Source: Planctomycetota bacterium
Lineage (GTDB): Bacteria; Planctomycetota; B15-G4; JADJEK01
Length of the DNA: 64,000 bases
Assembly (NCBI GenBank): GCA_044225365.1
Contig: JBGAIQ010000001.1
Location: 374,465 to 438,464, forward strand
Direction of reading: 5' to 3'
Shown here: piece after piece, positions 1 to 64,000 of the stretch
Position numbering within the stretch: the stretch's first letter is position 1
How the letters are laid out: every line of letters starts with the position of its first letter
The notes under the pieces: generated by a model
Seen by the model: the letters and a program-made list of their open reading frames with translations, nothing else
Databases searched by the model: none
What the model was told of the DNA's origin: nothing
Translations under genes and position numbers: made by a program

Positions 1-2509
1 TGCGCGCCTGACCGTAGCGTCCGGTTCTACGAATGTCTGCGACGAACGTGGCGGCGAGCGCTTTCAAGCGTCGTTGTCTCGTCGCGATCTCGTCGACGAC
101 GGCGAGCGGGAGCCCAGAAACGAGCGGCGGCACGTCGGGCGTGGCGGCGAGCCAATCGTAGACGTCGAGCGGGTAGGTGCCGAACGACACGAGAGGGGCG
201 TGGAACTCGATCCAGGGATGCTCGTCCGTGTTCAGCGCGTCGGCCCGTCGTTCGAATTCCGCGAGACTCGCATCGGTCACGAAGCAGCATGCGACGAGAT
301 CCTTCGCGTCGCGCACGCCGACGCTCTCCAGCATCTTCTTCAACGTCGGATCGGCCGCGATGCGGGCTTCGATCGCCACGGGATCGAGTTCGATCGGAGC
401 ATCGGAACCGAGCAGCACCATGTCGTAGCCCGTGACCCAGGCGGTGACGTGGGGGAAGACCGAGCGGAAGGTCTTCACGATGCCCGCGATGTCGGAGAGC
501 GCGAGATCGTAGAGCGGGATCCACTGCGACATCATTCCCGCGGGGCGCAGGTGGTCGCGACCGAGTCGGTAGTACTCCTGGGTGTAGAGGTAGGCCGAAC
601 CGGAGACGCAGGGATCGATCGGATCCGCGGAGATGACGTCGAACGTGCGCCCGCATCGCGTGAGATAGCTACGTCCGTCATCGCGCAGGATCGTGACGTC
701 AGGGCGTTCGTGGAGCTGCGCGTTGAACGAGGCGAACTCGCGGGCGGCGTCGATCACCGCGTCGCTGATCTCGACGACCGTTAGTTCGCCGCCGGCGACC
801 GCGAGTGCGCCCGAGGTCATGCCGGTTCCGAGCCCGATGCACAGCAGGTCCTGCGGGTCGCGATGAGTGAGCGTCGAGACGAATCCGAGCAGGAGCTGTA
901 GTCGGCGATCGATGAAGATGGAGGTGGCCACCGCTTTGCCGCTCACCATGAGCGAGAGGATCGGCAACTCTTCGGCCTCGTCGTCGACCTCGTAGACCTT
1001 CGCGGCGGAGGCGGTGGCTTCGCGATAGAACACGGGGCGCAAGCCCTCCGCGGCGCCCGGATCCACACCGGGTTTCAGGAGGGCGCTACCGGGCAGGACG
1101 AAGAGGGCGGCGACGGCGGCGACGAGCCGGCCGCGCGGCGGTTCCTTCGCGCGCTGGGATGAGCGGAACAGGATGGCGCCCGCGAGCGCGCAGACGCCGA
1201 CGAGCAGGAAGAGCGACGTGCGCAGGCCCAACATCGGCAGCAGCACGAAAGCCGCGGCGAGCGATCCCGCGATCGACCCGATCGTGTTCCACAGATAAAG
1301 GCGCCCGAGCGAGCCGCTGAGGTGGCGTCCCTGGCGACAGACGACACGAATCGCGGCGGGCAGGAACGCTCCCGAGAGCGCGGTCGCGAGGAAGAGGCCG
1401 AGGAACGACAGCTTGAACGTGACCTTCAGGTACCGCAGGGGCGTGAAGACGTCGAGATGTTCACCCGGTTCGAGCAGTTCGATGTTCTTCCCGCCGGCGA
1501 GGACGTCGCCGCCGCCGATCTTCCATTCGATGAGCGCGATGCCGAATCCGATCGCGCCGCCGAAGGCGAGTGCGAGGCAGGCGAGGACGGCCCGGGGGGC
1601 CCGCGAGCGTTCCGCGAGCTCGCCGCCGAAAGCGCCGCCGATCGCGATGCCGAGCAAGAAGACGGCGAGCACGGCGCCGAAGACGTAGACGGTTCCGCCG
1701 AGCAGGGAGATGAGGATGCGGTTCGCGAGCACTTGCAACGCGATCGCGGTGAAGCCGATCGCACCGACCGCGAACGCGATGTCGACGAGGTACGGCGACT
1801 CCTCGCCGTTGCGCTTCGCGGGCTTCGTCTCGTCGGGAAGTTCCATCGGCGCGTCGAACGCGGGATTCGACGCGAGGAGGAACGCCGCGATCGCGATGGC
1901 GATATTGAGTCCCGCCGCCAGATGCGTGGCGCCGAGCAGCCCGAGCCGCGGAAGAGCGAAGTAGGAGGCGAGGAGCGCGCCGCCGCAAGCGCCGAGCGTG
2001 TTCACGCCGTAGAGCCAGCCGACGCGAGTCGCGATTCCGGTGGCCTCCTCGGCCGCCTCGCCCTCCCTTCCGCCCTTGGCGATTGCGCGACCGAGCACTG
2101 GGAACGTCGCTCCCATCAGGAACGTCGGGATCGCGAGCACGAGGAACGAGCCTACGAGTGCGAGCAGCGGAAAGCTCGCGGAGCCCACGGTGGGCAGCGC
2201 GCCGCTCTGCGCGAGATGACGCAAACCCCTGAAAAGAAATGGCGACGCATAGCCGAAAAGAGCGATGAGCGCCTCGAGGGCGGCATAGGCCTTGAGCGGT
2301 GGATGGCGTCCGAGGGCAGGCCCGAGGAAGCGCGCGCCGGCGCCGAGGCCGAGCAGGAACGACCCGACGACGGCAGCGATCGCATGGACCGCGACACCGA
2401 AGACGAGTCCGAGGCTGCGAAAGAACACGACTTCGTAGACGAGCGCCGCCGCTCCCGAGACGAAGGCGAGCAGGAGCAGGAGAGACGTGCAGAACCGATT
2501 CATCGCCAT
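1..2509 (-). CDS. Fused membrane (MFS-like)/spermidine synthase-like SAM-dependent transferase, 3'-truncated by the window edge
   Basis: Not in the ORF track because it runs off position 1. Manual translation from ATG 2509 gives MAMNRFCTSLLLLLAFVSGAAALVYEVVFFRSLGLVFG (typical N-terminus), many TM segments, then CIGLGTGMTSG, VEISDAV, DDGRSYL, FDVISADP and YTQEYY motifs. Confidence 0.88.
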   Translation of the reverse strand, partial: MAMNRFCTSLLLLLAFVSGAAALVYEVVFFRSLGLVFGVAVHAIAAVVGSFLLGLGAGARFLGPALGRHPPLKAYAALEALIALFGYASPFLFRGLRHLAQSGALPTVGSASFPLLALVGSFLVLAIPTFLMGATFPVLGRAIAKGGREGEAAEEATGIATRVGWLYGVNTLGACGGALLASYFALPRLGLLGATHLAAGLNIAIAIAAFLLASNPAFDAPMELPDETKPAKRNGEESPYLVDIAFAVGAIGFTAIALQVLANRILISLLGGTVYVFGAVLAVFLLGIAIGGAFGGELAERSRAPRAVLACLALAFGGAIGFGIALIEWKIGGGDVLAGGKNIELLEPGEHLDVFTPLRYLKVTFKLSFLGLFLATALSGAFLPAAIRVVCRQGRHLSGSLGRLYLWNTIGSIAGSLAAAFVLLPMLGLRTSLFLLVGVCALAGAILFRSSQRAKEPPRGRLVAAVAALFVLPGSALLKPGVDPGAAEGLRPVFYREATASAAKVYEVDDEAEELPILSLMVSGKAVATSIFIDRRLQLLLGFVSTLTHRDPQDLLCIGLGTGMTSGALAVAGGELTVVEISDAVIDAAREFASFNAQLHERPDVTILRDDGRSYLTRCGRTFDVISADPIDPCVSGSAYLYTQEYYRLGRDHLRPAGMMSQWIPLYDLALSDIAGIVKTFRSVFPHVTAWVTGYDMVLLGSDAPIELDPVAIEARIAADPTLKKMLESVGVRDAKDLVACCFVTDASLAEFERRADALNTDEHPWIEFHAPLVSFGTYPLDVYDWLAATPDVPPLVSGLPLAVVDEIATRQRRLKALAATFVADIRRTGRYGQAR

Positions 2510-2539
2510 CGCAATCGGAGTGAGGGCCGTTCGTCCACG

Positions 2540-2565
2540 CGAAGGCCGTCGCGCGACGGCCTTCG
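2540..2565. repeat. Perfect 26-bp palindrome in a divergent intergenic region
   Basis: CGAAGGCCGTCGC|GCGACGGCCTTCG is its own reverse complement. Confidence 0.75.
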
Positions 2566-2746
2566 TCTCACCTGTTCGCGGGACGTGCGGGGCGTGCGCT
2601 CGGCCAGGGGAGGAAGCGAGGGAGCATAACAGCCCGTTGCAGAACTCGGCCGGCATTCGCGGAGCTGCGAGGTGCGGGGCGAATTCGACCGTGTTCCGTG
2701 AGCGAGCCGGTAGAGTCGGGGACCACGAACGAACGTGTGCCGTCCG

Positions 2747-4318
2747 ATGACCACCGCCACCGCGAGACAAGACGAGGACCTGGCCAAGAGTCCGCCGAAG
2801 GAGAGCGTCCAGCCGGTCGAACCCGCGCTCGTGCGCTGGCTCCGCCATTCGTTCGGCGCGATCGCAACGGGGACGCAGGTGGCGATCGACGTCGCCGCGA
2901 TCCTCTCCGCGTGCGCGACGGCGTACGTGCTCTGGTCGCGCGTCCAGCCTCTGCGCCATCTCGTCCCGTTCTCCGAGTACGGGCCGCTGTTCGCGATCGT
3001 CGTGATCGTCGAGATCGCGCTCTTTTTCTGGCTCGGCATGTATCGCATGCAGAAGAGCATCCTCAACATCGAGGACTTCCGCGGCGCCTTGAAGGCCGTG
3101 ATCTTCGGCTTCCTCATCGTGAGCTTCTTGCACTTCTCGTTGCAGGAGTCGGTCATCTATCCGCGCGCGACCGAGAGCGAATCGGGGCTCTATCGTCTCG
3201 TCGCGCAGGCCCATCACGCGATCGCCTTCCTGCCGGTCAACACGTACTCGCGGTACGTAATGGCGCTCGCGTTCCTGTTCGTCTTCTTCTTCGTCGCGAT
3301 CGAGCGCTGGATCTGCTTCAAGGCGGTGCAGTACCTGCATCTGCGAGGGATCGGCACGAGCAACCTCCTGATCCTCGGCGCCGGCCCGCTCGGCCGCGCC
3401 CTTCAGAAGCGGCTCTTCATCTCGCCGCGGCTCGGCTACAACCTTGTCGGTTTCCTCGACGAGGATCCTTCGCGCGTCGGCCAGAGGATGATGAAGTCGC
3501 GCGTGCTCGGCACTTTTCACGACTTCGATCGGATCGTCACGGCCTACAAGGTCGGGATGGTGCTGATGGCGGATTCGGATTCCGGCTACGCGGATCCGCG
3601 ACGGCGCGAGGCCGCCGAGCGCTGCCAACGCATGGGGATCGAGATCGCGTTCGTTCCGCCCCTCGTCGTCTCGCCGAATCTGCCGCCGTTGAAGTTGTCG
3701 CGGCTCGATACACAGCCGCTCCTCATGTTCGCGCGGGCGCGGTCCCGGCCGCTCTACAACTTCTATCAGCGAGCCTTCGATCTCGGCGTCGCCTCCCTGG
3801 CGATCCTGATCTTCTTGCCCTTCTTCCTGTTCTTCCCGTTCCTCATCAAGATGACCTCGAAGGGTCCCGCGTTCTTCCGGCAGACGCGGATCGGGAAGAA
3901 CGGACGATCGTTCGAGATGCTGAAGTTCCGCACGATGCACGTCGACGCGCCCAAGTACTCGGTGAGCCCGCGCACGAGCGACGACCCGCGGCTCACGCGC
4001 GTCGGTCGTTTCCTCCGTCGCACATCGGTCGACGAACTGCCGCAGCTCATCAATGTTCTGCGCGGCGAGATGAGCATCGTCGGGCCGCGACCCGAGATGC
4101 CGTTCATCGTCGAGCACTACGACTCGCTGGTACGCCAGCGATTGAACGTGAAGCCGGGCATGACGGGCTTGTGGCAGATCTCGCACGCGCGCGAGGAGGA
4201 CATCCACGAGAACGTGGACTTCGATCTCTACTACGTCGAGAACGCCTCGATCACGATGGATCTCGTCATCGTCATCCTCACGGTGTTCTCCGTGATCCGC
4301 GGAGTGGGCGCGTACTGA
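2747..4318 (+). CDS. Polyprenyl-phosphate glycosylphosphotransferase (WcaJ/WbaP-like sugar transferase)
   Basis: N-terminal TM helices, Rossmann-like LILGAG, C-terminal bacterial sugar transferase motifs KFRTM, DELPQLINVLRGEMSIVGPRPE, KPGMTGLWQI, DLYY. Confidence 0.93.
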   Translation: MTTATARQDEDLAKSPPKESVQPVEPALVRWLRHSFGAIATGTQVAIDVAAILSACATAYVLWSRVQPLRHLVPFSEYGPLFAIVVIVEIALFFWLGMYRMQKSILNIEDFRGALKAVIFGFLIVSFLHFSLQESVIYPRATESESGLYRLVAQAHHAIAFLPVNTYSRYVMALAFLFVFFFVAIERWICFKAVQYLHLRGIGTSNLLILGAGPLGRALQKRLFISPRLGYNLVGFLDEDPSRVGQRMMKSRVLGTFHDFDRIVTAYKVGMVLMADSDSGYADPRRREAAERCQRMGIEIAFVPPLVVSPNLPPLKLSRLDTQPLLMFARARSRPLYNFYQRAFDLGVASLAILIFLPFFLFFPFLIKMTSKGPAFFRQTRIGKNGRSFEMLKFRTMHVDAPKYSVSPRTSDDPRLTRVGRFLRRTSVDELPQLINVLRGEMSIVGPRPEMPFIVEHYDSLVRQRLNVKPGMTGLWQISHAREEDIHENVDFDLYYVENASITMDLVIVILTVFSVIRGVGAY

Positions 4319-5505
4319 TGACGGGCGAACGGCCGATCCGCGTCGCGGAGGTGATGGAATGCACGATCGGCGGGACGCGCCGCCACATCGGCGAGTTGAC
4401 GACGGGGCTCGCGCGCCGCGGCTTCGACGTCACGTTGTTCGCCTCGGCCGAGCGTGACAAGACGTTCCAGGACGATCTCGAGCGCATCGCGGCAGCGGGC
4501 GTGAAGGTGACGACACTGCCGATGAGACGCGAGATCTCGCCACTTCGCGACGCGTGGCATCAGCTCCGCTTGATCGCAGCGTTCCTTCGCGGCGGTTTCG
4601 ACGTCGTCCATACGCACTCGAGCAAGGCCGGTGCACTCGGGCGGGTTGCCGCGCGGATCGCGGCGCGCCGCGCCGCCATCGTCCACACCCCGCATACCTT
4701 CGCGTTCAACTTCGCGGAACAGTTCAGTGCGCGGAAGCGCAAGATGTTCCTCGGGGTCGAGCGATTCCTCGGGCGCGTGACGGATCGCATGATCCACGTG
4801 TCGCGGAGCGAGCGGCTGGAGGGGATCGGCCTCGGCATCATCGCCGAGGAACGGGCGATCGTGGTCGAGAATGGCGTCGATCCGCGGCCCTACGAAGAAG
4901 CGGCGCTCCACCGCGCTGTCGTGCGGAAGGAACTGTCGATCGCCGAGGACGCGCTGCTCGTCGGTGCGGTCGGATTGCTCAACGAGGCGAAGGGTCACGA
5001 CTATCTGGTCGCCGCAATGGAGCGGGTGCGAGCCGTACTGCCGCACGCGCAATGCGTCATCGTGGGCGAGGGCGCGCTGCGTCCTTCGCTCGAGGACAAG
5101 ATCGCCCGCATGTCGCCGCCGGGCGGCGTGCGGCTCCTCGGCTATCGGCGCGACGTTCCGCGTGTCCTCGCCGCGCTCGACGTCTTCGCGATGCCATCGC
5201 TCTGGGAAGGAATGCCGTACGGCGTCCTCGAAGCGATGGCGAGCGGATTGCCGGTGATCGCGAGCGATGTCAACGGCTGTCGGGATCTCGTCGCGGACGA
5301 AGTCACGGGACTCTTGATCCCGGCGCGCGATTCCATGGCGCTCGCGAACGGGCTCCTGCGACTGCTCCGCGATGAACCCCTTCGTGCGCGGCTCGGCGCT
5401 GCCGGTAGGAAACTCGTGGCGACGCGCTACTCTCTCGAGACGATGATCGATCACTACGCCGAACTCTTCCGCTCGCTCTGCCGCCGCACGGGGACGACCT
5501 CGTGA
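4318..5505 (+). CDS. Glycosyltransferase family 4
   Basis: Real start is ATG 4318 overlapping the upstream TGA (track ORF 2698..5505 is over-extended). Motifs VHTHSSKAG, HTPH, ENGVD, KGHD, PSLWEGMPYGVLEAMASGLPVIASDV. Confidence 0.93.
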   Translation: MTGERPIRVAEVMECTIGGTRRHIGELTTGLARRGFDVTLFASAERDKTFQDDLERIAAAGVKVTTLPMRREISPLRDAWHQLRLIAAFLRGGFDVVHTHSSKAGALGRVAARIAARRAAIVHTPHTFAFNFAEQFSARKRKMFLGVERFLGRVTDRMIHVSRSERLEGIGLGIIAEERAIVVENGVDPRPYEEAALHRAVVRKELSIAEDALLVGAVGLLNEAKGHDYLVAAMERVRAVLPHAQCVIVGEGALRPSLEDKIARMSPPGGVRLLGYRRDVPRVLAALDVFAMPSLWEGMPYGVLEAMASGLPVIASDVNGCRDLVADEVTGLLIPARDSMALANGLLRLLRDEPLRARLGAAGRKLVATRYSLETMIDHYAELFRSLCRRTGTTS

Positions 5506-6632
5506 TGGCGCTGCCGAACACCGCTCCAAGGCGCATCCTCTACATCATCACCACGCTCGATGTCGGCGGCGCCGAGAAGCATCTGCTGTGGCTCGCACAG
5601 GGAATGATCGAGCGCGGCGCGCGATGCGACGTGCTGTATCTCAAGGGCGAAGGACGGCTCGTTCCGAGATTCAAGGAGTTGGGCTGTGAGGTCGCGAAGG
5701 TCGAGTTCGAGCGGCCGACGCAGGCCTTCTCGGCGGTGCTCGCGCTCGCGTCGCGCATGAAGCGCGGCGACTACGACGTCGTCCACTCGCACCTCTTGAA
5801 GGCCGATGCGCTCACCGCGCTCGCGGCGCGACTCTTCCGTCCGAAGCGCCTCATCGCCTCGAAGCACAACGAGGAGCAGGTGCTGAAGAAACGGCCCGTC
5901 GCGATCGTGCATCGCGTCCTGACGCGCGTCGTCGATCGGGTCATTGCGCTCTCCGACTACGTCGCGCGCTACGTGGCGACGACCGGTCGGATCGACGAAT
6001 CGAAGATCACGCGCGTGTACTACGGCATCGATCCGAAGCGATTCGCGAATGGGGACCGCGTGCGAGCCCGGGCGGCGCTCGGGCTCTCCGACGCCGTCCA
6101 CGTCGGTCTCTGCGTCGCGCGTTTCCATCCTCAGAAGGACCACGCCACGCTGTTCCGCGCCGTCGATCGGCTGCGCAAGGCGAATCGAAACGTCGTTCTG
6201 CTGCTCGCCGGCGGCGACCCGTTCTACGGCTTCAAGGAACAGCTCGAGAAGCTGTGCGAGTCGATGGGTCTCACTCAGCACGTGCGGTTCCTCGGGATCC
6301 GCGACGACGTCCCCGAGCTGCTCGCGGCCTGCGATGTCTTCGTCCTGCCTTCGATCTACGAGGGACTCGGATTGGTGTACCTCGAGGCGATGGCGGCGTC
6401 GCGGCCCGTGCTCGCGACGAACGGGACGGCGATCCCCGAAGTCGTCGTCTCCGGCGAGACGGGCGAATTGATCACGATCGGCGACGACGCCGCGCTCGCG
6501 ACGGCGTGGGAGAAGCTCGTCCTCGATCGGTCGCTCGGCGAACGCTACGGAAAGGCCGGAAGCCAACGGGTGGATCGCATGTTCACCTTGCCGCGCATGA
6601 TCGACGAGACGCTCGCCGTCTACCGCGGCTGA
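5505..6632 (+). CDS. Glycosyltransferase family 4
   Basis: GGAEKHL, VVHSHL, KDH, PSIYEGLGLVYLEAMAASRPVLAT; start overlaps the upstream stop. Confidence 0.93.
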   Translation: MALPNTAPRRILYIITTLDVGGAEKHLLWLAQGMIERGARCDVLYLKGEGRLVPRFKELGCEVAKVEFERPTQAFSAVLALASRMKRGDYDVVHSHLLKADALTALAARLFRPKRLIASKHNEEQVLKKRPVAIVHRVLTRVVDRVIALSDYVARYVATTGRIDESKITRVYYGIDPKRFANGDRVRARAALGLSDAVHVGLCVARFHPQKDHATLFRAVDRLRKANRNVVLLLAGGDPFYGFKEQLEKLCESMGLTQHVRFLGIRDDVPELLAACDVFVLPSIYEGLGLVYLEAMAASRPVLATNGTAIPEVVVSGETGELITIGDDAALATAWEKLVLDRSLGERYGKAGSQRVDRMFTLPRMIDETLAVYRG

Positions 6633-6820
6633 GCGACCATGCCTTCGAGTGCGGACGGGCCGGTGTGCCGATTCGGCGCAGCACGAGTTCGAAAATGCCG
6701 GCCTGGGCGCGGCACGTCCTATGCTCGCGGGGGAACTGCTCGAGTGCCGATCCTCGATTCGACGAGGACTCGATCCCGCGCTCGGCGTCGCCATCCGAAT
6801 TGGAGATACCAAGGAACACC

Positions 6821-8641
6821 ATGATCCTGCCTCGCAAGTCTCTCCTCCTCGCTCTCTCGATCCTTCCTGGCATCTACGGGTTCACGGCCGCGCTCGGCGC
6901 GGAGGACACCACGAAGACGCCCGTGAACGCTCCACATCAGATCGTCGAGGTCAAGCTGAAGGGGACCTTCAGCGAGGATCCGAAGGCCGCGAATCCGTTC
7001 GGCCCGCAGGCGAAGAACTTCCGGGGGTTGCTGGACGAGTTGCGCGCCATCGCGAAGGATCCGAGCGTGGTGGGTGTGAAGCTCATCGTCGAGGACGTGC
7101 CGGATTTCGCGCGCTCCCTCGATCTCCTGGATCAACTCCGGGCAGTAAAGGCCGCGGGCAAGAAGATCGTGTCGTACGCCGAGGGACTCTCGCAGCGCAG
7201 TCTCATGTTCGCATCGGTCGCCGATGAGCTGTGGTTGCCGCCTTCGGGTCAGATCACGCTCGAAGGCCTCGCGATCCAGCCGATGTACCTCAAGAACCTG
7301 CTCGCGATGCTCGACGTGGAGATGAAGATCGTCCACATCGGGGAGTACAAGACCGCGTACGAGGACTATGCGCGCGATTCGATGAGTCCGCAGCAGCGCG
7401 AGGTGATCGAGCACCTCTTGAACGAGTACTGGTCGGAGATGCTCGATGCGATCGCGCACAATCGCGGCATCGGCCGTGAAGTCGTGGAGAAAGCCTTCGA
7501 CTCGATCTTCGTGACGGCGGGCGAGGCGCAGAAGATGGGCCTCGTGACGAACGTCGGCTACGAGGACGAATTCGACGCACGATGCACCGCGATGTTCTCC
7601 GGCGCGACGACCTCGAAGCACTACGGCGAATCCGACTCGAAGGCGGAACTGGACAGGGCGCTCGAGAATCCGATCGCGGCGTTCGCGCTCCTGCCGAAGC
7701 TGCTCAATCCGCCGAAGGTCGAGCTGAAGGCGGAGCCCCGCATCGCGATCGTCTACGCCTCGGGCGCGATCCAGTCGGGCAAGAGCGCGGCCGGGCTCAA
7801 CGGCGAAGTGACCTCGATGGGCAGCGAGACGATCGTGGAAGCGCTCGAAGCGGCGCTGAACGACGATTGGGTGAAGGCCGTCGTCCTGCGGATCAACAGT
7901 CCGGGCGGCAGCGCACTTGCTTCCGACATGATCTGGCGCGCGACCCAGCGCGTGAAGGCGAAGAAGCCGATCATCGCATCGATGGGTGGTGTGGCCGGCT
8001 CTGGCGGATACTGGATCGCGATGGGTTGCGACAAGATCATCGCGCAGCCTTCGACGATCACGGGCTCGATCGGTGTCGTCGGCATGTTGCCCGACGTCTC
8101 GAAGGCGCTGAAGCGATTCGGCGTCAACGTCGAGAGCGTCGGCAAGGGGCCGCACGTCGAGGATCTCGCGCTGATGAAGAACGGGCCGACCGAAGCGCTC
8201 CAGCAGCGGTTGCGCGAATCGATGGAAGGTGTCTACGGCGAGTTCATCAAGAAGGTGAGCTCGGGTCGTGGGCTGCCGCAGAAGAACGTCGAGGCGTTCG
8301 CGAAGGGCCGCGTGTGGACGGGCCGCGAGGCGCTCGACATCGGTCTCGTCGATCAACTCGGCGGACTCGATGACGCGATCGCGATGGCCTGCAAGGCTGC
8401 GAACGGGCTCGATCCGAAGACGACGCCGATCGTGGAGTTGCCCGCTGCGAAGAACTTCGGCGACACGATCCAGGACCTGATGGACCAGTACGCAACGGTA
8501 CGGTCGCCCGTCGCGCTCATGCTCGAGCAGCTCGGACTGTCGACGGTCGCGCAGCAGATCGATGTCCTCGCTCACAACCTGCAGCCCGGTGGCGCCGACG
8601 CGATCCAGGCGGTGATGCCGCTCTTCGTGACGGCGCGCTGA
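6821..8641 (+). CDS. sppA: Signal peptide peptidase SppA (peptidase S49, long form)
   Basis: ATG 6821 after AAGGAA; N-terminal signal/anchor; GEYKTAYE, LRINSPGGSALASD, SMGGVAGSGGYW, TITGSIGV, GRVWTG, GLVDQLGGL. Confidence 0.93.
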   Translation: MILPRKSLLLALSILPGIYGFTAALGAEDTTKTPVNAPHQIVEVKLKGTFSEDPKAANPFGPQAKNFRGLLDELRAIAKDPSVVGVKLIVEDVPDFARSLDLLDQLRAVKAAGKKIVSYAEGLSQRSLMFASVADELWLPPSGQITLEGLAIQPMYLKNLLAMLDVEMKIVHIGEYKTAYEDYARDSMSPQQREVIEHLLNEYWSEMLDAIAHNRGIGREVVEKAFDSIFVTAGEAQKMGLVTNVGYEDEFDARCTAMFSGATTSKHYGESDSKAELDRALENPIAAFALLPKLLNPPKVELKAEPRIAIVYASGAIQSGKSAAGLNGEVTSMGSETIVEALEAALNDDWVKAVVLRINSPGGSALASDMIWRATQRVKAKKPIIASMGGVAGSGGYWIAMGCDKIIAQPSTITGSIGVVGMLPDVSKALKRFGVNVESVGKGPHVEDLALMKNGPTEALQQRLRESMEGVYGEFIKKVSSGRGLPQKNVEAFAKGRVWTGREALDIGLVDQLGGLDDAIAMACKAANGLDPKTTPIVELPAAKNFGDTIQDLMDQYATVRSPVALMLEQLGLSTVAQQIDVLAHNLQPGGADAIQAVMPLFVTAR

Positions 8642-8671
8642 TCCGCGCGAGGCATCGAGATTCACGACGCA

Positions 8672-8713
8672 GAATTGGAATAGGGACCGTCCTGTCGGTC
8701 CCTATTTCCATTC
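8672..8713. terminator. Hairpin between convergent sppA and fur-family genes (putative bidirectional terminator)
   Basis: GGAATAGGGACCG-tcctgt-CGGTCCCTATTTCC imperfect inverted repeat. Confidence 0.55.
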
Positions 8714-8748
8714 TCGGAATTCGTGTCGGGCGTGGCCCCGCACCGAGT

Positions 8749-9204
8749 TCAGAGGTCGCACGTCGGGGCGACGACGTCGCGGCAATCGGGGCAAGCGCCG
8801 ATGCAGGTGACGAAGACGTGGCCCACGACGAATTCGGGAGGCGTCACGGGATCGAGACCATCGAGCGTCGAGTCGACGAAGTCGCTGATCCGCGCGCAAT
8901 GCTGACAGATGAAGTGGTGGTGCGGATCGAGCCGCGCGTCGTAGCGAACGCCGACGCCGAAATGTCCGACCCGGCGCGCGAGGCCGATCTCGGCGAGCGT
9001 CTCGAGGCTGCGGAACACGGTTGCGCGTGACAATCCCGGAGCGAGTGCGATCACTCGCTCGAAGACCTGGTCGGCAGTCGGATGATCGCTCGCACCCCAC
9101 AGCGTCTGCAATACCGCTTGGCGTTGCAAAGTGAACGAACGATTCGCGCGCTTGCACACCTCTTGGGCGTGACTCCGCGCTTCGGTCCAAGTGTGATTAC
9201 TCAT
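8749..9204 (-). CDS. Fur-family transcriptional regulator (PerR-like)
   Basis: TLQRQAVL, DHPTADQVF, LSRATVFRSLETL, RYDARLDPHHHFICQHC and C-terminal CPDC (two CxxC). Start taken at ATG 9204; the ORF extends to 9267. Confidence 0.92.
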   Translation of the reverse strand: MSNHTWTEARSHAQEVCKRANRSFTLQRQAVLQTLWGASDHPTADQVFERVIALAPGLSRATVFRSLETLAEIGLARRVGHFGVGVRYDARLDPHHHFICQHCARISDFVDSTLDGLDPVTPPEFVVGHVFVTCIGACPDCRDVVAPTCDL

Positions 9205-9426
9205 GCGCAGATTCGCAGACTCTGGGGCGAGAGCCGGGATCTTCCGGACGCGACCCGATTCATCCATAGGTCGTTATGTCGTTCGAATTGCGACCACCCG
9301 TTCGGGTGATGGCGCGAACGGGATTCCATCTTAACTCGAATCCGCGGAGAATCGCGCACCCATCGTCGAGTGCTTCGCGGAGTGCTTTACGAACCCGGTC
9401 ATGCATGTCGCAGGGGCAGAACGCAG

Positions 9427-9483
9427 CGCAATCGCATCGCAGGTGAGAGCAAATCTTGAATGCGATTAGATCGCATATATGAT
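9427..9483 (+). promoter_or_regulatory. Three tandem Fur-box-like 15-mers overlapping a sigma70-like promoter
   Basis: CGCAATCGCATCGCA (9427-9441), TGAGAGCAAATCTTG (9444-9458) and TGCGATTAGATCGCA (9461-9475) at a 17-bp period; TTGAAT (9456-9461)-N16-TATGAT (9478-9483). AT-rich patch upstream of the fur-family gene. Confidence 0.55.
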
Positions 9484-9489
9484 CTTGCG

Positions 9490-9618
9490 CCCAAGGGGAA
9501 GCTGCCGACGCGCGAGCGATCGGCGCCCCTGACGAATCGAACGAGGGAGTCATCCCCCTCGCGGTGCGCTCTCGTTGGGTTCGGAGGCGACTCCGGTTCG
9601 GCGAGGGCGCGCCTTTTC
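9490..9618 (+). ncRNA. Candidate small RNA (three hairpins, last one terminator-like)
   Basis: Hairpin 1 AGGGG..GCCGA-CGC-GCGA-GCG-AUCGGC..CCCCU; hairpin 2 CGAGGG-AGUCAUCC-CCCUCG; hairpin 3 GGUGCGCUCUCGUUG..CGGAG-GCGA-CUCCG..CGGCGAGGGCGCGCC followed by UUUU. GNRA loops and G-U pairs favour the + strand. Confidence 0.5.
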
Positions 9619-9649
9619 GTTCGATCGAGGACTCGAGGATCGCGCGCGA

Positions 9650-11677
9650 CTACCCGAGTTCGAGTTGGCGCTTCGCGTCGACGGCGTCGCGATTGATGCG
9701 CTCCATCGCGCGTTCGATCTTGGCGGCGAATTCGGGTTTGCCCCGGATCGCTTTCTTCAACTGGCGCATCAACTGGATCGTGAGGCGGAAGACCCGCACG
9801 AGGTCGCCCTGCGACGCCGAGCAGAGGTCGGTCATGTCCTGGAGCGAGGCACCTTCGGCGAAGGCCAGCATCACGCCGCCGATGTGGAAGTTGGGGGGAC
9901 GGATCGTCTGCTGCACTCCGTGGCGTTGCTCGGCTTCGACGAGTCGTCCCACGATGCGCTCGACGTCGTGCTGTTGTTCCTCGAGCACGTGGCGCGGCAT
10001 ACGCCGGTAGACGTCGCCGCGACGCTCCTCGAAGACCAGCGCGCCGACCACGATCAGGAGCTCGGTCTCGCTGAGCCACTCGAACAGCCCTGAGCAGTAG
10101 AGTTCGGCCATCGGCAGTTCGAAGCCGTTGATGAGCGCCGCGAGCTGCCCCTTCTCGGTGATCTCGTTCTCGCCGCGCACGTACTCGAATTCGCGGAGCA
10201 CCGCGAGTCGATCCGTGATCGCCTGCACCTGCCGCTGCTGGTTCTTCTCACGCCGCTTGCGCGGCATGTCGATCCACTGGTAATTGTTGAACGAGCGCTC
10301 CCACGCGTCGAAGATCTTGGGTCCGAGCACGCGGTGCAGATTGATCAATGTGGAATAAGAGAGATTGAACCGGCTGCGAATCGGCTCGATCTGCCCGTAG
10401 ATCACGGTCTTGATCGGGTCGAGCGAGCGAAGCCGCGGATCGTCGATGATGCTGTAGACCAGTCCTTCCGCATCGAGTCCCTGGCGACCTGCGCGACCCG
10501 CCATCTGCTGGTACTCGCGCGCCTTCACGAAGTCGAATCCGACGCCGTCGAACTTGCGCAGACTGGAGAACACGACGGCGCGGGCCGGCATGTTGATCCC
10601 GAGCGCGAACGTCTCGGTCGTGAAGAGCAACTTGAGGAGCCCGGAGGTGAAGAGCCGCTCGACCAGTTCCTTGTGGAGTGGCAGGAGTCCGGCGTGGTGA
10701 TAACCGACGCCGAGCTCCGCGAGATATCGCATGTGACGGAGTTCCTGGTCCATCTCCATCTGGAAGAGCTTCAGGATCTCGTCGAACATCGCGCCGATGC
10801 GGAGCGTTTCGTCCGCGCTCAACATCGAATTCTGCTGGTTCTTCGCTCGCCGCTCGCACTCCTTGCGGCTGAAGCAGAAGAACAAGATGGGGGCGGTGTG
10901 GGTCTGTTCGAGGAACTCCAGGATGTTGAACTTCGGTCCGCGTCCGCGCTTCTTCGACATCCGCGGCAATCGCGACACGCGATCCGCGCGCGTCGCTCCG
11001 GTGCCGGGGAAGAACAGATAGTGGCGGAGAGGGACGGGCCGCTCGGTGTGCTTGATGACTTCGAGTTCTTGGCCCCGGACCCGCCCGATCCAGTCGCCGA
11101 ATTGCTTCAGGTTCGAGACGGTCGCCGAGAGGCAGATGAACTTGATGTGGGGCGGAGCGAAGATGATCGACTCCTCCCAGACCGTTCCGCGCTCGAGGTC
11201 GTCCATGTAGTGAATCTCGTCGAACACGACGTAATCGACGTCATGGAATTCCTGCGGTGCCTCGAAGACCGTGTTGCGGAAGATCTCCGTCGTCATGATC
11301 AGGAGCGGCGCGAACGGATTGATCGTCACGTCGCCGGTCATGATCCCCACTTCGAGACCGGGTTGGGATTTGAAGTCGCGATACTTCTGGTTCGACAGCG
11401 CCTTGATGGGCGCGGTGTAGATCGCACGCTTCCCGCGCTTCAGCGTGCTCTCGATCGCATACTCGGCAACGAGCGTCTTGCCGGCTCCCGTCGGCGCGGA
11501 GAGCAACACGGACTTGCCCGCCTCGATCGCGCGGACAGCTTCTTCCTGGAACGGGTTGAGAGTGAATCCCCGAAAGGTGTGCGCGCCGGACGTCGCGTTC
11601 GCGACGGGTCGGCCTGTGGATTCGATGCCTGCTTCACGCTCGTCGCGTGGCCGCCGCTGCGAGCGCTTTCTGTCCAA
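9650..11677 (-). CDS. Ski2/HelY-like DEAH-box superfamily II RNA helicase
   Basis: SAPTGAGKT, YTAPIKALSNQKYRDF, FDEIHYM, LSAT, GYHHAGLLP, TETFALGINMPAR, QMAGRAGRQG and DSHCT-like C-terminus. Start uncertain: TTG 11677 has AAGGA upstream; the ORF extends to 11743. Confidence 0.93.
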   Translation of the reverse strand: MDRKRSQRRPRDEREAGIESTGRPVANATSGAHTFRGFTLNPFQEEAVRAIEAGKSVLLSAPTGAGKTLVAEYAIESTLKRGKRAIYTAPIKALSNQKYRDFKSQPGLEVGIMTGDVTINPFAPLLIMTTEIFRNTVFEAPQEFHDVDYVVFDEIHYMDDLERGTVWEESIIFAPPHIKFICLSATVSNLKQFGDWIGRVRGQELEVIKHTERPVPLRHYLFFPGTGATRADRVSRLPRMSKKRGRGPKFNILEFLEQTHTAPILFFCFSRKECERRAKNQQNSMLSADETLRIGAMFDEILKLFQMEMDQELRHMRYLAELGVGYHHAGLLPLHKELVERLFTSGLLKLLFTTETFALGINMPARAVVFSSLRKFDGVGFDFVKAREYQQMAGRAGRQGLDAEGLVYSIIDDPRLRSLDPIKTVIYGQIEPIRSRFNLSYSTLINLHRVLGPKIFDAWERSFNNYQWIDMPRKRREKNQQRQVQAITDRLAVLREFEYVRGENEITEKGQLAALINGFELPMAELYCSGLFEWLSETELLIVVGALVFEERRGDVYRRMPRHVLEEQQHDVERIVGRLVEAEQRHGVQQTIRPPNFHIGGVMLAFAEGASLQDMTDLCSASQGDLVRVFRLTIQLMRQLKKAIRGKPEFAAKIERAMERINRDAVDAKRQLELG

Positions 11678-11719
11678 GCGGCTGTTTTCCTTTCGCAGGG
11701 GGGCGGGGGAGGTCGCGCC

Positions 11720-11747
11720 ATTATCGAATGCGATCGCATTCAATCAA
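11720..11747 (-). promoter_or_regulatory. Putative sigma70 promoter of the helicase with a palindromic spacer
   Basis: Minus strand TTGATT-N16-GATAAT; the 16-nt spacer is the perfect palindrome GAATGCGATCGCATTC (11726-11741). Confidence 0.45.
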
Positions 11748-11973
11748 GCGCACAACCCGTGACCCCGAATGTAATCCGCGGGGGTCGCTTCCGGCGCTGG
11801 ATCGCTGGGAGCGTCCAATCGCTTGCGACATCGCGTCGCGGCGTGCGGAACTCTCTCGCATTCTCTTGTTGCGGCGTCCCCGTGTGATAAAGTTCGGACT
11901 CGCTCGCGCCGTGAACTGGCCGCGCGAGCACGCCGATGCTTGCCCGAACCCACTCGAAGAGGTTTTGCTACTC

Positions 11974-12237
11974 ATGGAAAAGGCGACGATCAACAACATG
12001 GAACGAGTCCTCCGCCGCTTGAGCTCGGTGAAGGTCGTCGTGGACCTCTTGAATCACGAGCTCGATCTCGCGAAGGCCGACCGTTCGGTGAATCTCGAGC
12101 GCGAGCGTCTCGAAGCGACGGTGACCACCCTCGAGATGTTCATCGACGACATCGAAGGCGTCACGCGCGCTGCGCCCGCAGCGGCAGAACCGTCGAAGAT
12201 CATCGATTCGCCGCGTTCGCCGGCGAGCCGCATCTGA
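11974..12237 (+). CDS. Small hypothetical helical protein (87 aa)
   Basis: MEKATINNMERVLRRLSSVKVVVDLLNHELDLAK...; GC3-rich codons, GAGG upstream. Confidence 0.75.
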   Translation: MEKATINNMERVLRRLSSVKVVVDLLNHELDLAKADRSVNLERERLEATVTTLEMFIDDIEGVTRAAPAAAEPSKIIDSPRSPASRI

Positions 12238-12362
12238 TTCGGTCGCGGTCTCGGCCACCGTCTTCCCGATCCTCCAACTCCTCCCAGGCCCCATCCATTC
12301 CCAAAGGGATCCGGCTGTTCGGAGCCGGCTGATTGCCGTTGGCTCGAACCAAACGGTTGCGC

Positions 12363-13298
12363 ATGGCGACGACGCGAATTCCGCGTGAGCGCGTGATCGC
12401 GGTGGCGACACCCTTGCTGCGGGTGGTCGCGGGAGGGCTCGTCGTCGCTTGTCTCTCGGCCTGTGCCTGGGTGCTCGGGCTCATGGCGATGAGCGACGAT
12501 CGATTCATGATCGATCCGCGCGTCTTGATCGAGGAGAGCCTTCCGTCCTGGATGCCCACCGCGCTGGCGATGGACATGCAGAGCAGCATCCGATCGATCG
12601 AGGCGCACTCGATCTTCGAGCCGCGACTCGGGGATCACTTGCGCAATGAACTCGTGAAGGCTTCGCCCTGGATCCGCGGCGTCTCGGAGTTCGAGCGGGT
12701 GTTCCCGAATCGGGCCCGCATCGCGCTCGAACTCGAGCGCCCCGCGATCAGCGCGGACCATCAGGGCAAGCGCTACCTGATCTCCGAGGCGGGTAAGGTG
12801 CTCGCGGCCGTCGACGCATCTCTCGAGTTCCCGTTCCCGTTCCTGGTTCTCGACGTGATGGGTGCGCGCTTCGGTCCCGTACCGGTCGTCGGCAAGATCA
12901 CGACGAACGAGGATCTCCTGCTCGCGGCCAAATCGGTCGCCGAGTTGGCGAGCATGCCCGAAGCCGATCGGGCGACCTTCGCATCGCTCCAGCCCGTGGC
13001 GATCGATCTCGATTCGGGCCACCACAATCCGCAGGTCGGCAAGGACGAGGTCTTCATTCGCCTCGCAGACAACAACGTCCTCATTCGGTGGGGCCGCCCG
13101 CGCGATACCGGTTTTGGCAAGCTCGAGATCCCGGTCGAGCGCAAGATGCAGCATCTGCGTCAGCTCATTCAGTCCTATCCCAAACTCGTGGGGCTGCAGG
13201 AAGTGCGCCTCGACCTCGCGGATGGCGTCCAATTCCTGCCGCTCGGATTCGAACGCAGTTGGCAGTTCCTCGATCCCGAACCGGCGAAGCGGCCGTAG
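12363..13298 (+). CDS. FtsQ/DivIB-like bitopic membrane protein (POTRA-like domain)
   Basis: Single N-terminal TM helix followed by SPWIRGVSEFERVFPNRARIALELERP, YLISEAGKVL and terminal VRLDL, recalling FtsQ-type patterns. Confidence 0.6.
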   Translation: MATTRIPRERVIAVATPLLRVVAGGLVVACLSACAWVLGLMAMSDDRFMIDPRVLIEESLPSWMPTALAMDMQSSIRSIEAHSIFEPRLGDHLRNELVKASPWIRGVSEFERVFPNRARIALELERPAISADHQGKRYLISEAGKVLAAVDASLEFPFPFLVLDVMGARFGPVPVVGKITTNEDLLLAAKSVAELASMPEADRATFASLQPVAIDLDSGHHNPQVGKDEVFIRLADNNVLIRWGRPRDTGFGKLEIPVERKMQHLRQLIQSYPKLVGLQEVRLDLADGVQFLPLGFERSWQFLDPEPAKRP

Positions 13299-13330
13299 TC
13301 ACGAACCACGAGAACGTGTCCGTTCCGGGC

Positions 13331-13358
13331 TTGACTTCCCTTCGCCGATTCGTACGCT
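13331..13358 (+). promoter_or_regulatory. Putative sigma70 promoter of rplM-rpsI
   Basis: TTGACT-N16-TACGCT about 40 bp upstream of rplM. Confidence 0.45.
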
Positions 13359-13400
13359 AGCGCCTTTTTCCGCGCACCTTTGCAAGTTGTCAGGAGCAGG

Positions 13401-13844
13401 ATGCCGATGGGCTGTTTCATGGCCAAGCCGGGTGAAGTCGCGCCGCGATGGCTCGTCGTCGATGCGACCGACCAGGTCCTCGGTCGTCTCGCGACGAAGA
13501 TCGCGATGGCGCTGATGGGCAAGCATCGCCCGCAGTACACCCCGCACGTCGAGTGTGGTGATTTCGTGATCGTGGTCAACGCCGACAAGATCCGCGTGTC
13601 GCCTCCGACCCGTTCGCGCAAGCGAATGATCACGTGGCACACGCATTACTTCGGCGGGCTGAAGCGGGTTCCCGTCGAGGTGGAGCACAAGAAGGATCCC
13701 GACCGCGTCGTGACCCTCGCCGTGCGTCGCATGTTGCCGAAGACGAAGCTCGGCCGCACGATGATCTCGAAGTTGAAGGTCTATGCGGGTCCTGCGCATC
13801 CGCACACCGCGCAGCAGCCGCAGCCGTTTCCAGAGCGCATCTGA
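13401..13844 (+). CDS. rplM: 50S ribosomal protein L13
   Basis: WLVVDATDQVLGRLAT, GKHRPQYTPHVECGDFVIVVNA, RRMLPKTKLGR, LKVYAGPAHPHTAQQP. Confidence 0.98.
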   Translation: MPMGCFMAKPGEVAPRWLVVDATDQVLGRLATKIAMALMGKHRPQYTPHVECGDFVIVVNADKIRVSPPTRSRKRMITWHTHYFGGLKRVPVEVEHKKDPDRVVTLAVRRMLPKTKLGRTMISKLKVYAGPAHPHTAQQPQPFPERI

Positions 13845-13922
13845 GGAACGATCGGGCCGCAAACCCCGCTGACAAGTATTCCACAGCCCTACCAGAGCGA
13901 GTGAGTCCTCGGAGAACCGTAA

Positions 13923-14384
13923 GTGACCGATCACGATAACGCCGCCATGACGACGGAACAGCCTGCGGTCGAGACGCCGCGCTTCACGCGCGCGATCGAC
14001 GGCTTCATCTGGGGCACGGGCCGCCGCAAGACGTCCGTGGCGCGAGTCCGACTGAAGTACGGCGAAGGCAAGATCACCGTCAACAACAAGGACTACAAGG
14101 AGCACTTCCCGACGATCCTGGCGCAGCTCCAGGTGCTCGGGCCCTTGAACCTGACGGGCGTGCCGGGCAAGTTCGACGTCCACATCACGGTCGACGGTGG
14201 TGGGCTCACGGGTCAAGCCGGCGCCTGCACGCTGGGCCTCGGACGCGCGCTGAAGGAACTCGAGCCGAGCCTCGAGCACCAGCTTCGCGAGGCCGGTTAT
14301 CTGACGCGCGACAGCCGCATGAAGGAACGCAAGAAGTACGGTCTGCGCGGTGCGCGCCGTGCTTTCCAGTTCAGCAAGCGCTGA
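13923..14384 (+). CDS. rpsI: 30S ribosomal protein S9
   Basis: [49 protein letters not shown]. Confidence 0.98.
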
Positions 14385-14520
14385 TCGGCGAGATCCGATT
14401 TCCATCCGCCGCGGCTCGGGCCCTTGGTCCGTGCTGCGGCGTGTTATTCTCAGGGGCCTCGTTCGCCGTGGTGCGTGATCGCGCGCCCGTCGAGAGCGAG
14501 GGAGTCGTGAGGTCATCGAG

Positions 14521-15279
14521 ATGGCTGGGCATTCACAGTTCGCCAACATCAAGCATCGCAAGGGTGCCGTCGACAAGAAGCGGGCACGCATCTTCTCGGT
14601 GCACGCGAAGGCGATCATCACCGCAGCGCGGCTCGGCGGCGGCGATCCCAAGATGAATGCGCGTCTCGCGCTCGCGATCGAGAAGGCTCGCGCGGACAAC
14701 CTCCCGAAGGACAACATCGAGCGTGCCATCAAGAAGGGGACGGGCACCCTCGAAGGAGCGAATCAGATCGAGGACATCCGCTACGAGGCCTATGGCCCGA
14801 GCGGCGTTGCCCTCCTCGTCGACTGCATGACCGACAACCGCAATCGGACTGCGCCCGAGATCCGCGGGATCTTCGAGATGAGCGGTGGCCGGCTCGCGGA
14901 CACGGGATCCGTCAACTGGCTGTTCGACAGCCGCGCACTGGTCGCGGTGAAGGCGAACGGCGTGGACGAGGACAAGCTCACGGAGGTCATCATGGACCTC
15001 GGTGCGGACGATCTGAAGAAGGATGGCGAGGAGTATCGGATCCTCGGCGAACCGTCGTCGCTCGCCAAGCTGACGCAAGGCGTGAAGGCCGCGGGCTTCG
15101 AGGTCGTCAAGTCCGAGATGACGATGATCGCGAAGAACCCGATCACCATCGATTTCGACACGGCCGTGAAGGTGCTCGACCTCATCGACTCGCTCGAGGA
15201 ACACGAGGACGTGAACAACTGGTTCGCGAACTTCGAGATCCCGCCCGAGGTCCTCGAGCAGCTCGAGAAGGCGCCTTGA
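14521..15279 (+). CDS. yebC: YebC/PmpR family protein
   Basis: MAGHSQFANIKHRKG, YEAYGPSGVA, TDNRNRT, LEEHEDV. Confidence 0.96.
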   Translation: MAGHSQFANIKHRKGAVDKKRARIFSVHAKAIITAARLGGGDPKMNARLALAIEKARADNLPKDNIERAIKKGTGTLEGANQIEDIRYEAYGPSGVALLVDCMTDNRNRTAPEIRGIFEMSGGRLADTGSVNWLFDSRALVAVKANGVDEDKLTEVIMDLGADDLKKDGEEYRILGEPSSLAKLTQGVKAAGFEVVKSEMTMIAKNPITIDFDTAVKVLDLIDSLEEHEDVNNWFANFEIPPEVLEQLEKAP

Positions 15280-15298
15280 AGCGGCGCTCCGCTTTTTT
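15279..15298 (+). terminator. Intrinsic terminator after yebC
   Basis: AAGCGG-CGCT-CCGCTT followed by TTTT. Confidence 0.65.
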
Positions 15299-15446
15299 GG
15301 GATTTTCGCTCAAGATCGGTCGGACTCGTCGTCGATAAGAGTCAGGGCGGGCGGGTTCCATTCCGCGCGTCCTTGCATCCCGATCCCGGAATCGGCCCGA
15401 GCCAAGAAGCGAGCTGATTCCACGCCATCGCCACTGGAGGTTCTCG

Positions 15447-16445
15447 ATGTCGAACGCGAAGTCGAAGGGCAAGCGCGCGCTGGTCGTGCGCATGGACGAG
15501 AGTGGCCGCAGCGCCGTCGTGCGCTTCCTCGAGCGGAACGGCTACCAGGTCCAGGCGACCGGCAACGGCGCCGAGGGACTGTCGCTGCTTCGTGAACAGA
15601 ATCCAGACCTCCTCGTCACCGACGGCGTGCTACCGAAGGTCACCGGTTTCGAACTATGTAGGGAAGCCAAGCGGGCAGGCGGCACGGCGACGGCGGTGGC
15701 GCTCATCATCGAAGAGGGTGACGGCTACGGCCGCGGCCGCGCTCGCGCCGAGGGCGCGGATCTGCTGCTCACCGAGCCGGTCCTCGAGGACGATCTCGCC
15801 GAGGTGCTCGGCGTCAAGGCGGGCGACGGCGGAGCGATCGAGTCGGTCCTGTCGTCGAGTGGCGGCGGGGGTCGCGATCGCTTCTTGAAGGAACTGCTGC
15901 GCGTACCGGGCAAGACCGATCCGATCGTGAACCGCATCAGCGATCCGCTGACGGGCCTGCATCACCGCGGGTACATGGCGCTCAAGCTCGACGAGGAATT
16001 CAAGAAGAGCAAGCGCTACTCCACGCCGCTGTCGCTCATCTTCGTCGACATCGACAACTACTCGGATGTCGTGGAGCGATCCGGTCGCCCCCTCGCCCAG
16101 GAGATGCTCCTCGAGGTCGCGGGCGTGTTCCTCTGCGAGTCTCGCGATGTCGATTGCGCGGGCCGTGTCGACGATGCGCGATTCATGCTGCTGTTGCCGA
16201 GCACGGATCTCTCCGGCGCGCGCATCATGGCGAATCGAGTGTTCGACCAGGTGTGCAGTCGGAAGGTGGCGGGTCAGAAGGGTGACATCGCGATTCGCTG
16301 CAGCGTCGGTATCGCTGCGTTGCCGTCGGAGGACGTCGATACCGTCGACGCATTCGCCGATCATGCGCTGCGGGCGATGAAGACCGCGGCGAACATGGGC
16401 GGCAATCGGATCTGCGCCTTCGGCGACGTCGCGACTCCCGCCTGA
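15447..16445 (+). CDS. Receiver + degenerate GGDEF-domain protein
   Basis: REC domain (PDLLVTDGVLPKVTGFELC); GGDEF-domain motifs DPLTGL, FVDID, CSVGIA, GGNR, but active-site loop reads GRVDDARF. Confidence 0.88.
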   Translation: MSNAKSKGKRALVVRMDESGRSAVVRFLERNGYQVQATGNGAEGLSLLREQNPDLLVTDGVLPKVTGFELCREAKRAGGTATAVALIIEEGDGYGRGRARAEGADLLLTEPVLEDDLAEVLGVKAGDGGAIESVLSSSGGGGRDRFLKELLRVPGKTDPIVNRISDPLTGLHHRGYMALKLDEEFKKSKRYSTPLSLIFVDIDNYSDVVERSGRPLAQEMLLEVAGVFLCESRDVDCAGRVDDARFMLLLPSTDLSGARIMANRVFDQVCSRKVAGQKGDIAIRCSVGIAALPSEDVDTVDAFADHALRAMKTAANMGGNRICAFGDVATPA

Positions 16446-16465
16446 ATTCGACTCTCCGCTCATTC

Positions 16466-16501
16466 GAAACGGGCGCCTCGCCATCGCGAGTCGCCCGTTT
16501 C
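16466..16501. terminator. Hairpin between convergent GGDEF gene and ppdK
   Basis: GAAACGGGCG...CGCCCGTTTC inverted repeat. Confidence 0.6.
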
Positions 16502-16533
16502 TCACTGCATGCGAAGGGAGATCGACCGCGCGA

Positions 16534-19155
<2,622 letters not shown>

Positions 19156-19202
19156 CTTGCGTCCTCCGTACTCGAATGGGATCGGCGCGGGCGCGCGATC
19201 GA

Positions 19203-19835
19203 TCAGGTGTTTCCTCGATGAGTGGCGGCAATCGCGCTGTCGAGCCCGGGGAATGCGTCGATCACCCAATGCTGGAACAATTCGATCGTCTCGCCGGGCT
19301 TCTTGCTCGTCACTTCGAGATCGGGATCGACGATCTCGATGCGGAAGCGCCCCTTGTCCTCTTCGAGCGCGTCGATCACGACATTGCGCGCGAATCCGTG
19401 CGTCTTCCTCCCGTCGGGGTGGTAGACGATGTACTCGGGCTCGTTCACCAGTTCGATGACGAGCGGCGGATCGGCGCCGAGATCGATCGTCGCCTTCACG
19501 CGATTGCCGCCGGCTTCACGAGCGAGGTGGACCCGACCGTCGAGGCTTCGATTCGCGATGAAACGGACCGCGAGCGGGTCCTTCTCACGAAGATACGCCC
19601 GCGCGATCGAGTAGCTGCCGAGGGATCCCACGCTCTGCTTCAAGTGTTCGGAGAAGCAGCGATACTCTTCGTCGGCGTTGTCGCAGGAGAACGCGCGATG
19701 GAAGCTCGTGATCGTGTTCTCGGGCGTGGTGCGATCGTACCCCGAGCATTCGGCGCACCCGGTCGACAGCGCGGCGCAAGCGAGGAGGAAAGCGGCGCAC
19801 GAGCCGCGCACGAGGTGACGGAGTGCGAGCATCAT
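19203..19835 (-). CDS. Hypothetical lipoprotein
   Basis: Signal peptide with lipobox-like LSTGC; GC3-rich codons; co-oriented with its neighbours. Confidence 0.75.
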   Translation of the reverse strand: MMLALRHLVRGSCAAFLLACAALSTGCAECSGYDRTTPENTITSFHRAFSCDNADEEYRCFSEHLKQSVGSLGSYSIARAYLREKDPLAVRFIANRSLDGRVHLAREAGGNRVKATIDLGADPPLVIELVNEPEYIVYHPDGRKTHGFARNVVIDALEEDKGRFRIEIVDPDLEVTSKKPGETIELFQHWVIDAFPGLDSAIAATHRGNT

Positions 19836-19878
19836 CCCGCGAAGTTAGGGGCGCTTCGCGCCGGGTCAATCGGCGGCG

Positions 19879-22194
19879 TCATTTCCCCGTCGTGAACGAC
19901 CACGTGGTGCCGGGCCCGCCCTCGGGCGGGATGAAATGCGCAAAGTACTTGGTGTTCGGTTTCAGCCTCGACTTGGGGATGAGGCAATACGACTCCGCCG
20001 GCGCGAGGTCGGGGTTCGTGGGCTTCGACGGGGTCGACACGTGAGCCTCGACGAGAGGCCCTTTCTCGGTTCCGACGTGGAGGGCGAACGTCGCCTCCGT
20101 GACCCCGACCTTCTCTCGATCGGAGCGCTGGAACGTGATCGGATAGCCCCAGTTGCTCTCGTCCTCGCCAGGCACCGGATTCGGGATCTCGAGAGCGAAG
20201 GACAACGGCACGTCGCGCGCCTCGTCCTTGGGCCAATGGACCTCCCACGTGGAGTCACTGGGACTCGCGAGCGAACTCGCATCGAGTACCGCCATTCCGC
20301 CCTCGAGCGCGAAGCCGATCCGGACGATGTTCGGTTCGAGCAGGGGAAGGCGGTGATAGAAGGTCGCCATCCATCCGTCGATTGCATCCTTTGCGGAACG
20401 CGAACCGGGTGCGATGACGGAATGCAGTCCGGCGAACGAGCCTTCGACGGAGAATCCTGACTTGTCCGGGTACTCCTCGTGGGCATCGGGCCACTTCTCG
20501 GCTTGTTCTTTGTGCTGCAGCAGGTATTTCGCGTGCTTCAGGCAACCCGCCGACAGGTCGGCATCGAACCCCACCGCGATCGGCTCCTTGCGCTGCACGC
20601 CGCCGAGCGCGTCCTGACGGATCGAGTTCAGGTAATCGAGTGCTTCCTTCTGACCCTTCGCGAGTGGGGCGGCGGTCTGCGGTTCGAGACGGCCCACCAC
20701 GCCGAGCGGATCCGGCACGAGCCAATCGCGCCAATTCTGATCGAAGCGATCGAGCGGCATTCCGAGTTGCCGCTCGAAGAGCTCGCCGGGCGGTGTCTTC
20801 TCCTGGTCCTCACCATCGACGCCTTGGTCGTCGACTCGAGTCTTCGCGACGCCGCGCAGGATCGGAAGGAGATCACCCTGTTCGGTGAAGTATTCGACGA
20901 CGAGCGTCGCTTTCAGCGGCTCGTCGCCCTCGAGCTTGCCGGCTTGATCCTTGAGGCAGGATAGGAACGGCGGATCCGCGTGGTGCTGGACGCGCCACAT
21001 CATGTAATTCCGGCAGCCCTGGATGCCGCCCTTCGCCATGCGGAACAGCTCCTCGCGCAGTTGCCGCTCCGATTCCGACTCGGCGCGGGTGGTACCGTCG
21101 CCGCCGACGTTGACCTTGCCCCCTTCGAACCATGCGTAGCGCGGCGCGGCGGTGCCGAGGCAAGAGCGGCATAGCCAGTCGTGGAGGCCGGAGAACAGCA
21201 CGGCCTGTGTGTCGGCGATGGTCACGTCGGAATTGCGGTTGAGCGGCATCGAGGTCAACAAGTAGCCGAGGAGGGTTGCCTCCGCGTCGGCTTCAGCGAG
21301 GTCGAACTGCACCGTGGACCCATCGGTGAGGAAGAAGCCGTGGAGTTCCTTCGCGTGCGCCTTGTCCCGCGCCAGGACGCGATCGAACTTCAACGCGACG
21401 CTCAGCGCGGCGTCGTATTCGGAGCGATGCGCCACCCAATAGAAGGTCTGGTGGGGCATCTTCGGGATCTCGAGCGCCCCTCGGACGAGGAAGTTCGCGA
21501 CGGTGAGGGCTCGTGCAGTAGAGACGACGATGCGCTTCAGCTTGTTCGGATCGAACGTCGAGTACACGGTGATCGGCCCGATCCGGGCCACGCTCGCGGT
21601 GTCGCCGAGGTATTCCTTCGCCCTCTCGTCTTGCGTCGGCTCGAGCGTGACTTCGCGATCGAGCGGGAGAGCGCGAGACTTCGTCACCGCATCCGCGATC
21701 GCGATGCGTCGCTCCGCACGCTGCGCTTCGCCCGGCAATCGCCAGTTCGAACCGACTCGTTCACGCCCGAGCGTCTTCTGCGCGGATTCGACGGAAGGAT
21801 CGAGCGCGAGCACCATTCGCGCGAGGACGGCCTGAGTCTCTGGCTCCTCCGCGATCAGCGTCGCGAGGTCTTTCGCGAGGTCCCGTGTGGCGGCCGCTTC
21901 GCGCGGGAACTTGTCCTTCGGCTTCGCCTTCGACGCCTTCAGTTTCAGTGTCTCTGCGTTGCAGGCCTTCAGCAGTGCCTGACTGCGCTCGCTGCCGCCG
22001 CCCAGGTTCCGTAGCAGATCGACCATCTCGATCGCGAGATCGTCTCGCCCGGCCTTCGCGAAGTCCTTCGCGACCGATTCGATCTTCTTCAGCGTCTTGT
22101 CCGGAGCGGAGAACTTGGGTTCCTCGCCGCGCAGGGTCGCGGTTGCGAGGGCCAACACGGCGATCCGTACGCCGGTGTGGATCGCGCGAGTCAT
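19879..22194 (-). CDS. Secreted protein with C-terminal CAP (SCP-like) domain
   Basis: Signal peptide; YLNSIR..LSAGCLKHAKYL..HEE..AIDGWMATFYHRLPLL..RIGF CAP pattern, then an Ig-like tail ending WSFTTGK. Confidence 0.82.
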   Translation of the reverse strand: MTRAIHTGVRIAVLALATATLRGEEPKFSAPDKTLKKIESVAKDFAKAGRDDLAIEMVDLLRNLGGGSERSQALLKACNAETLKLKASKAKPKDKFPREAAATRDLAKDLATLIAEEPETQAVLARMVLALDPSVESAQKTLGRERVGSNWRLPGEAQRAERRIAIADAVTKSRALPLDREVTLEPTQDERAKEYLGDTASVARIGPITVYSTFDPNKLKRIVVSTARALTVANFLVRGALEIPKMPHQTFYWVAHRSEYDAALSVALKFDRVLARDKAHAKELHGFFLTDGSTVQFDLAEADAEATLLGYLLTSMPLNRNSDVTIADTQAVLFSGLHDWLCRSCLGTAAPRYAWFEGGKVNVGGDGTTRAESESERQLREELFRMAKGGIQGCRNYMMWRVQHHADPPFLSCLKDQAGKLEGDEPLKATLVVEYFTEQGDLLPILRGVAKTRVDDQGVDGEDQEKTPPGELFERQLGMPLDRFDQNWRDWLVPDPLGVVGRLEPQTAAPLAKGQKEALDYLNSIRQDALGGVQRKEPIAVGFDADLSAGCLKHAKYLLQHKEQAEKWPDAHEEYPDKSGFSVEGSFAGLHSVIAPGSRSAKDAIDGWMATFYHRLPLLEPNIVRIGFALEGGMAVLDASSLASPSDSTWEVHWPKDEARDVPLSFALEIPNPVPGEDESNWGYPITFQRSDREKVGVTEATFALHVGTEKGPLVEAHVSTPSKPTNPDLAPAESYCLIPKSRLKPNTKYFAHFIPPEGGPGTTWSFTTGK

Positions 22195-22427
22195 TCGTGC
22201 CTGGGGGCTGTCGGATCCCATCCGCGTCGTCTCCTCGTCGTACTCATACCCGAGGCGGGGATGGTAGCAGATCCTTCACACGAGGCGCTCGCACTCGCGG
22301 CCCGTCGTACCGTAGAATCCCGCGCCCTCTGCGTTGTTACAGTGCAGGGTGATCGGCGGTATCTTGGCCGCCGGGTGCACGAAACCCCTTTCCTCACCGA
22401 TCCGACCGAAGACTCTCCCGGAGCGCA

Positions 22428-24077
22428 ATGACCCGCAAGCTGCTCGGACAGATCCTGATCGAGATGGGCGCCGCCGACGAGGCCGCCATCAACAAGGCGC
22501 TCCAGTTCCAGAAGTCGAAGCGGATCCGGATCGGCGAGGCCCTGATCCAGCTCGGTTCGGTTCGCGAGGAACAGGTGTATCGCGCCCTCGCGACGCAGGC
22601 GGGCCTGCCGTTCGTCGACCTGACGAAGGGCAAGATCGCGGATCCGATCGTGAAGCTGATCTCGCGTGAGGTCGCGGAGCAGCATCGCGTCGTTCCGCTC
22701 CTCGAGAAGAACGGCAAGCTCATCGTCGCGGTCGATGATCCGCTGCGCGTCTTCGAGCTCGATCAATTGTCGTTCGTGATCAATCGCGAGATCGGTGCGG
22801 CGATCGCGGCGCCGACGGCGCTGCGCGCAAAGATCCGCGAGTGCTACGGCGTCGGCATCGAGGACAAGGCCGTCGCGGCGTCCACCTCCGCGAGCGACGA
22901 CGACGCCGATGCTCCGATCATCCGCATGGTGCAGAAGCTGATCGAAACTGCGCTCGAGGAGCGAGCCTCCGACATCCACGTCGAGCCGTTCACCGATCGC
23001 ATCCGCGTGCGGTATCGCGTCGACGGCGTGCTCATCGAGCGCGCGACGCACCCGATGCACCTCCATGCGTCGCTCCTCTCGCGCCTCAAGATCATGGCGG
23101 GGATGGACATCTCGGAGAAGCGCAAGCCGCAGGACGGACGCATCAGCGCGCAGGTGAAGGGCCGCGATCTCGACGTTCGTGCCTCGATCCTTCCGGGCAG
23201 CCACGGCGAGACGATGGTGATGCGTCTCCTCGACAAGGAGCGCGGGCTCGTTTCGCTCGAGGAGCTCGGATTCGATCCGCAGGACTACCAGCGATTCCGC
23301 CAGATCATCAAGCGACCGAACGGCATCTTCCTCGTCACCGGTCCTACGGGATCCGGCAAGACGACGTCGCTCTACGCCGCGCTGCGCGAGCTCAACCGAC
23401 CCGACGTGAAGATCATCACGGCGGAGGACCCGGTCGAGTATCAGTTGAAGGGCGTGAACCAGGTGCAGGTGAAGCACCAGATCGGTCTCGACTTCGCCCG
23501 CATCCTCCGCGCGATGCTGCGCCAGGCGCCGAACATCATCCTCGTCGGTGAGATCCGCGACAAGGAGACGGCGGAGATCGCGGTGCAGGCCGCGCTCACG
23601 GGTCACCTCGTGTTCTCGACGCTGCACACGAACGATGCTCCGTCGGCGCTCACGCGACTCATCGACATGGGCGTGAAGCCCTTCCTCGTCGCCGCCTCGA
23701 TCCAGGCCGTGATGGCGCAGCGGCTCATCCGCATGCTGTGCCCCAAGTGCAAGAAGCCGTACGAGCCGGAGGACAGCGAACTGCGCGCCCTCGGCATCTC
23801 GCGCGAGCGGCTCGCTGGTCGCACGCTCTACCAGCCCGACGGTTGCCCGTCCTGCGACATGACCGGGTTCTACGGCCGCAAGGGCGTCTTCGAGCTGATG
23901 GAGATGGACACCGGTCTGCGCGACGTCGTCTTCAAGAGCGGCTCGGCGAGCCAGCTCCGCGAGCGTGCGCGCGCATCGGGCAAGATGACGACGCTCCTCG
24001 ACGACGGCGTACGCAAGGTGCTCGGTGGTCTCACGACCATCCAGGAGATCCTGCGCATCGCGCACGCAGCGGAGTGA
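22428..24077 (+). CDS. pilB: Type IV pilus/T2SS assembly ATPase (PilB/GspE)
   Basis: N-terminal RKLLGQIL and RIGEAL (MshEN-like), ASDIHVEP, GPTGSGKTT, LRQAPNIILVGEIRD, TGHLVFSTLHTND, CxxC...CxxC. Confidence 0.93.
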   Translation: MTRKLLGQILIEMGAADEAAINKALQFQKSKRIRIGEALIQLGSVREEQVYRALATQAGLPFVDLTKGKIADPIVKLISREVAEQHRVVPLLEKNGKLIVAVDDPLRVFELDQLSFVINREIGAAIAAPTALRAKIRECYGVGIEDKAVAASTSASDDDADAPIIRMVQKLIETALEERASDIHVEPFTDRIRVRYRVDGVLIERATHPMHLHASLLSRLKIMAGMDISEKRKPQDGRISAQVKGRDLDVRASILPGSHGETMVMRLLDKERGLVSLEELGFDPQDYQRFRQIIKRPNGIFLVTGPTGSGKTTSLYAALRELNRPDVKIITAEDPVEYQLKGVNQVQVKHQIGLDFARILRAMLRQAPNIILVGEIRDKETAEIAVQAALTGHLVFSTLHTNDAPSALTRLIDMGVKPFLVAASIQAVMAQRLIRMLCPKCKKPYEPEDSELRALGISRERLAGRTLYQPDGCPSCDMTGFYGRKGVFELMEMDTGLRDVVFKSGSASQLRERARASGKMTTLLDDGVRKVLGGLTTIQEILRIAHAAE

Positions 24078-24138
24078 AGCGCGAAGGTCGACTCGTTTCC
24101 GTCCCCAGGGTCCAAGAAGCACGAAGAACCGCGAACCG

Positions 24139-25239
24139 ATGAAGCTCGAACTCGCCAAGCTCCTCGACACGATCATCGAGACTGGAGGCTCGGACCTCCA
24201 CCTCACGGTGGGCCGCCCGCCGGTGATCCGACTCCACGGCCGCCTGCGATCGCTCAACCTCCCCGATCTCACGGAGGACCACACACGGGAGCTCGTCGGT
24301 GAGATGGCCCCGAAGGAGTGCCTCGACGAACTCGAGCGCGTCGGCACTTCCGACTTCGCGATCGCGCACGGCGACAAGGCGCGCTTCCGCGTCTCGATCT
24401 TCAAGCAGAAGCACATGTGGGGCGCCGCGCTGCGCCTCATCCCGAACAAGCTGCTCACGATGGAGCAGATCGGGCTGCCCGAGAGTGTGAAGCAACTCCT
24501 CAACCGTCCGCGCGGCCTCGTGCTGGTGACCGGTCCGACGGGCTCCGGAAAGACGACGACGCTGGCCTCGATGATCGATTGGATCAACGAGAACCAGGAC
24601 ATGCACATCATCACGATCGAGGATCCGATCGAGTACTACCACCATCACAAGAAGTCGGTGATCATGCAGCGCGAGGTCGGTCACGACGTGACGACCTTCT
24701 CCGAGGCATTGCGGCGTGCCCTGCGTCAGGATCCCGACGTGATCCTGATGGGCGAAATGCGCGACACCGAGACGATCGGCACCGCGATCACCGCGGCGGA
24801 GACCGGGCACCTCGTGTTCGGCACCTTGCACACCACGGGATCGGCGCGCACGGTCGACCGCATCATCGACTCGTTCCCGCACGAGCAGCAGGAGCAGATC
24901 CGCGCCCAGCTCTCCGTGTCGCTGGTCGCCGTCGTGTCGCAGGTGCTGATGCCGCGCGCGTCGGGCAAGGGTCGCATCGCAGGCTTCGAGGTGCTGATCA
25001 GCACGTCCGCCGTCGAGAACCACATCCGCAAGAACGAGACCTTCAAGATCGCGTCGGTGATCCAGACTTCGCGCAAGCTCGGCATGATGCGCCTCGACGA
25101 TCACCTGCTCGACATCTACCGCGCGGGCGACATCACGAAGGAAACGATGTACGAGTACGCGATGAGCCCCTCGGAACTCGCCTCGAAACTCGGCGAGCAG
25201 GTGCCGGGCGTGACGGGCGCGGCGGGAGCGGAGGGATGA
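24139..25239 (+). CDS. pilT: Type IV pilus retraction ATPase PilT
   Basis: GSDLHL, GPTGSGKTTTLA, ITIEDPIEY, ALRQDPDVILMGEMRD, AETGHLVFGTLHT. Confidence 0.95.
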   Translation: MKLELAKLLDTIIETGGSDLHLTVGRPPVIRLHGRLRSLNLPDLTEDHTRELVGEMAPKECLDELERVGTSDFAIAHGDKARFRVSIFKQKHMWGAALRLIPNKLLTMEQIGLPESVKQLLNRPRGLVLVTGPTGSGKTTTLASMIDWINENQDMHIITIEDPIEYYHHHKKSVIMQREVGHDVTTFSEALRRALRQDPDVILMGEMRDTETIGTAITAAETGHLVFGTLHTTGSARTVDRIIDSFPHEQQEQIRAQLSVSLVAVVSQVLMPRASGKGRIAGFEVLISTSAVENHIRKNETFKIASVIQTSRKLGMMRLDDHLLDIYRAGDITKETMYEYAMSPSELASKLGEQVPGVTGAAGAEG

Positions 25240-25297
25240 GTAGCGCTAGGACGATGGCGGCGGATTCGCGGTCGACGGGACAACTCGCGGTGCTGCC

Positions 25298-27001
25298 ATG
25301 ACCGCTCGGAAGTTGCTCGGCCAGATCCTCAAGGAGATGAAGAAGATCCACGAGGGCCAGGTCCAGGAGGCACTCGGGATCCAACGCAAGCAGGGCGGCG
25401 CGATCGGCGAGATCCTCGTGACGATGGGCGCGATCACGCGGCCCGATCTCTCCCGCGCGCTCGGCATGCAGGCCGGCATGGAGGTCGTCGACCTCGACAA
25501 GATCGAGATCGACAAGGCCGCGGTCGCGAAGATCGATGCCACGACGGCGAATCTGCTGCGCGTCATGCCCTTCAAGCTCGAGCCCGGCCGCCTCACCGTC
25601 GCGATCGCAGACCCGCTGAACGCGAGCTGCCTCGACGAATTGCGCTTCCTTGCCAACTGCGAGGTGAAGGGCGCGATCGCGGACGACAACGCGATCCAGC
25701 GCGCGCTTGCCCGGCACTACGACGCGGAGTCTCTGAAGAAGCCGCAAGCCAACATGAAGGGCGCGGTCGAGGAGCTCAAGAAAGCAGCGCAATCGGGCAA
25801 TCTCGATCTCGAGGACAAGGCCGCGATGGCGCATGCCGCGCCCGTCGTAAAGCTGCTGAACTACATCCTGTATCAGGCGATCAAGGACCGCGCGTCGGAC
25901 ATCCACCTCGAGCCGTTCGAGGACGAATTCAAGGTGCGCTACCGTGTCGACGGTGTGCTGTACGAGATGGAGCCGCCGCCCGTCGCGCTCGCGATCCCGC
26001 TGGTGACGCGCGTGAAGGTCATGGCGAACCTCGACATCGCCGAGACGCGCATCCCGCAGGACGGACGCATCGAGCTCGCGATCGGCGGGCGACCGGTCGA
26101 CCTCCGCGTGTCGACCCTGCCCACCGCGTTCGGCGAGAGCTGCGTCATGCGCGTGCTCGATCGCAGCGTCGTCGCGCTCGACATCGAGAACGTGGGCCTG
26201 CGTTCCGAGGAACTCGCGACCGTGCGAAAGCTGTCGGCACTTCCGAACGGGATCGTGCTCGTCACCGGGCCGACCGGCTCCGGCAAGACGACGACGCTCT
26301 ACTCCGTGCTGCAGGACATCAACACGCCGGACCAGAAGATCATCACGACGGAAGACCCCGTCGAGTACGACCTCGACGGCATCATCCAGATCCCGATCAA
26401 CGAAGAACTCGGCGTCACCTACGCTCGCGTGCTGCGAACGATCCTGCGCCAGGACCCCGACGTGATCCTGGTCGGCGAGATCCGCGACCGCGAAACGGCG
26501 CAGATCGCGGTCGAAGCCGCGCTCACCGGTCACCTCGTGTTCTCCACGCTGCACACCAACGACGCTCCGTCCGCTGTGATGCGTCTCGTCGACATCGGGG
26601 TCGAGCCGTTCTTGATCGGCGCCACGCTCGAGGCGGTCGTCGCTCAGCGGCTCGTGCGCCGCATCTGCAAGAACTGCCGCACGCGCTACTCACCGGATCC
26701 CGAGCTGCTCCACGAGCTCGAGCTCGATCCCAAGGAGATCGCGGACAAGCAGTTCGCCTACGGCAAGGGTTGCGAGAATTGCAACTTCTCCGGATTCAAG
26801 GGACGCCTCGCGATCTACGAGATCATGATCGCGACCGAGCGGATCAAGCGTGCGGTGCTCGATCGGGCTTCGGCGAACGAATTGCGCCAGCTCGCGATCG
26901 AAGAAGGCATGCGGCCATTGCGCCAGGCCGGTTTGCTTGCGATCTTCGACGGTCACACCACCGTCGAGGAGATCCTGCGCGAGACGATTGTCGAGAAGTG
27001 A
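25298..27001 (+). CDS. pilB: Second type IV pilus/T2SS assembly ATPase (PilB/GspE)
   Basis: RKLLGQIL, ASDIHLEP, GPTGSGKTTTLY, LRQDPDVILVGEIRD, CKNC...CENC. Confidence 0.93.
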   Translation: MTARKLLGQILKEMKKIHEGQVQEALGIQRKQGGAIGEILVTMGAITRPDLSRALGMQAGMEVVDLDKIEIDKAAVAKIDATTANLLRVMPFKLEPGRLTVAIADPLNASCLDELRFLANCEVKGAIADDNAIQRALARHYDAESLKKPQANMKGAVEELKKAAQSGNLDLEDKAAMAHAAPVVKLLNYILYQAIKDRASDIHLEPFEDEFKVRYRVDGVLYEMEPPPVALAIPLVTRVKVMANLDIAETRIPQDGRIELAIGGRPVDLRVSTLPTAFGESCVMRVLDRSVVALDIENVGLRSEELATVRKLSALPNGIVLVTGPTGSGKTTTLYSVLQDINTPDQKIITTEDPVEYDLDGIIQIPINEELGVTYARVLRTILRQDPDVILVGEIRDRETAQIAVEAALTGHLVFSTLHTNDAPSAVMRLVDIGVEPFLIGATLEAVVAQRLVRRICKNCRTRYSPDPELLHELELDPKEIADKQFAYGKGCENCNFSGFKGRLAIYEIMIATERIKRAVLDRASANELRQLAIEEGMRPLRQAGLLAIFDGHTTVEEILRETIVEK

Positions 27002-27013
27002 CGGAGATCGAAG

Positions 27014-28168
27014 ATGCCCGCCAAGATCGAACGCAAGCGAAGCGCCAGCGAGACGTCCGCGAGTAGCGGGGGCGGCAGTGCGCCGGCCGCGCAGAACACG
27101 TCGAAACGGATGTTCTTCGGCTCGCGCGTCTCCGCGAAGAAGCTGGCCCAGTTCACGTCGCAGCTCTCGATCCTGCAATCCGCGGGCATCCCGATCGTGA
27201 AGAGCCTGCGCATCTGCGAGAACCAGTTGAAGCCCGGCCCTCTGAAGGCCGTGGTGGGGCAGGTCGCCGACGACGTCGAAGGCGGCGCGACGCTCTCCGA
27301 AGCGCTCGGCAAGCACGACGGAATCTTCGACCGGCTGTTCGTGAACATGGTGCGCGCCGGTGAGAAGGGCGGCATCCTCGACCAGATCCTCCTGCGACTC
27401 GCCGACTTCGCCGAGAAGAGCGAGCGCATCAAGGGACGCATCAAGGAAGCGCTGACCTATCCGATCGTCGTCATCTTCTTCGCGCTCGGCGTCGTTTCGT
27501 TCATCATGGTCGTGATCGTCCCCAAGTTCGAGCAGATCTTCAAACAGTTCAAGAAGGACCTGCCGGGGATCACCGAGCTGCTCATCCAGATATCGCGGAC
27601 GATCTCGACGTACTGGTACCTCGTCATCGGTGTGCCGGTCGGACTCTTCGTCCTCTACAAGCTCGCGCTGCAGAACGCGAAGTTCCGGTTCTTCGTCGAC
27701 GGGCTGCGACTGAAAGCGCCGATCGCCGGCGTGCTCATCGAGAAGACCGTGATCGCGCGATTCTCGCGCACGCTCGGCACCTTGCTCGGTGCTGGCGTCC
27801 CGATCCTCGAGGCGCTCGAGATCGTCGAAGCGTCGATCGAGAACACCGTGATCGCGAAGGCGATCGCCGACGTCCGCTCCGCGGTGCGCGAGGGCGATCC
27901 GATGGCTTCTCCATTGCAGCAGGCCGGCGTCTTCGACGACCTCGTCGTCAACATGATCGCCGTCGGCGAGCAGACCGGCGCGCTCGACAAGATGCTCGTC
28001 AAGATCGCCGAGGTCTACGAGGGCGAGGTCGAAGTCCAGGTCGGCACGCTTTTCAAGCTGCTCGAACCCTTGCTGCTCATCTTCCTCGCGGTGATCGTCG
28101 GCTTCATCGTCGTCGCACTCTTCCTGCCGATCCTCAAGGTCATGGAATCGCTGCAAGGTCAGCGCTGA
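27014..28168 (+). CDS. pilC: Type IV pilus/T2SS inner-membrane platform protein (PilC/GspF)
   Basis: FTSQLSILQSAGIP, NMVRAGEKGG, LTYP, FSRTLGTLLGAGVPIL, VGEQTGALD, LLEP, ALFLP. Confidence 0.95.
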   Translation: MPAKIERKRSASETSASSGGGSAPAAQNTSKRMFFGSRVSAKKLAQFTSQLSILQSAGIPIVKSLRICENQLKPGPLKAVVGQVADDVEGGATLSEALGKHDGIFDRLFVNMVRAGEKGGILDQILLRLADFAEKSERIKGRIKEALTYPIVVIFFALGVVSFIMVVIVPKFEQIFKQFKKDLPGITELLIQISRTISTYWYLVIGVPVGLFVLYKLALQNAKFRFFVDGLRLKAPIAGVLIEKTVIARFSRTLGTLLGAGVPILEALEIVEASIENTVIAKAIADVRSAVREGDPMASPLQQAGVFDDLVVNMIAVGEQTGALDKMLVKIAEVYEGEVEVQVGTLFKLLEPLLLIFLAVIVGFIVVALFLPILKVMESLQGQR

Positions 28169-28172
28169 TGAG

Positions 28173-29987
28173 ATGACGTCGCTCCGCGCGCGGCTCCTGT
28201 TCGGGATCGTCGCCGCCAACGTGACGGCGCTCTCGGCGCTCGCACTCGTCGTCGTTCGCGACATCGATCGGCGAGCCGAAGTGGAAGCGCAGCGACGGCA
28301 GTCGTATCGCGATCAAATCGTCGAGCGCGCGACCCGCGAGTTCGAGACGATCCTCGGTGAGCTCGATTTCACCGAGCTCGATTCGACGCGCGGCGACAGC
28401 ACGAGTTTCTTCAAGGACGTGCTCGAGCGGTCGCACTGGTCGCTGGTTCGCGACGCGTTCATCGTGAGCGCGCCGAAGTACGTCGACGAGTATCCGATTC
28501 GCAGCAAGATCGAACTCAATCCGCTCGGCGCGCCCGACGAGGAGTCCGAGCTGTTGCGAGAGAACGCCCGGCGCGACATGGCCTTGGTCTACAAGGACGA
28601 GAAGCACATCACGCGCAACGACGTGGTGGTGGTTCCGCTCTATGCCGGCAGCGATCGCTCGAATCTCCGCAATCTCCGCAGCGCGGCCTTCGACGTCGCG
28701 AACAGTGCGGGACGGCTGGTGTCGGCGCGTTCGAACATCGTCGCGTCGCGGCGGCCGACGATGCGTTCACCGGCCTATCAGCGGTGGCTCACTCGCGCTT
28801 TCTGGCTCGCGCCGGAATGGAAGAGCTTCGCCTCGGCGAGCGACGAGGCGCTCGACCCGCGCGACTGGAACGAACTGCGTTTCGAGGCGCGTCGGTTGCA
28901 GGACGAGCTCGAACAGGGCGAGCGGCAAAGGAAGCCGTGGGGCGCCGCGTACATCCGCGTCGACGTTCCCAAGCTGCCCGAACCGGGTTCGAGCATCGAC
29001 GTCTCGGTCATCGCCCTCGCGCTCGGCGGCGCGACGTTGCTCGCGATCGCGTCGCTCTGGCTCCTGCTGCGGCGTCTCGTCCTCGAGCCACTCTCACGCG
29101 TGTCCGCCGCCGCGGTCACCGTCGCGTCCGGCGCGCTCGAAACGCGTCTCGCTCCCACGGGTGACACGCCGGAGATCGATGCGCTCATCGCCAACTTCAA
29201 CCAAATGACGGCGGAACTCGCCGAGTCGCGCGGCGCGCTCGAACGGCGCGTCGACGAGGCGCTCGGCAAGCTGCGCGACAGCGAGAAGCGGCTCGTGCTC
29301 AACGAGCGACTCGCTGCGATGGGCACGCTCGCGGCCGGCATCGCGCACGAGATCAACAATCCGCTCGGCGGAACCCTGAACGCGCTGGCGACGCTGAAGC
29401 GTCGCATGACGAAGGTGCGCGAACAGGAAGCCGACCCGGCGACGGTGCGCTACCTCGAGTTGATCGAGGGCGGACTCGGGCGCATGCGAGACGTCGTCGA
29501 ACGCGTGCTGCGATTCTCGAGGACGAGGCGTGCGATCACGCCGCTCGCGCGAATCCTCGACGACTCGGTGTGGTTCGTTCGGCATCGCGTGCGCGAGATG
29601 CAGGCGACGCTCCACGTCGAGGTCGCCGAAGACCTCGCCGTCGACGGTGATCGTGCGGCACTCGGGCAGGTGTTCTTGAATCTGCTCGTCAACGCGCTCG
29701 ACTCACTCACGGGCGAGGTGCGCGACGTCAAGGTGGAGGGGTTCGCCGAGGGTGCGCTCGCGATCGTGCGGGTGACCGACACCGGCTGTGGAATGAGTGC
29801 CGAGCAGAGCGCGCGGGCGTTCGAGTACTTCTACACGACGAAGGTGACGGGGACGGGACTCGGGCTCTCGATCGCCCACCAGATCATCGCCGAGCATGGG
29901 GGAACGATCCACCTGACGAGTGTTCCGGGGCAGGGAACGCGGTTCGAAGTCCGACTCCCGCTGGCCGGCCGCAACGCCGCCCCGTGA
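28173..29987 (+). CDS. Membrane sensor histidine kinase (HAMP-HisKA-HATPase)
   Basis: Two TM segments, HAMP, AAGIAHEINNPL, QVFLNLLVNA, DTGCGM, YTTK, GTGLGLSI. Confidence 0.93.
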   Translation: MTSLRARLLFGIVAANVTALSALALVVVRDIDRRAEVEAQRRQSYRDQIVERATREFETILGELDFTELDSTRGDSTSFFKDVLERSHWSLVRDAFIVSAPKYVDEYPIRSKIELNPLGAPDEESELLRENARRDMALVYKDEKHITRNDVVVVPLYAGSDRSNLRNLRSAAFDVANSAGRLVSARSNIVASRRPTMRSPAYQRWLTRAFWLAPEWKSFASASDEALDPRDWNELRFEARRLQDELEQGERQRKPWGAAYIRVDVPKLPEPGSSIDVSVIALALGGATLLAIASLWLLLRRLVLEPLSRVSAAAVTVASGALETRLAPTGDTPEIDALIANFNQMTAELAESRGALERRVDEALGKLRDSEKRLVLNERLAAMGTLAAGIAHEINNPLGGTLNALATLKRRMTKVREQEADPATVRYLELIEGGLGRMRDVVERVLRFSRTRRAITPLARILDDSVWFVRHRVREMQATLHVEVAEDLAVDGDRAALGQVFLNLLVNALDSLTGEVRDVKVEGFAEGALAIVRVTDTGCGMSAEQSARAFEYFYTTKVTGTGLGLSIAHQIIAEHGGTIHLTSVPGQGTRFEVRLPLAGRNAAP

Positions 29988-30271
29988 GATCGGCATCCGG
30001 GCGGATGGGACGGGCCCGAGGGGCCGGCGGGCCATAGAACTCCCTTCCTTTTTCTCGCCATTCTCGGGGCTTACGGTTCTTGCACTCGTCGTGCTGGGAA
30101 AGTATCGTTCCGCTGTTCCCCTGCGGTGCCGGTTCGCTGTCACCGTCGTGGAACTCGCAACTAGATAGGGCGTTCGTGGCGACGCGAGCGTCGCGAGAGT
30201 CTCGAAATCCGGTTGCGACGCGATCCGTTTGCTTCGAGTTCGAAATCCCTGTCCAGGATCCCCCTCGACTC

Positions 30272-30697
30272 ATGTCGGCCCTTCGCGACCACTTCTGTGT
30301 CGGCATTGCGTGCGTGGCGATCACTGCATTCGCAGTGGATCGTCTCGAGCGTGCGTCGCCCGTGAGTGCCGCCGAGCCGACGCCCGCCGGTTCGCAGTTC
30401 CTGCTCGAGAGCGGCACCGGCAAGTTCGGCGGTCCGCTCCTGTTCGTGCTCGACACGAAGAGCAAGGTCCTGAGCGCGTACGAAGCCGAGGGCGGGACCC
30501 CTGCGACTCGCGGACTCACCTGGATCGGTGCGCGCAAGATCGAATGGGACATCAACACGACGTCGTACAACGACAAGTCGGAAGAGTCCTACAGTTCGAT
30601 GAAGCAGCGCTTCGAGCAGGAGCAGGCGAGACGGATCACGGGCGCGGCCGACGACGGATCGGGTTCGCCCGCCGTGCCGGCGAAGGACAAGCACTAG
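30272..30697 (+). CDS. Hypothetical exported protein
   Basis: Hydrophobic N-terminus (CVGIACVAITAFAV) and a GC3-rich body (LFVLDTKSKVLSAYE..LTWIGARKIEWD). Start uncertain. Confidence 0.7.
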   Translation: MSALRDHFCVGIACVAITAFAVDRLERASPVSAAEPTPAGSQFLLESGTGKFGGPLLFVLDTKSKVLSAYEAEGGTPATRGLTWIGARKIEWDINTTSYNDKSEESYSSMKQRFEQEQARRITGAADDGSGSPAVPAKDKH

Positions 30698-30833
30698 AAC
30701 ACGGATTCGGGAGCGCGTACGGCGGCGGGCCGGGCGAGTCCGAGTCGATGGACGACTGACGTAATCGGATCGAACGCGATCGCGCATGGCGCGAAGCGGG
30801 TCGATCGAAGCGAAGGCCCTACGGAGGCAGATC

Positions 30834-31409
30834 GTGGCTGAAGACTTCTACTCGTTCGAAAAGGCGCTCCGCGAACTCCACAAGACCGAGGAGGAGCTGA
30901 AGAAGCTCGTCTCCGAGGGCGAGATCCGGGCGTTCCGCGACGAGAGCTCGATGAAGTTCAAGAAAGAGGACATCGACCGCTTCAAGAAGGCGATCGGGTC
31001 CGATCTGCCGACCCACGAAGCGCCGACCGGCGAGCTGCACGAAGAGCTCTTCGGCGACGACTCGGGTTCGGGCAGCGATGACGTCGGGATGGCGACGCAG
31101 CAGATCTCGGACTCGTCGTTCCTCGAAGAGGCGACCGAAGCTCCGCCGACGACTCCGGGTCGCGCCAAGGGTGGCGCGGGTCGGAAGGCGGCGCGGCCGG
31201 CGGCCGCGGCTCGCGCGAGCGGTGTCGCGCGCCGGCGTCCGGAGCCGGTTGCGGCGAGCGACGAAGGCAACGGCATGCGCGCCGTCCTGGTGCTCGCGAC
31301 GCTGGTTCTGCTCTACGCGGTGGTCGTTGCGGTCAGCGCGCGCAAGGGCGAGCCGAATGGCATGAGCGAGAGCGTGATGAACATGGCCGCGGGGATGATG
31401 AAGCACTGA
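30834..31409 (+). CDS. N-terminal helix-turn-helix (excisionase/MerR-like) protein with acidic linker and C-terminal TM helix
   Basis: GTG after GGAGG; FYSFEKALREL..ELKKLVSEGEIRAFRDESSMKFKKEDIDRF, acidic low-complexity middle, TM AVLVLATLVLLYAVVVAV. Confidence 0.82.
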   Translation: MAEDFYSFEKALRELHKTEEELKKLVSEGEIRAFRDESSMKFKKEDIDRFKKAIGSDLPTHEAPTGELHEELFGDDSGSGSDDVGMATQQISDSSFLEEATEAPPTTPGRAKGGAGRKAARPAAAARASGVARRRPEPVAASDEGNGMRAVLVLATLVLLYAVVVAVSARKGEPNGMSESVMNMAAGMMKH

Positions 31410-31565
31410 GAGTGCTCGTCGTTCCGCGTCCGAGACGGTGACTTTCCGCCTCGGATCGGGTGTCGGTGGCGACACCGTTCGAGGTGCAGTTCGTGGAGCC
31501 GTCGTGCGCAAAGCGTGCGGCGGCTTTATCGCTTGGCGGTGCGTGTGGTCTGTGCGGGAGGCTTG

Positions 31566-32255
31566 ATGATGCGTTTGCAGCAAATACTCATGATGGCGGG
31601 CTTGCTCCTGCCGGCCATCGGTTGCGTGAGTCAGGAGGAGTACAACAAGGCGGTCGATGATCGCAACTCGCTCGAACGTCGGCTGAACGATGCCAGCGGT
31701 CAGATCGAGGAGGGTGCGAAGACCATCGAAGGTCTGAACAGCGAGAACAGCCGCCTGAAGCAGGAGAACGGCACGCTGCGTCAGGCGAACGACTCGGCAT
31801 CGCGCCGCCTCTCCGACATGGAGAAGCAGGTCGCGGAGCTGCAGAAGAACACGATCCAGGGTGTCGAGGGCGTCCGCGAGGGCAACACCTTCGTCTATCG
31901 CGTCGAAGGCGGCGTGCTCTTCGACTCCGGCAAGTCGGAGTTGAAGCCGAGCGGCGTCAAGACGCTGAAGGAGATCGCGAGTCTCCTGAAGTCGAACAAC
32001 TATCAGATCGAAGTCGCGGGTCACACCGACACCGACCCGATCAACGCGACCAAGAAGAAGTGGGACGACAACTGGGCCCTCGGAGCGGCGCGTGCCCGTG
32101 AAGTCCTTCTTGCGCTCAACAAGGAAGGCATCGGCGACGACCGAATGCACCTCAGTTCGTATGGCGAGCATCATCCGATCGCTCCAGGCGACAAGGCGAA
32201 GAATCGCCGCGTCGAGATCCGGGTATTCCTCGGAGACGTGAAGCCGGGCGGTTGA
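31566..32255 (+). CDS. OmpA/MotB-family lipoprotein with coiled coil
   Basis: Lipobox AIGC, coiled-coil segment, VLFDSGKSEL, VAGHTDTDP, NWALGAARA, KNRRVEI. Confidence 0.92.
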   Translation: MMRLQQILMMAGLLLPAIGCVSQEEYNKAVDDRNSLERRLNDASGQIEEGAKTIEGLNSENSRLKQENGTLRQANDSASRRLSDMEKQVAELQKNTIQGVEGVREGNTFVYRVEGGVLFDSGKSELKPSGVKTLKEIASLLKSNNYQIEVAGHTDTDPINATKKKWDDNWALGAARAREVLLALNKEGIGDDRMHLSSYGEHHPIAPGDKAKNRRVEIRVFLGDVKPGG

Positions 32256-34618
32256 TGGAGTCTCGCGCGCCGCAACCGCGGCGGCGGATCCCTACGTCGA
32301 TGGCGATGGCGCGGCGATGGCTGTGGCGTGCGACCCTGCTTGCGGGGTTGCTGCTCGGTTGCGCCGCGCTCTTGTTTGCATGGCGCCCCGCGCCGGATCC
32401 CGGAGCGGAGTCCAACGTCGCGAGCCTCCTGCGCGCGGTCGAGAAGATGGCGCTCGTCGTCGGCACGAGTTCGAGCGACGAGGTCGCGCCGTTCTTCCTC
32501 GATCGGTTCGAGGTGACGAACGCCGAGTACGAGGTGTTTCGGCGGGCGACCGGTCACCACGCCCCTGGCGGCGGCGCCCCGGATCCGAAAGACGTCGAAC
32601 GGCTGCCCGTGGTCTTCGTCTCCGCGGCCGATGCCAAGGCCTATGCGGCCTATCGCGGGAAACGCTTGCCGACCGATCTCGAATGGCTCGCCGCCGCATC
32701 GATCGACACCTCGTTCGCGAGCGGCCAGGTGAGTCGTTACGCCGTCAATCTCCTCGAGACGGGACTCGACGGACCAGCGCGCGTCGGGACGTTCGAGAAC
32801 GGTCCGACGAGTCGGCTCGAGAACGACAAGGTCTCGCCGCCATGCTACGACCTGATCGGCAACGTCGCAGAGTGGGCGGAACCGACGAGCGGAAGTACGC
32901 CGATCGGCGAGTTCCCGGTCCTCGGTGGATCGTTCCGCGATTCGTCGTCGAGCTTCGGCCAATTCGGGACGGCATCGACTGCGCCCCAAGATCGTACGTC
33001 TTGGATCGGATTCCGTTGCGCATTGGGGGATGCGGACGGCTGGCTCGATCGGTTGTTGCGACAGCTCGCCGAACTGCGGCCCGAGACTGCGGCGCGCTTC
33101 CACGAACCCTTGCGCCGTTTCGATGGGGCGCTCGAGCGGTTGCTGCGCTCGCGACGATTTCGCGAGGCATTCGATTCGATGGTTCCGAATGCCGTGCCGA
33201 CGGCTTCGAATTGGAAGTTCGTTGCGCTCGGTGGGGGTCGCGCGCTCGCGATCGCGGACGAGACCACCGAGATCGTCGACGTCGTGGGAGGAGTCGTTTC
33301 CTCCACGACCGTTCCGATCGCAGTTCGCCATGGAGAGACCCGGGAAGATCGGATCGGGAACCGGATCTACCTGCCCGGTCTTGAACGCGGCGCGCCTTCG
33401 AGCGGCGATCGACTCGCGCTCGGTTTTCGCCTCGATGGTCACGTCGAGGTGCTCGCGACCGGAGATCGCGAACCGATGAGGTTGCTCGATTCCAAGGGAA
33501 TTCCACGGCTCCTCCTGCCCGGTTCCTCCTTGCCCGAGTGCGTTGCGAGCGCGATCTGGTCGATGTCGCCCGTGGCGTGCCCCGGATCGGAGCAGCGGAC
33601 GAATCCGCTCGAGATCACCGTGACGGAGAAAGGGATTGAAGCCCGCGCGACCGGGTTCGTCGCGGTGGAAGGGGATGTCGCAGCGAATCCGCCGTGCGAC
33701 GTCGTCTACGTCGTGGGTCCGGCCTCGCCCCAATACCTGCAATGGAACTATTCTCGAGACCTGGAGTCGTATCTCGTCGAAGTGGAACTGCTCCTTCCCG
33801 AAGTGGATCGAGCCACCGGGAATCTCGCGGTCCTCGTCGCACTCGCGGCCGAGAATGGCGTCTCCCGTGGTTCGTGGCTCCTGCCCATGCCGTGGGTCGC
33901 GGGCGTGGCGGTTCCCGCGCATGGTCGGGATCGAATCGTGGTCTTCGGCGGGAATCAGCTCGCGATCGTGGATGATTTGGGATCGGGCGCGCCACGGCTC
34001 GTCTCCACGCAGGAGTTGTCCGATGGGGCGCTCGAATTCCGAACGGGGAGCCATCGTCTGAACGGGTCGACGATCCTCGAAGCGAACTCCGAACTCGCGA
34101 CGCTCCAGCTCATGCGGCTCGACGCGAGCGGTCGCGTCGATCGGACGATGCGGATCACGACCCCCGACGGCGTTCGTTCCTTCGAGACGCGCGCGCTCGG
34201 CGACGTTCTCCTCGTTCTCGACAGCGCGGGCGCAATGCACTGCGTCGAATCCGATCTCACGGAGCGATGGGTGACGCCGGTCTCGTATTCCTTCGATTCG
34301 TGCGATCCGGTCATCGTCGACTACGACGGCGACGGGGATGCGGAGATCGCGATCCAGATCAGCGGCGACACGGTGGCGTTCGTCGACCTCGCGACGGGTC
34401 ACGAGGACGATCGCGTGATCACGACGGGGACGAACCTCCAAGTACTGATCGCGGGCGCCTTCTCCGATGCAGCAACGAGTACTTTGCCGCACGGAGTGAC
34501 CATCGGGATGACCGACGCGGGTTTCTACCGTCTGCGCGCTCCTGCGACGCGAACGGACGCCGTCGCGCGCGAACTCCTCGGCGTTTTCGCCCGCACCAAG
34601 CGCGAGGGTCCCCCTTGA
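32255..34618 (+). CDS. SUMF1/FGE-sulfatase-like domain protein with C-terminal beta-propeller/FG-GAP-like region
   Basis: FFLDRFEVTNAEY, PVVFVSAADAKAYA, KRLPT, YDLIGNVAEW, GGSF, IGFRC; later DYDGDGDAEI. Confidence 0.8.
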   Translation: MESRAPQPRRRIPTSMAMARRWLWRATLLAGLLLGCAALLFAWRPAPDPGAESNVASLLRAVEKMALVVGTSSSDEVAPFFLDRFEVTNAEYEVFRRATGHHAPGGGAPDPKDVERLPVVFVSAADAKAYAAYRGKRLPTDLEWLAAASIDTSFASGQVSRYAVNLLETGLDGPARVGTFENGPTSRLENDKVSPPCYDLIGNVAEWAEPTSGSTPIGEFPVLGGSFRDSSSSFGQFGTASTAPQDRTSWIGFRCALGDADGWLDRLLRQLAELRPETAARFHEPLRRFDGALERLLRSRRFREAFDSMVPNAVPTASNWKFVALGGGRALAIADETTEIVDVVGGVVSSTTVPIAVRHGETREDRIGNRIYLPGLERGAPSSGDRLALGFRLDGHVEVLATGDREPMRLLDSKGIPRLLLPGSSLPECVASAIWSMSPVACPGSEQRTNPLEITVTEKGIEARATGFVAVEGDVAANPPCDVVYVVGPASPQYLQWNYSRDLESYLVEVELLLPEVDRATGNLAVLVALAAENGVSRGSWLLPMPWVAGVAVPAHGRDRIVVFGGNQLAIVDDLGSGAPRLVSTQELSDGALEFRTGSHRLNGSTILEANSELATLQLMRLDASGRVDRTMRITTPDGVRSFETRALGDVLLVLDSAGAMHCVESDLTERWVTPVSYSFDSCDPVIVDYDGDGDAEIAIQISGDTVAFVDLATGHEDDRVITTGTNLQVLIAGAFSDAATSTLPHGVTIGMTDAGFYRLRAPATRTDAVARELLGVFARTKREGPP

Positions 34619-35559
34619 CCGACGAGGGTCGTCTCGAGCCGCCCTCGCTCGCGGCGATCCGGGCCGCTCTCGCGGCATCCGGCGGAACCGCGAAGCGCTC
34701 CTACGGGCAGCACTTCCTGCACGATCCCGGATTGCTCTCGAGAATCGTCGACGCGGCGACGCTCGAGCCGGGCGACGTGGTGCTCGAGATCGGGCCGGGC
34801 CCCGGCGTGCTCACCGCGTCCCTGCTCGCAAGGGGAGTCCGAGTCGTCGCGGTCGAAGCCGATCCCACGATGATCGACGTGCTCCAGCGCCTGCTCGGAT
34901 CGCACGACGATCTCGACGTCCTCGAGTGCGACGCGTTGAAGGAGCGCCCCGCGCCCGGCCCCTCGATCCGCGCGGCGATCGCCGCCAAGCGACCGCCGCG
35001 TACCTACTCGCTCGTCGCGAACCTGCCGTATCAGATCGCTTCGCCTTTGCTCGTCGATGTCTTCGAGAGCGAGGCGCCGCGGGTGGCCGTCGTCATGATC
35101 CAGCGCGAGGTGAGTCAACGCCTGAAGGCCGCCCCGGACACCGAGGCGTACGGGCTGCTCTCCGTGATGATCCAGCTCAGAGCGTCCGTGGAGGAGATCG
35201 CGCGGGTGAAGCCCGGCGCGTTCTGGCCACCTCCCAAGGTCGACTCGAGCGTCGTGCGCCTCTTGCCCCGTGCCCCCGACGCGCTCTCCTCGCGGATCGC
35301 GAGGCTGCCCCCCAACGGTCTCCACGCCACCCTTCGACGAGCCTTCGGCGAGCGCCGCAAGACGCTCGAGAACAACTTGTTGCGGGATTCGCCGTGCGAC
35401 CGCGAGGCCTTGGCAGCCGCTCTCGAGGGGGGCGGATTCCGCCGTGGGAGGCGGGCCGAGACGCTCGCGCCGGAGGAGTTCGTCACCCTCGCCGAGCTGC
35501 TCGCGGCCTGTGAAACGCCGGGTGACGACGCGCGGATGAAACGGCGGCACGAAGACTGA
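34615..35559 (+). CDS. rsmA: 16S rRNA adenine dimethyltransferase RsmA/KsgA
   Basis: KRSYGQHFL, VLEIGPGPGVLT, VANLPYQI, MIQREV, FWPPPKVDS, RAETL; TTG start overlapping the upstream stop. Confidence 0.95.
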   Translation: MTDEGRLEPPSLAAIRAALAASGGTAKRSYGQHFLHDPGLLSRIVDAATLEPGDVVLEIGPGPGVLTASLLARGVRVVAVEADPTMIDVLQRLLGSHDDLDVLECDALKERPAPGPSIRAAIAAKRPPRTYSLVANLPYQIASPLLVDVFESEAPRVAVVMIQREVSQRLKAAPDTEAYGLLSVMIQLRASVEEIARVKPGAFWPPPKVDSSVVRLLPRAPDALSSRIARLPPNGLHATLRRAFGERRKTLENNLLRDSPCDREALAAALEGGGFRRGRRAETLAPEEFVTLAELLAACETPGDDARMKRRHED

Positions 35560-35776
35560 TGCGACGAGCAGAACCGCACTATGCGAGATGGCCCGTTTCG
35601 CTATAATGTTGGCGGTGTTGACGTGTGGCGGTTGTTCGAGCGCCGGTGACGGAAGCGGGCCAGCGCTCCTCGTCTCTCCGTCGTCGGAATCTGCGTCGTC
35701 GAGACGGTGGTCCCGACCGCTCTGCAAGCGATCTCGCATCTAGGTCCCATTCCATTCTCGCGGAAACGCGGCGGCG

Positions 35777-37708
35777 GTGAATCCGTCTTCGCGCCCGGAA
35801 GGTGCCGTGCCGTTCGATCCCAACCTGAATCGAGGCAAGGACAGGGGCAACGACCTCGTCGAGCGAGTGCGGTCCGCGCTCGACATCGTCGACGTCGCGC
35901 AGACCTACTTCCCGGTGACGCGACGCGGCGCGAGCTTCATCGCGCTCTGTCCATTCCATCGCGAGAAGACGCCCTCGTTCCATCTGCACACGGCGCGCCA
36001 GACCTTCAAGTGCTTCGGTTGTCAGAAGGGCGGCGACATCTTCACTCTCGTGATGGAGATCGACAAACTCTCCTTCCGTGAGGCCTTGAAGGTCCTCGCG
36101 CAGCGCGCCGGAATTCCGGTTTCCGACTACGAGAATCCTCGATTCGCGAAAGCGGAAGAGAAGCGTCTCAAGCTGTTCACGATCCTGAAGCACGCCGAAG
36201 AGTTCTACCGCGATCAACTTCGCGGGAGCGCGGGGACGATGGCACGCGACTATCTCGCGCGTCGTGGGTTCTCGAAGGACGCGATCGAGTCGTTCGGCAT
36301 CGGCTTCGCGCCGGCCGAGTGGCGCGCCCTGTTGACGCACCTCCTCGCGCGCGGACACGCCGAAGAGGACACGATCCGGGCCGGCGTCATCAAGCACAAC
36401 GAAGAGAAAGGGCGGTCCTACGATCTCCTGCGGCGGCGGATCGTGATTCCGATCCGCGACTCGCGGGGCCGCTGCGTCGCATTCGGCGGACGCGTGCTCG
36501 ACGACGCGCCGGAGGACTCGGGTCCCAAGTACTTGAACACCGGCGAAACCGAGTTGTTCTCGAAGCGGCAGGTGTTGTTCGGGTTCGATCGGGCCCGCGA
36601 CGAGGCTTCGCAGCGTGGCGCGTTCGTCGTCGTCGAAGGCTATCTCGATGTGATCGCGTCGCATCAGCATGGCGCGAGGAACGTCGTAGCGACTCTCGGC
36701 ACCTCTCTGACCGGCGAGCACGCGCAGATCCTGCGTCGTTATGCAAGTCGAGTCGTGCTGCTCTTCGATCCCGACGAAGGCGGTCAACGCGGCACCGATC
36801 GTGGCGCCGCGATCCTGCTGCGCGAGGGATTCGACGTCCGCGTCGGCAGCCTGCCCGACGGTCTCGATCCCGACGAATATCTCGAGAAACACGGACTCGT
36901 CGCCTTCCAGGCCTTCCTCGCCGAGAAGACCGAAGAACTCGTCGAGTACCTGGTGCGCAGGGCGCGCGAGCGCGCGCTCTCGAACGAGGGCGGTGACGCC
37001 GCTTCGGCGCGCGCCGCCCGCGAAGTTCTGCAGTTCCTCGGACAGATCGCGGATCCGCTCCAGCGCGATCTGCTCGCGGCGCGCGTGGCCCGCGAATTCG
37101 GTCTCGACGAAACCGTCGTGCGACGAACCGCCGCAGAGATGGTGCGAGCCGAGTCGCGAAATGAGAATCGCTCCGCAACGGGCCATTTCGACGACGAATC
37201 GAGTTCGCAGCGCCTCGGGCCCGCCGCGCCGCTCGCGGGCTGGGAGCAAGATGAAGTTTTTGCCCTGCACGGGGCGCTGACGTGTGCAAAACTTGCGTGC
37301 CGCGCAGCGCAAGAGCTAACAGAGTCCGACTTCAGGGATCCCGGCCGGCAACGCGTGTTGAATGCGTTGATTCGACTCGTGGACGAGGGCACTACACCCG
37401 CCCCCTCCCTGCTGGCGGAAGTACTCAAGGAGGACATCCAAGCCGCTCTCGCCCTCTCGAAGGTGGTGGCTGCCGACGTTCCGGACGTTCCGGGCGACGA
37501 CAGCCTCGGGCGCGCCATGGATGCCTTGATCCGTCGGCGCAAGGACTTCGAGTACAAGAAGTTGCGAGACGAAGCAACGAAGAGCGGTGCGCTGCGTAGT
37601 AGCGATGATTCGGAGGTCGAGCGGCAACTCGAGGAGTTGTCGCGCTTCCAAGCCGAGCGCTACCAGCGATTGAAAGACGCCCGGCGCGGTCGCGCCGAAG
37701 GCGGATGA
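35777..37708 (+). CDS. dnaG: DNA primase
   Basis: CPFHREKTPSF..CFGC zinc finger, FGGR, PKYLNT, VEGYLDVI, FDPDEGG, DPDE. Confidence 0.97.
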   Translation: MNPSSRPEGAVPFDPNLNRGKDRGNDLVERVRSALDIVDVAQTYFPVTRRGASFIALCPFHREKTPSFHLHTARQTFKCFGCQKGGDIFTLVMEIDKLSFREALKVLAQRAGIPVSDYENPRFAKAEEKRLKLFTILKHAEEFYRDQLRGSAGTMARDYLARRGFSKDAIESFGIGFAPAEWRALLTHLLARGHAEEDTIRAGVIKHNEEKGRSYDLLRRRIVIPIRDSRGRCVAFGGRVLDDAPEDSGPKYLNTGETELFSKRQVLFGFDRARDEASQRGAFVVVEGYLDVIASHQHGARNVVATLGTSLTGEHAQILRRYASRVVLLFDPDEGGQRGTDRGAAILLREGFDVRVGSLPDGLDPDEYLEKHGLVAFQAFLAEKTEELVEYLVRRARERALSNEGGDAASARAAREVLQFLGQIADPLQRDLLAARVAREFGLDETVVRRTAAEMVRAESRNENRSATGHFDDESSSQRLGPAAPLAGWEQDEVFALHGALTCAKLACRAAQELTESDFRDPGRQRVLNALIRLVDEGTTPAPSLLAEVLKEDIQAALALSKVVAADVPDVPGDDSLGRAMDALIRRRKDFEYKKLRDEATKSGALRSSDDSEVERQLEELSRFQAERYQRLKDARRGRAEGG

Positions 37709-37816
37709 CGAACAAGGGCCGGCCATCGCCGGTCCGCAGTTGAGTGGACTCCGACTCGGGTTCGAGTCGAAGTCGGAATCGATCGGCCCGAGTGACGGGC
37801 TAGAAGGTGCGAGATC

Positions 37817-39460
37817 GTGGCGAGCAATGTGACGTTGGACGGAAGCACGAAGGTTCTTCTCGAGCGTGGTCGGAAGAAGGGCTTCGTGACCTACGAGGAG
37901 ATGAACCAGATCCTGCCGGACGAGGTCGTCTCGGGAGACAACATCGAAGCCGTCATCGCGCTCCTCGAGGAGCACGGCATCGAACTGGTCGACGACGCGG
38001 ACGTGCAAGAGACGCCGGACGGTCCGAAGAAGGCTCGCAGCGAGCCGGACCGGGCCGACGGAACCGGCGCCGAGAAGATCGACGACCCGGTCCGCATGTA
38101 CCTCACGCAGATGGGCGAGATCCCACTGCTGACGCGCGAGGAGGAGATCGATCTCGCGAAGCGCATCGAGACGACTCGCCGCGCGTTCCGCAAGTTCATC
38201 CTCTCCTCGGGATTCGCCTTCCGTGAGTCGATCAAGATCCTCGACGACGTCCTGCTCGGCGAGCTCGCGTTCGACCGTACGCTGAAGGTCGCGACGTCGT
38301 CGTCGGGTTCGACCGACGCGTCGAAGTCCGAGGTCGCGGATCGCCTCCAGGTGAACATCGGCACGCTGAAGAAGCTGCTCCACGCGACGAAGACGGACTA
38401 CAAGGCCGTGCTCCGCGGAAAGCTGTCGAACGAAGAGAAGGTGAATCGCATCCGACGCATCGGTTGGCGTCGTCGCCGCGCGGCGATGCTCCTCGAAGAG
38501 CTGAACATCCAGCTCAAGAAGGTGAAGCCGATGATCGAGCACCTGAAGGGCAAGTATCGCGAGATGCTCGTCGCCGAGAAGGGGCTCAAGGAGTATCGCG
38601 GCAGCAAGAATGCCGCGGAATTCCGGCGTCGTCGTCGCGCTCACGAGAAGTTCTGCATCGGTGCGCTCGAATCGCCGCGGCGACTCGGGATCCGCATCGA
38701 CGCGATCAATCGCCGGTACTCGGAGTACGAGACGGCGAAGATGAAGCTGTCGTCGGGCAACCTCCGACTCGTCGTCTCGATCGCGAAGAAGTACCGCAAC
38801 CGCGGTCTGTCGTTCCTCGACCTCATCCAGGAGGGCAACACCGGCCTGATGAAGGCCGTCGAGAAGTACGAGTACCGCCGCGGTTACAAGTTCTCGACGT
38901 ACGCGACGTGGTGGATCCGGCAGGCGATCACGCGTTCGATCGCGGACCAGGCGCGCACCATTCGCATCCCGGTCCACATGATCGAGACGATGTCGAAGCT
39001 GCGCAACGTCACGAAGAAGCTGATCCAGATGTACGGCCGCGAGCCGTCGATCGAGGAGGTCGCGCTCGCCGCGAACATCTCGATCGAGGAAGCGAAGCGC
39101 GTGATGAAGATCAGCAAGCACCCGATCTCGCTCGATCGACCGATCGGCGAAGGGGACGATTCGTACTTCGGTGATTTCATCGAGGACGAGTCCGCGGAGT
39201 CGCCGGTCAACGCGGCGGCGTACGTGATGCTGCGCGAGAAGATCGACTCGGTGCTCTCGTCGCTCTCGTTCCGCGAGCGCGAGATCATCAAGCTGCGCTA
39301 CGGCATCGGCGACGGTTACACCTACACCCTCGAAGAAGTCGGACGCATCTTCAAGGTCACCCGCGAACGCGTTCGGCAGATCGAGGCGAAGGCCGTCCGC
39401 AAGCTGCAGCACCCCGTGCGCAGTCGACTTCTCGAGGGCTTCCTCGAGAGCTTCGAGTGA
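37817..39460 (+). CDS. rpoD: RNA polymerase primary sigma factor
   Basis: Region 1.1, [63 protein letters not shown]; directly follows dnaG. Confidence 0.97.
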
Positions 39461-39485
39461 TCGCAGTCGCGAGGACCGCGGGACA

Positions 39486-39534
39486 CGAAGGCGCCGCTCG
39501 AGCGTGAATGCTCGGGAGGCGCCTTCGCCGTTTT
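39486..39534 (+). terminator. Putative intrinsic terminator after rpoD
   Basis: CGAAGGCGCC..CTCGAGC-loop-GCTCGGG..GGCGCCTTCG followed by a short T run. Confidence 0.55.
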
Positions 39535-39720
39535 CACCTCGACCTCTGCGAGAATCCTGCGATCCTTGGCGGGACGATTTCCGATACAATCCGCGGGTCG
39601 CAGCGAGTGCGACCGCATGAACTCGCGGGGTGACCGGGACGGGTGTGATGCCCGTCGCTCCGCTTCATCGTGACTCACGAACGCGACCTGTCGGCGATGG
39701 CCGGCGAATTGGAGGCGTGG

Positions 39721-40788
39721 ATGCGTCGAATGATCGGCTCGTGTCTGCTCGTCGGTCCCGGGTGTCTCCTCGCGACGCTGAGTGCGGCTCACGCGGGCGC
39801 GGACGCGGTCGTACCCACGATCCCCGTCAAGGTCGATCTCGTGGCGAAGACCTTCCGAACCTTCGACGTGCTGTTGCCGGCGCCGCAATTCCAGCCGGTC
39901 GGAAGCGGTTTCAACGTTCCGCACGAAGGCGGGGATCGCTTCGACGTGAAGGTCGAGGGCGATCGGCTCCGCGTCGATCTCGACGGCGACCACGCGACCG
40001 AGTCGCTCGTCGAAGGAGAATCGGGTTTCGTCACGTTGACCGGAAAGAGCACGACAGGCCATCCGATCGCGTATTCGGTTCGCCTCGTGCATCCGCCGGG
40101 TGAAGGCTGGAACTACTCGTGCGGCAGCGCGATGGTCGGCGAGGTCGCGGGAACGCGCGTTCAGGTCTTCGATCAGAATCTCAATGGTCGGTTCGATGAC
40201 GTCGGGGTCGATGCGATCGTCGTCGGCAAATCCCAGGTCGCGAGCTTCCTGTCGAAGGCTGTTTCCATCGGCAATTCGCTCTACGGGATCGAAGTGGCGA
40301 GCGACGGCTCGAGCCTCTCGTACGCACCGTTCGCGGGTGAGGCGGGCGAACTCGATCTCGTCACGCGTTTCGAGTGCAAGGCCGAACTCGCGGCGGCGGT
40401 CGTGACGAGTGCCGATGGCAGGTTCTCGTTCGATGTCGCCGCATCGAAGAGCGCCCTACGCGTTCCGGTCGGCGAATACACGATCCACTCGGGCCAACTC
40501 GCGCTGGGCGAGTCGCGAGCGTCGATGCGAACCGGACGCGCGCATCCGATCGGAGTGCGGAAGGACGAAACCACGACCGTCGAATGGGGCGGTCCCGCGA
40601 CCGCCGAGTTCGCCTGCGAGCGCAAGGGCGACACGCTCAACTTCTCGCCGTGGGACATCTGGTACTACGGACGCCTCGGGGAGGAGTACTTCAACTTCCT
40701 CCCACTTGGCAAATCCCCGGAGTTCTCGATCAAGAACAGATTGACGAAGGAGCTGATCCTCTACGCCAAGTTCCCGGGGAATTGCTGA
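39721..40788 (+). CDS. Secreted beta-rich hypothetical protein; conventional call ends at Cys-TGA, probably extended by selenocysteine read-through to 40959
   Basis: ATG after GGAGG; signal peptide (..ATLSAAHA); Ca-binding-like DLDGD and DQNLNGRFDD loops; ends FPGNC-TGA. Confidence 0.85.
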   Translation: MRRMIGSCLLVGPGCLLATLSAAHAGADAVVPTIPVKVDLVAKTFRTFDVLLPAPQFQPVGSGFNVPHEGGDRFDVKVEGDRLRVDLDGDHATESLVEGESGFVTLTGKSTTGHPIAYSVRLVHPPGEGWNYSCGSAMVGEVAGTRVQVFDQNLNGRFDDVGVDAIVVGKSQVASFLSKAVSIGNSLYGIEVASDGSSLSYAPFAGEAGELDLVTRFECKAELAAAVVTSADGRFSFDVAASKSALRVPVGEYTIHSGQLALGESRASMRTGRAHPIGVRKDETTTVEWGGPATAEFACERKGDTLNFSPWDIWYYGRLGEEYFNFLPLGKSPEFSIKNRLTKELILYAKFPGNC

Positions 40789-40959
40789 AGCTTCGGCTTC
40801 GTTCCGGTCGCCGTGAGCGTGCCGGCAAAGTTCGAGGTCGAGATCACGATGACCGCGGAGAACTGGGCTTTCGGGACCGTGACGGGTGCATTGCGCGAGA
40901 GCGCGCAGGCGTTGAGCGAGCGTCCCGCCGGCACCGACAAACCCGCCGCGGGACAATGA
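40786..40959 (+). other. Putative in-frame UGA (Sec) codon plus 56-codon C-terminal extension
   Basis: TGA then SFGFVPVAVSVPAKFEVEITMTAENWAFGTVTGALRESAQALSERPAGTDKPAAGQ-TGA in the same frame, with mostly G/C-ending codons. Confidence 0.62.
40804..40825 (+). promoter_or_regulatory. Candidate bacterial SECIS hairpin
   Basis: CCGGU-CGC-[CGUGA]-GCG-U-GCCGG; apical loop starts 23 nt after the UGA, with GU at loop positions 2-3. Confidence 0.45.
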
Positions 40960-40999
40960 TGCGGTGTGTCGGACTCCGGTCCGCGCCGGAGTGATGGAC

Positions 41000-41034
41000 G
41001 AACACCGAGCACAGGGCGCAGGGCACAGAGCACA
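41000..41034 (+). repeat. Degenerate heptamer tandem repeat (5 units)
   Basis: GAACACC GAGCACA GGGCGCA GGGCACA GAGCACA. Confidence 0.55.
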
Positions 41035-41170
41035 CGGGTGAGGTCGAAAGCGCGCGCGAATTTCGCGGCTCTTCCGCGCTTCATTTCGTTCTGACTTGCC
41101 ACGGACTGCGAGCGGATCCGTACAATGGGCGCGCTGCTCCTTCGCCCAACGGGACGCTCCCATTTCCGCC

Positions 41171-43585
41171 GTGAATCCATCGATCGCTTCGAGCGCGTCG
41201 AGCCACCGCTCGCCCAGGCCGCATCGCCGCCACACCCTCGCTCTCGCGCTCTCGATCCTCGTGAGCGCCGACCTCGGTCTTGGCGAGTTCGTCCCGTGCT
41301 ACGGCGTCGCGCGCGCCGAGGATGCGCCGTCGACCGCGGTCGCGCGCGTGCCCGTGCACATCGTGAACGGCCGGCTCGTGGTCGCGTGTCAGTTGTCCGC
41401 CGGGAAGCGAATCGCGGTCAATCTGTTCCTCGACTACGACGCGAAGTGCGGGCTCATCCTGCACAATCGCGCCGCGCAAGGGATCGAGGCCGAGGCGGCC
41501 GATGGCACGCCGCACAAGATCACGATCCATCTGCCTGACCTCAACATCGAGGTCGCGCAGCGTGAACTCGGTGCCGAAGAGTTCTACGAACGCTTCACGA
41601 AGTGGTACAGCAAGGAACTCGGGGAGAACGCGATCGTCGGCACCCTGGGTTCAGCGGTCCTCTCGCGTTATCACCTGACCTTCGATCTCAACGCCGGGTT
41701 CGTCGAGTTCGAACGGATCCACCCGGCGACGGGCAAGCCGCCCGAACCCGTCGCGGGTTCCACGACCCTGCCGCTCACCGAATTCAACGACCTGGTGTGG
41801 TGTCCCGTCGGTCTCACGGGCGGACAAGGCGGCATCGGCCGAGCGATCGCGATCGCCACGTCGACCTACGACACGCTCATCGACACGCCGCTCGCCGACG
41901 AGCTCGCTCACCCTGCGGGGGACGTCGGACCGGTCCGACTCGGCGACATCGATCTGTCGAAGTACGTCGCCTTCCGCCCCGAGGCGGTCCATCAGAAGCA
42001 TCCGGATGGCGTGTTCGGCAGCATGGGGCTCAATTTCCTCGAGCACTTTCGCGTCGAGGTGGACCGCGTGAATCGGTTCGTGCGGTTCACCGAGAGCAAG
42101 CCGGCGAGCTTCCCAACGGCCGATCTCGAGTTCTTCCAGGCGCGCGCGAGCGACGATGAACACGCGCTCGCCGCGTGGGTCGAGAAGTACAAGACGGAGC
42201 GGCTCGCGCCCGAAGCCGCGCAGCTCCTACTCGATCGGCGTCTCGACTCGAACGCGCCGACGGAATCGATCCGAACGGCGCTCGAAGCGCTCGCGGCGAC
42301 GCGCCCCGCCGACCTGAAGGCCACGGGCGCACTCGAGTCGATGCAGCAGATGTCCCAGGCGGGCAAGTTCGAATGGGCGCTCGCGGCGGCGGAGCTCGGG
42401 CTCGCGCACGGACGGGAGGACCGGTATCCGGACGCCGTCCACAAGCTCCACGCTCGTATGGGTTCGATCCTCCTCGACCGCGGTGAGCGCCGCGAAGCCT
42501 GGAAGCATCTGCTCTCCGCGGCGTTCGGATTGCCCGACGACGGACCCCTCAATCTCGATCTCGGGCGCTGCTACGAGCAAGAAGGGCGCTTCTCGCGAGC
42601 CTACTCGCGCTACCTGCTCGCGTTGCTCTCGCCCGACAGCGGGCCCGCTGCGATCGAAGGACTCGAACGCGTGCAATCGAAGCTCGATGACGGCGAATCG
42701 TTCTCCGTCGACTCGATCGAACGCATGATCGAGGGAAAGATCGAGGGCTTCGGCGCCGCGACGAAGTTCCAGCCCGAGGACGGCAAGCCACCGACGCGTG
42801 CCGTGCTCGTCGAGTACTACACCAACGCGAACTTCGAGGGCGAAGCGGGCGTCGTGCTGGCGCGCGATGGTCTCCGCGATCACTTCGGTGATTCGAATGC
42901 CGTGCTCATCACATACGACGTCGAGAAGCCCGCGCTCGATCCCCTGATGAATCCGTTCTCGACCTTCATGTTCGAGACCTATGCCGGCAAGGACCTCGCC
43001 CATGTCGCCGACGGTACCCGCGGCCTGCCCGTCGGAGCGCGCACGCGTTTCAAGCAGCAGGTCTTCGACTCCTGTCGCGGCACGATCGAGGGGCGTCTCG
43101 GCGAACCGGGCAATTTCGTGTTCGCGATGCAGGCGCATGCCGATGCGAAAGGGATCCGCGGCCAGGTCACACTGAAGCCGATCGCCACGAGTCCCATCGA
43201 CCCTTCGGAAGCGCACGATCTCGTCGTGCAGGTGTTGCTGGTCGAGCGCGGCGTCCTGTATCCGGGCAAGAGCAAGGTCGTGGTGCATCGCAACGTCGCC
43301 CGCGCCGCATTGACGAGTTCGATGGAGGGCGTCGCGTACGATCCGGCGACGGCCAAGGAAGGAACCACGACGATCGAGTTCGATCGCGACTTCGCGTCGA
43401 TCGTCGCCGCGAACAACGCCTATCTCGACGACCTCGCCAAGAAGGGCAAGGGCCAGACCTCGCGTCTCGCCGTGCGAATCGATCCGCGCCAAGTGAGGGT
43501 CGTGGCGATCCTGCGTCGCGTGACGGACGGCGAAGTATTCGCGGCGGCGCAGCTCGACCCCGATCTCGACGAGGCACTGCGATGA
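41171..43585 (+). CDS. Exported multidomain protein: two retropepsin-like domains, TPR region, thioredoxin-like/Omp28-like C-terminus
   Basis: NLFLDYDA..VGTLGSAVLSRYHLTFD and FGSMGLNFLEHFRVEVD (aspartyl-protease-like), TPR-like LNLDLGRCYEQEGRFSRA, AVLVEYYT..VLITYD and VHRNVARA. Start uncertain (ORF from 41096). Confidence 0.75.
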   Translation: MNPSIASSASSHRSPRPHRRHTLALALSILVSADLGLGEFVPCYGVARAEDAPSTAVARVPVHIVNGRLVVACQLSAGKRIAVNLFLDYDAKCGLILHNRAAQGIEAEAADGTPHKITIHLPDLNIEVAQRELGAEEFYERFTKWYSKELGENAIVGTLGSAVLSRYHLTFDLNAGFVEFERIHPATGKPPEPVAGSTTLPLTEFNDLVWCPVGLTGGQGGIGRAIAIATSTYDTLIDTPLADELAHPAGDVGPVRLGDIDLSKYVAFRPEAVHQKHPDGVFGSMGLNFLEHFRVEVDRVNRFVRFTESKPASFPTADLEFFQARASDDEHALAAWVEKYKTERLAPEAAQLLLDRRLDSNAPTESIRTALEALAATRPADLKATGALESMQQMSQAGKFEWALAAAELGLAHGREDRYPDAVHKLHARMGSILLDRGERREAWKHLLSAAFGLPDDGPLNLDLGRCYEQEGRFSRAYSRYLLALLSPDSGPAAIEGLERVQSKLDDGESFSVDSIERMIEGKIEGFGAATKFQPEDGKPPTRAVLVEYYTNANFEGEAGVVLARDGLRDHFGDSNAVLITYDVEKPALDPLMNPFSTFMFETYAGKDLAHVADGTRGLPVGARTRFKQQVFDSCRGTIEGRLGEPGNFVFAMQAHADAKGIRGQVTLKPIATSPIDPSEAHDLVVQVLLVERGVLYPGKSKVVVHRNVARAALTSSMEGVAYDPATAKEGTTTIEFDRDFASIVAANNAYLDDLAKKGKGQTSRLAVRIDPRQVRVVAILRRVTDGEVFAAAQLDPDLDEALR

Positions 43586-45093
43586 CGAACGACGTCCTCC
43601 TGCGCGCGGAGCTCGATCGGATCGGCGCCAAGATCGCGTCGTCGCTGCAGCGGGCTCGAATACGCGAAGCCGCGGCCGCTCGACTTCGAGCGACCGCGCC
43701 GTGGCTCGTGATCGCTCCGGCCGTCGCGGTCGTGATCGCGTCGTTCGGGCGACTCGTCGATCCCCGCATCGGGGTCGACCTCCTCTGGATCGCCGTGTTC
43801 GCGATCGCTCCGACGCTCGTCCTCACGTTGCTCGCGGTCTTCGAAGTGGCTCTGCGGCTCACGCACGGCAGCGAAGGTCTCGCGCGACTCGATCACGATC
43901 TTCGACTCGAGGGTCGGCTCAGGGCGGCTCACGATTTCCTCTCTCGCGCGGAAACGAGTTCGTTCCAACGCGCGGCGATCGAGGACGCGGTTCCCCATCT
44001 CGCGAGGGCCGCAGCCTACGAAGTCCCGACGACACGAGTGGAGTGGCCGATCGGTCGACTCCTTTCGTGCTCCGCGCTCGCGGTGGTGCTCGGCGTGCTC
44101 GCGGCATTCCTTGCTCCCACTGAGGGTGGGAGCGCCGAGACCGTGGGGGCTCGACGCGATCCGTTCGTCGCGGCGAGCCCGACGGCGCAGCGGCGCGACG
44201 CTCCCGCGCGCGAACGGGGCCCGACCGATTCGAAGAAGCCGGAACCGGAACGCACGAAATCGCCCGGCGCGGAGACGAAGACGAGCGCCGCGAAGGCCGC
44301 GCCTTCGCTCGACTCCAAGGCGCGCGAGAGCGAGGGCAAGACCGGGGAAGGCATTTCCGCGAATGCGACGCCGACGAACGCCGCATCGAATTCGCGGGGC
44401 TTCACCTCGTCCCAGACACCGCCCTCCGACAAGACCGAGAAGACCGAAGGCAAACCGAAGAAGGTGAAGCCGAAGAAGCCGGAGAAGGAAGTCCCAACGG
44501 TCAAGAAGAAGCTCGATTCGTCGGGCGCCACGGCGGGCAAGGGGACCGGCGCGGGCTCGAGCAAGAATCCGGGCTCCACCGAATGGGAGAGCAAGGATCA
44601 GACGACCTCCGACGAAGAGGATCCCCTCACGGAGGACGAGGAAGTGAACGACGAGGACGACGAATCGGAGGCGCGCGGCGGTCTGCAGCCGAGCCTGCGC
44701 GATCGTCGACCGGCGACGAATCGCGACCTCCTCATCGGATTCGGCAATCAGCCGAATCCCGACGCCAACGGACGGGGCGGCCCCTCCGAGCAGAAGAAAT
44801 CGCGCGGTGTCGCTTCGCTCGTCCTCGGCGTGCCGATCCCCGATCACGTGAAGGGCCAACCGAATCCGGGCCGCACGAAGATCACTCAGGAGCGCGTGCT
44901 GCCGGAACCGGACACAGTCGCTCCCCTCGCGGCGGAGTCGCGCCCACCTCGCTCGTCTCCCGTCGCCGCTCGCGACGAAGGCGCGCTTCCCGCGGAGCCG
45001 TGGCTCCATACCCTCGTGAAGAACTACTTCCTCGCGGCCCGCGCCGTCGGCGCCGCGTCCGAATCCTCCGCTTCGAAAGCCAAGGGACCATGA
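43582..45093 (+). CDS. Membrane-anchored protein with long low-complexity linker (MoxR-operon associated)
   Basis: Three TM segments, LDHDLRLEGRL, K/E/P/S-rich linker, C-terminal LVKNYF; ATGA-coupled on both sides. Confidence 0.8.
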   Translation: MTNDVLLRAELDRIGAKIASSLQRARIREAAAARLRATAPWLVIAPAVAVVIASFGRLVDPRIGVDLLWIAVFAIAPTLVLTLLAVFEVALRLTHGSEGLARLDHDLRLEGRLRAAHDFLSRAETSSFQRAAIEDAVPHLARAAAYEVPTTRVEWPIGRLLSCSALAVVLGVLAAFLAPTEGGSAETVGARRDPFVAASPTAQRRDAPARERGPTDSKKPEPERTKSPGAETKTSAAKAAPSLDSKARESEGKTGEGISANATPTNAASNSRGFTSSQTPPSDKTEKTEGKPKKVKPKKPEKEVPTVKKKLDSSGATAGKGTGAGSSKNPGSTEWESKDQTTSDEEDPLTEDEEVNDEDDESEARGGLQPSLRDRRPATNRDLLIGFGNQPNPDANGRGGPSEQKKSRGVASLVLGVPIPDHVKGQPNPGRTKITQERVLPEPDTVAPLAAESRPPRSSPVAARDEGALPAEPWLHTLVKNYFLAARAVGAASESSASKAKGP

Positions 45094-46124
45094 GCAGCGA
45101 GAATCCCGCCTCCGTCGCGTCCGCCGACCCCTCCGTGGCGCGCGAGCAAGCCGATCGCTTCGTATCGGTGCATCAGAAGATTCGCGCCGAGGTCGGCCGT
45201 GCGATGGTGGGTCAGGACGAGGTCGTCGATGGCGTGCTCGCGGCGCTCTTCGCGGGCGGACACGTCCTACTCGAAGGCGTCCCCGGCCTCGGCAAGACGC
45301 TCCTCGTCCGCACGCTCGGACAAGCCGTCGATCTCCAGTTCTCGCGCATCCAGTTCACGCCGGACATGATGCCCGCGGACATCCAGGGCACGATGGTGCT
45401 GATCGAGAGCGAAGGGGGAGCGCATCGCCTCGAATTCCAGGAGGGCCCGCTCGTCGCGAATCTCGTACTCGCGGACGAGATCAACCGTGCGACGCCGAAG
45501 ACGCAGTCGGCGCTCCTCGAAGCCATGCAGGAGAAGCAAATCACGGTGGGCAAGCGGACGATCCGACTCACCGAACCGTTCTGCGTGATGGCGACGCAGA
45601 ATCCCGTGGAGCAGGAAGGCACTTACCCGCTGCCCGAAGCGCAGCTCGATCGCTTCTTGTTCAAGGTACTCGTCGGATATCCGCGCGAGGCCGAGTACGC
45701 CGAGATCCTTCGCCGCACGACGGGGCGTACCGACGCAGAGGTCGCCAAGGTCTCGAACGGCGCCGAGATCGTCGAACTTCGCCGCATCGTCCGCGCGGTG
45801 CCGGTCCCCGAACACGCCGAGACCTATGCCGTCCGCCTCGTGATGGGCACCCAGCCGAAGAGCGGGTACTCGAGCAAGCTCGTCGACGACATGGTCGCGC
45901 TCGGCTCGTCACCGCGCGGCGCGCAGGCGCTGCTGCTCGGCGCCAAGGTGAAGGCCCTACTAGCGCGGCGCTTCTCCGTCGCGATCGAGGACATCGCCGC
46001 CGTGGCGCCCGCCGTGCTCCGCCATCGCGTCATGGTGAACTTCCGTGCTCACGCGGAGAACGTGTCCGTCGAGGACGTCGTGAAGGATGTGTTGAAGACG
46101 GTCGTCGCACCCCGCGGAGCGTGA
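45090..46124 (+). CDS. moxR: MoxR-family AAA+ ATPase
   Basis: GHVLLEGVPGLGKT, RIQFTPDMMPADI, LADEINRATPKTQSALLEAMQE, ATQNPVEQEGTYPLPEAQLDRF, SPR, LRHR. Confidence 0.96.
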   Translation: MSSENPASVASADPSVAREQADRFVSVHQKIRAEVGRAMVGQDEVVDGVLAALFAGGHVLLEGVPGLGKTLLVRTLGQAVDLQFSRIQFTPDMMPADIQGTMVLIESEGGAHRLEFQEGPLVANLVLADEINRATPKTQSALLEAMQEKQITVGKRTIRLTEPFCVMATQNPVEQEGTYPLPEAQLDRFLFKVLVGYPREAEYAEILRRTTGRTDAEVAKVSNGAEIVELRRIVRAVPVPEHAETYAVRLVMGTQPKSGYSSKLVDDMVALGSSPRGAQALLLGAKVKALLARRFSVAIEDIAAVAPAVLRHRVMVNFRAHAENVSVEDVVKDVLKTVVAPRGA

Positions 46125-46172
46125 GCGCGTCCCGGCTCCGGTATCGACCTTCCTCCTTCCGCGAAGCGAGAC

Positions 46173-47087
46173 ATGGGAAAACCCATCGCCAGAACCGACC
46201 TTTGCGACGCAGCGTTCCTCGCGGCGCTCGATCGCTTGCGAATCGTTGCCAAACGCGTCGCCCCGCGCGGCCGATTCGCGGAGCAGCGATCGGCCGACAA
46301 GGGTGCGGGCATCGAGTTCAAGGACTATCGACCGTACGTCGCGGGTGACGACCTGCGAGCGATCGACTGGAACGTGTATCGCCGGCTCGGCCGCGTGTTC
46401 GTCCGTCTCTTCGAGGAGCTCGAGGACCTTCCGCTCTATCTGCTGCCGGACGTCTCGCGCAGCGCCTTCTTCGAGACCGCGACGGAAAAGCCGCGAGTGA
46501 TCGCCGGGTTGCGCGCCGCCCTCGGGTTCGCGGCGGTGAGTCTCGGGCAGCACGATCGCGTCGGCGTGTTCCCCTTCGCCGACGACCTGCGCGTCCTCGT
46601 GCGCCCGTCGGGCGGGAAGGGCCGCATCCTCTCGCTCGCGGAACGCGTTGCTTCGCTCGTCGAGAGTGGGCCCAATCGGCCGACCGACATCGAACGATCG
46701 CTCGCCACCTTCCAGAGCTTGCGACTTCGCGAAGGACTCGTCGTCCTGCTGTCGGACTTCTTCGATCCGCGCGGTCTCGACGTCGTGACGCGCGCGATCT
46801 CGAGACTGCGTCATCGCGTGCTGCTGGTGCGCCTCGTGCGCACGAGCGACGCCGAACCGACGCTGCGGGGTGATCTGCGACTCGTCGACTGCGAGAGCCG
46901 TTTGGCGGCCGATGTCTCGATCACCGATGCGCTCCTGCAGCGGTACCGAGCCGCCCATCAGCGATTTCGCGATGGACTCGCGACGTTCGCCGTCGCGCAC
47001 GGATTCGGACTCGTCGAACTCGACGTCGATCGCGACGTGCTCCCGCAACTCGAACGATTGTTCGCGCACGGAGCGTTCGTCGCATGA
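46173..47087 (+). CDS. DUF58 (VWA-like) protein
   Basis: GIEFKDYRPYVAGDDLRAIDWN, DVSRS, VVLLSDFFD. Confidence 0.93.
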   Translation: MGKPIARTDLCDAAFLAALDRLRIVAKRVAPRGRFAEQRSADKGAGIEFKDYRPYVAGDDLRAIDWNVYRRLGRVFVRLFEELEDLPLYLLPDVSRSAFFETATEKPRVIAGLRAALGFAAVSLGQHDRVGVFPFADDLRVLVRPSGGKGRILSLAERVASLVESGPNRPTDIERSLATFQSLRLREGLVVLLSDFFDPRGLDVVTRAISRLRHRVLLVRLVRTSDAEPTLRGDLRLVDCESRLAADVSITDALLQRYRAAHQRFRDGLATFAVAHGFGLVELDVDRDVLPQLERLFAHGAFVA

Positions 47088-48925
47088 GATTCACGTTCTT
47101 CTCGCCCGTCACCTTCGCGCTCGGGGCCGCGGTGATCGCGGGAATGCTCTTCCTGCTCCAGCGCCTGCGAGTGCGGTTCGCCGAACTCGAGGTGGTCACC
47201 ACGTTGTTCTGGCGCGAAGCGATCGAGGAGACGCGCGCCCGCGTCTTCGTGCAGCGTTTCCGTCATCCGCTCGCGTATGCCCTGTTCCTGCTGATCGCGA
47301 TACTCTTGTGGTTCGCCGCGGCGGGACCCGTGCGATCGAGCGCGGGCGACGGCCGATACGTGCTGCTGCTCGACGCATCGGCAGGGATGGCGAGGAGTGG
47401 TCGTTTCGCTCGAGCGATCGAGGTCCTGAAGAGGCGCGCGGCCGAACTGCCGCGAAGCACCACGAGCGTGTTCGTTGCGAACTCGCGACTGACGACGGTC
47501 CTCGAGCCGGACGAGCCGCTCCAGATCCTCGGCAGGCGCCTGTTGGATCGATCGCCCGAGAGCTGTCCGTCCACGCTCGAATCCGCGATCCTCGCGATCG
47601 CAGAATCCGAGCCATCGCCCGCATCGACGCCATCGACGACCGGCTCGGACGAGGAGCCTGGGAATGCGCTCACGATCGAGATCGTCGGCGACGGGCCCGT
47701 CGCCGAGTCGGTCGCGAAGATCGCGTCGAGCCGAAACCGACGAGTCTTTGTCGCGCGGGTCGATCTCGACGATCCGTCGACCGTGGCAATGGCGAATGCG
47801 GGGATCATTGCGCTGGGTGTCTCGGAGAGTCTCTCCGGCGCCGCCGATCGAGTGGATCTGTATCTCGAGGTCGCGGGCGTCGATCCCGGTGCACGGGCTC
47901 CGGTCGCGGTCGAAGTCGATGGCCGCCCGATCGCGAGCGATCTCATCGGCCTTCCCGCGCGTGCGTCGGTCACCGACCCTGCGAGGCGCCGCTTCGTCGT
48001 TCGTGATCTACCGGCTCGCGGCGGCACGGTCGAGGCCTATCTCTCGAGTGCGACTCCCGACGGTCTCGCACTCGACGATCGTGCGAAGCTCGTGTTGCCG
48101 AATCGACCGCCGCTGCGGGTCGCCCTCCTCGCGTTGCCGGGGGATGCAGCGACGGCCATCGGGAGCGCGCTTGCGGCGGACACCGGGATCGAAGTCGTGA
48201 CGGATGCGCCCGACGTCGTCGTACGACGCAAGGGCGACGGCGGATTCCCCGGCACGCCGGCGCTCGAACTCGACGAAGCGATGACGGGCCCTGCGTTCGT
48301 CGTCGGCATCGAGCGGGGCGAAGCGCAGGACGTCCTCGCCGATTCGTTCGAGCGACTGGGCCTTCGCGACATCGACGCCGTCGCGCTCGCGACCGCGGCC
48401 CAACGTCCGATCGAGCTCTCCGTCGAGACCGCGGTGGAGCATCGCTCGGTGACGATCTGGAGCGATCTCCTCGCGGCGACGCACGATTTCACGGCTTCAC
48501 GCGCGTTCCCGCGATTCGTCGCCCGAGCGATGCGATTCCTCGCGGCGCGGCCACCGCTCGTGCGAGGCGTCGCCGCCGGGCGGCGTCTCGACGTCGAGGA
48601 CGATGGTCCGACGTCTCTCACGTTCGACGGACGATCGCCCTTCGATGGCGTCGGTGCGGCTTTCCGCGTACCGATCGCGGGTCCGCTCACCGATTCGCGA
48701 AACCAGCGAATGCATGCTTCGCTCCTGGATCTCGCGACGACGGCAGGGCCCGTCGAGGCGAAAGACGCGAAGAAGGATCCCGGAGCGGTCGGAGAAGGAG
48801 CGGCGGGAAATGGAATCGCGACGGCCGGGCTCGGTCGTGATTCGATCCTGACGATCGCGATCCTTCTCGCGCTTCTGCTGCTCGCGGCGGAATGGGTCCT
48901 CACGCGCAGGGAGGCGATCCCGTGA
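47084..48925 (+). CDS. BatA-type N-terminal domain / VWA-like membrane protein
   Basis: N-terminal double TM with TLFWRE, LLLDASAGM, DGLALDD, C-terminal TM ending AEW. Confidence 0.85.
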   Translation: MRFTFFSPVTFALGAAVIAGMLFLLQRLRVRFAELEVVTTLFWREAIEETRARVFVQRFRHPLAYALFLLIAILLWFAAAGPVRSSAGDGRYVLLLDASAGMARSGRFARAIEVLKRRAAELPRSTTSVFVANSRLTTVLEPDEPLQILGRRLLDRSPESCPSTLESAILAIAESEPSPASTPSTTGSDEEPGNALTIEIVGDGPVAESVAKIASSRNRRVFVARVDLDDPSTVAMANAGIIALGVSESLSGAADRVDLYLEVAGVDPGARAPVAVEVDGRPIASDLIGLPARASVTDPARRRFVVRDLPARGGTVEAYLSSATPDGLALDDRAKLVLPNRPPLRVALLALPGDAATAIGSALAADTGIEVVTDAPDVVVRRKGDGGFPGTPALELDEAMTGPAFVVGIERGEAQDVLADSFERLGLRDIDAVALATAAQRPIELSVETAVEHRSVTIWSDLLAATHDFTASRAFPRFVARAMRFLAARPPLVRGVAAGRRLDVEDDGPTSLTFDGRSPFDGVGAAFRVPIAGPLTDSRNQRMHASLLDLATTAGPVEAKDAKKDPGAVGEGAAGNGIATAGLGRDSILTIAILLALLLLAAEWVLTRREAIP

Positions 48926-51492
48926 ACTTCACCTGGCTCGCCCCCGGATGGCTCTTCCTGCTCCTGGCGTTGCCGCTCGTCCCGCTCGTTCGGGCTCGGG
49001 TCACAGTGCCGTTCCATGCGCTCTTGCGCGCCGTCGTCCTGCTCCTCGTCATCGCCGCGCTCGCCCGTCCCGCCTACTTCGGGAAGGATGAGCGCCATCG
49101 CGCGGTGTTCATCGTCGACGTCTCGCCGAGCGCGGAGATCGAGAGCGATGTTTCGGGGAGCGGGATCGAAGCGAAGGTCCTGGCAGCGTGCGATCGTCTC
49201 CGGAAGGACTCGAGGGACGCGATCGCGTCTCTCGTCGTGGTCGGAGGCGGTGCGCGGGCCGCGGCTCTTGGCGAAGGTGCGAGGTCGCATTTCGATTCCG
49301 TGGCGGTCCTCGCGGTGCAGGCCACCCGCTCGTCCGGTCTCGCGGCTGCGCTCGAAGCGGCGGCTCGTTGCATCCCCGAAGGCGCGCCCGGGTCGATCAC
49401 GCTCCTCACGGATGGCCTTGCCACCGATCGCCACCACGGAGACGTGCTCGTCGGACTCGAGGCGCGGGGCATCCCGGTCCATGTCGTGCCGCTCCCTGCG
49501 ACGCGTCACGCTCCCGTCATCGCGTCGATCTCGACTCAAGAAGCGCTACGCGTCGGCGCGGAGGGGGAAATCGTCGTCGACGTCGTGGGGCAGGGCGAAC
49601 TCGTTCAGGTGGGACTCACGGTCGACGGAGTGGAGATCGGTGTCGAGGGCGCTCGCATCGCGGACGATCGCGGCGTGGCGCGCTTCCGCTACGAACCGAA
49701 GACCCCCGGGTTCGGGCGAGTGCGTGCCCGCATCGTCGCCTCCGAAGGGGTGAACGGACGCCAGGATCCGCCCCCGCCGCCACTGGATTCGTTGCTCGCC
49801 GTGCAGCCGCCCATGCGCATGCTCTACCTCGGAGATCGCATCGATGGCGCGAAGGAGAAGCTCGGCGAACTCGTGGGAGGGGGCATCGTATTCGACGCCT
49901 GGCGACCCTCCGACAACGTCGCGTTCCCCGACCTCGCCCGTTACGACGGCGTCGTGCTCGACGACATGCCGGCGAAGATCCTGGGGTCCGAAGCGCAGCG
50001 TGCGATCACGAACGCGGTGACGGAGCGTGGCCTCGGGTTGTTCGCGAGCGGCGGCGAAGCGGCGTTCGGTCCCGGCGGGTATCACGACTCGGAGATCGCG
50101 AAGATCCTCCCCGTGTCCGCGCAGCAGAAGGAAGAGAAGCGCGACCCGAGCACCACTCTCGTGCTGGTCGTCGACACCTCGGGATCGATGACCGGCGAGC
50201 GAATCCAACTCGCGAAGGAAGTCGCGCGCCTCGCGATGTCCCGCCTCCTGCCGCACGACAAGGTGGGCATCGTCGAGTTCTACGGGGCGAAGCGTTGGGC
50301 CGCGCCGATCCAGCCGGCGTCGAACACGATCGACCTGTCGCGTGCGATCAACCGTATGGACGCCGGCGGCGGCACGGTGATCCTCCCTGCGATCGAGGAA
50401 GCGTTCTACGCGATGCAGAACGTGCAGACGCGATACAAGCACGTCCTCGTGCTCACCGACGGTGGCGTCGAGAACGGCGCGTTCGAGCCGCTGCTGCGCC
50501 GGATGGCCGACGAAGGGATCACCACCTCGACCGTGCTCATCGGGCCCGAGGCGAACAGCGAGTTCCTCGTCGACCTCGCGAACTGGGGCAAGGGCAGGTT
50601 CTACAGCGTCCCCGACCGATTCAATCTGCCGGAGATCCTGTTCAAGCAGCCGACGAGTTCGCGCCTTCCGGCCTACAAGCCGGGATCGTTCGCCGTGACC
50701 GCGCACGGCGGCCCGGGCTTCTTCGGCGCCGTCGATCGCAGTGCGATCCCGAACATCGCCGGTTACGCCGACACCGCCGCGCGCCCCGGCGCCGAAGTAT
50801 TGCTCGAAGCCGAGAGCGAGCATGCGCCGCTGCTCGCGACCTGGCAGTTCGGACTCGGACGCGTCACCGCGTTCATGACCGAGCCCGTCGGACCGGGCAC
50901 CGCGCCATGGCGCGACTTCCCAGGATACGGTGCCCTGCTCCGCCGCATCCTCGAGCGAACGGCGGGTGACGGCGGCTTGCCCTTCGACTTCATGCTCCAG
51001 CGCGACGGGGCCGTCGTCGAGGTCGTCGCGACGCGTCGTATCCGCGCCGAGATCGAACCTGCCGCGCAGCGCGTCGACGAGCGAGGCACCGCGCTCGCGG
51101 AGCTCACGTTCGAGGAGCGCGCGGACGGACGATTCGTCGCCGATGCGCTCGTACCTTCGGACGAGGACATCCGCCTCGTGGGCGGTGCGCGAAAGAGTGG
51201 GGGCGGGATCGATGGAGACGCAGGTCTCGTCTACCGTGCGCTCCACGCGCATGCCGACGAGCGCGACGAACTGGCCGTCGCCAGGAGCGAGGGCCTCGAT
51301 CTGCCCCATCTCGCGAGGGCGACGCAGGGCGACCTGGTGGCCTTCGATCGACTCGGAGGGTTCGCACCGCGACCTTCGAGCGGAGGCGGCGAGCGACTCG
51401 TCGAGCTCGCTCCCTCGTTCCTCGTCCTCGGCCTCCTGCTCTATCTCTTCGAACTCTTCCACCGCAGACGATCCTCGGGAGGCGCCGCATGA
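48922..51492 (+). CDS. VWA-domain membrane protein with glutamine-amidotransferase-like middle domain
   Basis: VDVSPS and LLTDG; YDGVVLDD..GGEAAFGPGGY..LPV; second VWA with MIDAS VDTSGSM, GGGT, LTDG, GKGRFY; C-terminal TM. Confidence 0.9.
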   Translation: MNFTWLAPGWLFLLLALPLVPLVRARVTVPFHALLRAVVLLLVIAALARPAYFGKDERHRAVFIVDVSPSAEIESDVSGSGIEAKVLAACDRLRKDSRDAIASLVVVGGGARAAALGEGARSHFDSVAVLAVQATRSSGLAAALEAAARCIPEGAPGSITLLTDGLATDRHHGDVLVGLEARGIPVHVVPLPATRHAPVIASISTQEALRVGAEGEIVVDVVGQGELVQVGLTVDGVEIGVEGARIADDRGVARFRYEPKTPGFGRVRARIVASEGVNGRQDPPPPPLDSLLAVQPPMRMLYLGDRIDGAKEKLGELVGGGIVFDAWRPSDNVAFPDLARYDGVVLDDMPAKILGSEAQRAITNAVTERGLGLFASGGEAAFGPGGYHDSEIAKILPVSAQQKEEKRDPSTTLVLVVDTSGSMTGERIQLAKEVARLAMSRLLPHDKVGIVEFYGAKRWAAPIQPASNTIDLSRAINRMDAGGGTVILPAIEEAFYAMQNVQTRYKHVLVLTDGGVENGAFEPLLRRMADEGITTSTVLIGPEANSEFLVDLANWGKGRFYSVPDRFNLPEILFKQPTSSRLPAYKPGSFAVTAHGGPGFFGAVDRSAIPNIAGYADTAARPGAEVLLEAESEHAPLLATWQFGLGRVTAFMTEPVGPGTAPWRDFPGYGALLRRILERTAGDGGLPFDFMLQRDGAVVEVVATRRIRAEIEPAAQRVDERGTALAELTFEERADGRFVADALVPSDEDIRLVGGARKSGGGIDGDAGLVYRALHAHADERDELAVARSEGLDLPHLARATQGDLVAFDRLGGFAPRPSSGGGERLVELAPSFLVLGLLLYLFELFHRRRSSGGAA

Positions 51493-54400
51493 GTGCTTCG
51501 AGATCTCGAACTCGAAGCGTGTTCGCACTCGTGCTCACGCAGGCCCTCTTGTTCTCCTCGCGCGCGACGGCGGCCGACGGGGTCCTGGAGCTCGGGAAGG
51601 AACTGCTCGCCGCGCTCGATCGAGCCGCGAGCGAGAAGGACGCGCCCCTCTCGCACTGGGACGCCGTCTACGACTCCGCGATCCGAGCGCACGGGGACAT
51701 CGAGCCGCTCGTCGCCGCGCTTCGCGCCAAGGCCGATGCGCCCGACGTCCAACCGACCGCGAAGCTCGCGATCTTGCGCGGACTCGTCCACGTGCAGCAT
51801 CGCGACGGCCGTCTCGCCGATGCGCTCGAGACCGCGAAGGAAGCGCTCGCGCTCGGGAAGAGCGATGACCTGCTGCTCACGAAGGCACTGCTCGAGGACG
51901 CGGCCGACGATGCAGACGCCGCGATCGAGACGTTTCGCGAACTCGAGGACACCGCGTCGGATTCGGCCTTGCGCACGCGAGCGCGACTCCGAATATCTCT
52001 GCTCTCGGCGACGCGCGGCGATCGCAAGAAGAACCCCGGAGAGAAGAGCGCTTCGAGCGGGAGTGGTACGTCGTCCGCGGACGAAGCGCCGTCCGCGCTC
52101 TATCTCCTCGCGTCGGATGCTGGAACGGACGTCGAATTCCAGAATCGAGCGGCGCTCGTGCTCGCGCTCCTCGGTCGGTACAAGGAGGCGATCGAGCTCT
52201 ATCACGCGCGTCCGGAGGGCGTGGAGCGCTTCAAGGACGAGATCCGACTCGCGGAGTGGGCGCTCGCTGCGGGCAAGAACGACGAAGCGAAGGAATACGC
52301 CTGGAACGCGCGGACCGCGGCGACGCTGAAGCGCGATCGGATGTACGCGCTGACGGTGCTCGTCGAGGCCTACAGGAAGAAGGACGATCTCTCCGGTCTC
52401 ATCGGACGGTTCGCCGCGGAGAAGGATCTCGACGCGGAGTCGCGACGGACCTGGATCGACCTCTTGCGCGAGACCTCACGCATCGACGAAGCGCTCGCGC
52501 TCTTCGAGTCGGCACGCGGCGCCAACGCGGATGCCGGGTTCACCCCGGAGATGCGCCGCGACCTGCTGGAGATGTGTCGCGAAGCGGGGCGCGAGGACAA
52601 GATGGTCGCGACCTATCGCGAGTTGATCGACGCGGAGCCAGAACGCGGCGAGTGGCGCGAAGGACTGTGCCGCTATCTCCTCGAGCACGGCCGCCGCGAC
52701 GAAGCGGAATCGGTTCTCGCGGGTTACGTCGCGCGCTTTCCCGACGACCGTCACGCGCTCGCTGCTGCGGAGACGGCGCGCGATCTCGGACTCGACGATT
52801 TCGCGTCGAAGACGGCGCAGCGCTGCCTCGCCGATTCCAAGACGATCGACGCGAATGGCTTCGCCAGCGACACGCGACTCGCCGCCCGCATGTTCTTGTT
52901 CGACTTCGAGGTCCGCCGCGGTCGCGTGGAGAATGCGCTCGCGCATCTCGAGGCGTTCGATCGCGAGGCCGATCCCAAATCGCCTCTGCGCGTCGAACTC
53001 GCGGAGTCGTTCGAGCGGATCGGGAACAAGAAACGAGCTGCAGACGTCCTCGAGAAGATCCGTACGGTTCGCGGGGCCGATGGCGCGGAAGAGGATCTCG
53101 AGATGCGGCTCGCCTGGCTGCTCTCCGAGATCGGTGACGAGAAGACCGCGCTCGAGCGCTGGCGCAACCTGTGGCGACGCGTCGACTCACTACCCCGACG
53201 CCGGCAGGTCGAGGATCGGTTGATGGCGGTTGCATCGCGCCTCGGGGTTCTCGCGGACATCGCGATCGACCTCGAGGAGAAGCTCGCCGATGGCAAGGCC
53301 GACGATCGTGATTCCGATCTGCTCGTTCGCATCTACCAGAAGGTCAACGATCCGGCCTCGGCCGCCGAAGTGACCGAAGAGCACATGAAGAAAGCGGGCG
53401 CCGACGAGATCGCGACGCTCAACGAGAAGTCGCGGATCTTCCTCGCCGGGAAGGACTACTACCACTTCGAGAAGACGGTCAAGAAGCTGATCGAGATCGA
53501 CGCAGAGAACCGCGGCGATCACCTCCGTCAGCTCGCCATGAGCAACCTCGAGCGGGGTCGTCCGAAGGAAGCGCGCGAGGTCTTGAGCAAGCTAACGGCC
53601 GAGGGCGACAGCAGCGATGCAGCCGAGTTCGAGGCCGGAGTTCTCTCGCTGTCGGGCCTCAACGACGATGCCGCGCGCACGTACCGACGCGGCCTGGTGG
53701 ATCATCCGGAGCGCATCGACAGCTTCCTGCTCCTCGCGAACGCCATGCGCGCGATGGGGGATGGAGGCCGCGCGACGGGGATGTTCCAGTACCTTGCGGA
53801 GAACGCGGACAAGGACGATCTCTTCACGATCGCGATCGATGGCGTGCTCAACATGCGCGCGCCGGCGCCCGTGCTGCGGAGCGTTCTGCGCATCACGCTC
53901 GAGCGGCTCGCCGCCCGGCACGATCGCTTGTACCTCTACCAACTGGTCTCCGACCTCGCGGATGAACTGAAGGACAACGAGGCGAAGCTGCGCGCGCTCG
54001 AGTCCTCGCTCGCGATCGCCGGTGAACAGCGTTCGTCGATCCTGCGCGAACTGATGGACGTCGCGCAGGGCGAGGCGAGTAACTCGTTCACGATCGTGAA
54101 CGGACAGATGGTCCAGCGTCGCGTCGGTGGTGATGACGCGCGCCGCCTGGCGTACGGAAGGCGCCTGATCGGTCTCCCCGACATCGTTCCGCCTCAGGTC
54201 TACCTCGAGCTCGGTCAGTCGTTCCTCGCAGCGGGGGCGATCGGAAACGCGGCGAAGACCTTCGCGATGGCGCGCGACGTACCGGATTACGCCGCATTCC
54301 AGCGTCAGGTCGCGCAATCCTTCGAAGGCGACCAGTACGTCGAGAACGCGCTCGCGGTGTACGAGCGAACGATGGCGAGTCAGGGCGTCGACGTCTCATT

Positions 54401-57400
54401 GATGCTGAAGACCGCTCAATTGAACGAGCAGCTCGGGCGCGATGGCGCAGCGCGCGAGTTGTATCAGAAGGGCATGCAGCTCCTACTCTCACGGCATCCA
54501 CTCCAGGCGGCGGGAGGCAAACAGAAGAAGGATGCGAGCGCGGATCCATTCGACTGGTCGGCGCGGAACATCGGTGAGTTCGAGAAGTACTTCGGCGGGC
54601 TGAAGGCGGGATTCCTCGCGACGGCCAAGGACGACGAAGTCGCTGCGTTGTTCGATGCCGAGCGCGCGCTCTTCGATGCAGACCTCGCGGCCTGGGCGCT
54701 CGAGCCGGCCTCGAAGGAAGAGGGTGCGACCCTCGAGAACGCGCCGCGCGTGATGCATCGTGCCGCGTTGTTGCGCGACCTCGCACTGCGGTACGGATGG
54801 ATCGACCGCGCGGACGCGGTGGATGCGGCCTTGCTCCGCAGCTTCTCGAAGGACACGGCGGCGCTCGACGTCGTCGTGAAGGCTCGGCAGCAGTTCGGCT
54901 ACGTGCGATCCGGACGCGAACTCGTCGAAGGCAGTGGGTTCAGCGACGAGCAGAAGCACCATGCCTTGGCGGGGACTCAGGACGAATCGTCCGAGCAGTC
55001 GCTCGCGCTGTCGGCTGCAGTCCGGAGACTCCTGCCGATCCTCGTCGAAGGCGACCGGGAGAAGGCGAGTCTCCTGGTGCGGCGTGCACTCCAGAGCGCC
55101 GTCACGAAAGAAGATCTCCCGCAGTTGCGACTGTTGTTCGCCGCGGCGCTCTTCCTCGAGGACAAGAGTTCGATCGTCACGGTGGGACGCCAAATCGTTC
55201 GGGCTACCGTGGACCTCTCCGACGACTTCCAGGAGACGGAGCGGATGCAGTCGATGCTCGCGCGGGCACGCAGCGCGCTCGACGACGAATCCTTCGGTCT
55301 CGTCGTCGACGCGTTCGTCGACGCGGTGAACAAGAAGAAGGGCGCATTCGCGCGCTACGGGTACGAACTACCGGAGATGCAGCGACAGGTCGGCCATCCG
55401 TTGTTCACGTCGGAGGCGCTGAAGCAGCGACTCGAGGAGAGCCTCCCGGACGAGTCCTATCTCATCGATCGTCTCGTCGTGCTCGCGCCGGCGGACGAGC
55501 GGGTGGAGCTGCTGCAGAGCATCTGGTCGAAGGTGCCGCCGACCGCCCGCGCCGAGATCGCGCTCGGACTCTTCGATGCCGACAAGGGGGCGCTCGGGCA
55601 GTCGCTCGTCGATTTCGCCGTGGGTGCGTTCAACGAAGGAATCGAGAAGGTCGACGACCCACGGATGCTGACCTATCGCATTCGGTCCCTGCTCGACAGC
55701 GATTCGGTCGATCCGAAGAGCGCGGTGAGGATCGCGGAGGTCGCACACAAGCGATTCCCCGCGAACGCGATGTTCACGGCCACGGTGGCGGCGGCGCGTA
55801 TACGTCAGAAGGACCGCGAAGCGGCCAAGACGGCGTTGCGAGAAACCCTCACGCAACTCCCCGCGGAGCAGGAGCGATTCGAGGCCCAGGAGATCGGAAG
55901 ACTGCTCGTCGAGGCGTTCGTTCCGGGCGCCAAGGACGATCTGATCGCCGAACTCGATCGCGCGGAGGCCGAGAACCACGGCGCGAAGCATCTCGACGAC
56001 GTTCGCATCGCGATGTACGACAAGCTCGGCGATACCGACGGAAAGATCGCGGCGCTCGAGAAGGTCCTCACGAAGTCGCCGGACGATCCGGACGTGCTCT
56101 CTCAGCTCTACTACGCGATCCAGCAGCGGGGCGACGTGGGCCGGCGCATCGAGATCCTCGAGGCGCTCGCCGCGGACAAGCAACGCGGGACGTATTGGAT
56201 CGAATCGCTGCGTACGGTTCTTCTGCACCTGCGTGACCCCGCGCGCTTCCTCGAGTGGCGAGATCGGCGCGAAGGGGGCAAGCAGATCGCGAAACCCGAT
56301 CCGGAGGCCGCAGGAAAGAAATTGGAGCCCGCGAACTTCGCTGCGGTGAAGTCGAGCATCGCCAAGAACGATCTCGCTCGCGCCGCGAACACCTGGCGCC
56401 GTACCTGGCGCCAGTTCGGGTCCTATCGCGACTACGGGATCCAGGTCATTCGTTTCGCGTCCGGTGGTTCGCGTGCTCTCTTGTGGCCGGACGATGATTC
56501 GACCGAGGATGGCGAAGCGGCGGACGAAGTGAAGGAGTCTCGTGGCGGTCTCTTCGATTTGAGACTCGACGAGCCGCGTGCCTCCATTCGGAAGTCCGAA
56601 GACGGACAGCCGGGCAAGAGTGCAAAACCGAAGACGGGCCGCACGGTCTACGAAGCGATCGCCGAGTACGACTTCGGACTGGATGCCCTCCTGAGGCAGA
56701 TCCGGTCGCTCGAAGGGAATTCGATCCAGGCGTCGCGCGAACTCGTGCGCGGATTGCAGCGCGCCCTGCTCCGCGCGCACGGCAAGGGAACCGTCGAGGA
56801 GTGGCTCGCTCGGGTTCGCGATGGACGCGGCGGCACACTCGATCAGGCGCTGCTGTTCGCGTACTACGAGGATCACATCGATTCGCTCTCCGAGCAGGAT
56901 CGCGGAATCCTCTCGGAACTCATCCCGGTCGTCGACGCGCAGGACGCGAGTCAGATCCGAGCTCTCGCGCATCTCTACGCGCGAATGGGCGATGCCGATC
57001 GAGCGTCAAGGCTGTACCAGTGGTGTGCGACCCTCGCGAATTCGAGTTCCTGGTTCTTCGGCGACGCCACCGGGGTCTCGTCACGCGATCTTCTCGAGGA
57101 CGTTCGAGACGTTCTCAGCGGCGAGCGGCGTTTGGAGACCATCGCAGCGATCCTGCGTACCTGTCGTCCCGGCCCGGAAGCCTACGACCGCGACGACTTC
57201 ATCGGGCTCACGCTTCGCACCTGGTACGAGATCGTGGCTCGCAAGGATCTCCTCTCGCGATGCAAGGACGATCTCGATCGGGCACTCGATCTCCGTCAGG
57301 GGATCTCGCGCATGGGGGCCACGGCGGCGGTGCCGATCCTCCTCTACGCCGATGGCGGAGACGGCAAGCGGGCCCTGAGGGCCCTCGAGATCGCGATCTG

Positions 57401-58076
57401 CAAGCTCGACGAGAAGGATGTCGAGTTCAGCGAGAACGAACGCTACTCGAAGGAGTGGCGCCTCCGCGCTCCGTCGATCGGCAATGACGCGCTGCGCGGT
57501 TTCTTCGATCGTCCCGTCGAGGATCCTGCACATCCCATCGATGCGGCAGCGGAGAAGGAAGCCTGGCGGAGCTGGCTCGAAACCGCGGCGACGCAGTGTC
57601 TCGAATGGTCGGCGGCCGGGCGCCTCGACAGCTACAGCGAGATGAGGTTGTTCGCGGTGCTGTCGGTTCGACTTCAGGAAGCGGGGTCTGCCCCCGGGCC
57701 GGGTTCGATCAGCGAGCGAGTCCTCGCTCACGTGCGCGACGCTTCGAGCAAGGGCGATCGTCAGCTCTATCTCGATCTCCTGCGCAAGAATGGCGACGAG
57801 GCCACGGCCCGCAAGGTCGAGGACGAACTTCTCGCGTCGAATGGGCTCGAACCCGTGCGCGTCGACGAAGTCATCGGCCGGATCGAGGAGACCGAGGGGA
57901 AGGCCGTCGCTCTCGAACGTGGCGTGCGCGCCATGGCGTGGACGCCGCATCCGAAGCTCCTCGCGCGCCTGCAGCGACTCGCGACGGAACTCTCTCAGGA
58001 CGAAGTCCTCGCGAAGGTGCTGGCGCGAAAGAAAGCGTGCGAGGATGCGGCGAAGAAGCTCGAGCATCCCTGGTGA
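51489..58076 (+). CDS. Very large exported TPR-like helical-repeat protein (2195 aa)
   Basis: Signal peptide, then continuous A/L/E/R-rich helical repeats (e.g. LALLGRYKEAIELY); ATGA-coupled to the VWA gene. Confidence 0.87.
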   Translation: MSASRSRTRSVFALVLTQALLFSSRATAADGVLELGKELLAALDRAASEKDAPLSHWDAVYDSAIRAHGDIEPLVAALRAKADAPDVQPTAKLAILRGLVHVQHRDGRLADALETAKEALALGKSDDLLLTKALLEDAADDADAAIETFRELEDTASDSALRTRARLRISLLSATRGDRKKNPGEKSASSGSGTSSADEAPSALYLLASDAGTDVEFQNRAALVLALLGRYKEAIELYHARPEGVERFKDEIRLAEWALAAGKNDEAKEYAWNARTAATLKRDRMYALTVLVEAYRKKDDLSGLIGRFAAEKDLDAESRRTWIDLLRETSRIDEALALFESARGANADAGFTPEMRRDLLEMCREAGREDKMVATYRELIDAEPERGEWREGLCRYLLEHGRRDEAESVLAGYVARFPDDRHALAAAETARDLGLDDFASKTAQRCLADSKTIDANGFASDTRLAARMFLFDFEVRRGRVENALAHLEAFDREADPKSPLRVELAESFERIGNKKRAADVLEKIRTVRGADGAEEDLEMRLAWLLSEIGDEKTALERWRNLWRRVDSLPRRRQVEDRLMAVASRLGVLADIAIDLEEKLADGKADDRDSDLLVRIYQKVNDPASAAEVTEEHMKKAGADEIATLNEKSRIFLAGKDYYHFEKTVKKLIEIDAENRGDHLRQLAMSNLERGRPKEAREVLSKLTAEGDSSDAAEFEAGVLSLSGLNDDAARTYRRGLVDHPERIDSFLLLANAMRAMGDGGRATGMFQYLAENADKDDLFTIAIDGVLNMRAPAPVLRSVLRITLERLAARHDRLYLYQLVSDLADELKDNEAKLRALESSLAIAGEQRSSILRELMDVAQGEASNSFTIVNGQMVQRRVGGDDARRLAYGRRLIGLPDIVPPQVYLELGQSFLAAGAIGNAAKTFAMARDVPDYAAFQRQVAQSFEGDQYVENALAVYERTMASQGVDVSLMLKTAQLNEQLGRDGAARELYQKGMQLLLSRHPLQAAGGKQKKDASADPFDWSARNIGEFEKYFGGLKAGFLATAKDDEVAALFDAERALFDADLAAWALEPASKEEGATLENAPRVMHRAALLRDLALRYGWIDRADAVDAALLRSFSKDTAALDVVVKARQQFGYVRSGRELVEGSGFSDEQKHHALAGTQDESSEQSLALSAAVRRLLPILVEGDREKASLLVRRALQSAVTKEDLPQLRLLFAAALFLEDKSSIVTVGRQIVRATVDLSDDFQETERMQSMLARARSALDDESFGLVVDAFVDAVNKKKGAFARYGYELPEMQRQVGHPLFTSEALKQRLEESLPDESYLIDRLVVLAPADERVELLQSIWSKVPPTARAEIALGLFDADKGALGQSLVDFAVGAFNEGIEKVDDPRMLTYRIRSLLDSDSVDPKSAVRIAEVAHKRFPANAMFTATVAAARIRQKDREAAKTALRETLTQLPAEQERFEAQEIGRLLVEAFVPGAKDDLIAELDRAEAENHGAKHLDDVRIAMYDKLGDTDGKIAALEKVLTKSPDDPDVLSQLYYAIQQRGDVGRRIEILEALAADKQRGTYWIESLRTVLLHLRDPARFLEWRDRREGGKQIAKPDPEAAGKKLEPANFAAVKSSIAKNDLARAANTWRRTWRQFGSYRDYGIQVIRFASGGSRALLWPDDDSTEDGEAADEVKESRGGLFDLRLDEPRASIRKSEDGQPGKSAKPKTGRTVYEAIAEYDFGLDALLRQIRSLEGNSIQASRELVRGLQRALLRAHGKGTVEEWLARVRDGRGGTLDQALLFAYYEDHIDSLSEQDRGILSELIPVVDAQDASQIRALAHLYARMGDADRASRLYQWCATLANSSSWFFGDATGVSSRDLLEDVRDVLSGERRLETIAAILRTCRPGPEAYDRDDFIGLTLRTWYEIVARKDLLSRCKDDLDRALDLRQGISRMGATAAVPILLYADGGDGKRALRALEIAICKLDEKDVEFSENERYSKEWRLRAPSIGNDALRGFFDRPVEDPAHPIDAAAEKEAWRSWLETAATQCLEWSAAGRLDSYSEMRLFAVLSVRLQEAGSAPGPGSISERVLAHVRDASSKGDRQLYLDLLRKNGDEATARKVEDELLASNGLEPVRVDEVIGRIEETEGKAVALERGVRAMAWTPHPKLLARLQRLATELSQDEVLAKVLARKKACEDAAKKLEHPW

Positions 58077-58329
58077 GACCGCGGACGCGGCGGACGTTGG
58101 AACGATCCCGCACTCCGATCCCGGGCTCTCGCAATTCACATCTTCACGAGAAAGCCCGAGCTACTTCCTTCGGATCGCCGAGGATCTTTCGGCGATGCCA
58201 TCGCCGCGACTCGCAGTCTCGCGGTCGACGCGACGTTTCAGCGAAGCAAGAATTCTTTGCAGATCGAAGTGAGCGGGGAACAAATCAATTTCCATTTGTT
58301 ACGGTGCGGCGGTCGATACGTACTTTGAC

Positions 58330-58545
58330 CGAACTTTTCACGGTCGAGTTACGTCACGACCGAGAAGTTCGTCATCGTTTGGAGCCGCGACAACACCCAG
58401 CGCGCGACCTCGAGCGGTGAGTCAGAGACCGTAGTACAAGCACCTGGGCGGTAGGTGGTGATCTCGCGGCAACCCCGGCTGGTGGGTTGTGGGGGGTGGC
58501 CGAGAGATGAGACGTAGTCTGCGGTGCCCATTCCAAAGGCATCGC
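58330..58545 (+). ncRNA. Candidate structured RNA / 5' leader
   Basis: Nested stems visible by eye: 58330-46/58357-71, UCAUC/GAUGA, GCCGCGA/UCGCGGC, CCCAG/CUGGG, CGGU/ACCG, GCGGUGCC/GGCAUCGC, several with G-U pairs on the + strand. Confidence 0.35.
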
Positions 58546-58573
58546 GAGGGCTTGTAGTTGGGCGGGGGTGACC

Positions 58574-58783
58574 ATGGTGCGGTGTTCGTGCACGATCCAT
58601 GACGTGCGCCGCGAGCAGATCCTGGAGGCTACCGGGCGCCTCTGGATTCGGCTCGTGTGCAACGTATGCGAATCGGTTCTCGATAACTGGCAGGCGGATT
58701 CCCGCGAGCCAGAGCGTCAACGAGTCGGATCCCGGAACGAGAGTTCGCCGAAGGTGAACGAGAAGAAAGCCAGCAGCGGCTGA
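58574..58783 (+). CDS. Small Cys/His-rich protein (69 aa), possible zinc ribbon
   Basis: MVRCSCTIH...LVCNVC; G-rich RBS-like GGGGG upstream; mostly G/C-ending codons. Confidence 0.55.
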   Translation: MVRCSCTIHDVRREQILEATGRLWIRLVCNVCESVLDNWQADSREPERQRVGSRNESSPKVNEKKASSG

Positions 58784-58859
58784 ATCGACGGTTGAGTCGA
58801 AGGGGAATCGTCCGCAACGGCGCGGGCGAATTCGGTTCGGACCTTTTCGCAGCCCCGAC

Positions 58860-59273
58860 TCACGAGAACGCGCGTGCCTCGCGATGCAGTTCGCTTCGCG
58901 AGTCCAGCGTTCGTTCCACCTTGCGAACCAACAAATCGAGGTCGAACGGCTTGCGCAAGTAGGCGTCACCCCGGACCTCGGTCGGGCTGCCGCCCGTTCG
59001 CGCGTCGAGTGCCGAGATCACGATGATCGGTACGCGCGCGATATCGGGATTCGTCCGCAGCAGGTGGAGCAACTCGGTGCCGGTGAACCCGGGTAAGAGC
59101 AGATCGAGCAGGATGAGATCCGGGCGTTCGCGCAGTGCGGCGAAGTAGCCCTCGCTGCCGTCGAACGCGACGGCGACTTCGTAGTCGCGCCGCCGCAGCC
59201 GGAAGGCGATGAGCTGGACGAGGTCGGAGTCGTCCTCGATGAGGAGGATGCGGCCCTTCGTACCATTGGCCAT
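58860..59273 (-). CDS. Single-domain response regulator
   Basis: ILLIEDD, PDLILLDLLLPGFTG, IIVISA, YLRKPF; AAGGA RBS. Confidence 0.93.
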   Translation of the reverse strand: MANGTKGRILLIEDDSDLVQLIAFRLRRRDYEVAVAFDGSEGYFAALRERPDLILLDLLLPGFTGTELLHLLRTNPDIARVPIIVISALDARTGGSPTEVRGDAYLRKPFDLDLLVRKVERTLDSRSELHREARAFS

Positions 59274-59410
59274 GTCGATGCGGTCCTTCGCCCGATCGCT
59301 CGGGCCCTGAGTTCAGGTAGCGCGACTCAGTGTGGAGGAGTCCGATCAAGTCGCGATGAAGCACGCAGGAAGCGACGGTCAATCGACACGACCGCCACGG
59401 GTCCGCATCG

Positions 59411-60709
59411 TCAGCGCAGCGCGAGGGACCTCACGGGCGACGTCGCGGGCGGTTCCTCGGGCTTCGACGAGAAGAACGCCACGACGCCGAAGAGCGTCGT
59501 TCCGGCCTTTGCCTCGATCCGCGAGAGATCACACTCCACTTCGGCCGAACCCGATGCATCGGTTCGCCCGCGCAGATTCGGATTCTCGAGGCATCGCGCG
59601 AGCATGGGGTCGTTCCCGATCGGCAACATCGTGCCGCGGAGTTCGATCGGCGGCTCGCTGCGCGGCGAGAAGGCGATCTGGAATTCGCGATGGGGTGGGC
59701 CGTGCACCGTCCACTTGCCGAGCAGCCCTGTGATGGTCACGAGGTCGAGGCTTGGCGCCACCGTCGCATTCGAGTTCGAGGGCCGCGAGGCGGTCTCGGG
59801 AACGAGGTGCTGCTTCTTCAAGCCGTCAGCGACGAGGGCCGCGAAGTACTCGTTGCCGCGCGCATTCGGATGGTCGTCGTCGAAGAAGAGGGACGAGTAA
59901 CCGGACTGGGCGATCGCTGCACGGAATGGGATCGCGATCTCGATGAAGGGGACGCCGAGATCGGCGGCGGTCGCGCGCGCATTGGCGTTGAGGTCGAGGA
60001 AGTAGGACTGATTCTCGGTCGCGTAGTCCAACAGCACGGGTGTCGCGCCGTGGGCGCGGACCCTCGCCACGATCTTCTCGAGGTTCTTCCGCACCCGCGA
60101 AGTGAGGCCGTCGCCGGAGAGCACTCCGAAGGCCTTGCCGCCCATCGCCGCAGGCTTCTGCACCCCGTTCTCCTCGACCATCATCTTGCCGTCCTTCTCG
60201 ACGACCTTGGGACCGGACGACGCCCGGCCCGCGAGGTTGAGACGGAGGATCCGGAAGAGGCGCGTGACCCGAAGCTGCGCGAACCACGAAGGCGAGTCCG
60301 CGGCGTCGTCGGCGTCCGATCGGGTCGCGTCGAAGTTCCAACTGTCGTTGAATCCGACGAGGATCAGCACGAGATCGGGCGAGAGGCGATCGAGGTAGTC
60401 GGGAAGGCTCGCGAGGAGGGCGGACGAATTGCGCCCGGGGACGCCGTAGTTCACGACGCCGATCGATTCGCCGGAGGGATCGAGCGCGTTCTGCAGTCGC
60501 GACGGATACGAGAGCGCCGGAATCACATGCAGACCGAAAGTGTGCGAGTCACCGACGCACAGGATCGTCGTCGCTGCGCCTGCGCCGCCGCGTTCGCGCG
60601 AGACGAAGTGCGACGCGATGCGCAGTCCGATTTCGGCGATCCCGAGCAGGACGACGAGGGAGAGCGGGACGAGGAGCAGTCGCAGGAAGAAGGCGCGAAC
60701 GCGCGACAT
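59411..60709 (-). CDS. Membrane-anchored SGNH/GDSL hydrolase
   Basis: GDSHT, NYGVPG, GFND and DDHPN blocks; N-terminal TM with AEIGLR. Confidence 0.9.
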   Translation of the reverse strand: MSRVRAFFLRLLLVPLSLVVLLGIAEIGLRIASHFVSRERGGAGAATTILCVGDSHTFGLHVIPALSYPSRLQNALDPSGESIGVVNYGVPGRNSSALLASLPDYLDRLSPDLVLILVGFNDSWNFDATRSDADDAADSPSWFAQLRVTRLFRILRLNLAGRASSGPKVVEKDGKMMVEENGVQKPAAMGGKAFGVLSGDGLTSRVRKNLEKIVARVRAHGATPVLLDYATENQSYFLDLNANARATAADLGVPFIEIAIPFRAAIAQSGYSSLFFDDDHPNARGNEYFAALVADGLKKQHLVPETASRPSNSNATVAPSLDLVTITGLLGKWTVHGPPHREFQIAFSPRSEPPIELRGTMLPIGNDPMLARCLENPNLRGRTDASGSAEVECDLSRIEAKAGTTLFGVVAFFSSKPEEPPATSPVRSLALR

Positions 60710-60715
60710 CGGGAG

Positions 60716-62368
60716 CTACTTGCCGCCGGGCTTCGAATCCGGAACGAACGGCGGATGGACGTCGGAATCGTCGGGCTCCGTTTCGTCCTCCTCGGGAACC
60801 GCGATCGGCGCGCCGGTCAGATACCCCGACTCCTTCAGCGCCGCGAGCACCGACGGCGGAGTCGGCGAGACCTGCGCGTTTCCATCCACCGGCATCAGTT
60901 TCAGGATCTTCCCGAGCTGATCGCGGATGCGCCAGCCCTCTTGCTGCATGCGCTTCAGGATCTCGGGTTTCGACTTCGTGAGATTCACCGATTCGTTCGG
61001 CGCATCCGGATCGGCGACGCGATAGAGCTGTGACTTGTACTTCTTCAGCGGCTTGTCGGAGAACCCATTCGGCGGGGTGAACGGCTTCTTGCGGATCTCG
61101 ATGAGCTTGTGGTCGAGCTTGCCGAACGCCTCGTGATGGTAGTAGTACTCGGGGTCGTTCGAGTTGGCTCCGACGGGGGGAACGAGCGACAGCTCCGCGA
61201 TGAGCGGCAGTTCCTTCAGCGAATTCGGTACGTCGCCGCCGACGAGGAACGGCTTCAGCGATTCGCCGAAGCACTCGACGTCGTTCGTCTCGATTCCGAC
61301 GAGATCGCAGATCGTGGGTGCGATGTCGAAGATCCGGGTTTGATACGGGATCGTCACGTTCTTGCGGATGCCGGGGCCGGCGAAGAGGAGCGGGATGTGG
61401 AGCGTCTCGCGATTCAGGTTGTGGCGGTGGCCCTTGTTCTTGTGCTCGAAGAACTCCTCGCCGTGATCGGCGGTGACGACGACGATCGTGTCGTCCGTGA
61501 GATTCAGGCGATCGAGTTCGGCGAAGAGGTGACCGAGATTGTCGTCGACCCAGTTGATCTCGGCGTCGTAGTTCGCGAGGACCCACTGGAAGTCCTCGTT
61601 CGCCATGTGGTCGTTGATCTCGTCGTTCTCGATGAAGTTCTTCATGGAGATCTTGCCGTGGTAGTTCGGCGCGAACTTCTTCACGTAGGGCTCGGGAGCG
61701 TTGTAGTCGTTGTGCGCGTCCCAGTGCTGTAGGAAGAGGAAGAACGGCTTGTCGGGATCACGGTGCTCGAGGAAGTCGATCGCCTTCGTCGTGAGCTTCT
61801 TCGCGGTCACCCAGCGATGCGATTGGTCCTCCGTGATCCGGACCTGCTGGATGTTCTGACGAGCGGGTGCGGTGTCGTAGCACATCGCGACGTTGTCGAA
61901 CGGCTCGTAACGCTCGAAGCCGCGGTCGAACCCGAAATGACGGTGCAGGTACGGCCCGCCGAAGAAACCGCACGTCTGGTAACCGGCGTCCCTGAGTCGC
62001 TGCGCGAGCATCTTCCGATTCGGATCGACTGGCGAAAGATCCCAGCGCACACCATGCAGCTGATCGGGCAGCCCGGTCATGAGCGACATGTGCGCGGGCA
62101 GCGTCCACGACGAGCTCGAATGCGTCTCCGCGAAGCGCACGCCGCGCGCCGCCAGCGCGTCGAGATTCGGTGTCGTCTTCTCACCCGTCGGCGTCTGGTA
62201 GCCGTAGCTCGACAGGTGATCGGCACGCGTCGTGTCCATCGAGACGAGGATCACGTTGTATCGCTTCGGAGTTCGATGGAGGAACCAGTACGCCGTCCCT
62301 GCGATCGCGAAGACCGCAAAGACGGCGATTTCGATGGTTCCGACGCGGCCGCGACGGTTCTTCTGCAT
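60716..62368 (-). CDS. Sulfatase-like protein (alkaline phosphatase superfamily)
   Basis: NVILVSMDTTRADHL, TPNLDALA, SSWTLPAHMSLMTG, PFFLFLQHWDAH, YDAEI, TADHGEEF, DIAPTI. Confidence 0.92.
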   Translation of the reverse strand: MQKNRRGRVGTIEIAVFAVFAIAGTAYWFLHRTPKRYNVILVSMDTTRADHLSSYGYQTPTGEKTTPNLDALAARGVRFAETHSSSSWTLPAHMSLMTGLPDQLHGVRWDLSPVDPNRKMLAQRLRDAGYQTCGFFGGPYLHRHFGFDRGFERYEPFDNVAMCYDTAPARQNIQQVRITEDQSHRWVTAKKLTTKAIDFLEHRDPDKPFFLFLQHWDAHNDYNAPEPYVKKFAPNYHGKISMKNFIENDEINDHMANEDFQWVLANYDAEINWVDDNLGHLFAELDRLNLTDDTIVVVTADHGEEFFEHKNKGHRHNLNRETLHIPLLFAGPGIRKNVTIPYQTRIFDIAPTICDLVGIETNDVECFGESLKPFLVGGDVPNSLKELPLIAELSLVPPVGANSNDPEYYYHHEAFGKLDHKLIEIRKKPFTPPNGFSDKPLKKYKSQLYRVADPDAPNESVNLTKSKPEILKRMQQEGWRIRDQLGKILKLMPVDGNAQVSPTPPSVLAALKESGYLTGAPIAVPEEDETEPDDSDVHPPFVPDSKPGGK

Positions 62369-62593
62369 TCGGTCCTGCTCAGCTCGGCTTCGTCACCCCG
62401 CCAGTGAACACGATCGTTGGCTGATCTGCGTGGGTCGTGTCCGCCGACACGAGGATGACGGTGGATCGTTTCGGGGTGCGGTGGAACCAGTATGCCGTCC
62501 CTGCGATCGCGATGACCGCAAAGACGGCAATTTGCATGTTTCGAGCGTGGCCGCGACGGTTCTTCTGCATTCGGTCCTGCTCAGCTCGGCTTC
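62347..62593. repeat. Direct repeat (202-bp period) with a 45-bp identical core and diverged flanks
   Basis: GGCCGCGACGGTTCTTCTGCATTCGGTCCTGCTCAGCTCGGCTTC at 62347-62391 and 62549-62593; similarity extends over about 62218-62417 vs 62422-62619. Confidence 0.92.
62379..62570 (-). pseudogene. Chimeric 63-aa mini-ORF: sulfatase N-terminus fused to DUF1573-protein C-terminus (remnant or small membrane protein)
   Basis: MQKNRRG..IAVFAVIAIAGTAYWFHRTPKRSTVILVSADTT matches the sulfatase start; TIVFTGGVTKPS matches TIDFNGWVKKPS of the upstream gene. Confidence 0.7.
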
Positions 62594-63777
62594 TTCACCC
62601 AACCGTTGAAGTCGATCGTCTTGCCCTTCAGGTCGGGGTGATCGGCGTTGAACTTGAGTGTACCTCGGAAGAACCGGGCGGTCAGATCCTTCAGCGTCGT
62701 GACCTTCACCTTGTAGCTGACGCCGGCCTCGATCGTCTCCATCTCGACCTTGAGCGAAGACTTGTACTGGCTGTCCACCTCGACGTCCTTCAGCACGTAT
62801 GGAATCGCGGGATTGCCGTTCTTGATGAGGATCTCCTTCGTCACCTCGGTGCCCGCCGTGAGGACGCCGAAGTCGAGGCGCTCCTTGCTGATCGAATTGC
62901 CGGTGTCGAACGTGACCTCGGATCGGACCTGCGCGTAGACCTGGATCGGGATCGTCGCGAGCTTCGCGTTGTTCGTCTGCGCCTTGAGATCGGCCGTCAC
63001 GTAGCCCGTGGGGGCCTTGTCGGTGAGTGTGATGTCGACCTTCAGTGCGGGCGTGCCATCGGGAGCCGTGCCCTTCTCCCAAGTGGCCTCGATGTAGTCC
63101 GGCTTGTCGAGGAAGCCCGTGATCGTCACATCCTCGACCTTCAGCAGCTTGATGTACGTCGTCTGCTTCGAGGCCGCGCCCCGCGTCACTTCACCGAACT
63201 GAACCGGATTCGGCTCGACCGACACGACCTTCTGGATGTCGATGTGCATCGTGAGCTGGAGCGCCGGCTGCTTGTTGTCCGACGAGATCACGACGATCGT
63301 CTTCTCGAGCTTGTGCGGCGGCTGCCCCGTCGAGTTGAAGTCGGTCTGGACTTCGCAGGTCTCTCCGGGCTTCAAGGTGCAGAGGGTCGTGCCTTCCACC
63401 TGGGTCTTCGGGTCGTGGAGCACGCCGTCCGAAGTCTTCACGTGGGCGATCGTGCACCCGCAGGTCGGATTCACGCGGAAGATCTGGAGGTCCGCCTTGC
63501 CGCGATTGCCGACGATGAAGACGTGCTTCTTGATCTCGCCCTGGATGATCTCGCCGAGGTCGGCGTCCTTCTCCGGGGAGTAGATCTCGGGTGCGTCGCC
63601 CGCGGGCGCGGCCGGAGGGGTCTGCGGCGTCGGCTGCTGCGCCCCAGGCGCGGTGGCCGGCGTGGCCGGCGCCGGCTTCGCCGGATCCTGGGCGACGGCG
63701 AGCGGCAGGCCGAGGAGGCTGGCGGCGACGAGGGCAGGGACGAATCGAGGCGCGGACGAGGAAGAAGCGCGATGCAT
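62581..63777 (-). CDS. Exported DUF1573 (Ig-like) domain protein
   Basis: Signal peptide, Pro/Ala linker, DLGEI..HVFIVGNRGKADLQIFRVNPTCGCT..LKPGET, followed by further Ig-like repeats. Confidence 0.88.
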   Translation of the reverse strand: MHRASSSSAPRFVPALVAASLLGLPLAVAQDPAKPAPATPATAPGAQQPTPQTPPAAPAGDAPEIYSPEKDADLGEIIQGEIKKHVFIVGNRGKADLQIFRVNPTCGCTIAHVKTSDGVLHDPKTQVEGTTLCTLKPGETCEVQTDFNSTGQPPHKLEKTIVVISSDNKQPALQLTMHIDIQKVVSVEPNPVQFGEVTRGAASKQTTYIKLLKVEDVTITGFLDKPDYIEATWEKGTAPDGTPALKVDITLTDKAPTGYVTADLKAQTNNAKLATIPIQVYAQVRSEVTFDTGNSISKERLDFGVLTAGTEVTKEILIKNGNPAIPYVLKDVEVDSQYKSSLKVEMETIEAGVSYKVKVTTLKDLTARFFRGTLKFNADHPDLKGKTIDFNGWVKKPS

Positions 63778-64000
63778 GGAGGTCACCTTCGAGGGACTTC
63801 GTGTTGGAGTTCGATCCGGCTTCCCGAGCTGGGAGAACCGGCCATCCTCACGACGAAACTCGCCATCTGTCAAAGAGTTTGCGGTGCAGGGTCAAGTTTT
63901 GGACACGACGAAGTCGATATCGGCTTGTCGCGGGCCCCGTAATCGACTTATCCTATACGTCCCCGACATCCGAAAGTTCGTTCTTCCGAAATCCAGGAGC

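Follow-up and report, generated by a model that had tools for sequence, protein, structure and literature searches.

Does the in-frame TGA at which gene callers end a reading frame in the genome of a Planctomycetota bacterium terminate a protein, or does it encode selenocysteine (Sec)? The locus lies in a window of 64,000 nt (contig JBGAIQ010000001.1 of assembly GCA_044225365.1), which is the whole stretch of DNA analyzed here, and all positions are given in window numbering. Translation from the ATG at 39721 leads to ...KFPGNC and then to a TGA triplet at 40786-40788 (+), corresponding to residue 356, after which 56 sense codons (40789-40956) remain open until a second TGA at 40957-40959. The first-pass annotation had described this frame as ending at FPGNC-TGA and had proposed a read-through product of 412 aa, and both points were confirmed: based on the translation and the full-length alignment A3, the whole gene covers 39721-40959 (+) and has 412 codons including Sec356, with TGA 40957-40959 as the true stop. 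Gene callers end the protein at 40788 and the database copy (P0002) has 355 aa, as had been anticipated. The continuation of host-like G/C-ending codons was also borne out, as the in-frame GC3 is 0.80 up to the TGA and 0.839 beyond it, against values of 0.625 and 0.554 for the two remaining frames. In this window of 65% GC, at least 56 open codons follow 407 of the 1329 TGA codons (31%, any frame), and the minimum-free-energy fold of 40780-40860 gives z = -0.14 against shuffled sequences, showing that the hairpin found there is not unusual by energy alone. Neither the open frame alone nor the hairpin alone exceeds chance; it is the comparison with relatives that lifts the observation beyond it.

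The simplest alternative is that the TGA is a true stop of a 355-aa protein, and that what is conserved downstream is a small gene of its own or a non-coding element. Gene callers do end the protein there, and TGA is the usual stop in this genome (10/10 neighbouring genes checked), but several features of the relatives make this reading very improbable. The codon at the Sec position is TGA in 28 and TGC in two (L024 and L029) of the 30 sequences in the first locus set, and TGA in 78 and TGC in two (L078 and L154) of the 80 loci in a second scan; Trp, Arg, TAA and TAG were absent from this position in both sets. The peptide following the TGA is conserved over about 35 residues (PVAVSVP...NWAFG..G.PR; alignments A1, A3 and A6) in the same frame and without a start codon. 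Within the coding extension (40789-40956, +), alignments and an AlphaFold2 model point to a conserved part (residues 357-391) and a variable tail (residues 392-412). Moreover, of the 57 strongest genome matches, 53 continue across one or more TGA codons as far as query positions of about 385-411. Nearly all database homologs terminate with ...FPGNC, and termination just before the Sec position was found in 50/54 homologs; P0003 and P0004 go on with Cys and the conserved tail. The peptide is thus fused via Cys in full-length relatives, and it is modelled into the last domain. In addition, the in-frame TGA stays in place, whereas the true stops of relatives vary between TAG and TGA and in position.

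An in-frame TGA could also arise through an error in sequencing or assembly, or if a decaying gene had recently acquired a nonsense mutation; the bare presence of the stop codon is all that speaks for such an artefact, and its probability is negligible. Following the suggestion that the TGA itself be checked, we found a 6211-nt contig, assembled independently from a public run, that matches 39650-41050 without a single difference, although both may derive from one sample. Another study yielded a 569-nt contig of a relative with about 95% identity, which likewise retains the region: of its 30 differences, the 28 that are listed all lie outside 40783-40829. Together with the TGA in 78 of 80 other loci, these comparative sequence data refute an artefact. 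Among the listed changes in the 95%-identical relative, 4/5 after the TGA are non-synonymous (one is synonymous) versus 5/22 before it; the changes after the TGA sit in variable columns and are too few for a test of purifying selection.

Further examination of the region downstream of the TGA supported a SECIS element. The SECIS-like hairpin that had been pointed out, with its loop 23 nt behind the TGA and G and U at loop positions 2 and 3, was recovered at 40804-40825 as CCGGUCGC / CGUGA / GCG-U-GCCGG, in which the outermost C-G pair (40804/40825) occurs in this copy only. The hairpin shared with relatives (40805-40824, +) has 7 bp and begins 19 nt after the UGA; its stem pairs 40805-40811 with 40817-40819 and 40821-40824, the U at 40820 is bulged, and nucleotides 40812-40816 form the loop CGUGA. 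Among 30 sequences, 88.3% of hairpin cells are paired, a value that none of 500 shuffles equalled; among 77 distinct sequences the fraction is 94.4% (again 0/500 shuffles as high), with four pairs changed on both sides. Compensatory changes in these 77 sequences affect three base pairs (GC 68 / AU 9; CG 74 / UA 3; UA 40 / UG 22 / CG 11), the loop nucleotides C27, G28, U29 and G30 (CGUG) are invariant, and RNAalifold recovers the same helix. Hairpin codons lack synonymous variation (CCG 29/29, GTC 24/24, GCC 25/25 and GTG 29/29), and their third-position entropy is 0.33 compared with 1.13 in 62 other conserved columns (p = 0.0014). In the Cys form L154, the peptide PVVVSVP is kept and the hairpin is lost (-2.3 vs -10.7 kcal/mol). 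Two Cys forms (L029 and L024/L078) retain most of the hairpin, so the nucleotide conservation could partly be due to recent ancestry or protein constraint. As judged from these alignments, selection acts on the hairpin as an RNA structure. With its synonymous sites frozen, its compensatory non-synonymous changes and a lapsed constraint in a Cys-form relative as a natural control, it ranks among the cleanest natural cases of RNA structure imposed on coding sequence.

The in-frame UGA, the close hairpin with G and U in the apical loop, the Cys in some relatives and the dependence on selA, selB, selC and selD are all features of bacterial selenoproteins decoded through SelB and SECIS, of which we take E. 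coli FdhF to be an example. The selD gene of the same genome has an identical loop, CGUGA, located 26 nt after its own TGA instead of 23 nt. Compared with known SECIS systems, the present hairpin differs in its bulged U on the 3' side and in its unusually strong conservation across proteins that are 40-60% identical. A search of Rfam over 39500-41300 returned only two chance-level matches (E = 1.1 and 6.5) and no SECIS family. When a covariance model of the hairpin (R1) was run against its own genome, the gene itself scored E = 7.7e-14 and the next hit E = 0.34; selD was missed, and the model is therefore too family-specific for finding other selenoprotein genes.

The Sec machinery, whose presence the first-pass annotation had asked to be verified, is complete for tRNA-Sec, selB, selA and selD: the genome contains a tRNA-Sec with anticodon tca (68.5 bits), selB (346.5 bits), selA (486.6 bits) and selD (361.5 bits), selD being itself a selenoprotein gene. 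In addition, selA is present in all 42 other genomes carrying the TGA form; this 42/42 discriminates only weakly, since 290 of the 401 genomes sampled across the phylum have selA and relatedness makes the genomes non-independent. Based on the TGA/TGC pattern across loci, the full-length Cys forms P0003 and P0004, and the Sec machinery in the genome, we conclude that TGA 40786-40788 very probably encodes selenocysteine and that this is a selenoprotein gene. The initial proposal of a selenoprotein with Sec at about residue 356 is thus supported, and none of the refuting outcomes that had been named for it was observed. From established bacterial decoding, SelB with Sec-tRNA(Sec) would bind the hairpin on the translating mRNA and insert Sec at the UGA, and failed decoding would release a 355-aa product without three strands of the last domain. 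No RNA runs containing this stretch of the gene were listed.

What kind of protein, then, would carry this residue? The N-terminus (MRRMIGSCLLVGPGCLLATLSAAHA; 39721-39795, +) resembles a signal peptide when read by eye, similar N-termini occur in relatives, and residues 1-28 have pLDDT values below 50 in the model; we infer that the protein is exported. Exported selenoproteins are uncommon, yet there is precedent for them. Two loops of the DxDxDG type follow, and judging by their motifs both are possible, putative Ca2+ sites. The first (D86-L-D-G-D...; 39976-40002, +), whose motif may indicate Ca2+ binding, has a D86 without variation in alignment A1 and with very little in A3; in A1, its G89 and G91 also vary very little. 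The second, DQNLNGRFDDVGVD (D151...D164; 40171-40212, +), shows the highest conservation within the N-terminal two thirds, with D151, G156, G162, D164 and A165 invariant in 19 sequences. A distant relative (P0155) gives a weak FG-GAP_3 match. The AlphaFold2 model has a pLDDT of 86, and the extension after Sec is predicted to form three beta strands of the last domain (residues 363-366, 373-381 and 385-391, block pLDDT 92, 91 and 84, respectively).

No recognised family had been suggested for this protein, and the searches agree with that view: neither P0001 nor P0004 matched any model in Pfam or NCBIfam, sequence-profile searches against PDB gave nothing significant, and Foldseek of the full-length model against PDB retrieved only generic tandem beta-sandwich proteins with a best query-normalised TM-score of 0.18. 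None of these searches revealed a redox domain or fold. A search of the ESM Atlas with the Cys homolog P0004 retrieved Planctomycetota clusters of "hypothetical protein" and one cluster with GEVED in 38% of its members, the latter being a lead only. In two zf-HC2 anti-sigma factors (P0177 and P0179), the outer domain is a distant paralog of the beta-sandwich body. The family comprises 1265 clusters at 50% identity with E <= 1e-3, of which 197 have E <= 1e-30. Literature searches returned no description of it; a member might be listed in the GOS_A/GOS_B sets (PMC2398784) or in S9 Table of PMC4807772, which, as far as the available part of that source indicates, contains selenoprotein candidates in two planctomycetes.

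The genomic context provides further hints. The selenoprotein gene heads an operon with genes for MoxR, DUF58, VWA and TPR proteins, all on the forward strand, which resembles the Bat systems. The first downstream gene (41096-43585) encodes an 829-aa protein without a family, in which faint TPR signals were seen and for which Pfam, NCBIfam and PDB gave nothing significant. The second (43582-45093), whose start overlaps the preceding stop, encodes a 503-aa protein that also lacks a family and is a conserved neighbour. They are followed by a MoxR-type AAA+ ATPase (44583-46124; AAA_3 9.5e-62 and AAA_lid_2), of which the listed ORF probably exceeds the gene, with the real start near 45100; a DUF58 protein (46173-47087; PF01882, 6.9e-34); and a 613-aa protein (47084-48925) with a weak BatA N-terminal match (PF07584, E = 0.0011, 19.7 bits, under the curated cut-off of 25.9 bits). 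A VWA-domain protein of 866 aa (48892-51492; VWA_2 2.3e-17 and VWA 7.8e-17) and a giant TPR protein of 2195 aa (51489-58076; TPR_14 5.4e-15), probably the last gene of the operon, complete the set. Collinearity was counted from the selenoprotein gene through the 613-aa gene: the 829-aa, MoxR and DUF58 genes are found in 14 of 21 neighbourhoods and the 613-aa gene in 13 of 21. The MoxR AAA_3, DUF58, VWA and TPR genes are shared with Bat/MoxR-DUF58-VWA operons, and the 613-aa protein with its weak match may be a BatA counterpart, whereas the three genes before MoxR (those for the selenoprotein, the 829-aa and the 503-aa proteins) are extra here. Judged by title, no report of a selenoprotein in such operons appears in the literature matching "selenocysteine" and "MoxR". 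Two flanking ORFs were considered as paralogs of the selenoprotein and rejected (BLASTP E > 1). Separately, the ORF at 37316-39589 (-) is an antisense shadow of rpoD.

The Sec residue is preceded directly by Cys355 (TGC, 40783-40785, +). Among the 199 database relatives, 127 stop at the Sec position, against 17 that extend over the full length, making this a Sec-dominant family. A Cys directly before Sec, i.e. the rare CU motif, is present in 105 of those 127, and CxxU in four. In a hand-picked list of 17 long relatives, 12 have Cys at the Sec position and five do not. UGC variants (L125 and L134) and double-Sec (UU) variants (L036, L147 and L149) were also detected. In 18 of the 127 there is no Cys within four residues before Sec, and an obligatory Cys-Sec pair is accordingly less likely. 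The motif is exactly GCUG in L033, L034, L040 and L049, extends to GGCUGGG in L040 and L049, and appears as GGCCGGG in Cys forms; the loop has a pLDDT of 67, below its surroundings.

By analogy, we tentatively favour the view that the protein is exported and that the Gly-flanked Cys355-Sec356 loop may act as a redox-active selenolthiol/selenenylsulfide pair in the envelope, along with the co-transcribed MoxR-DUF58-VWA-TPR products. Export would take place through the Sec pathway, and the loop would sit on a three-domain beta-sandwich scaffold, probably stabilised by Ca2+. A parallel is mammalian thioredoxin reductase, which likewise has a Gly-flanked vicinal Cys-Sec on a flexible segment and whose GCUG pair is described in the available part of PMC2268967 as cycling between selenenylsulfide and selenolthiol. 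It is a resemblance of motif only: the present family has no FAD/NADPH domain or homology to that enzyme (no Pfam domain), the motif lies within the chain, 56 residues ahead of the C-terminus, whereas that of thioredoxin reductase is penultimate, and the protein is apparently exported. Bat proteins are proposed in the available text of PMC3557215 to act on the periplasmic redox state, but Leptospira bat mutants are described there as having no oxidative phenotype; the redox role of Bat operons is unproven, which speaks against this reading. So do the neighbours of a second subfamily, which are unrelated (tricorn-like S41 protease, homocysteine methyltransferase, aminotransferase and others) and give no functional hint.

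As a doubtful alternative to a redox couple, the Cys-Sec loop of the same selenoprotein might be a site for soft metals (Hg, Cu, Cd, As or the like), serving to bind, sense or detoxify them within the envelope. The available text of 10.1101/2022.07.06.499078 argues that the CU motif, which is rare, is a sign of contact with heavy metals in SaoL, SaoB, SaoC, HgcA and some MerT; of these, SaoB and SaoC are extracytoplasmic. The double-Sec variants and the beta-sandwich paralogs in P0177 and P0179 fit such a site as well, since outer domains of zf-HC2 anti-sigma factors suggest a ligand-sensing module. However, Pfam and NCBIfam reveal no homology to MerB, MerT, HgcA, substrate-binding proteins or any metal-binding family, and the conserved operon contains no metal transporter or resistance gene. 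The family also differs from the CU selenoproteins of the SAO system and HgcA in phylum and operon, and in the available part of the CU-family list of Haft and Gwadz (10.1101/2022.07.06.499078) it is unmentioned and the string "planctomyc" occurs 0 times.

Another proposal concerns selenium itself. In 4/4 genomes of one family, the gene of a short sister subfamily immediately precedes selD-selA; this subfamily has a different hairpin (UUACUCC-GGY-GGAGUAA) at the same distance. This location, together with the low-confidence, glycine-rich loop, would suit a carrier in which G-G-C-U-G-G-G covalently holds a sulfur or selenium species (persulfide or selenotrisulfide) for selenium acquisition or chalcogen trafficking; we presume here a likeness to the GGCGG arm of SoxY. 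This carrier reading appears quite unlikely to hold: selA and selD are on a different contig from the selenoprotein gene here, the main subfamily has its linkage with the MoxR genes, and selenoprotein genes such as fdhA often lie near sel genes without a role in selenium supply, as stated in the available part of PMC4807772.

Returning to the redox pair that we favour, a bolder and rather unlikely extension is that the protein with the Cys-Sec loop supplies the chemically active subunit that Bat-like MoxR-DUF58-VWA-TPR envelope systems have been missing; a selenol redox or chalcogen-transfer centre would then be matured or positioned by the MoxR/VWA machinery. If such a subunit existed, it would provide the first testable chemistry for widespread operons long suspected of periplasmic redox control, and the sister subfamily at selD-selA would tie the same module to selenium supply. 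The linkage itself would offer a chemical handle on Bat-like systems.

These data point to a large, apparently exported planctomycete selenoprotein family that has so far been mis-annotated in public databases, in a phylum whose selenoproteome is barely described despite the frequency of selA. With a family model that carries a selenoprotein flag, hundreds of planctomycete annotations would be put right. The named cultured strains Engelhardtia mirabilis Pla133 and Rohdeia mirabilis Pla163 carry the gene, which makes experiments feasible.

Translation of the window from the ATG at 39721 gives 355 codons ending in ...KFPGNC, a TGA at 40786-40788 and, beyond it, 56 further sense codons before a second TGA at 40957-40959. 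The hairpin CCGGUCGC-CGUGA-GCG-U-GCCGG occupies 40804-40825, and its loop starts 23 nt past the first TGA. These features are as described in the first-pass annotation, which had proposed that the ORF ending in FPGNC-TGA is read through as a selenoprotein (Sec356 after Cys355). The G/C-ending codons that it had seen after the TGA are also present: GC3 is 0.839 in frame, a coding level, versus 0.625 and 0.554 in the remaining two frames. Neither the open frame nor the hairpin is remarkable singly: over all frames of this 65% GC window, an open run of 56 codons or more follows 407 of the 1329 TGA codons, and the local fold at the hairpin has no extra stability over shuffled sequence (z = -0.14).

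The case is carried by comparison with relatives. A protein search returned 54 of them, 50 of which stop exactly one residue before the TGA position; two (P0003 and P0004) have Cys at the Sec position followed by a tail alignable to the extension (residues 357-412), and the remaining two are fragments. When 401 genomes of this phylum were searched in six frames, 129 gave matches; 57 matches reached E <= 8.5e-50, of which 53 cross at least one in-frame TGA and extend to query positions ~385-411 and four lack a TGA. Direct reading of the codon at the Sec position gave TGA in 28 and TGC in two of 30 fetched loci, and TGA in 78 and TGC in two of 80 further loci of named genome records, the two sets overlapping in some genomes. 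Trp, Arg, TAA and TAG were looked for at this position in both sets and none was seen. Past Sec, the relatives share the consensus G-x-G-[FM]-x-P-V-A-V-S-V-P ... N-W-A-F-G-x-x-x-G-x-P-R, and the true stop, TAG or TGA, varies in position. Thus, the expectation that homologs would carry TGA or Cys here and remain conserved beyond it was borne out. At E-value cut-offs of 1e-3, 1e-10 and 1e-30, a profile searched against 1.84 billion representative proteins matched 1265, 707 and 197 clusters, respectively. When 199 retrieved relatives were re-scored against the profile, 127 ended at the Sec position, 17 reached the extension and the other 55 were fragments or had a different C-terminus. In a separate, hand-picked list of 17 long relatives, 12 have Cys at the Sec position. 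The labels of relatives are Planctomycetota almost throughout, with one Proteobacteria record and a few given just as 'bacterium'.

Sec would usually be paired with a nearby Cys: among the 127 relatives ending at the Sec position, 105 have CU and four have CxxU, and 18 have no Cys within the four preceding residues. CxxU is also found in three of the four genomes of a short subfamily, and two loci (L125 and L134) have U-G-C. Three others (L036, L147 and L149, the last from the Rohdeia mirabilis Pla163 record) carry TGA twice in a row (..PG[ST]-U-U-G..); decoding of both would give a Sec-Sec dipeptide served by a single hairpin.

Selection on the hairpin was evident from 77 distinct TGA-form sequences, aligned without gaps over 54 nt from the TGA. 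The helix joins columns 20-26 with 32-34 and 36-39 around a bulged U35, and 94.4% of its cells are paired; none of 500 shuffles matched its pairing or covariation score, and RNAalifold recovered an identical helix with no structure supplied. At pair 25-33, 68 sequences have GC and nine have AU; at pair 26-32, 74 have CG and three have UA; at pair 23-36, 40 have UA, 22 have UG and 11 have CG. The switches at 26-32 and 25-33 change amino acids on one or both sides (Ala->Val/Thr; Ser->Asn/Asp), which argues that the protein was altered so that RNA pairing persists. Loop nucleotides C27, G28, U29 and G30 are invariant. In the 30-locus set, the four codons that make up the 5' arm and loop show zero synonymous variation (CCG 29/29, GTC 24/24, GCC 25/25, GTG 29/29), and mean third-position entropy is 0.33 in the hairpin versus 1.13 in 62 other amino-acid-conserved columns (Mann-Whitney p = 0.0014). 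The SECIS-like hairpin with GU in its loop, first noticed in a single sequence, therefore recurs among relatives with covariation, an invariant loop and frozen synonymous sites.

Three natural controls agree with the SECIS reading. The Cys form L154 keeps the peptide PVVVSVP, its synonymous sites have drifted and the fold is gone (-2.3 vs -10.7 kcal/mol); the Cys form L024/L078 has lost the loop GU through GTG -> GCG; and selD of the window's genome, a member of a classical selenoprotein family, has an in-frame TGA (...SSCAGU AAKLPP...) with an 8-bp hairpin and the identical loop CGUGA 26 nt downstream. A further Cys form, L029, still has an intact hairpin; it may be a recent conversion, or protein constraint may add to the conservation. 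The short sister subfamily (~300 aa, from a low-GC lineage) differs both in its downstream peptide, DYSGGV, and in its 7-bp hairpin, UUACUCC-GGY-GGAGUAA, with the loop beginning 24 nt past the UGA. Its loci (L071-L075; G260:C35, G163:C8, G102:C29, G349:C7 and G260:C27) read FPGCUG or FC[VG/VT]UGG, and the gene lies directly upstream of selD-selA in four of four genomes, all of one family. This linkage points to a suggested alternative role for the Cys-Sec loop as a sulfur or selenium carrier. Two of the four genomes have a second, TGA-containing selD after selA.

The check for Sec machinery was positive for every component: selA (486.6 bits), selB (346.5 bits), selD (361.5 bits) and tRNA-Sec (68.5 bits; tRNA-SeC with anticodon tca by ARAGORN), with selA and selD adjacent at G000:C90:85984-88375 (L017, L018). 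selA occurs in all 42 other TGA-form genomes, a weak test as 290 of the 401 sampled genomes have it and kin are non-independent. TGA is the stop codon of all ten neighbouring genes checked, which rules out genome-wide reassignment. A 6211-nt contig from an independent assembly of a public run, which may share the window's source sample, is identical over 39650-41050. Another study supplied a 569-nt contig that spans 40456-41024 and differs at 30 places, and none of the 28 listed differences falls in 40783-40829; listed changes are non-synonymous in 4/5 cases after the TGA versus 5/22 before, those after it sit in family-variable columns, and the counts are too small either way.

Taken together, these comparisons show, across the family, the signature of a Sec codon followed by a selected SECIS, and the genome is Sec-competent. 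The selenoprotein interpretation is upheld by TGA/Cys conservation, extension, hairpin covariation and sel machinery, and the new selenoprotein family is judged real and well supported. The decoding mechanism is standard: following the established bacterial pathway, SelB bound to the hairpin would bring Sec-tRNA(Sec) to UGA 40786.

The first-pass annotation had recognised no family, and neither Pfam nor NCBIfam has a model matching the protein; naming sources give 'hypothetical protein'. No PDB sequence relatives were found, and a fold search with the AlphaFold2 model gave no real match (best TM 0.18). That model, built from a 19-sequence alignment, is all-beta with mean pLDDT 86 and pTM 0.79. 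Residues 1-28 are disordered, which fits the signal peptide read by eye, and relatives share similar N-termini. The extension provides three strands (363-366, 373-381 and 385-391; block pLDDT 92, 91 and 84), so the last domain would be incomplete in a 355-residue product. The pLDDT is 67 for the block that contains the Cys-Sec loop (351-360), and the tail 392-412 is variable and of low confidence. The most conserved parts of the beta-sandwich body are two DxDxDG-type motifs (86-94 and 151-164), which we take to be putative Ca2+ sites. Distant TGA-less paralogs share residues ~70-345. Two distant database relatives of the body, P0177 and P0179, carry an N-terminal zf-HC2 anti-sigma domain, suggesting that the body may be a module for sensing or binding in the periplasm and may also form the outer domain of anti-sigma factors. 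The sole same-genome paralog (L050, G000:C95:251367-254930) is a 692-aa ORF that lacks a TGA, belongs to no family and matches residues 136-302 at E = 5.5e-7. The next gene downstream of it encodes seryl-tRNA synthetase, which loads serine onto tRNA-Sec; this arrangement may be a coincidence.

Upstream of the selenoprotein gene are dnaG (35777-37708) and rpoD (37817-39460). Across 21 compared neighbourhoods, five downstream same-strand (+) genes are collinear in 14, or 13 for the last of them: an 829-aa ORF, in which Cys98 is invariant and TPR signals are faint; a 503-aa ORF that begins within the stop of the gene before it and whose charged C-terminal block is strongly conserved (both within 41096-45093 and matching no family); a MoxR AAA_3 ATPase; a DUF58 gene; and a 613-aa protein that matches BatA_N below threshold. 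Next in the window come genes for a VWA protein and for a TPR protein of 2195 aa (+). The 829-aa and 503-aa genes always accompany the selenoprotein and MoxR genes. The downstream genes are, on sequence evidence, the gene set of Bat-like operons. Passages of PMC3557215 record a proposal that Bat proteins reduce oxidised periplasmic proteins or export reducing power, and report that the oxidative phenotype was absent in Leptospira mutants.

Because the vicinal pair is Gly-flanked, the Cys partner shifts yet is usually kept and the context is Bat-like, we favour a redox-active selenolthiol/selenenylsulfide at the Cys-Sec loop, a reading to which we give at most an even chance. The GCUG motif of thioredoxin reductase, as presented in part of PMC2268967, is read literally in some members of the present family. 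A serious rival is a soft-metal binding site, the interpretation of CU motifs offered in sections of the SAO/HgcA preprint (Haft and Gwadz, 10.1101/2022.07.06.499078). The family is not described in the literature found, including the available portions of a review from 2022 that tabulates prokaryotic selenoprotein families and of that preprint's list of known CU-motif families; S9 Table of PMC4807772 and the GOS_A/GOS_B sequences may include a member. According to PMC2398784, GOS_A (2 Sec : 155 Cys) and GOS_B (11 Sec : 125 Cys) are Cys-dominated, unlike the present family.

A second subfamily, marked by the loop GGCUGGG, is flanked by unrelated genes and has tandem paralogs, which at L062, L063 and L064 lie immediately upstream of the TGA-containing copy. 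In the window, the terminator-like site at 41064-41078 is no more than would be expected by chance, and a perfect 7-bp inverted repeat (ACTCCGG tccgcg CCGGAGT, 40973-40992), with no T-run following, lies 14 nt past the true stop. The 757-aa ORF at 37316-39589 (-) was rejected as an antisense shadow opposite rpoD; several ORFs of 500-750 aa in this GC-rich window are likewise antisense shadows of real genes, and length alone misleads.
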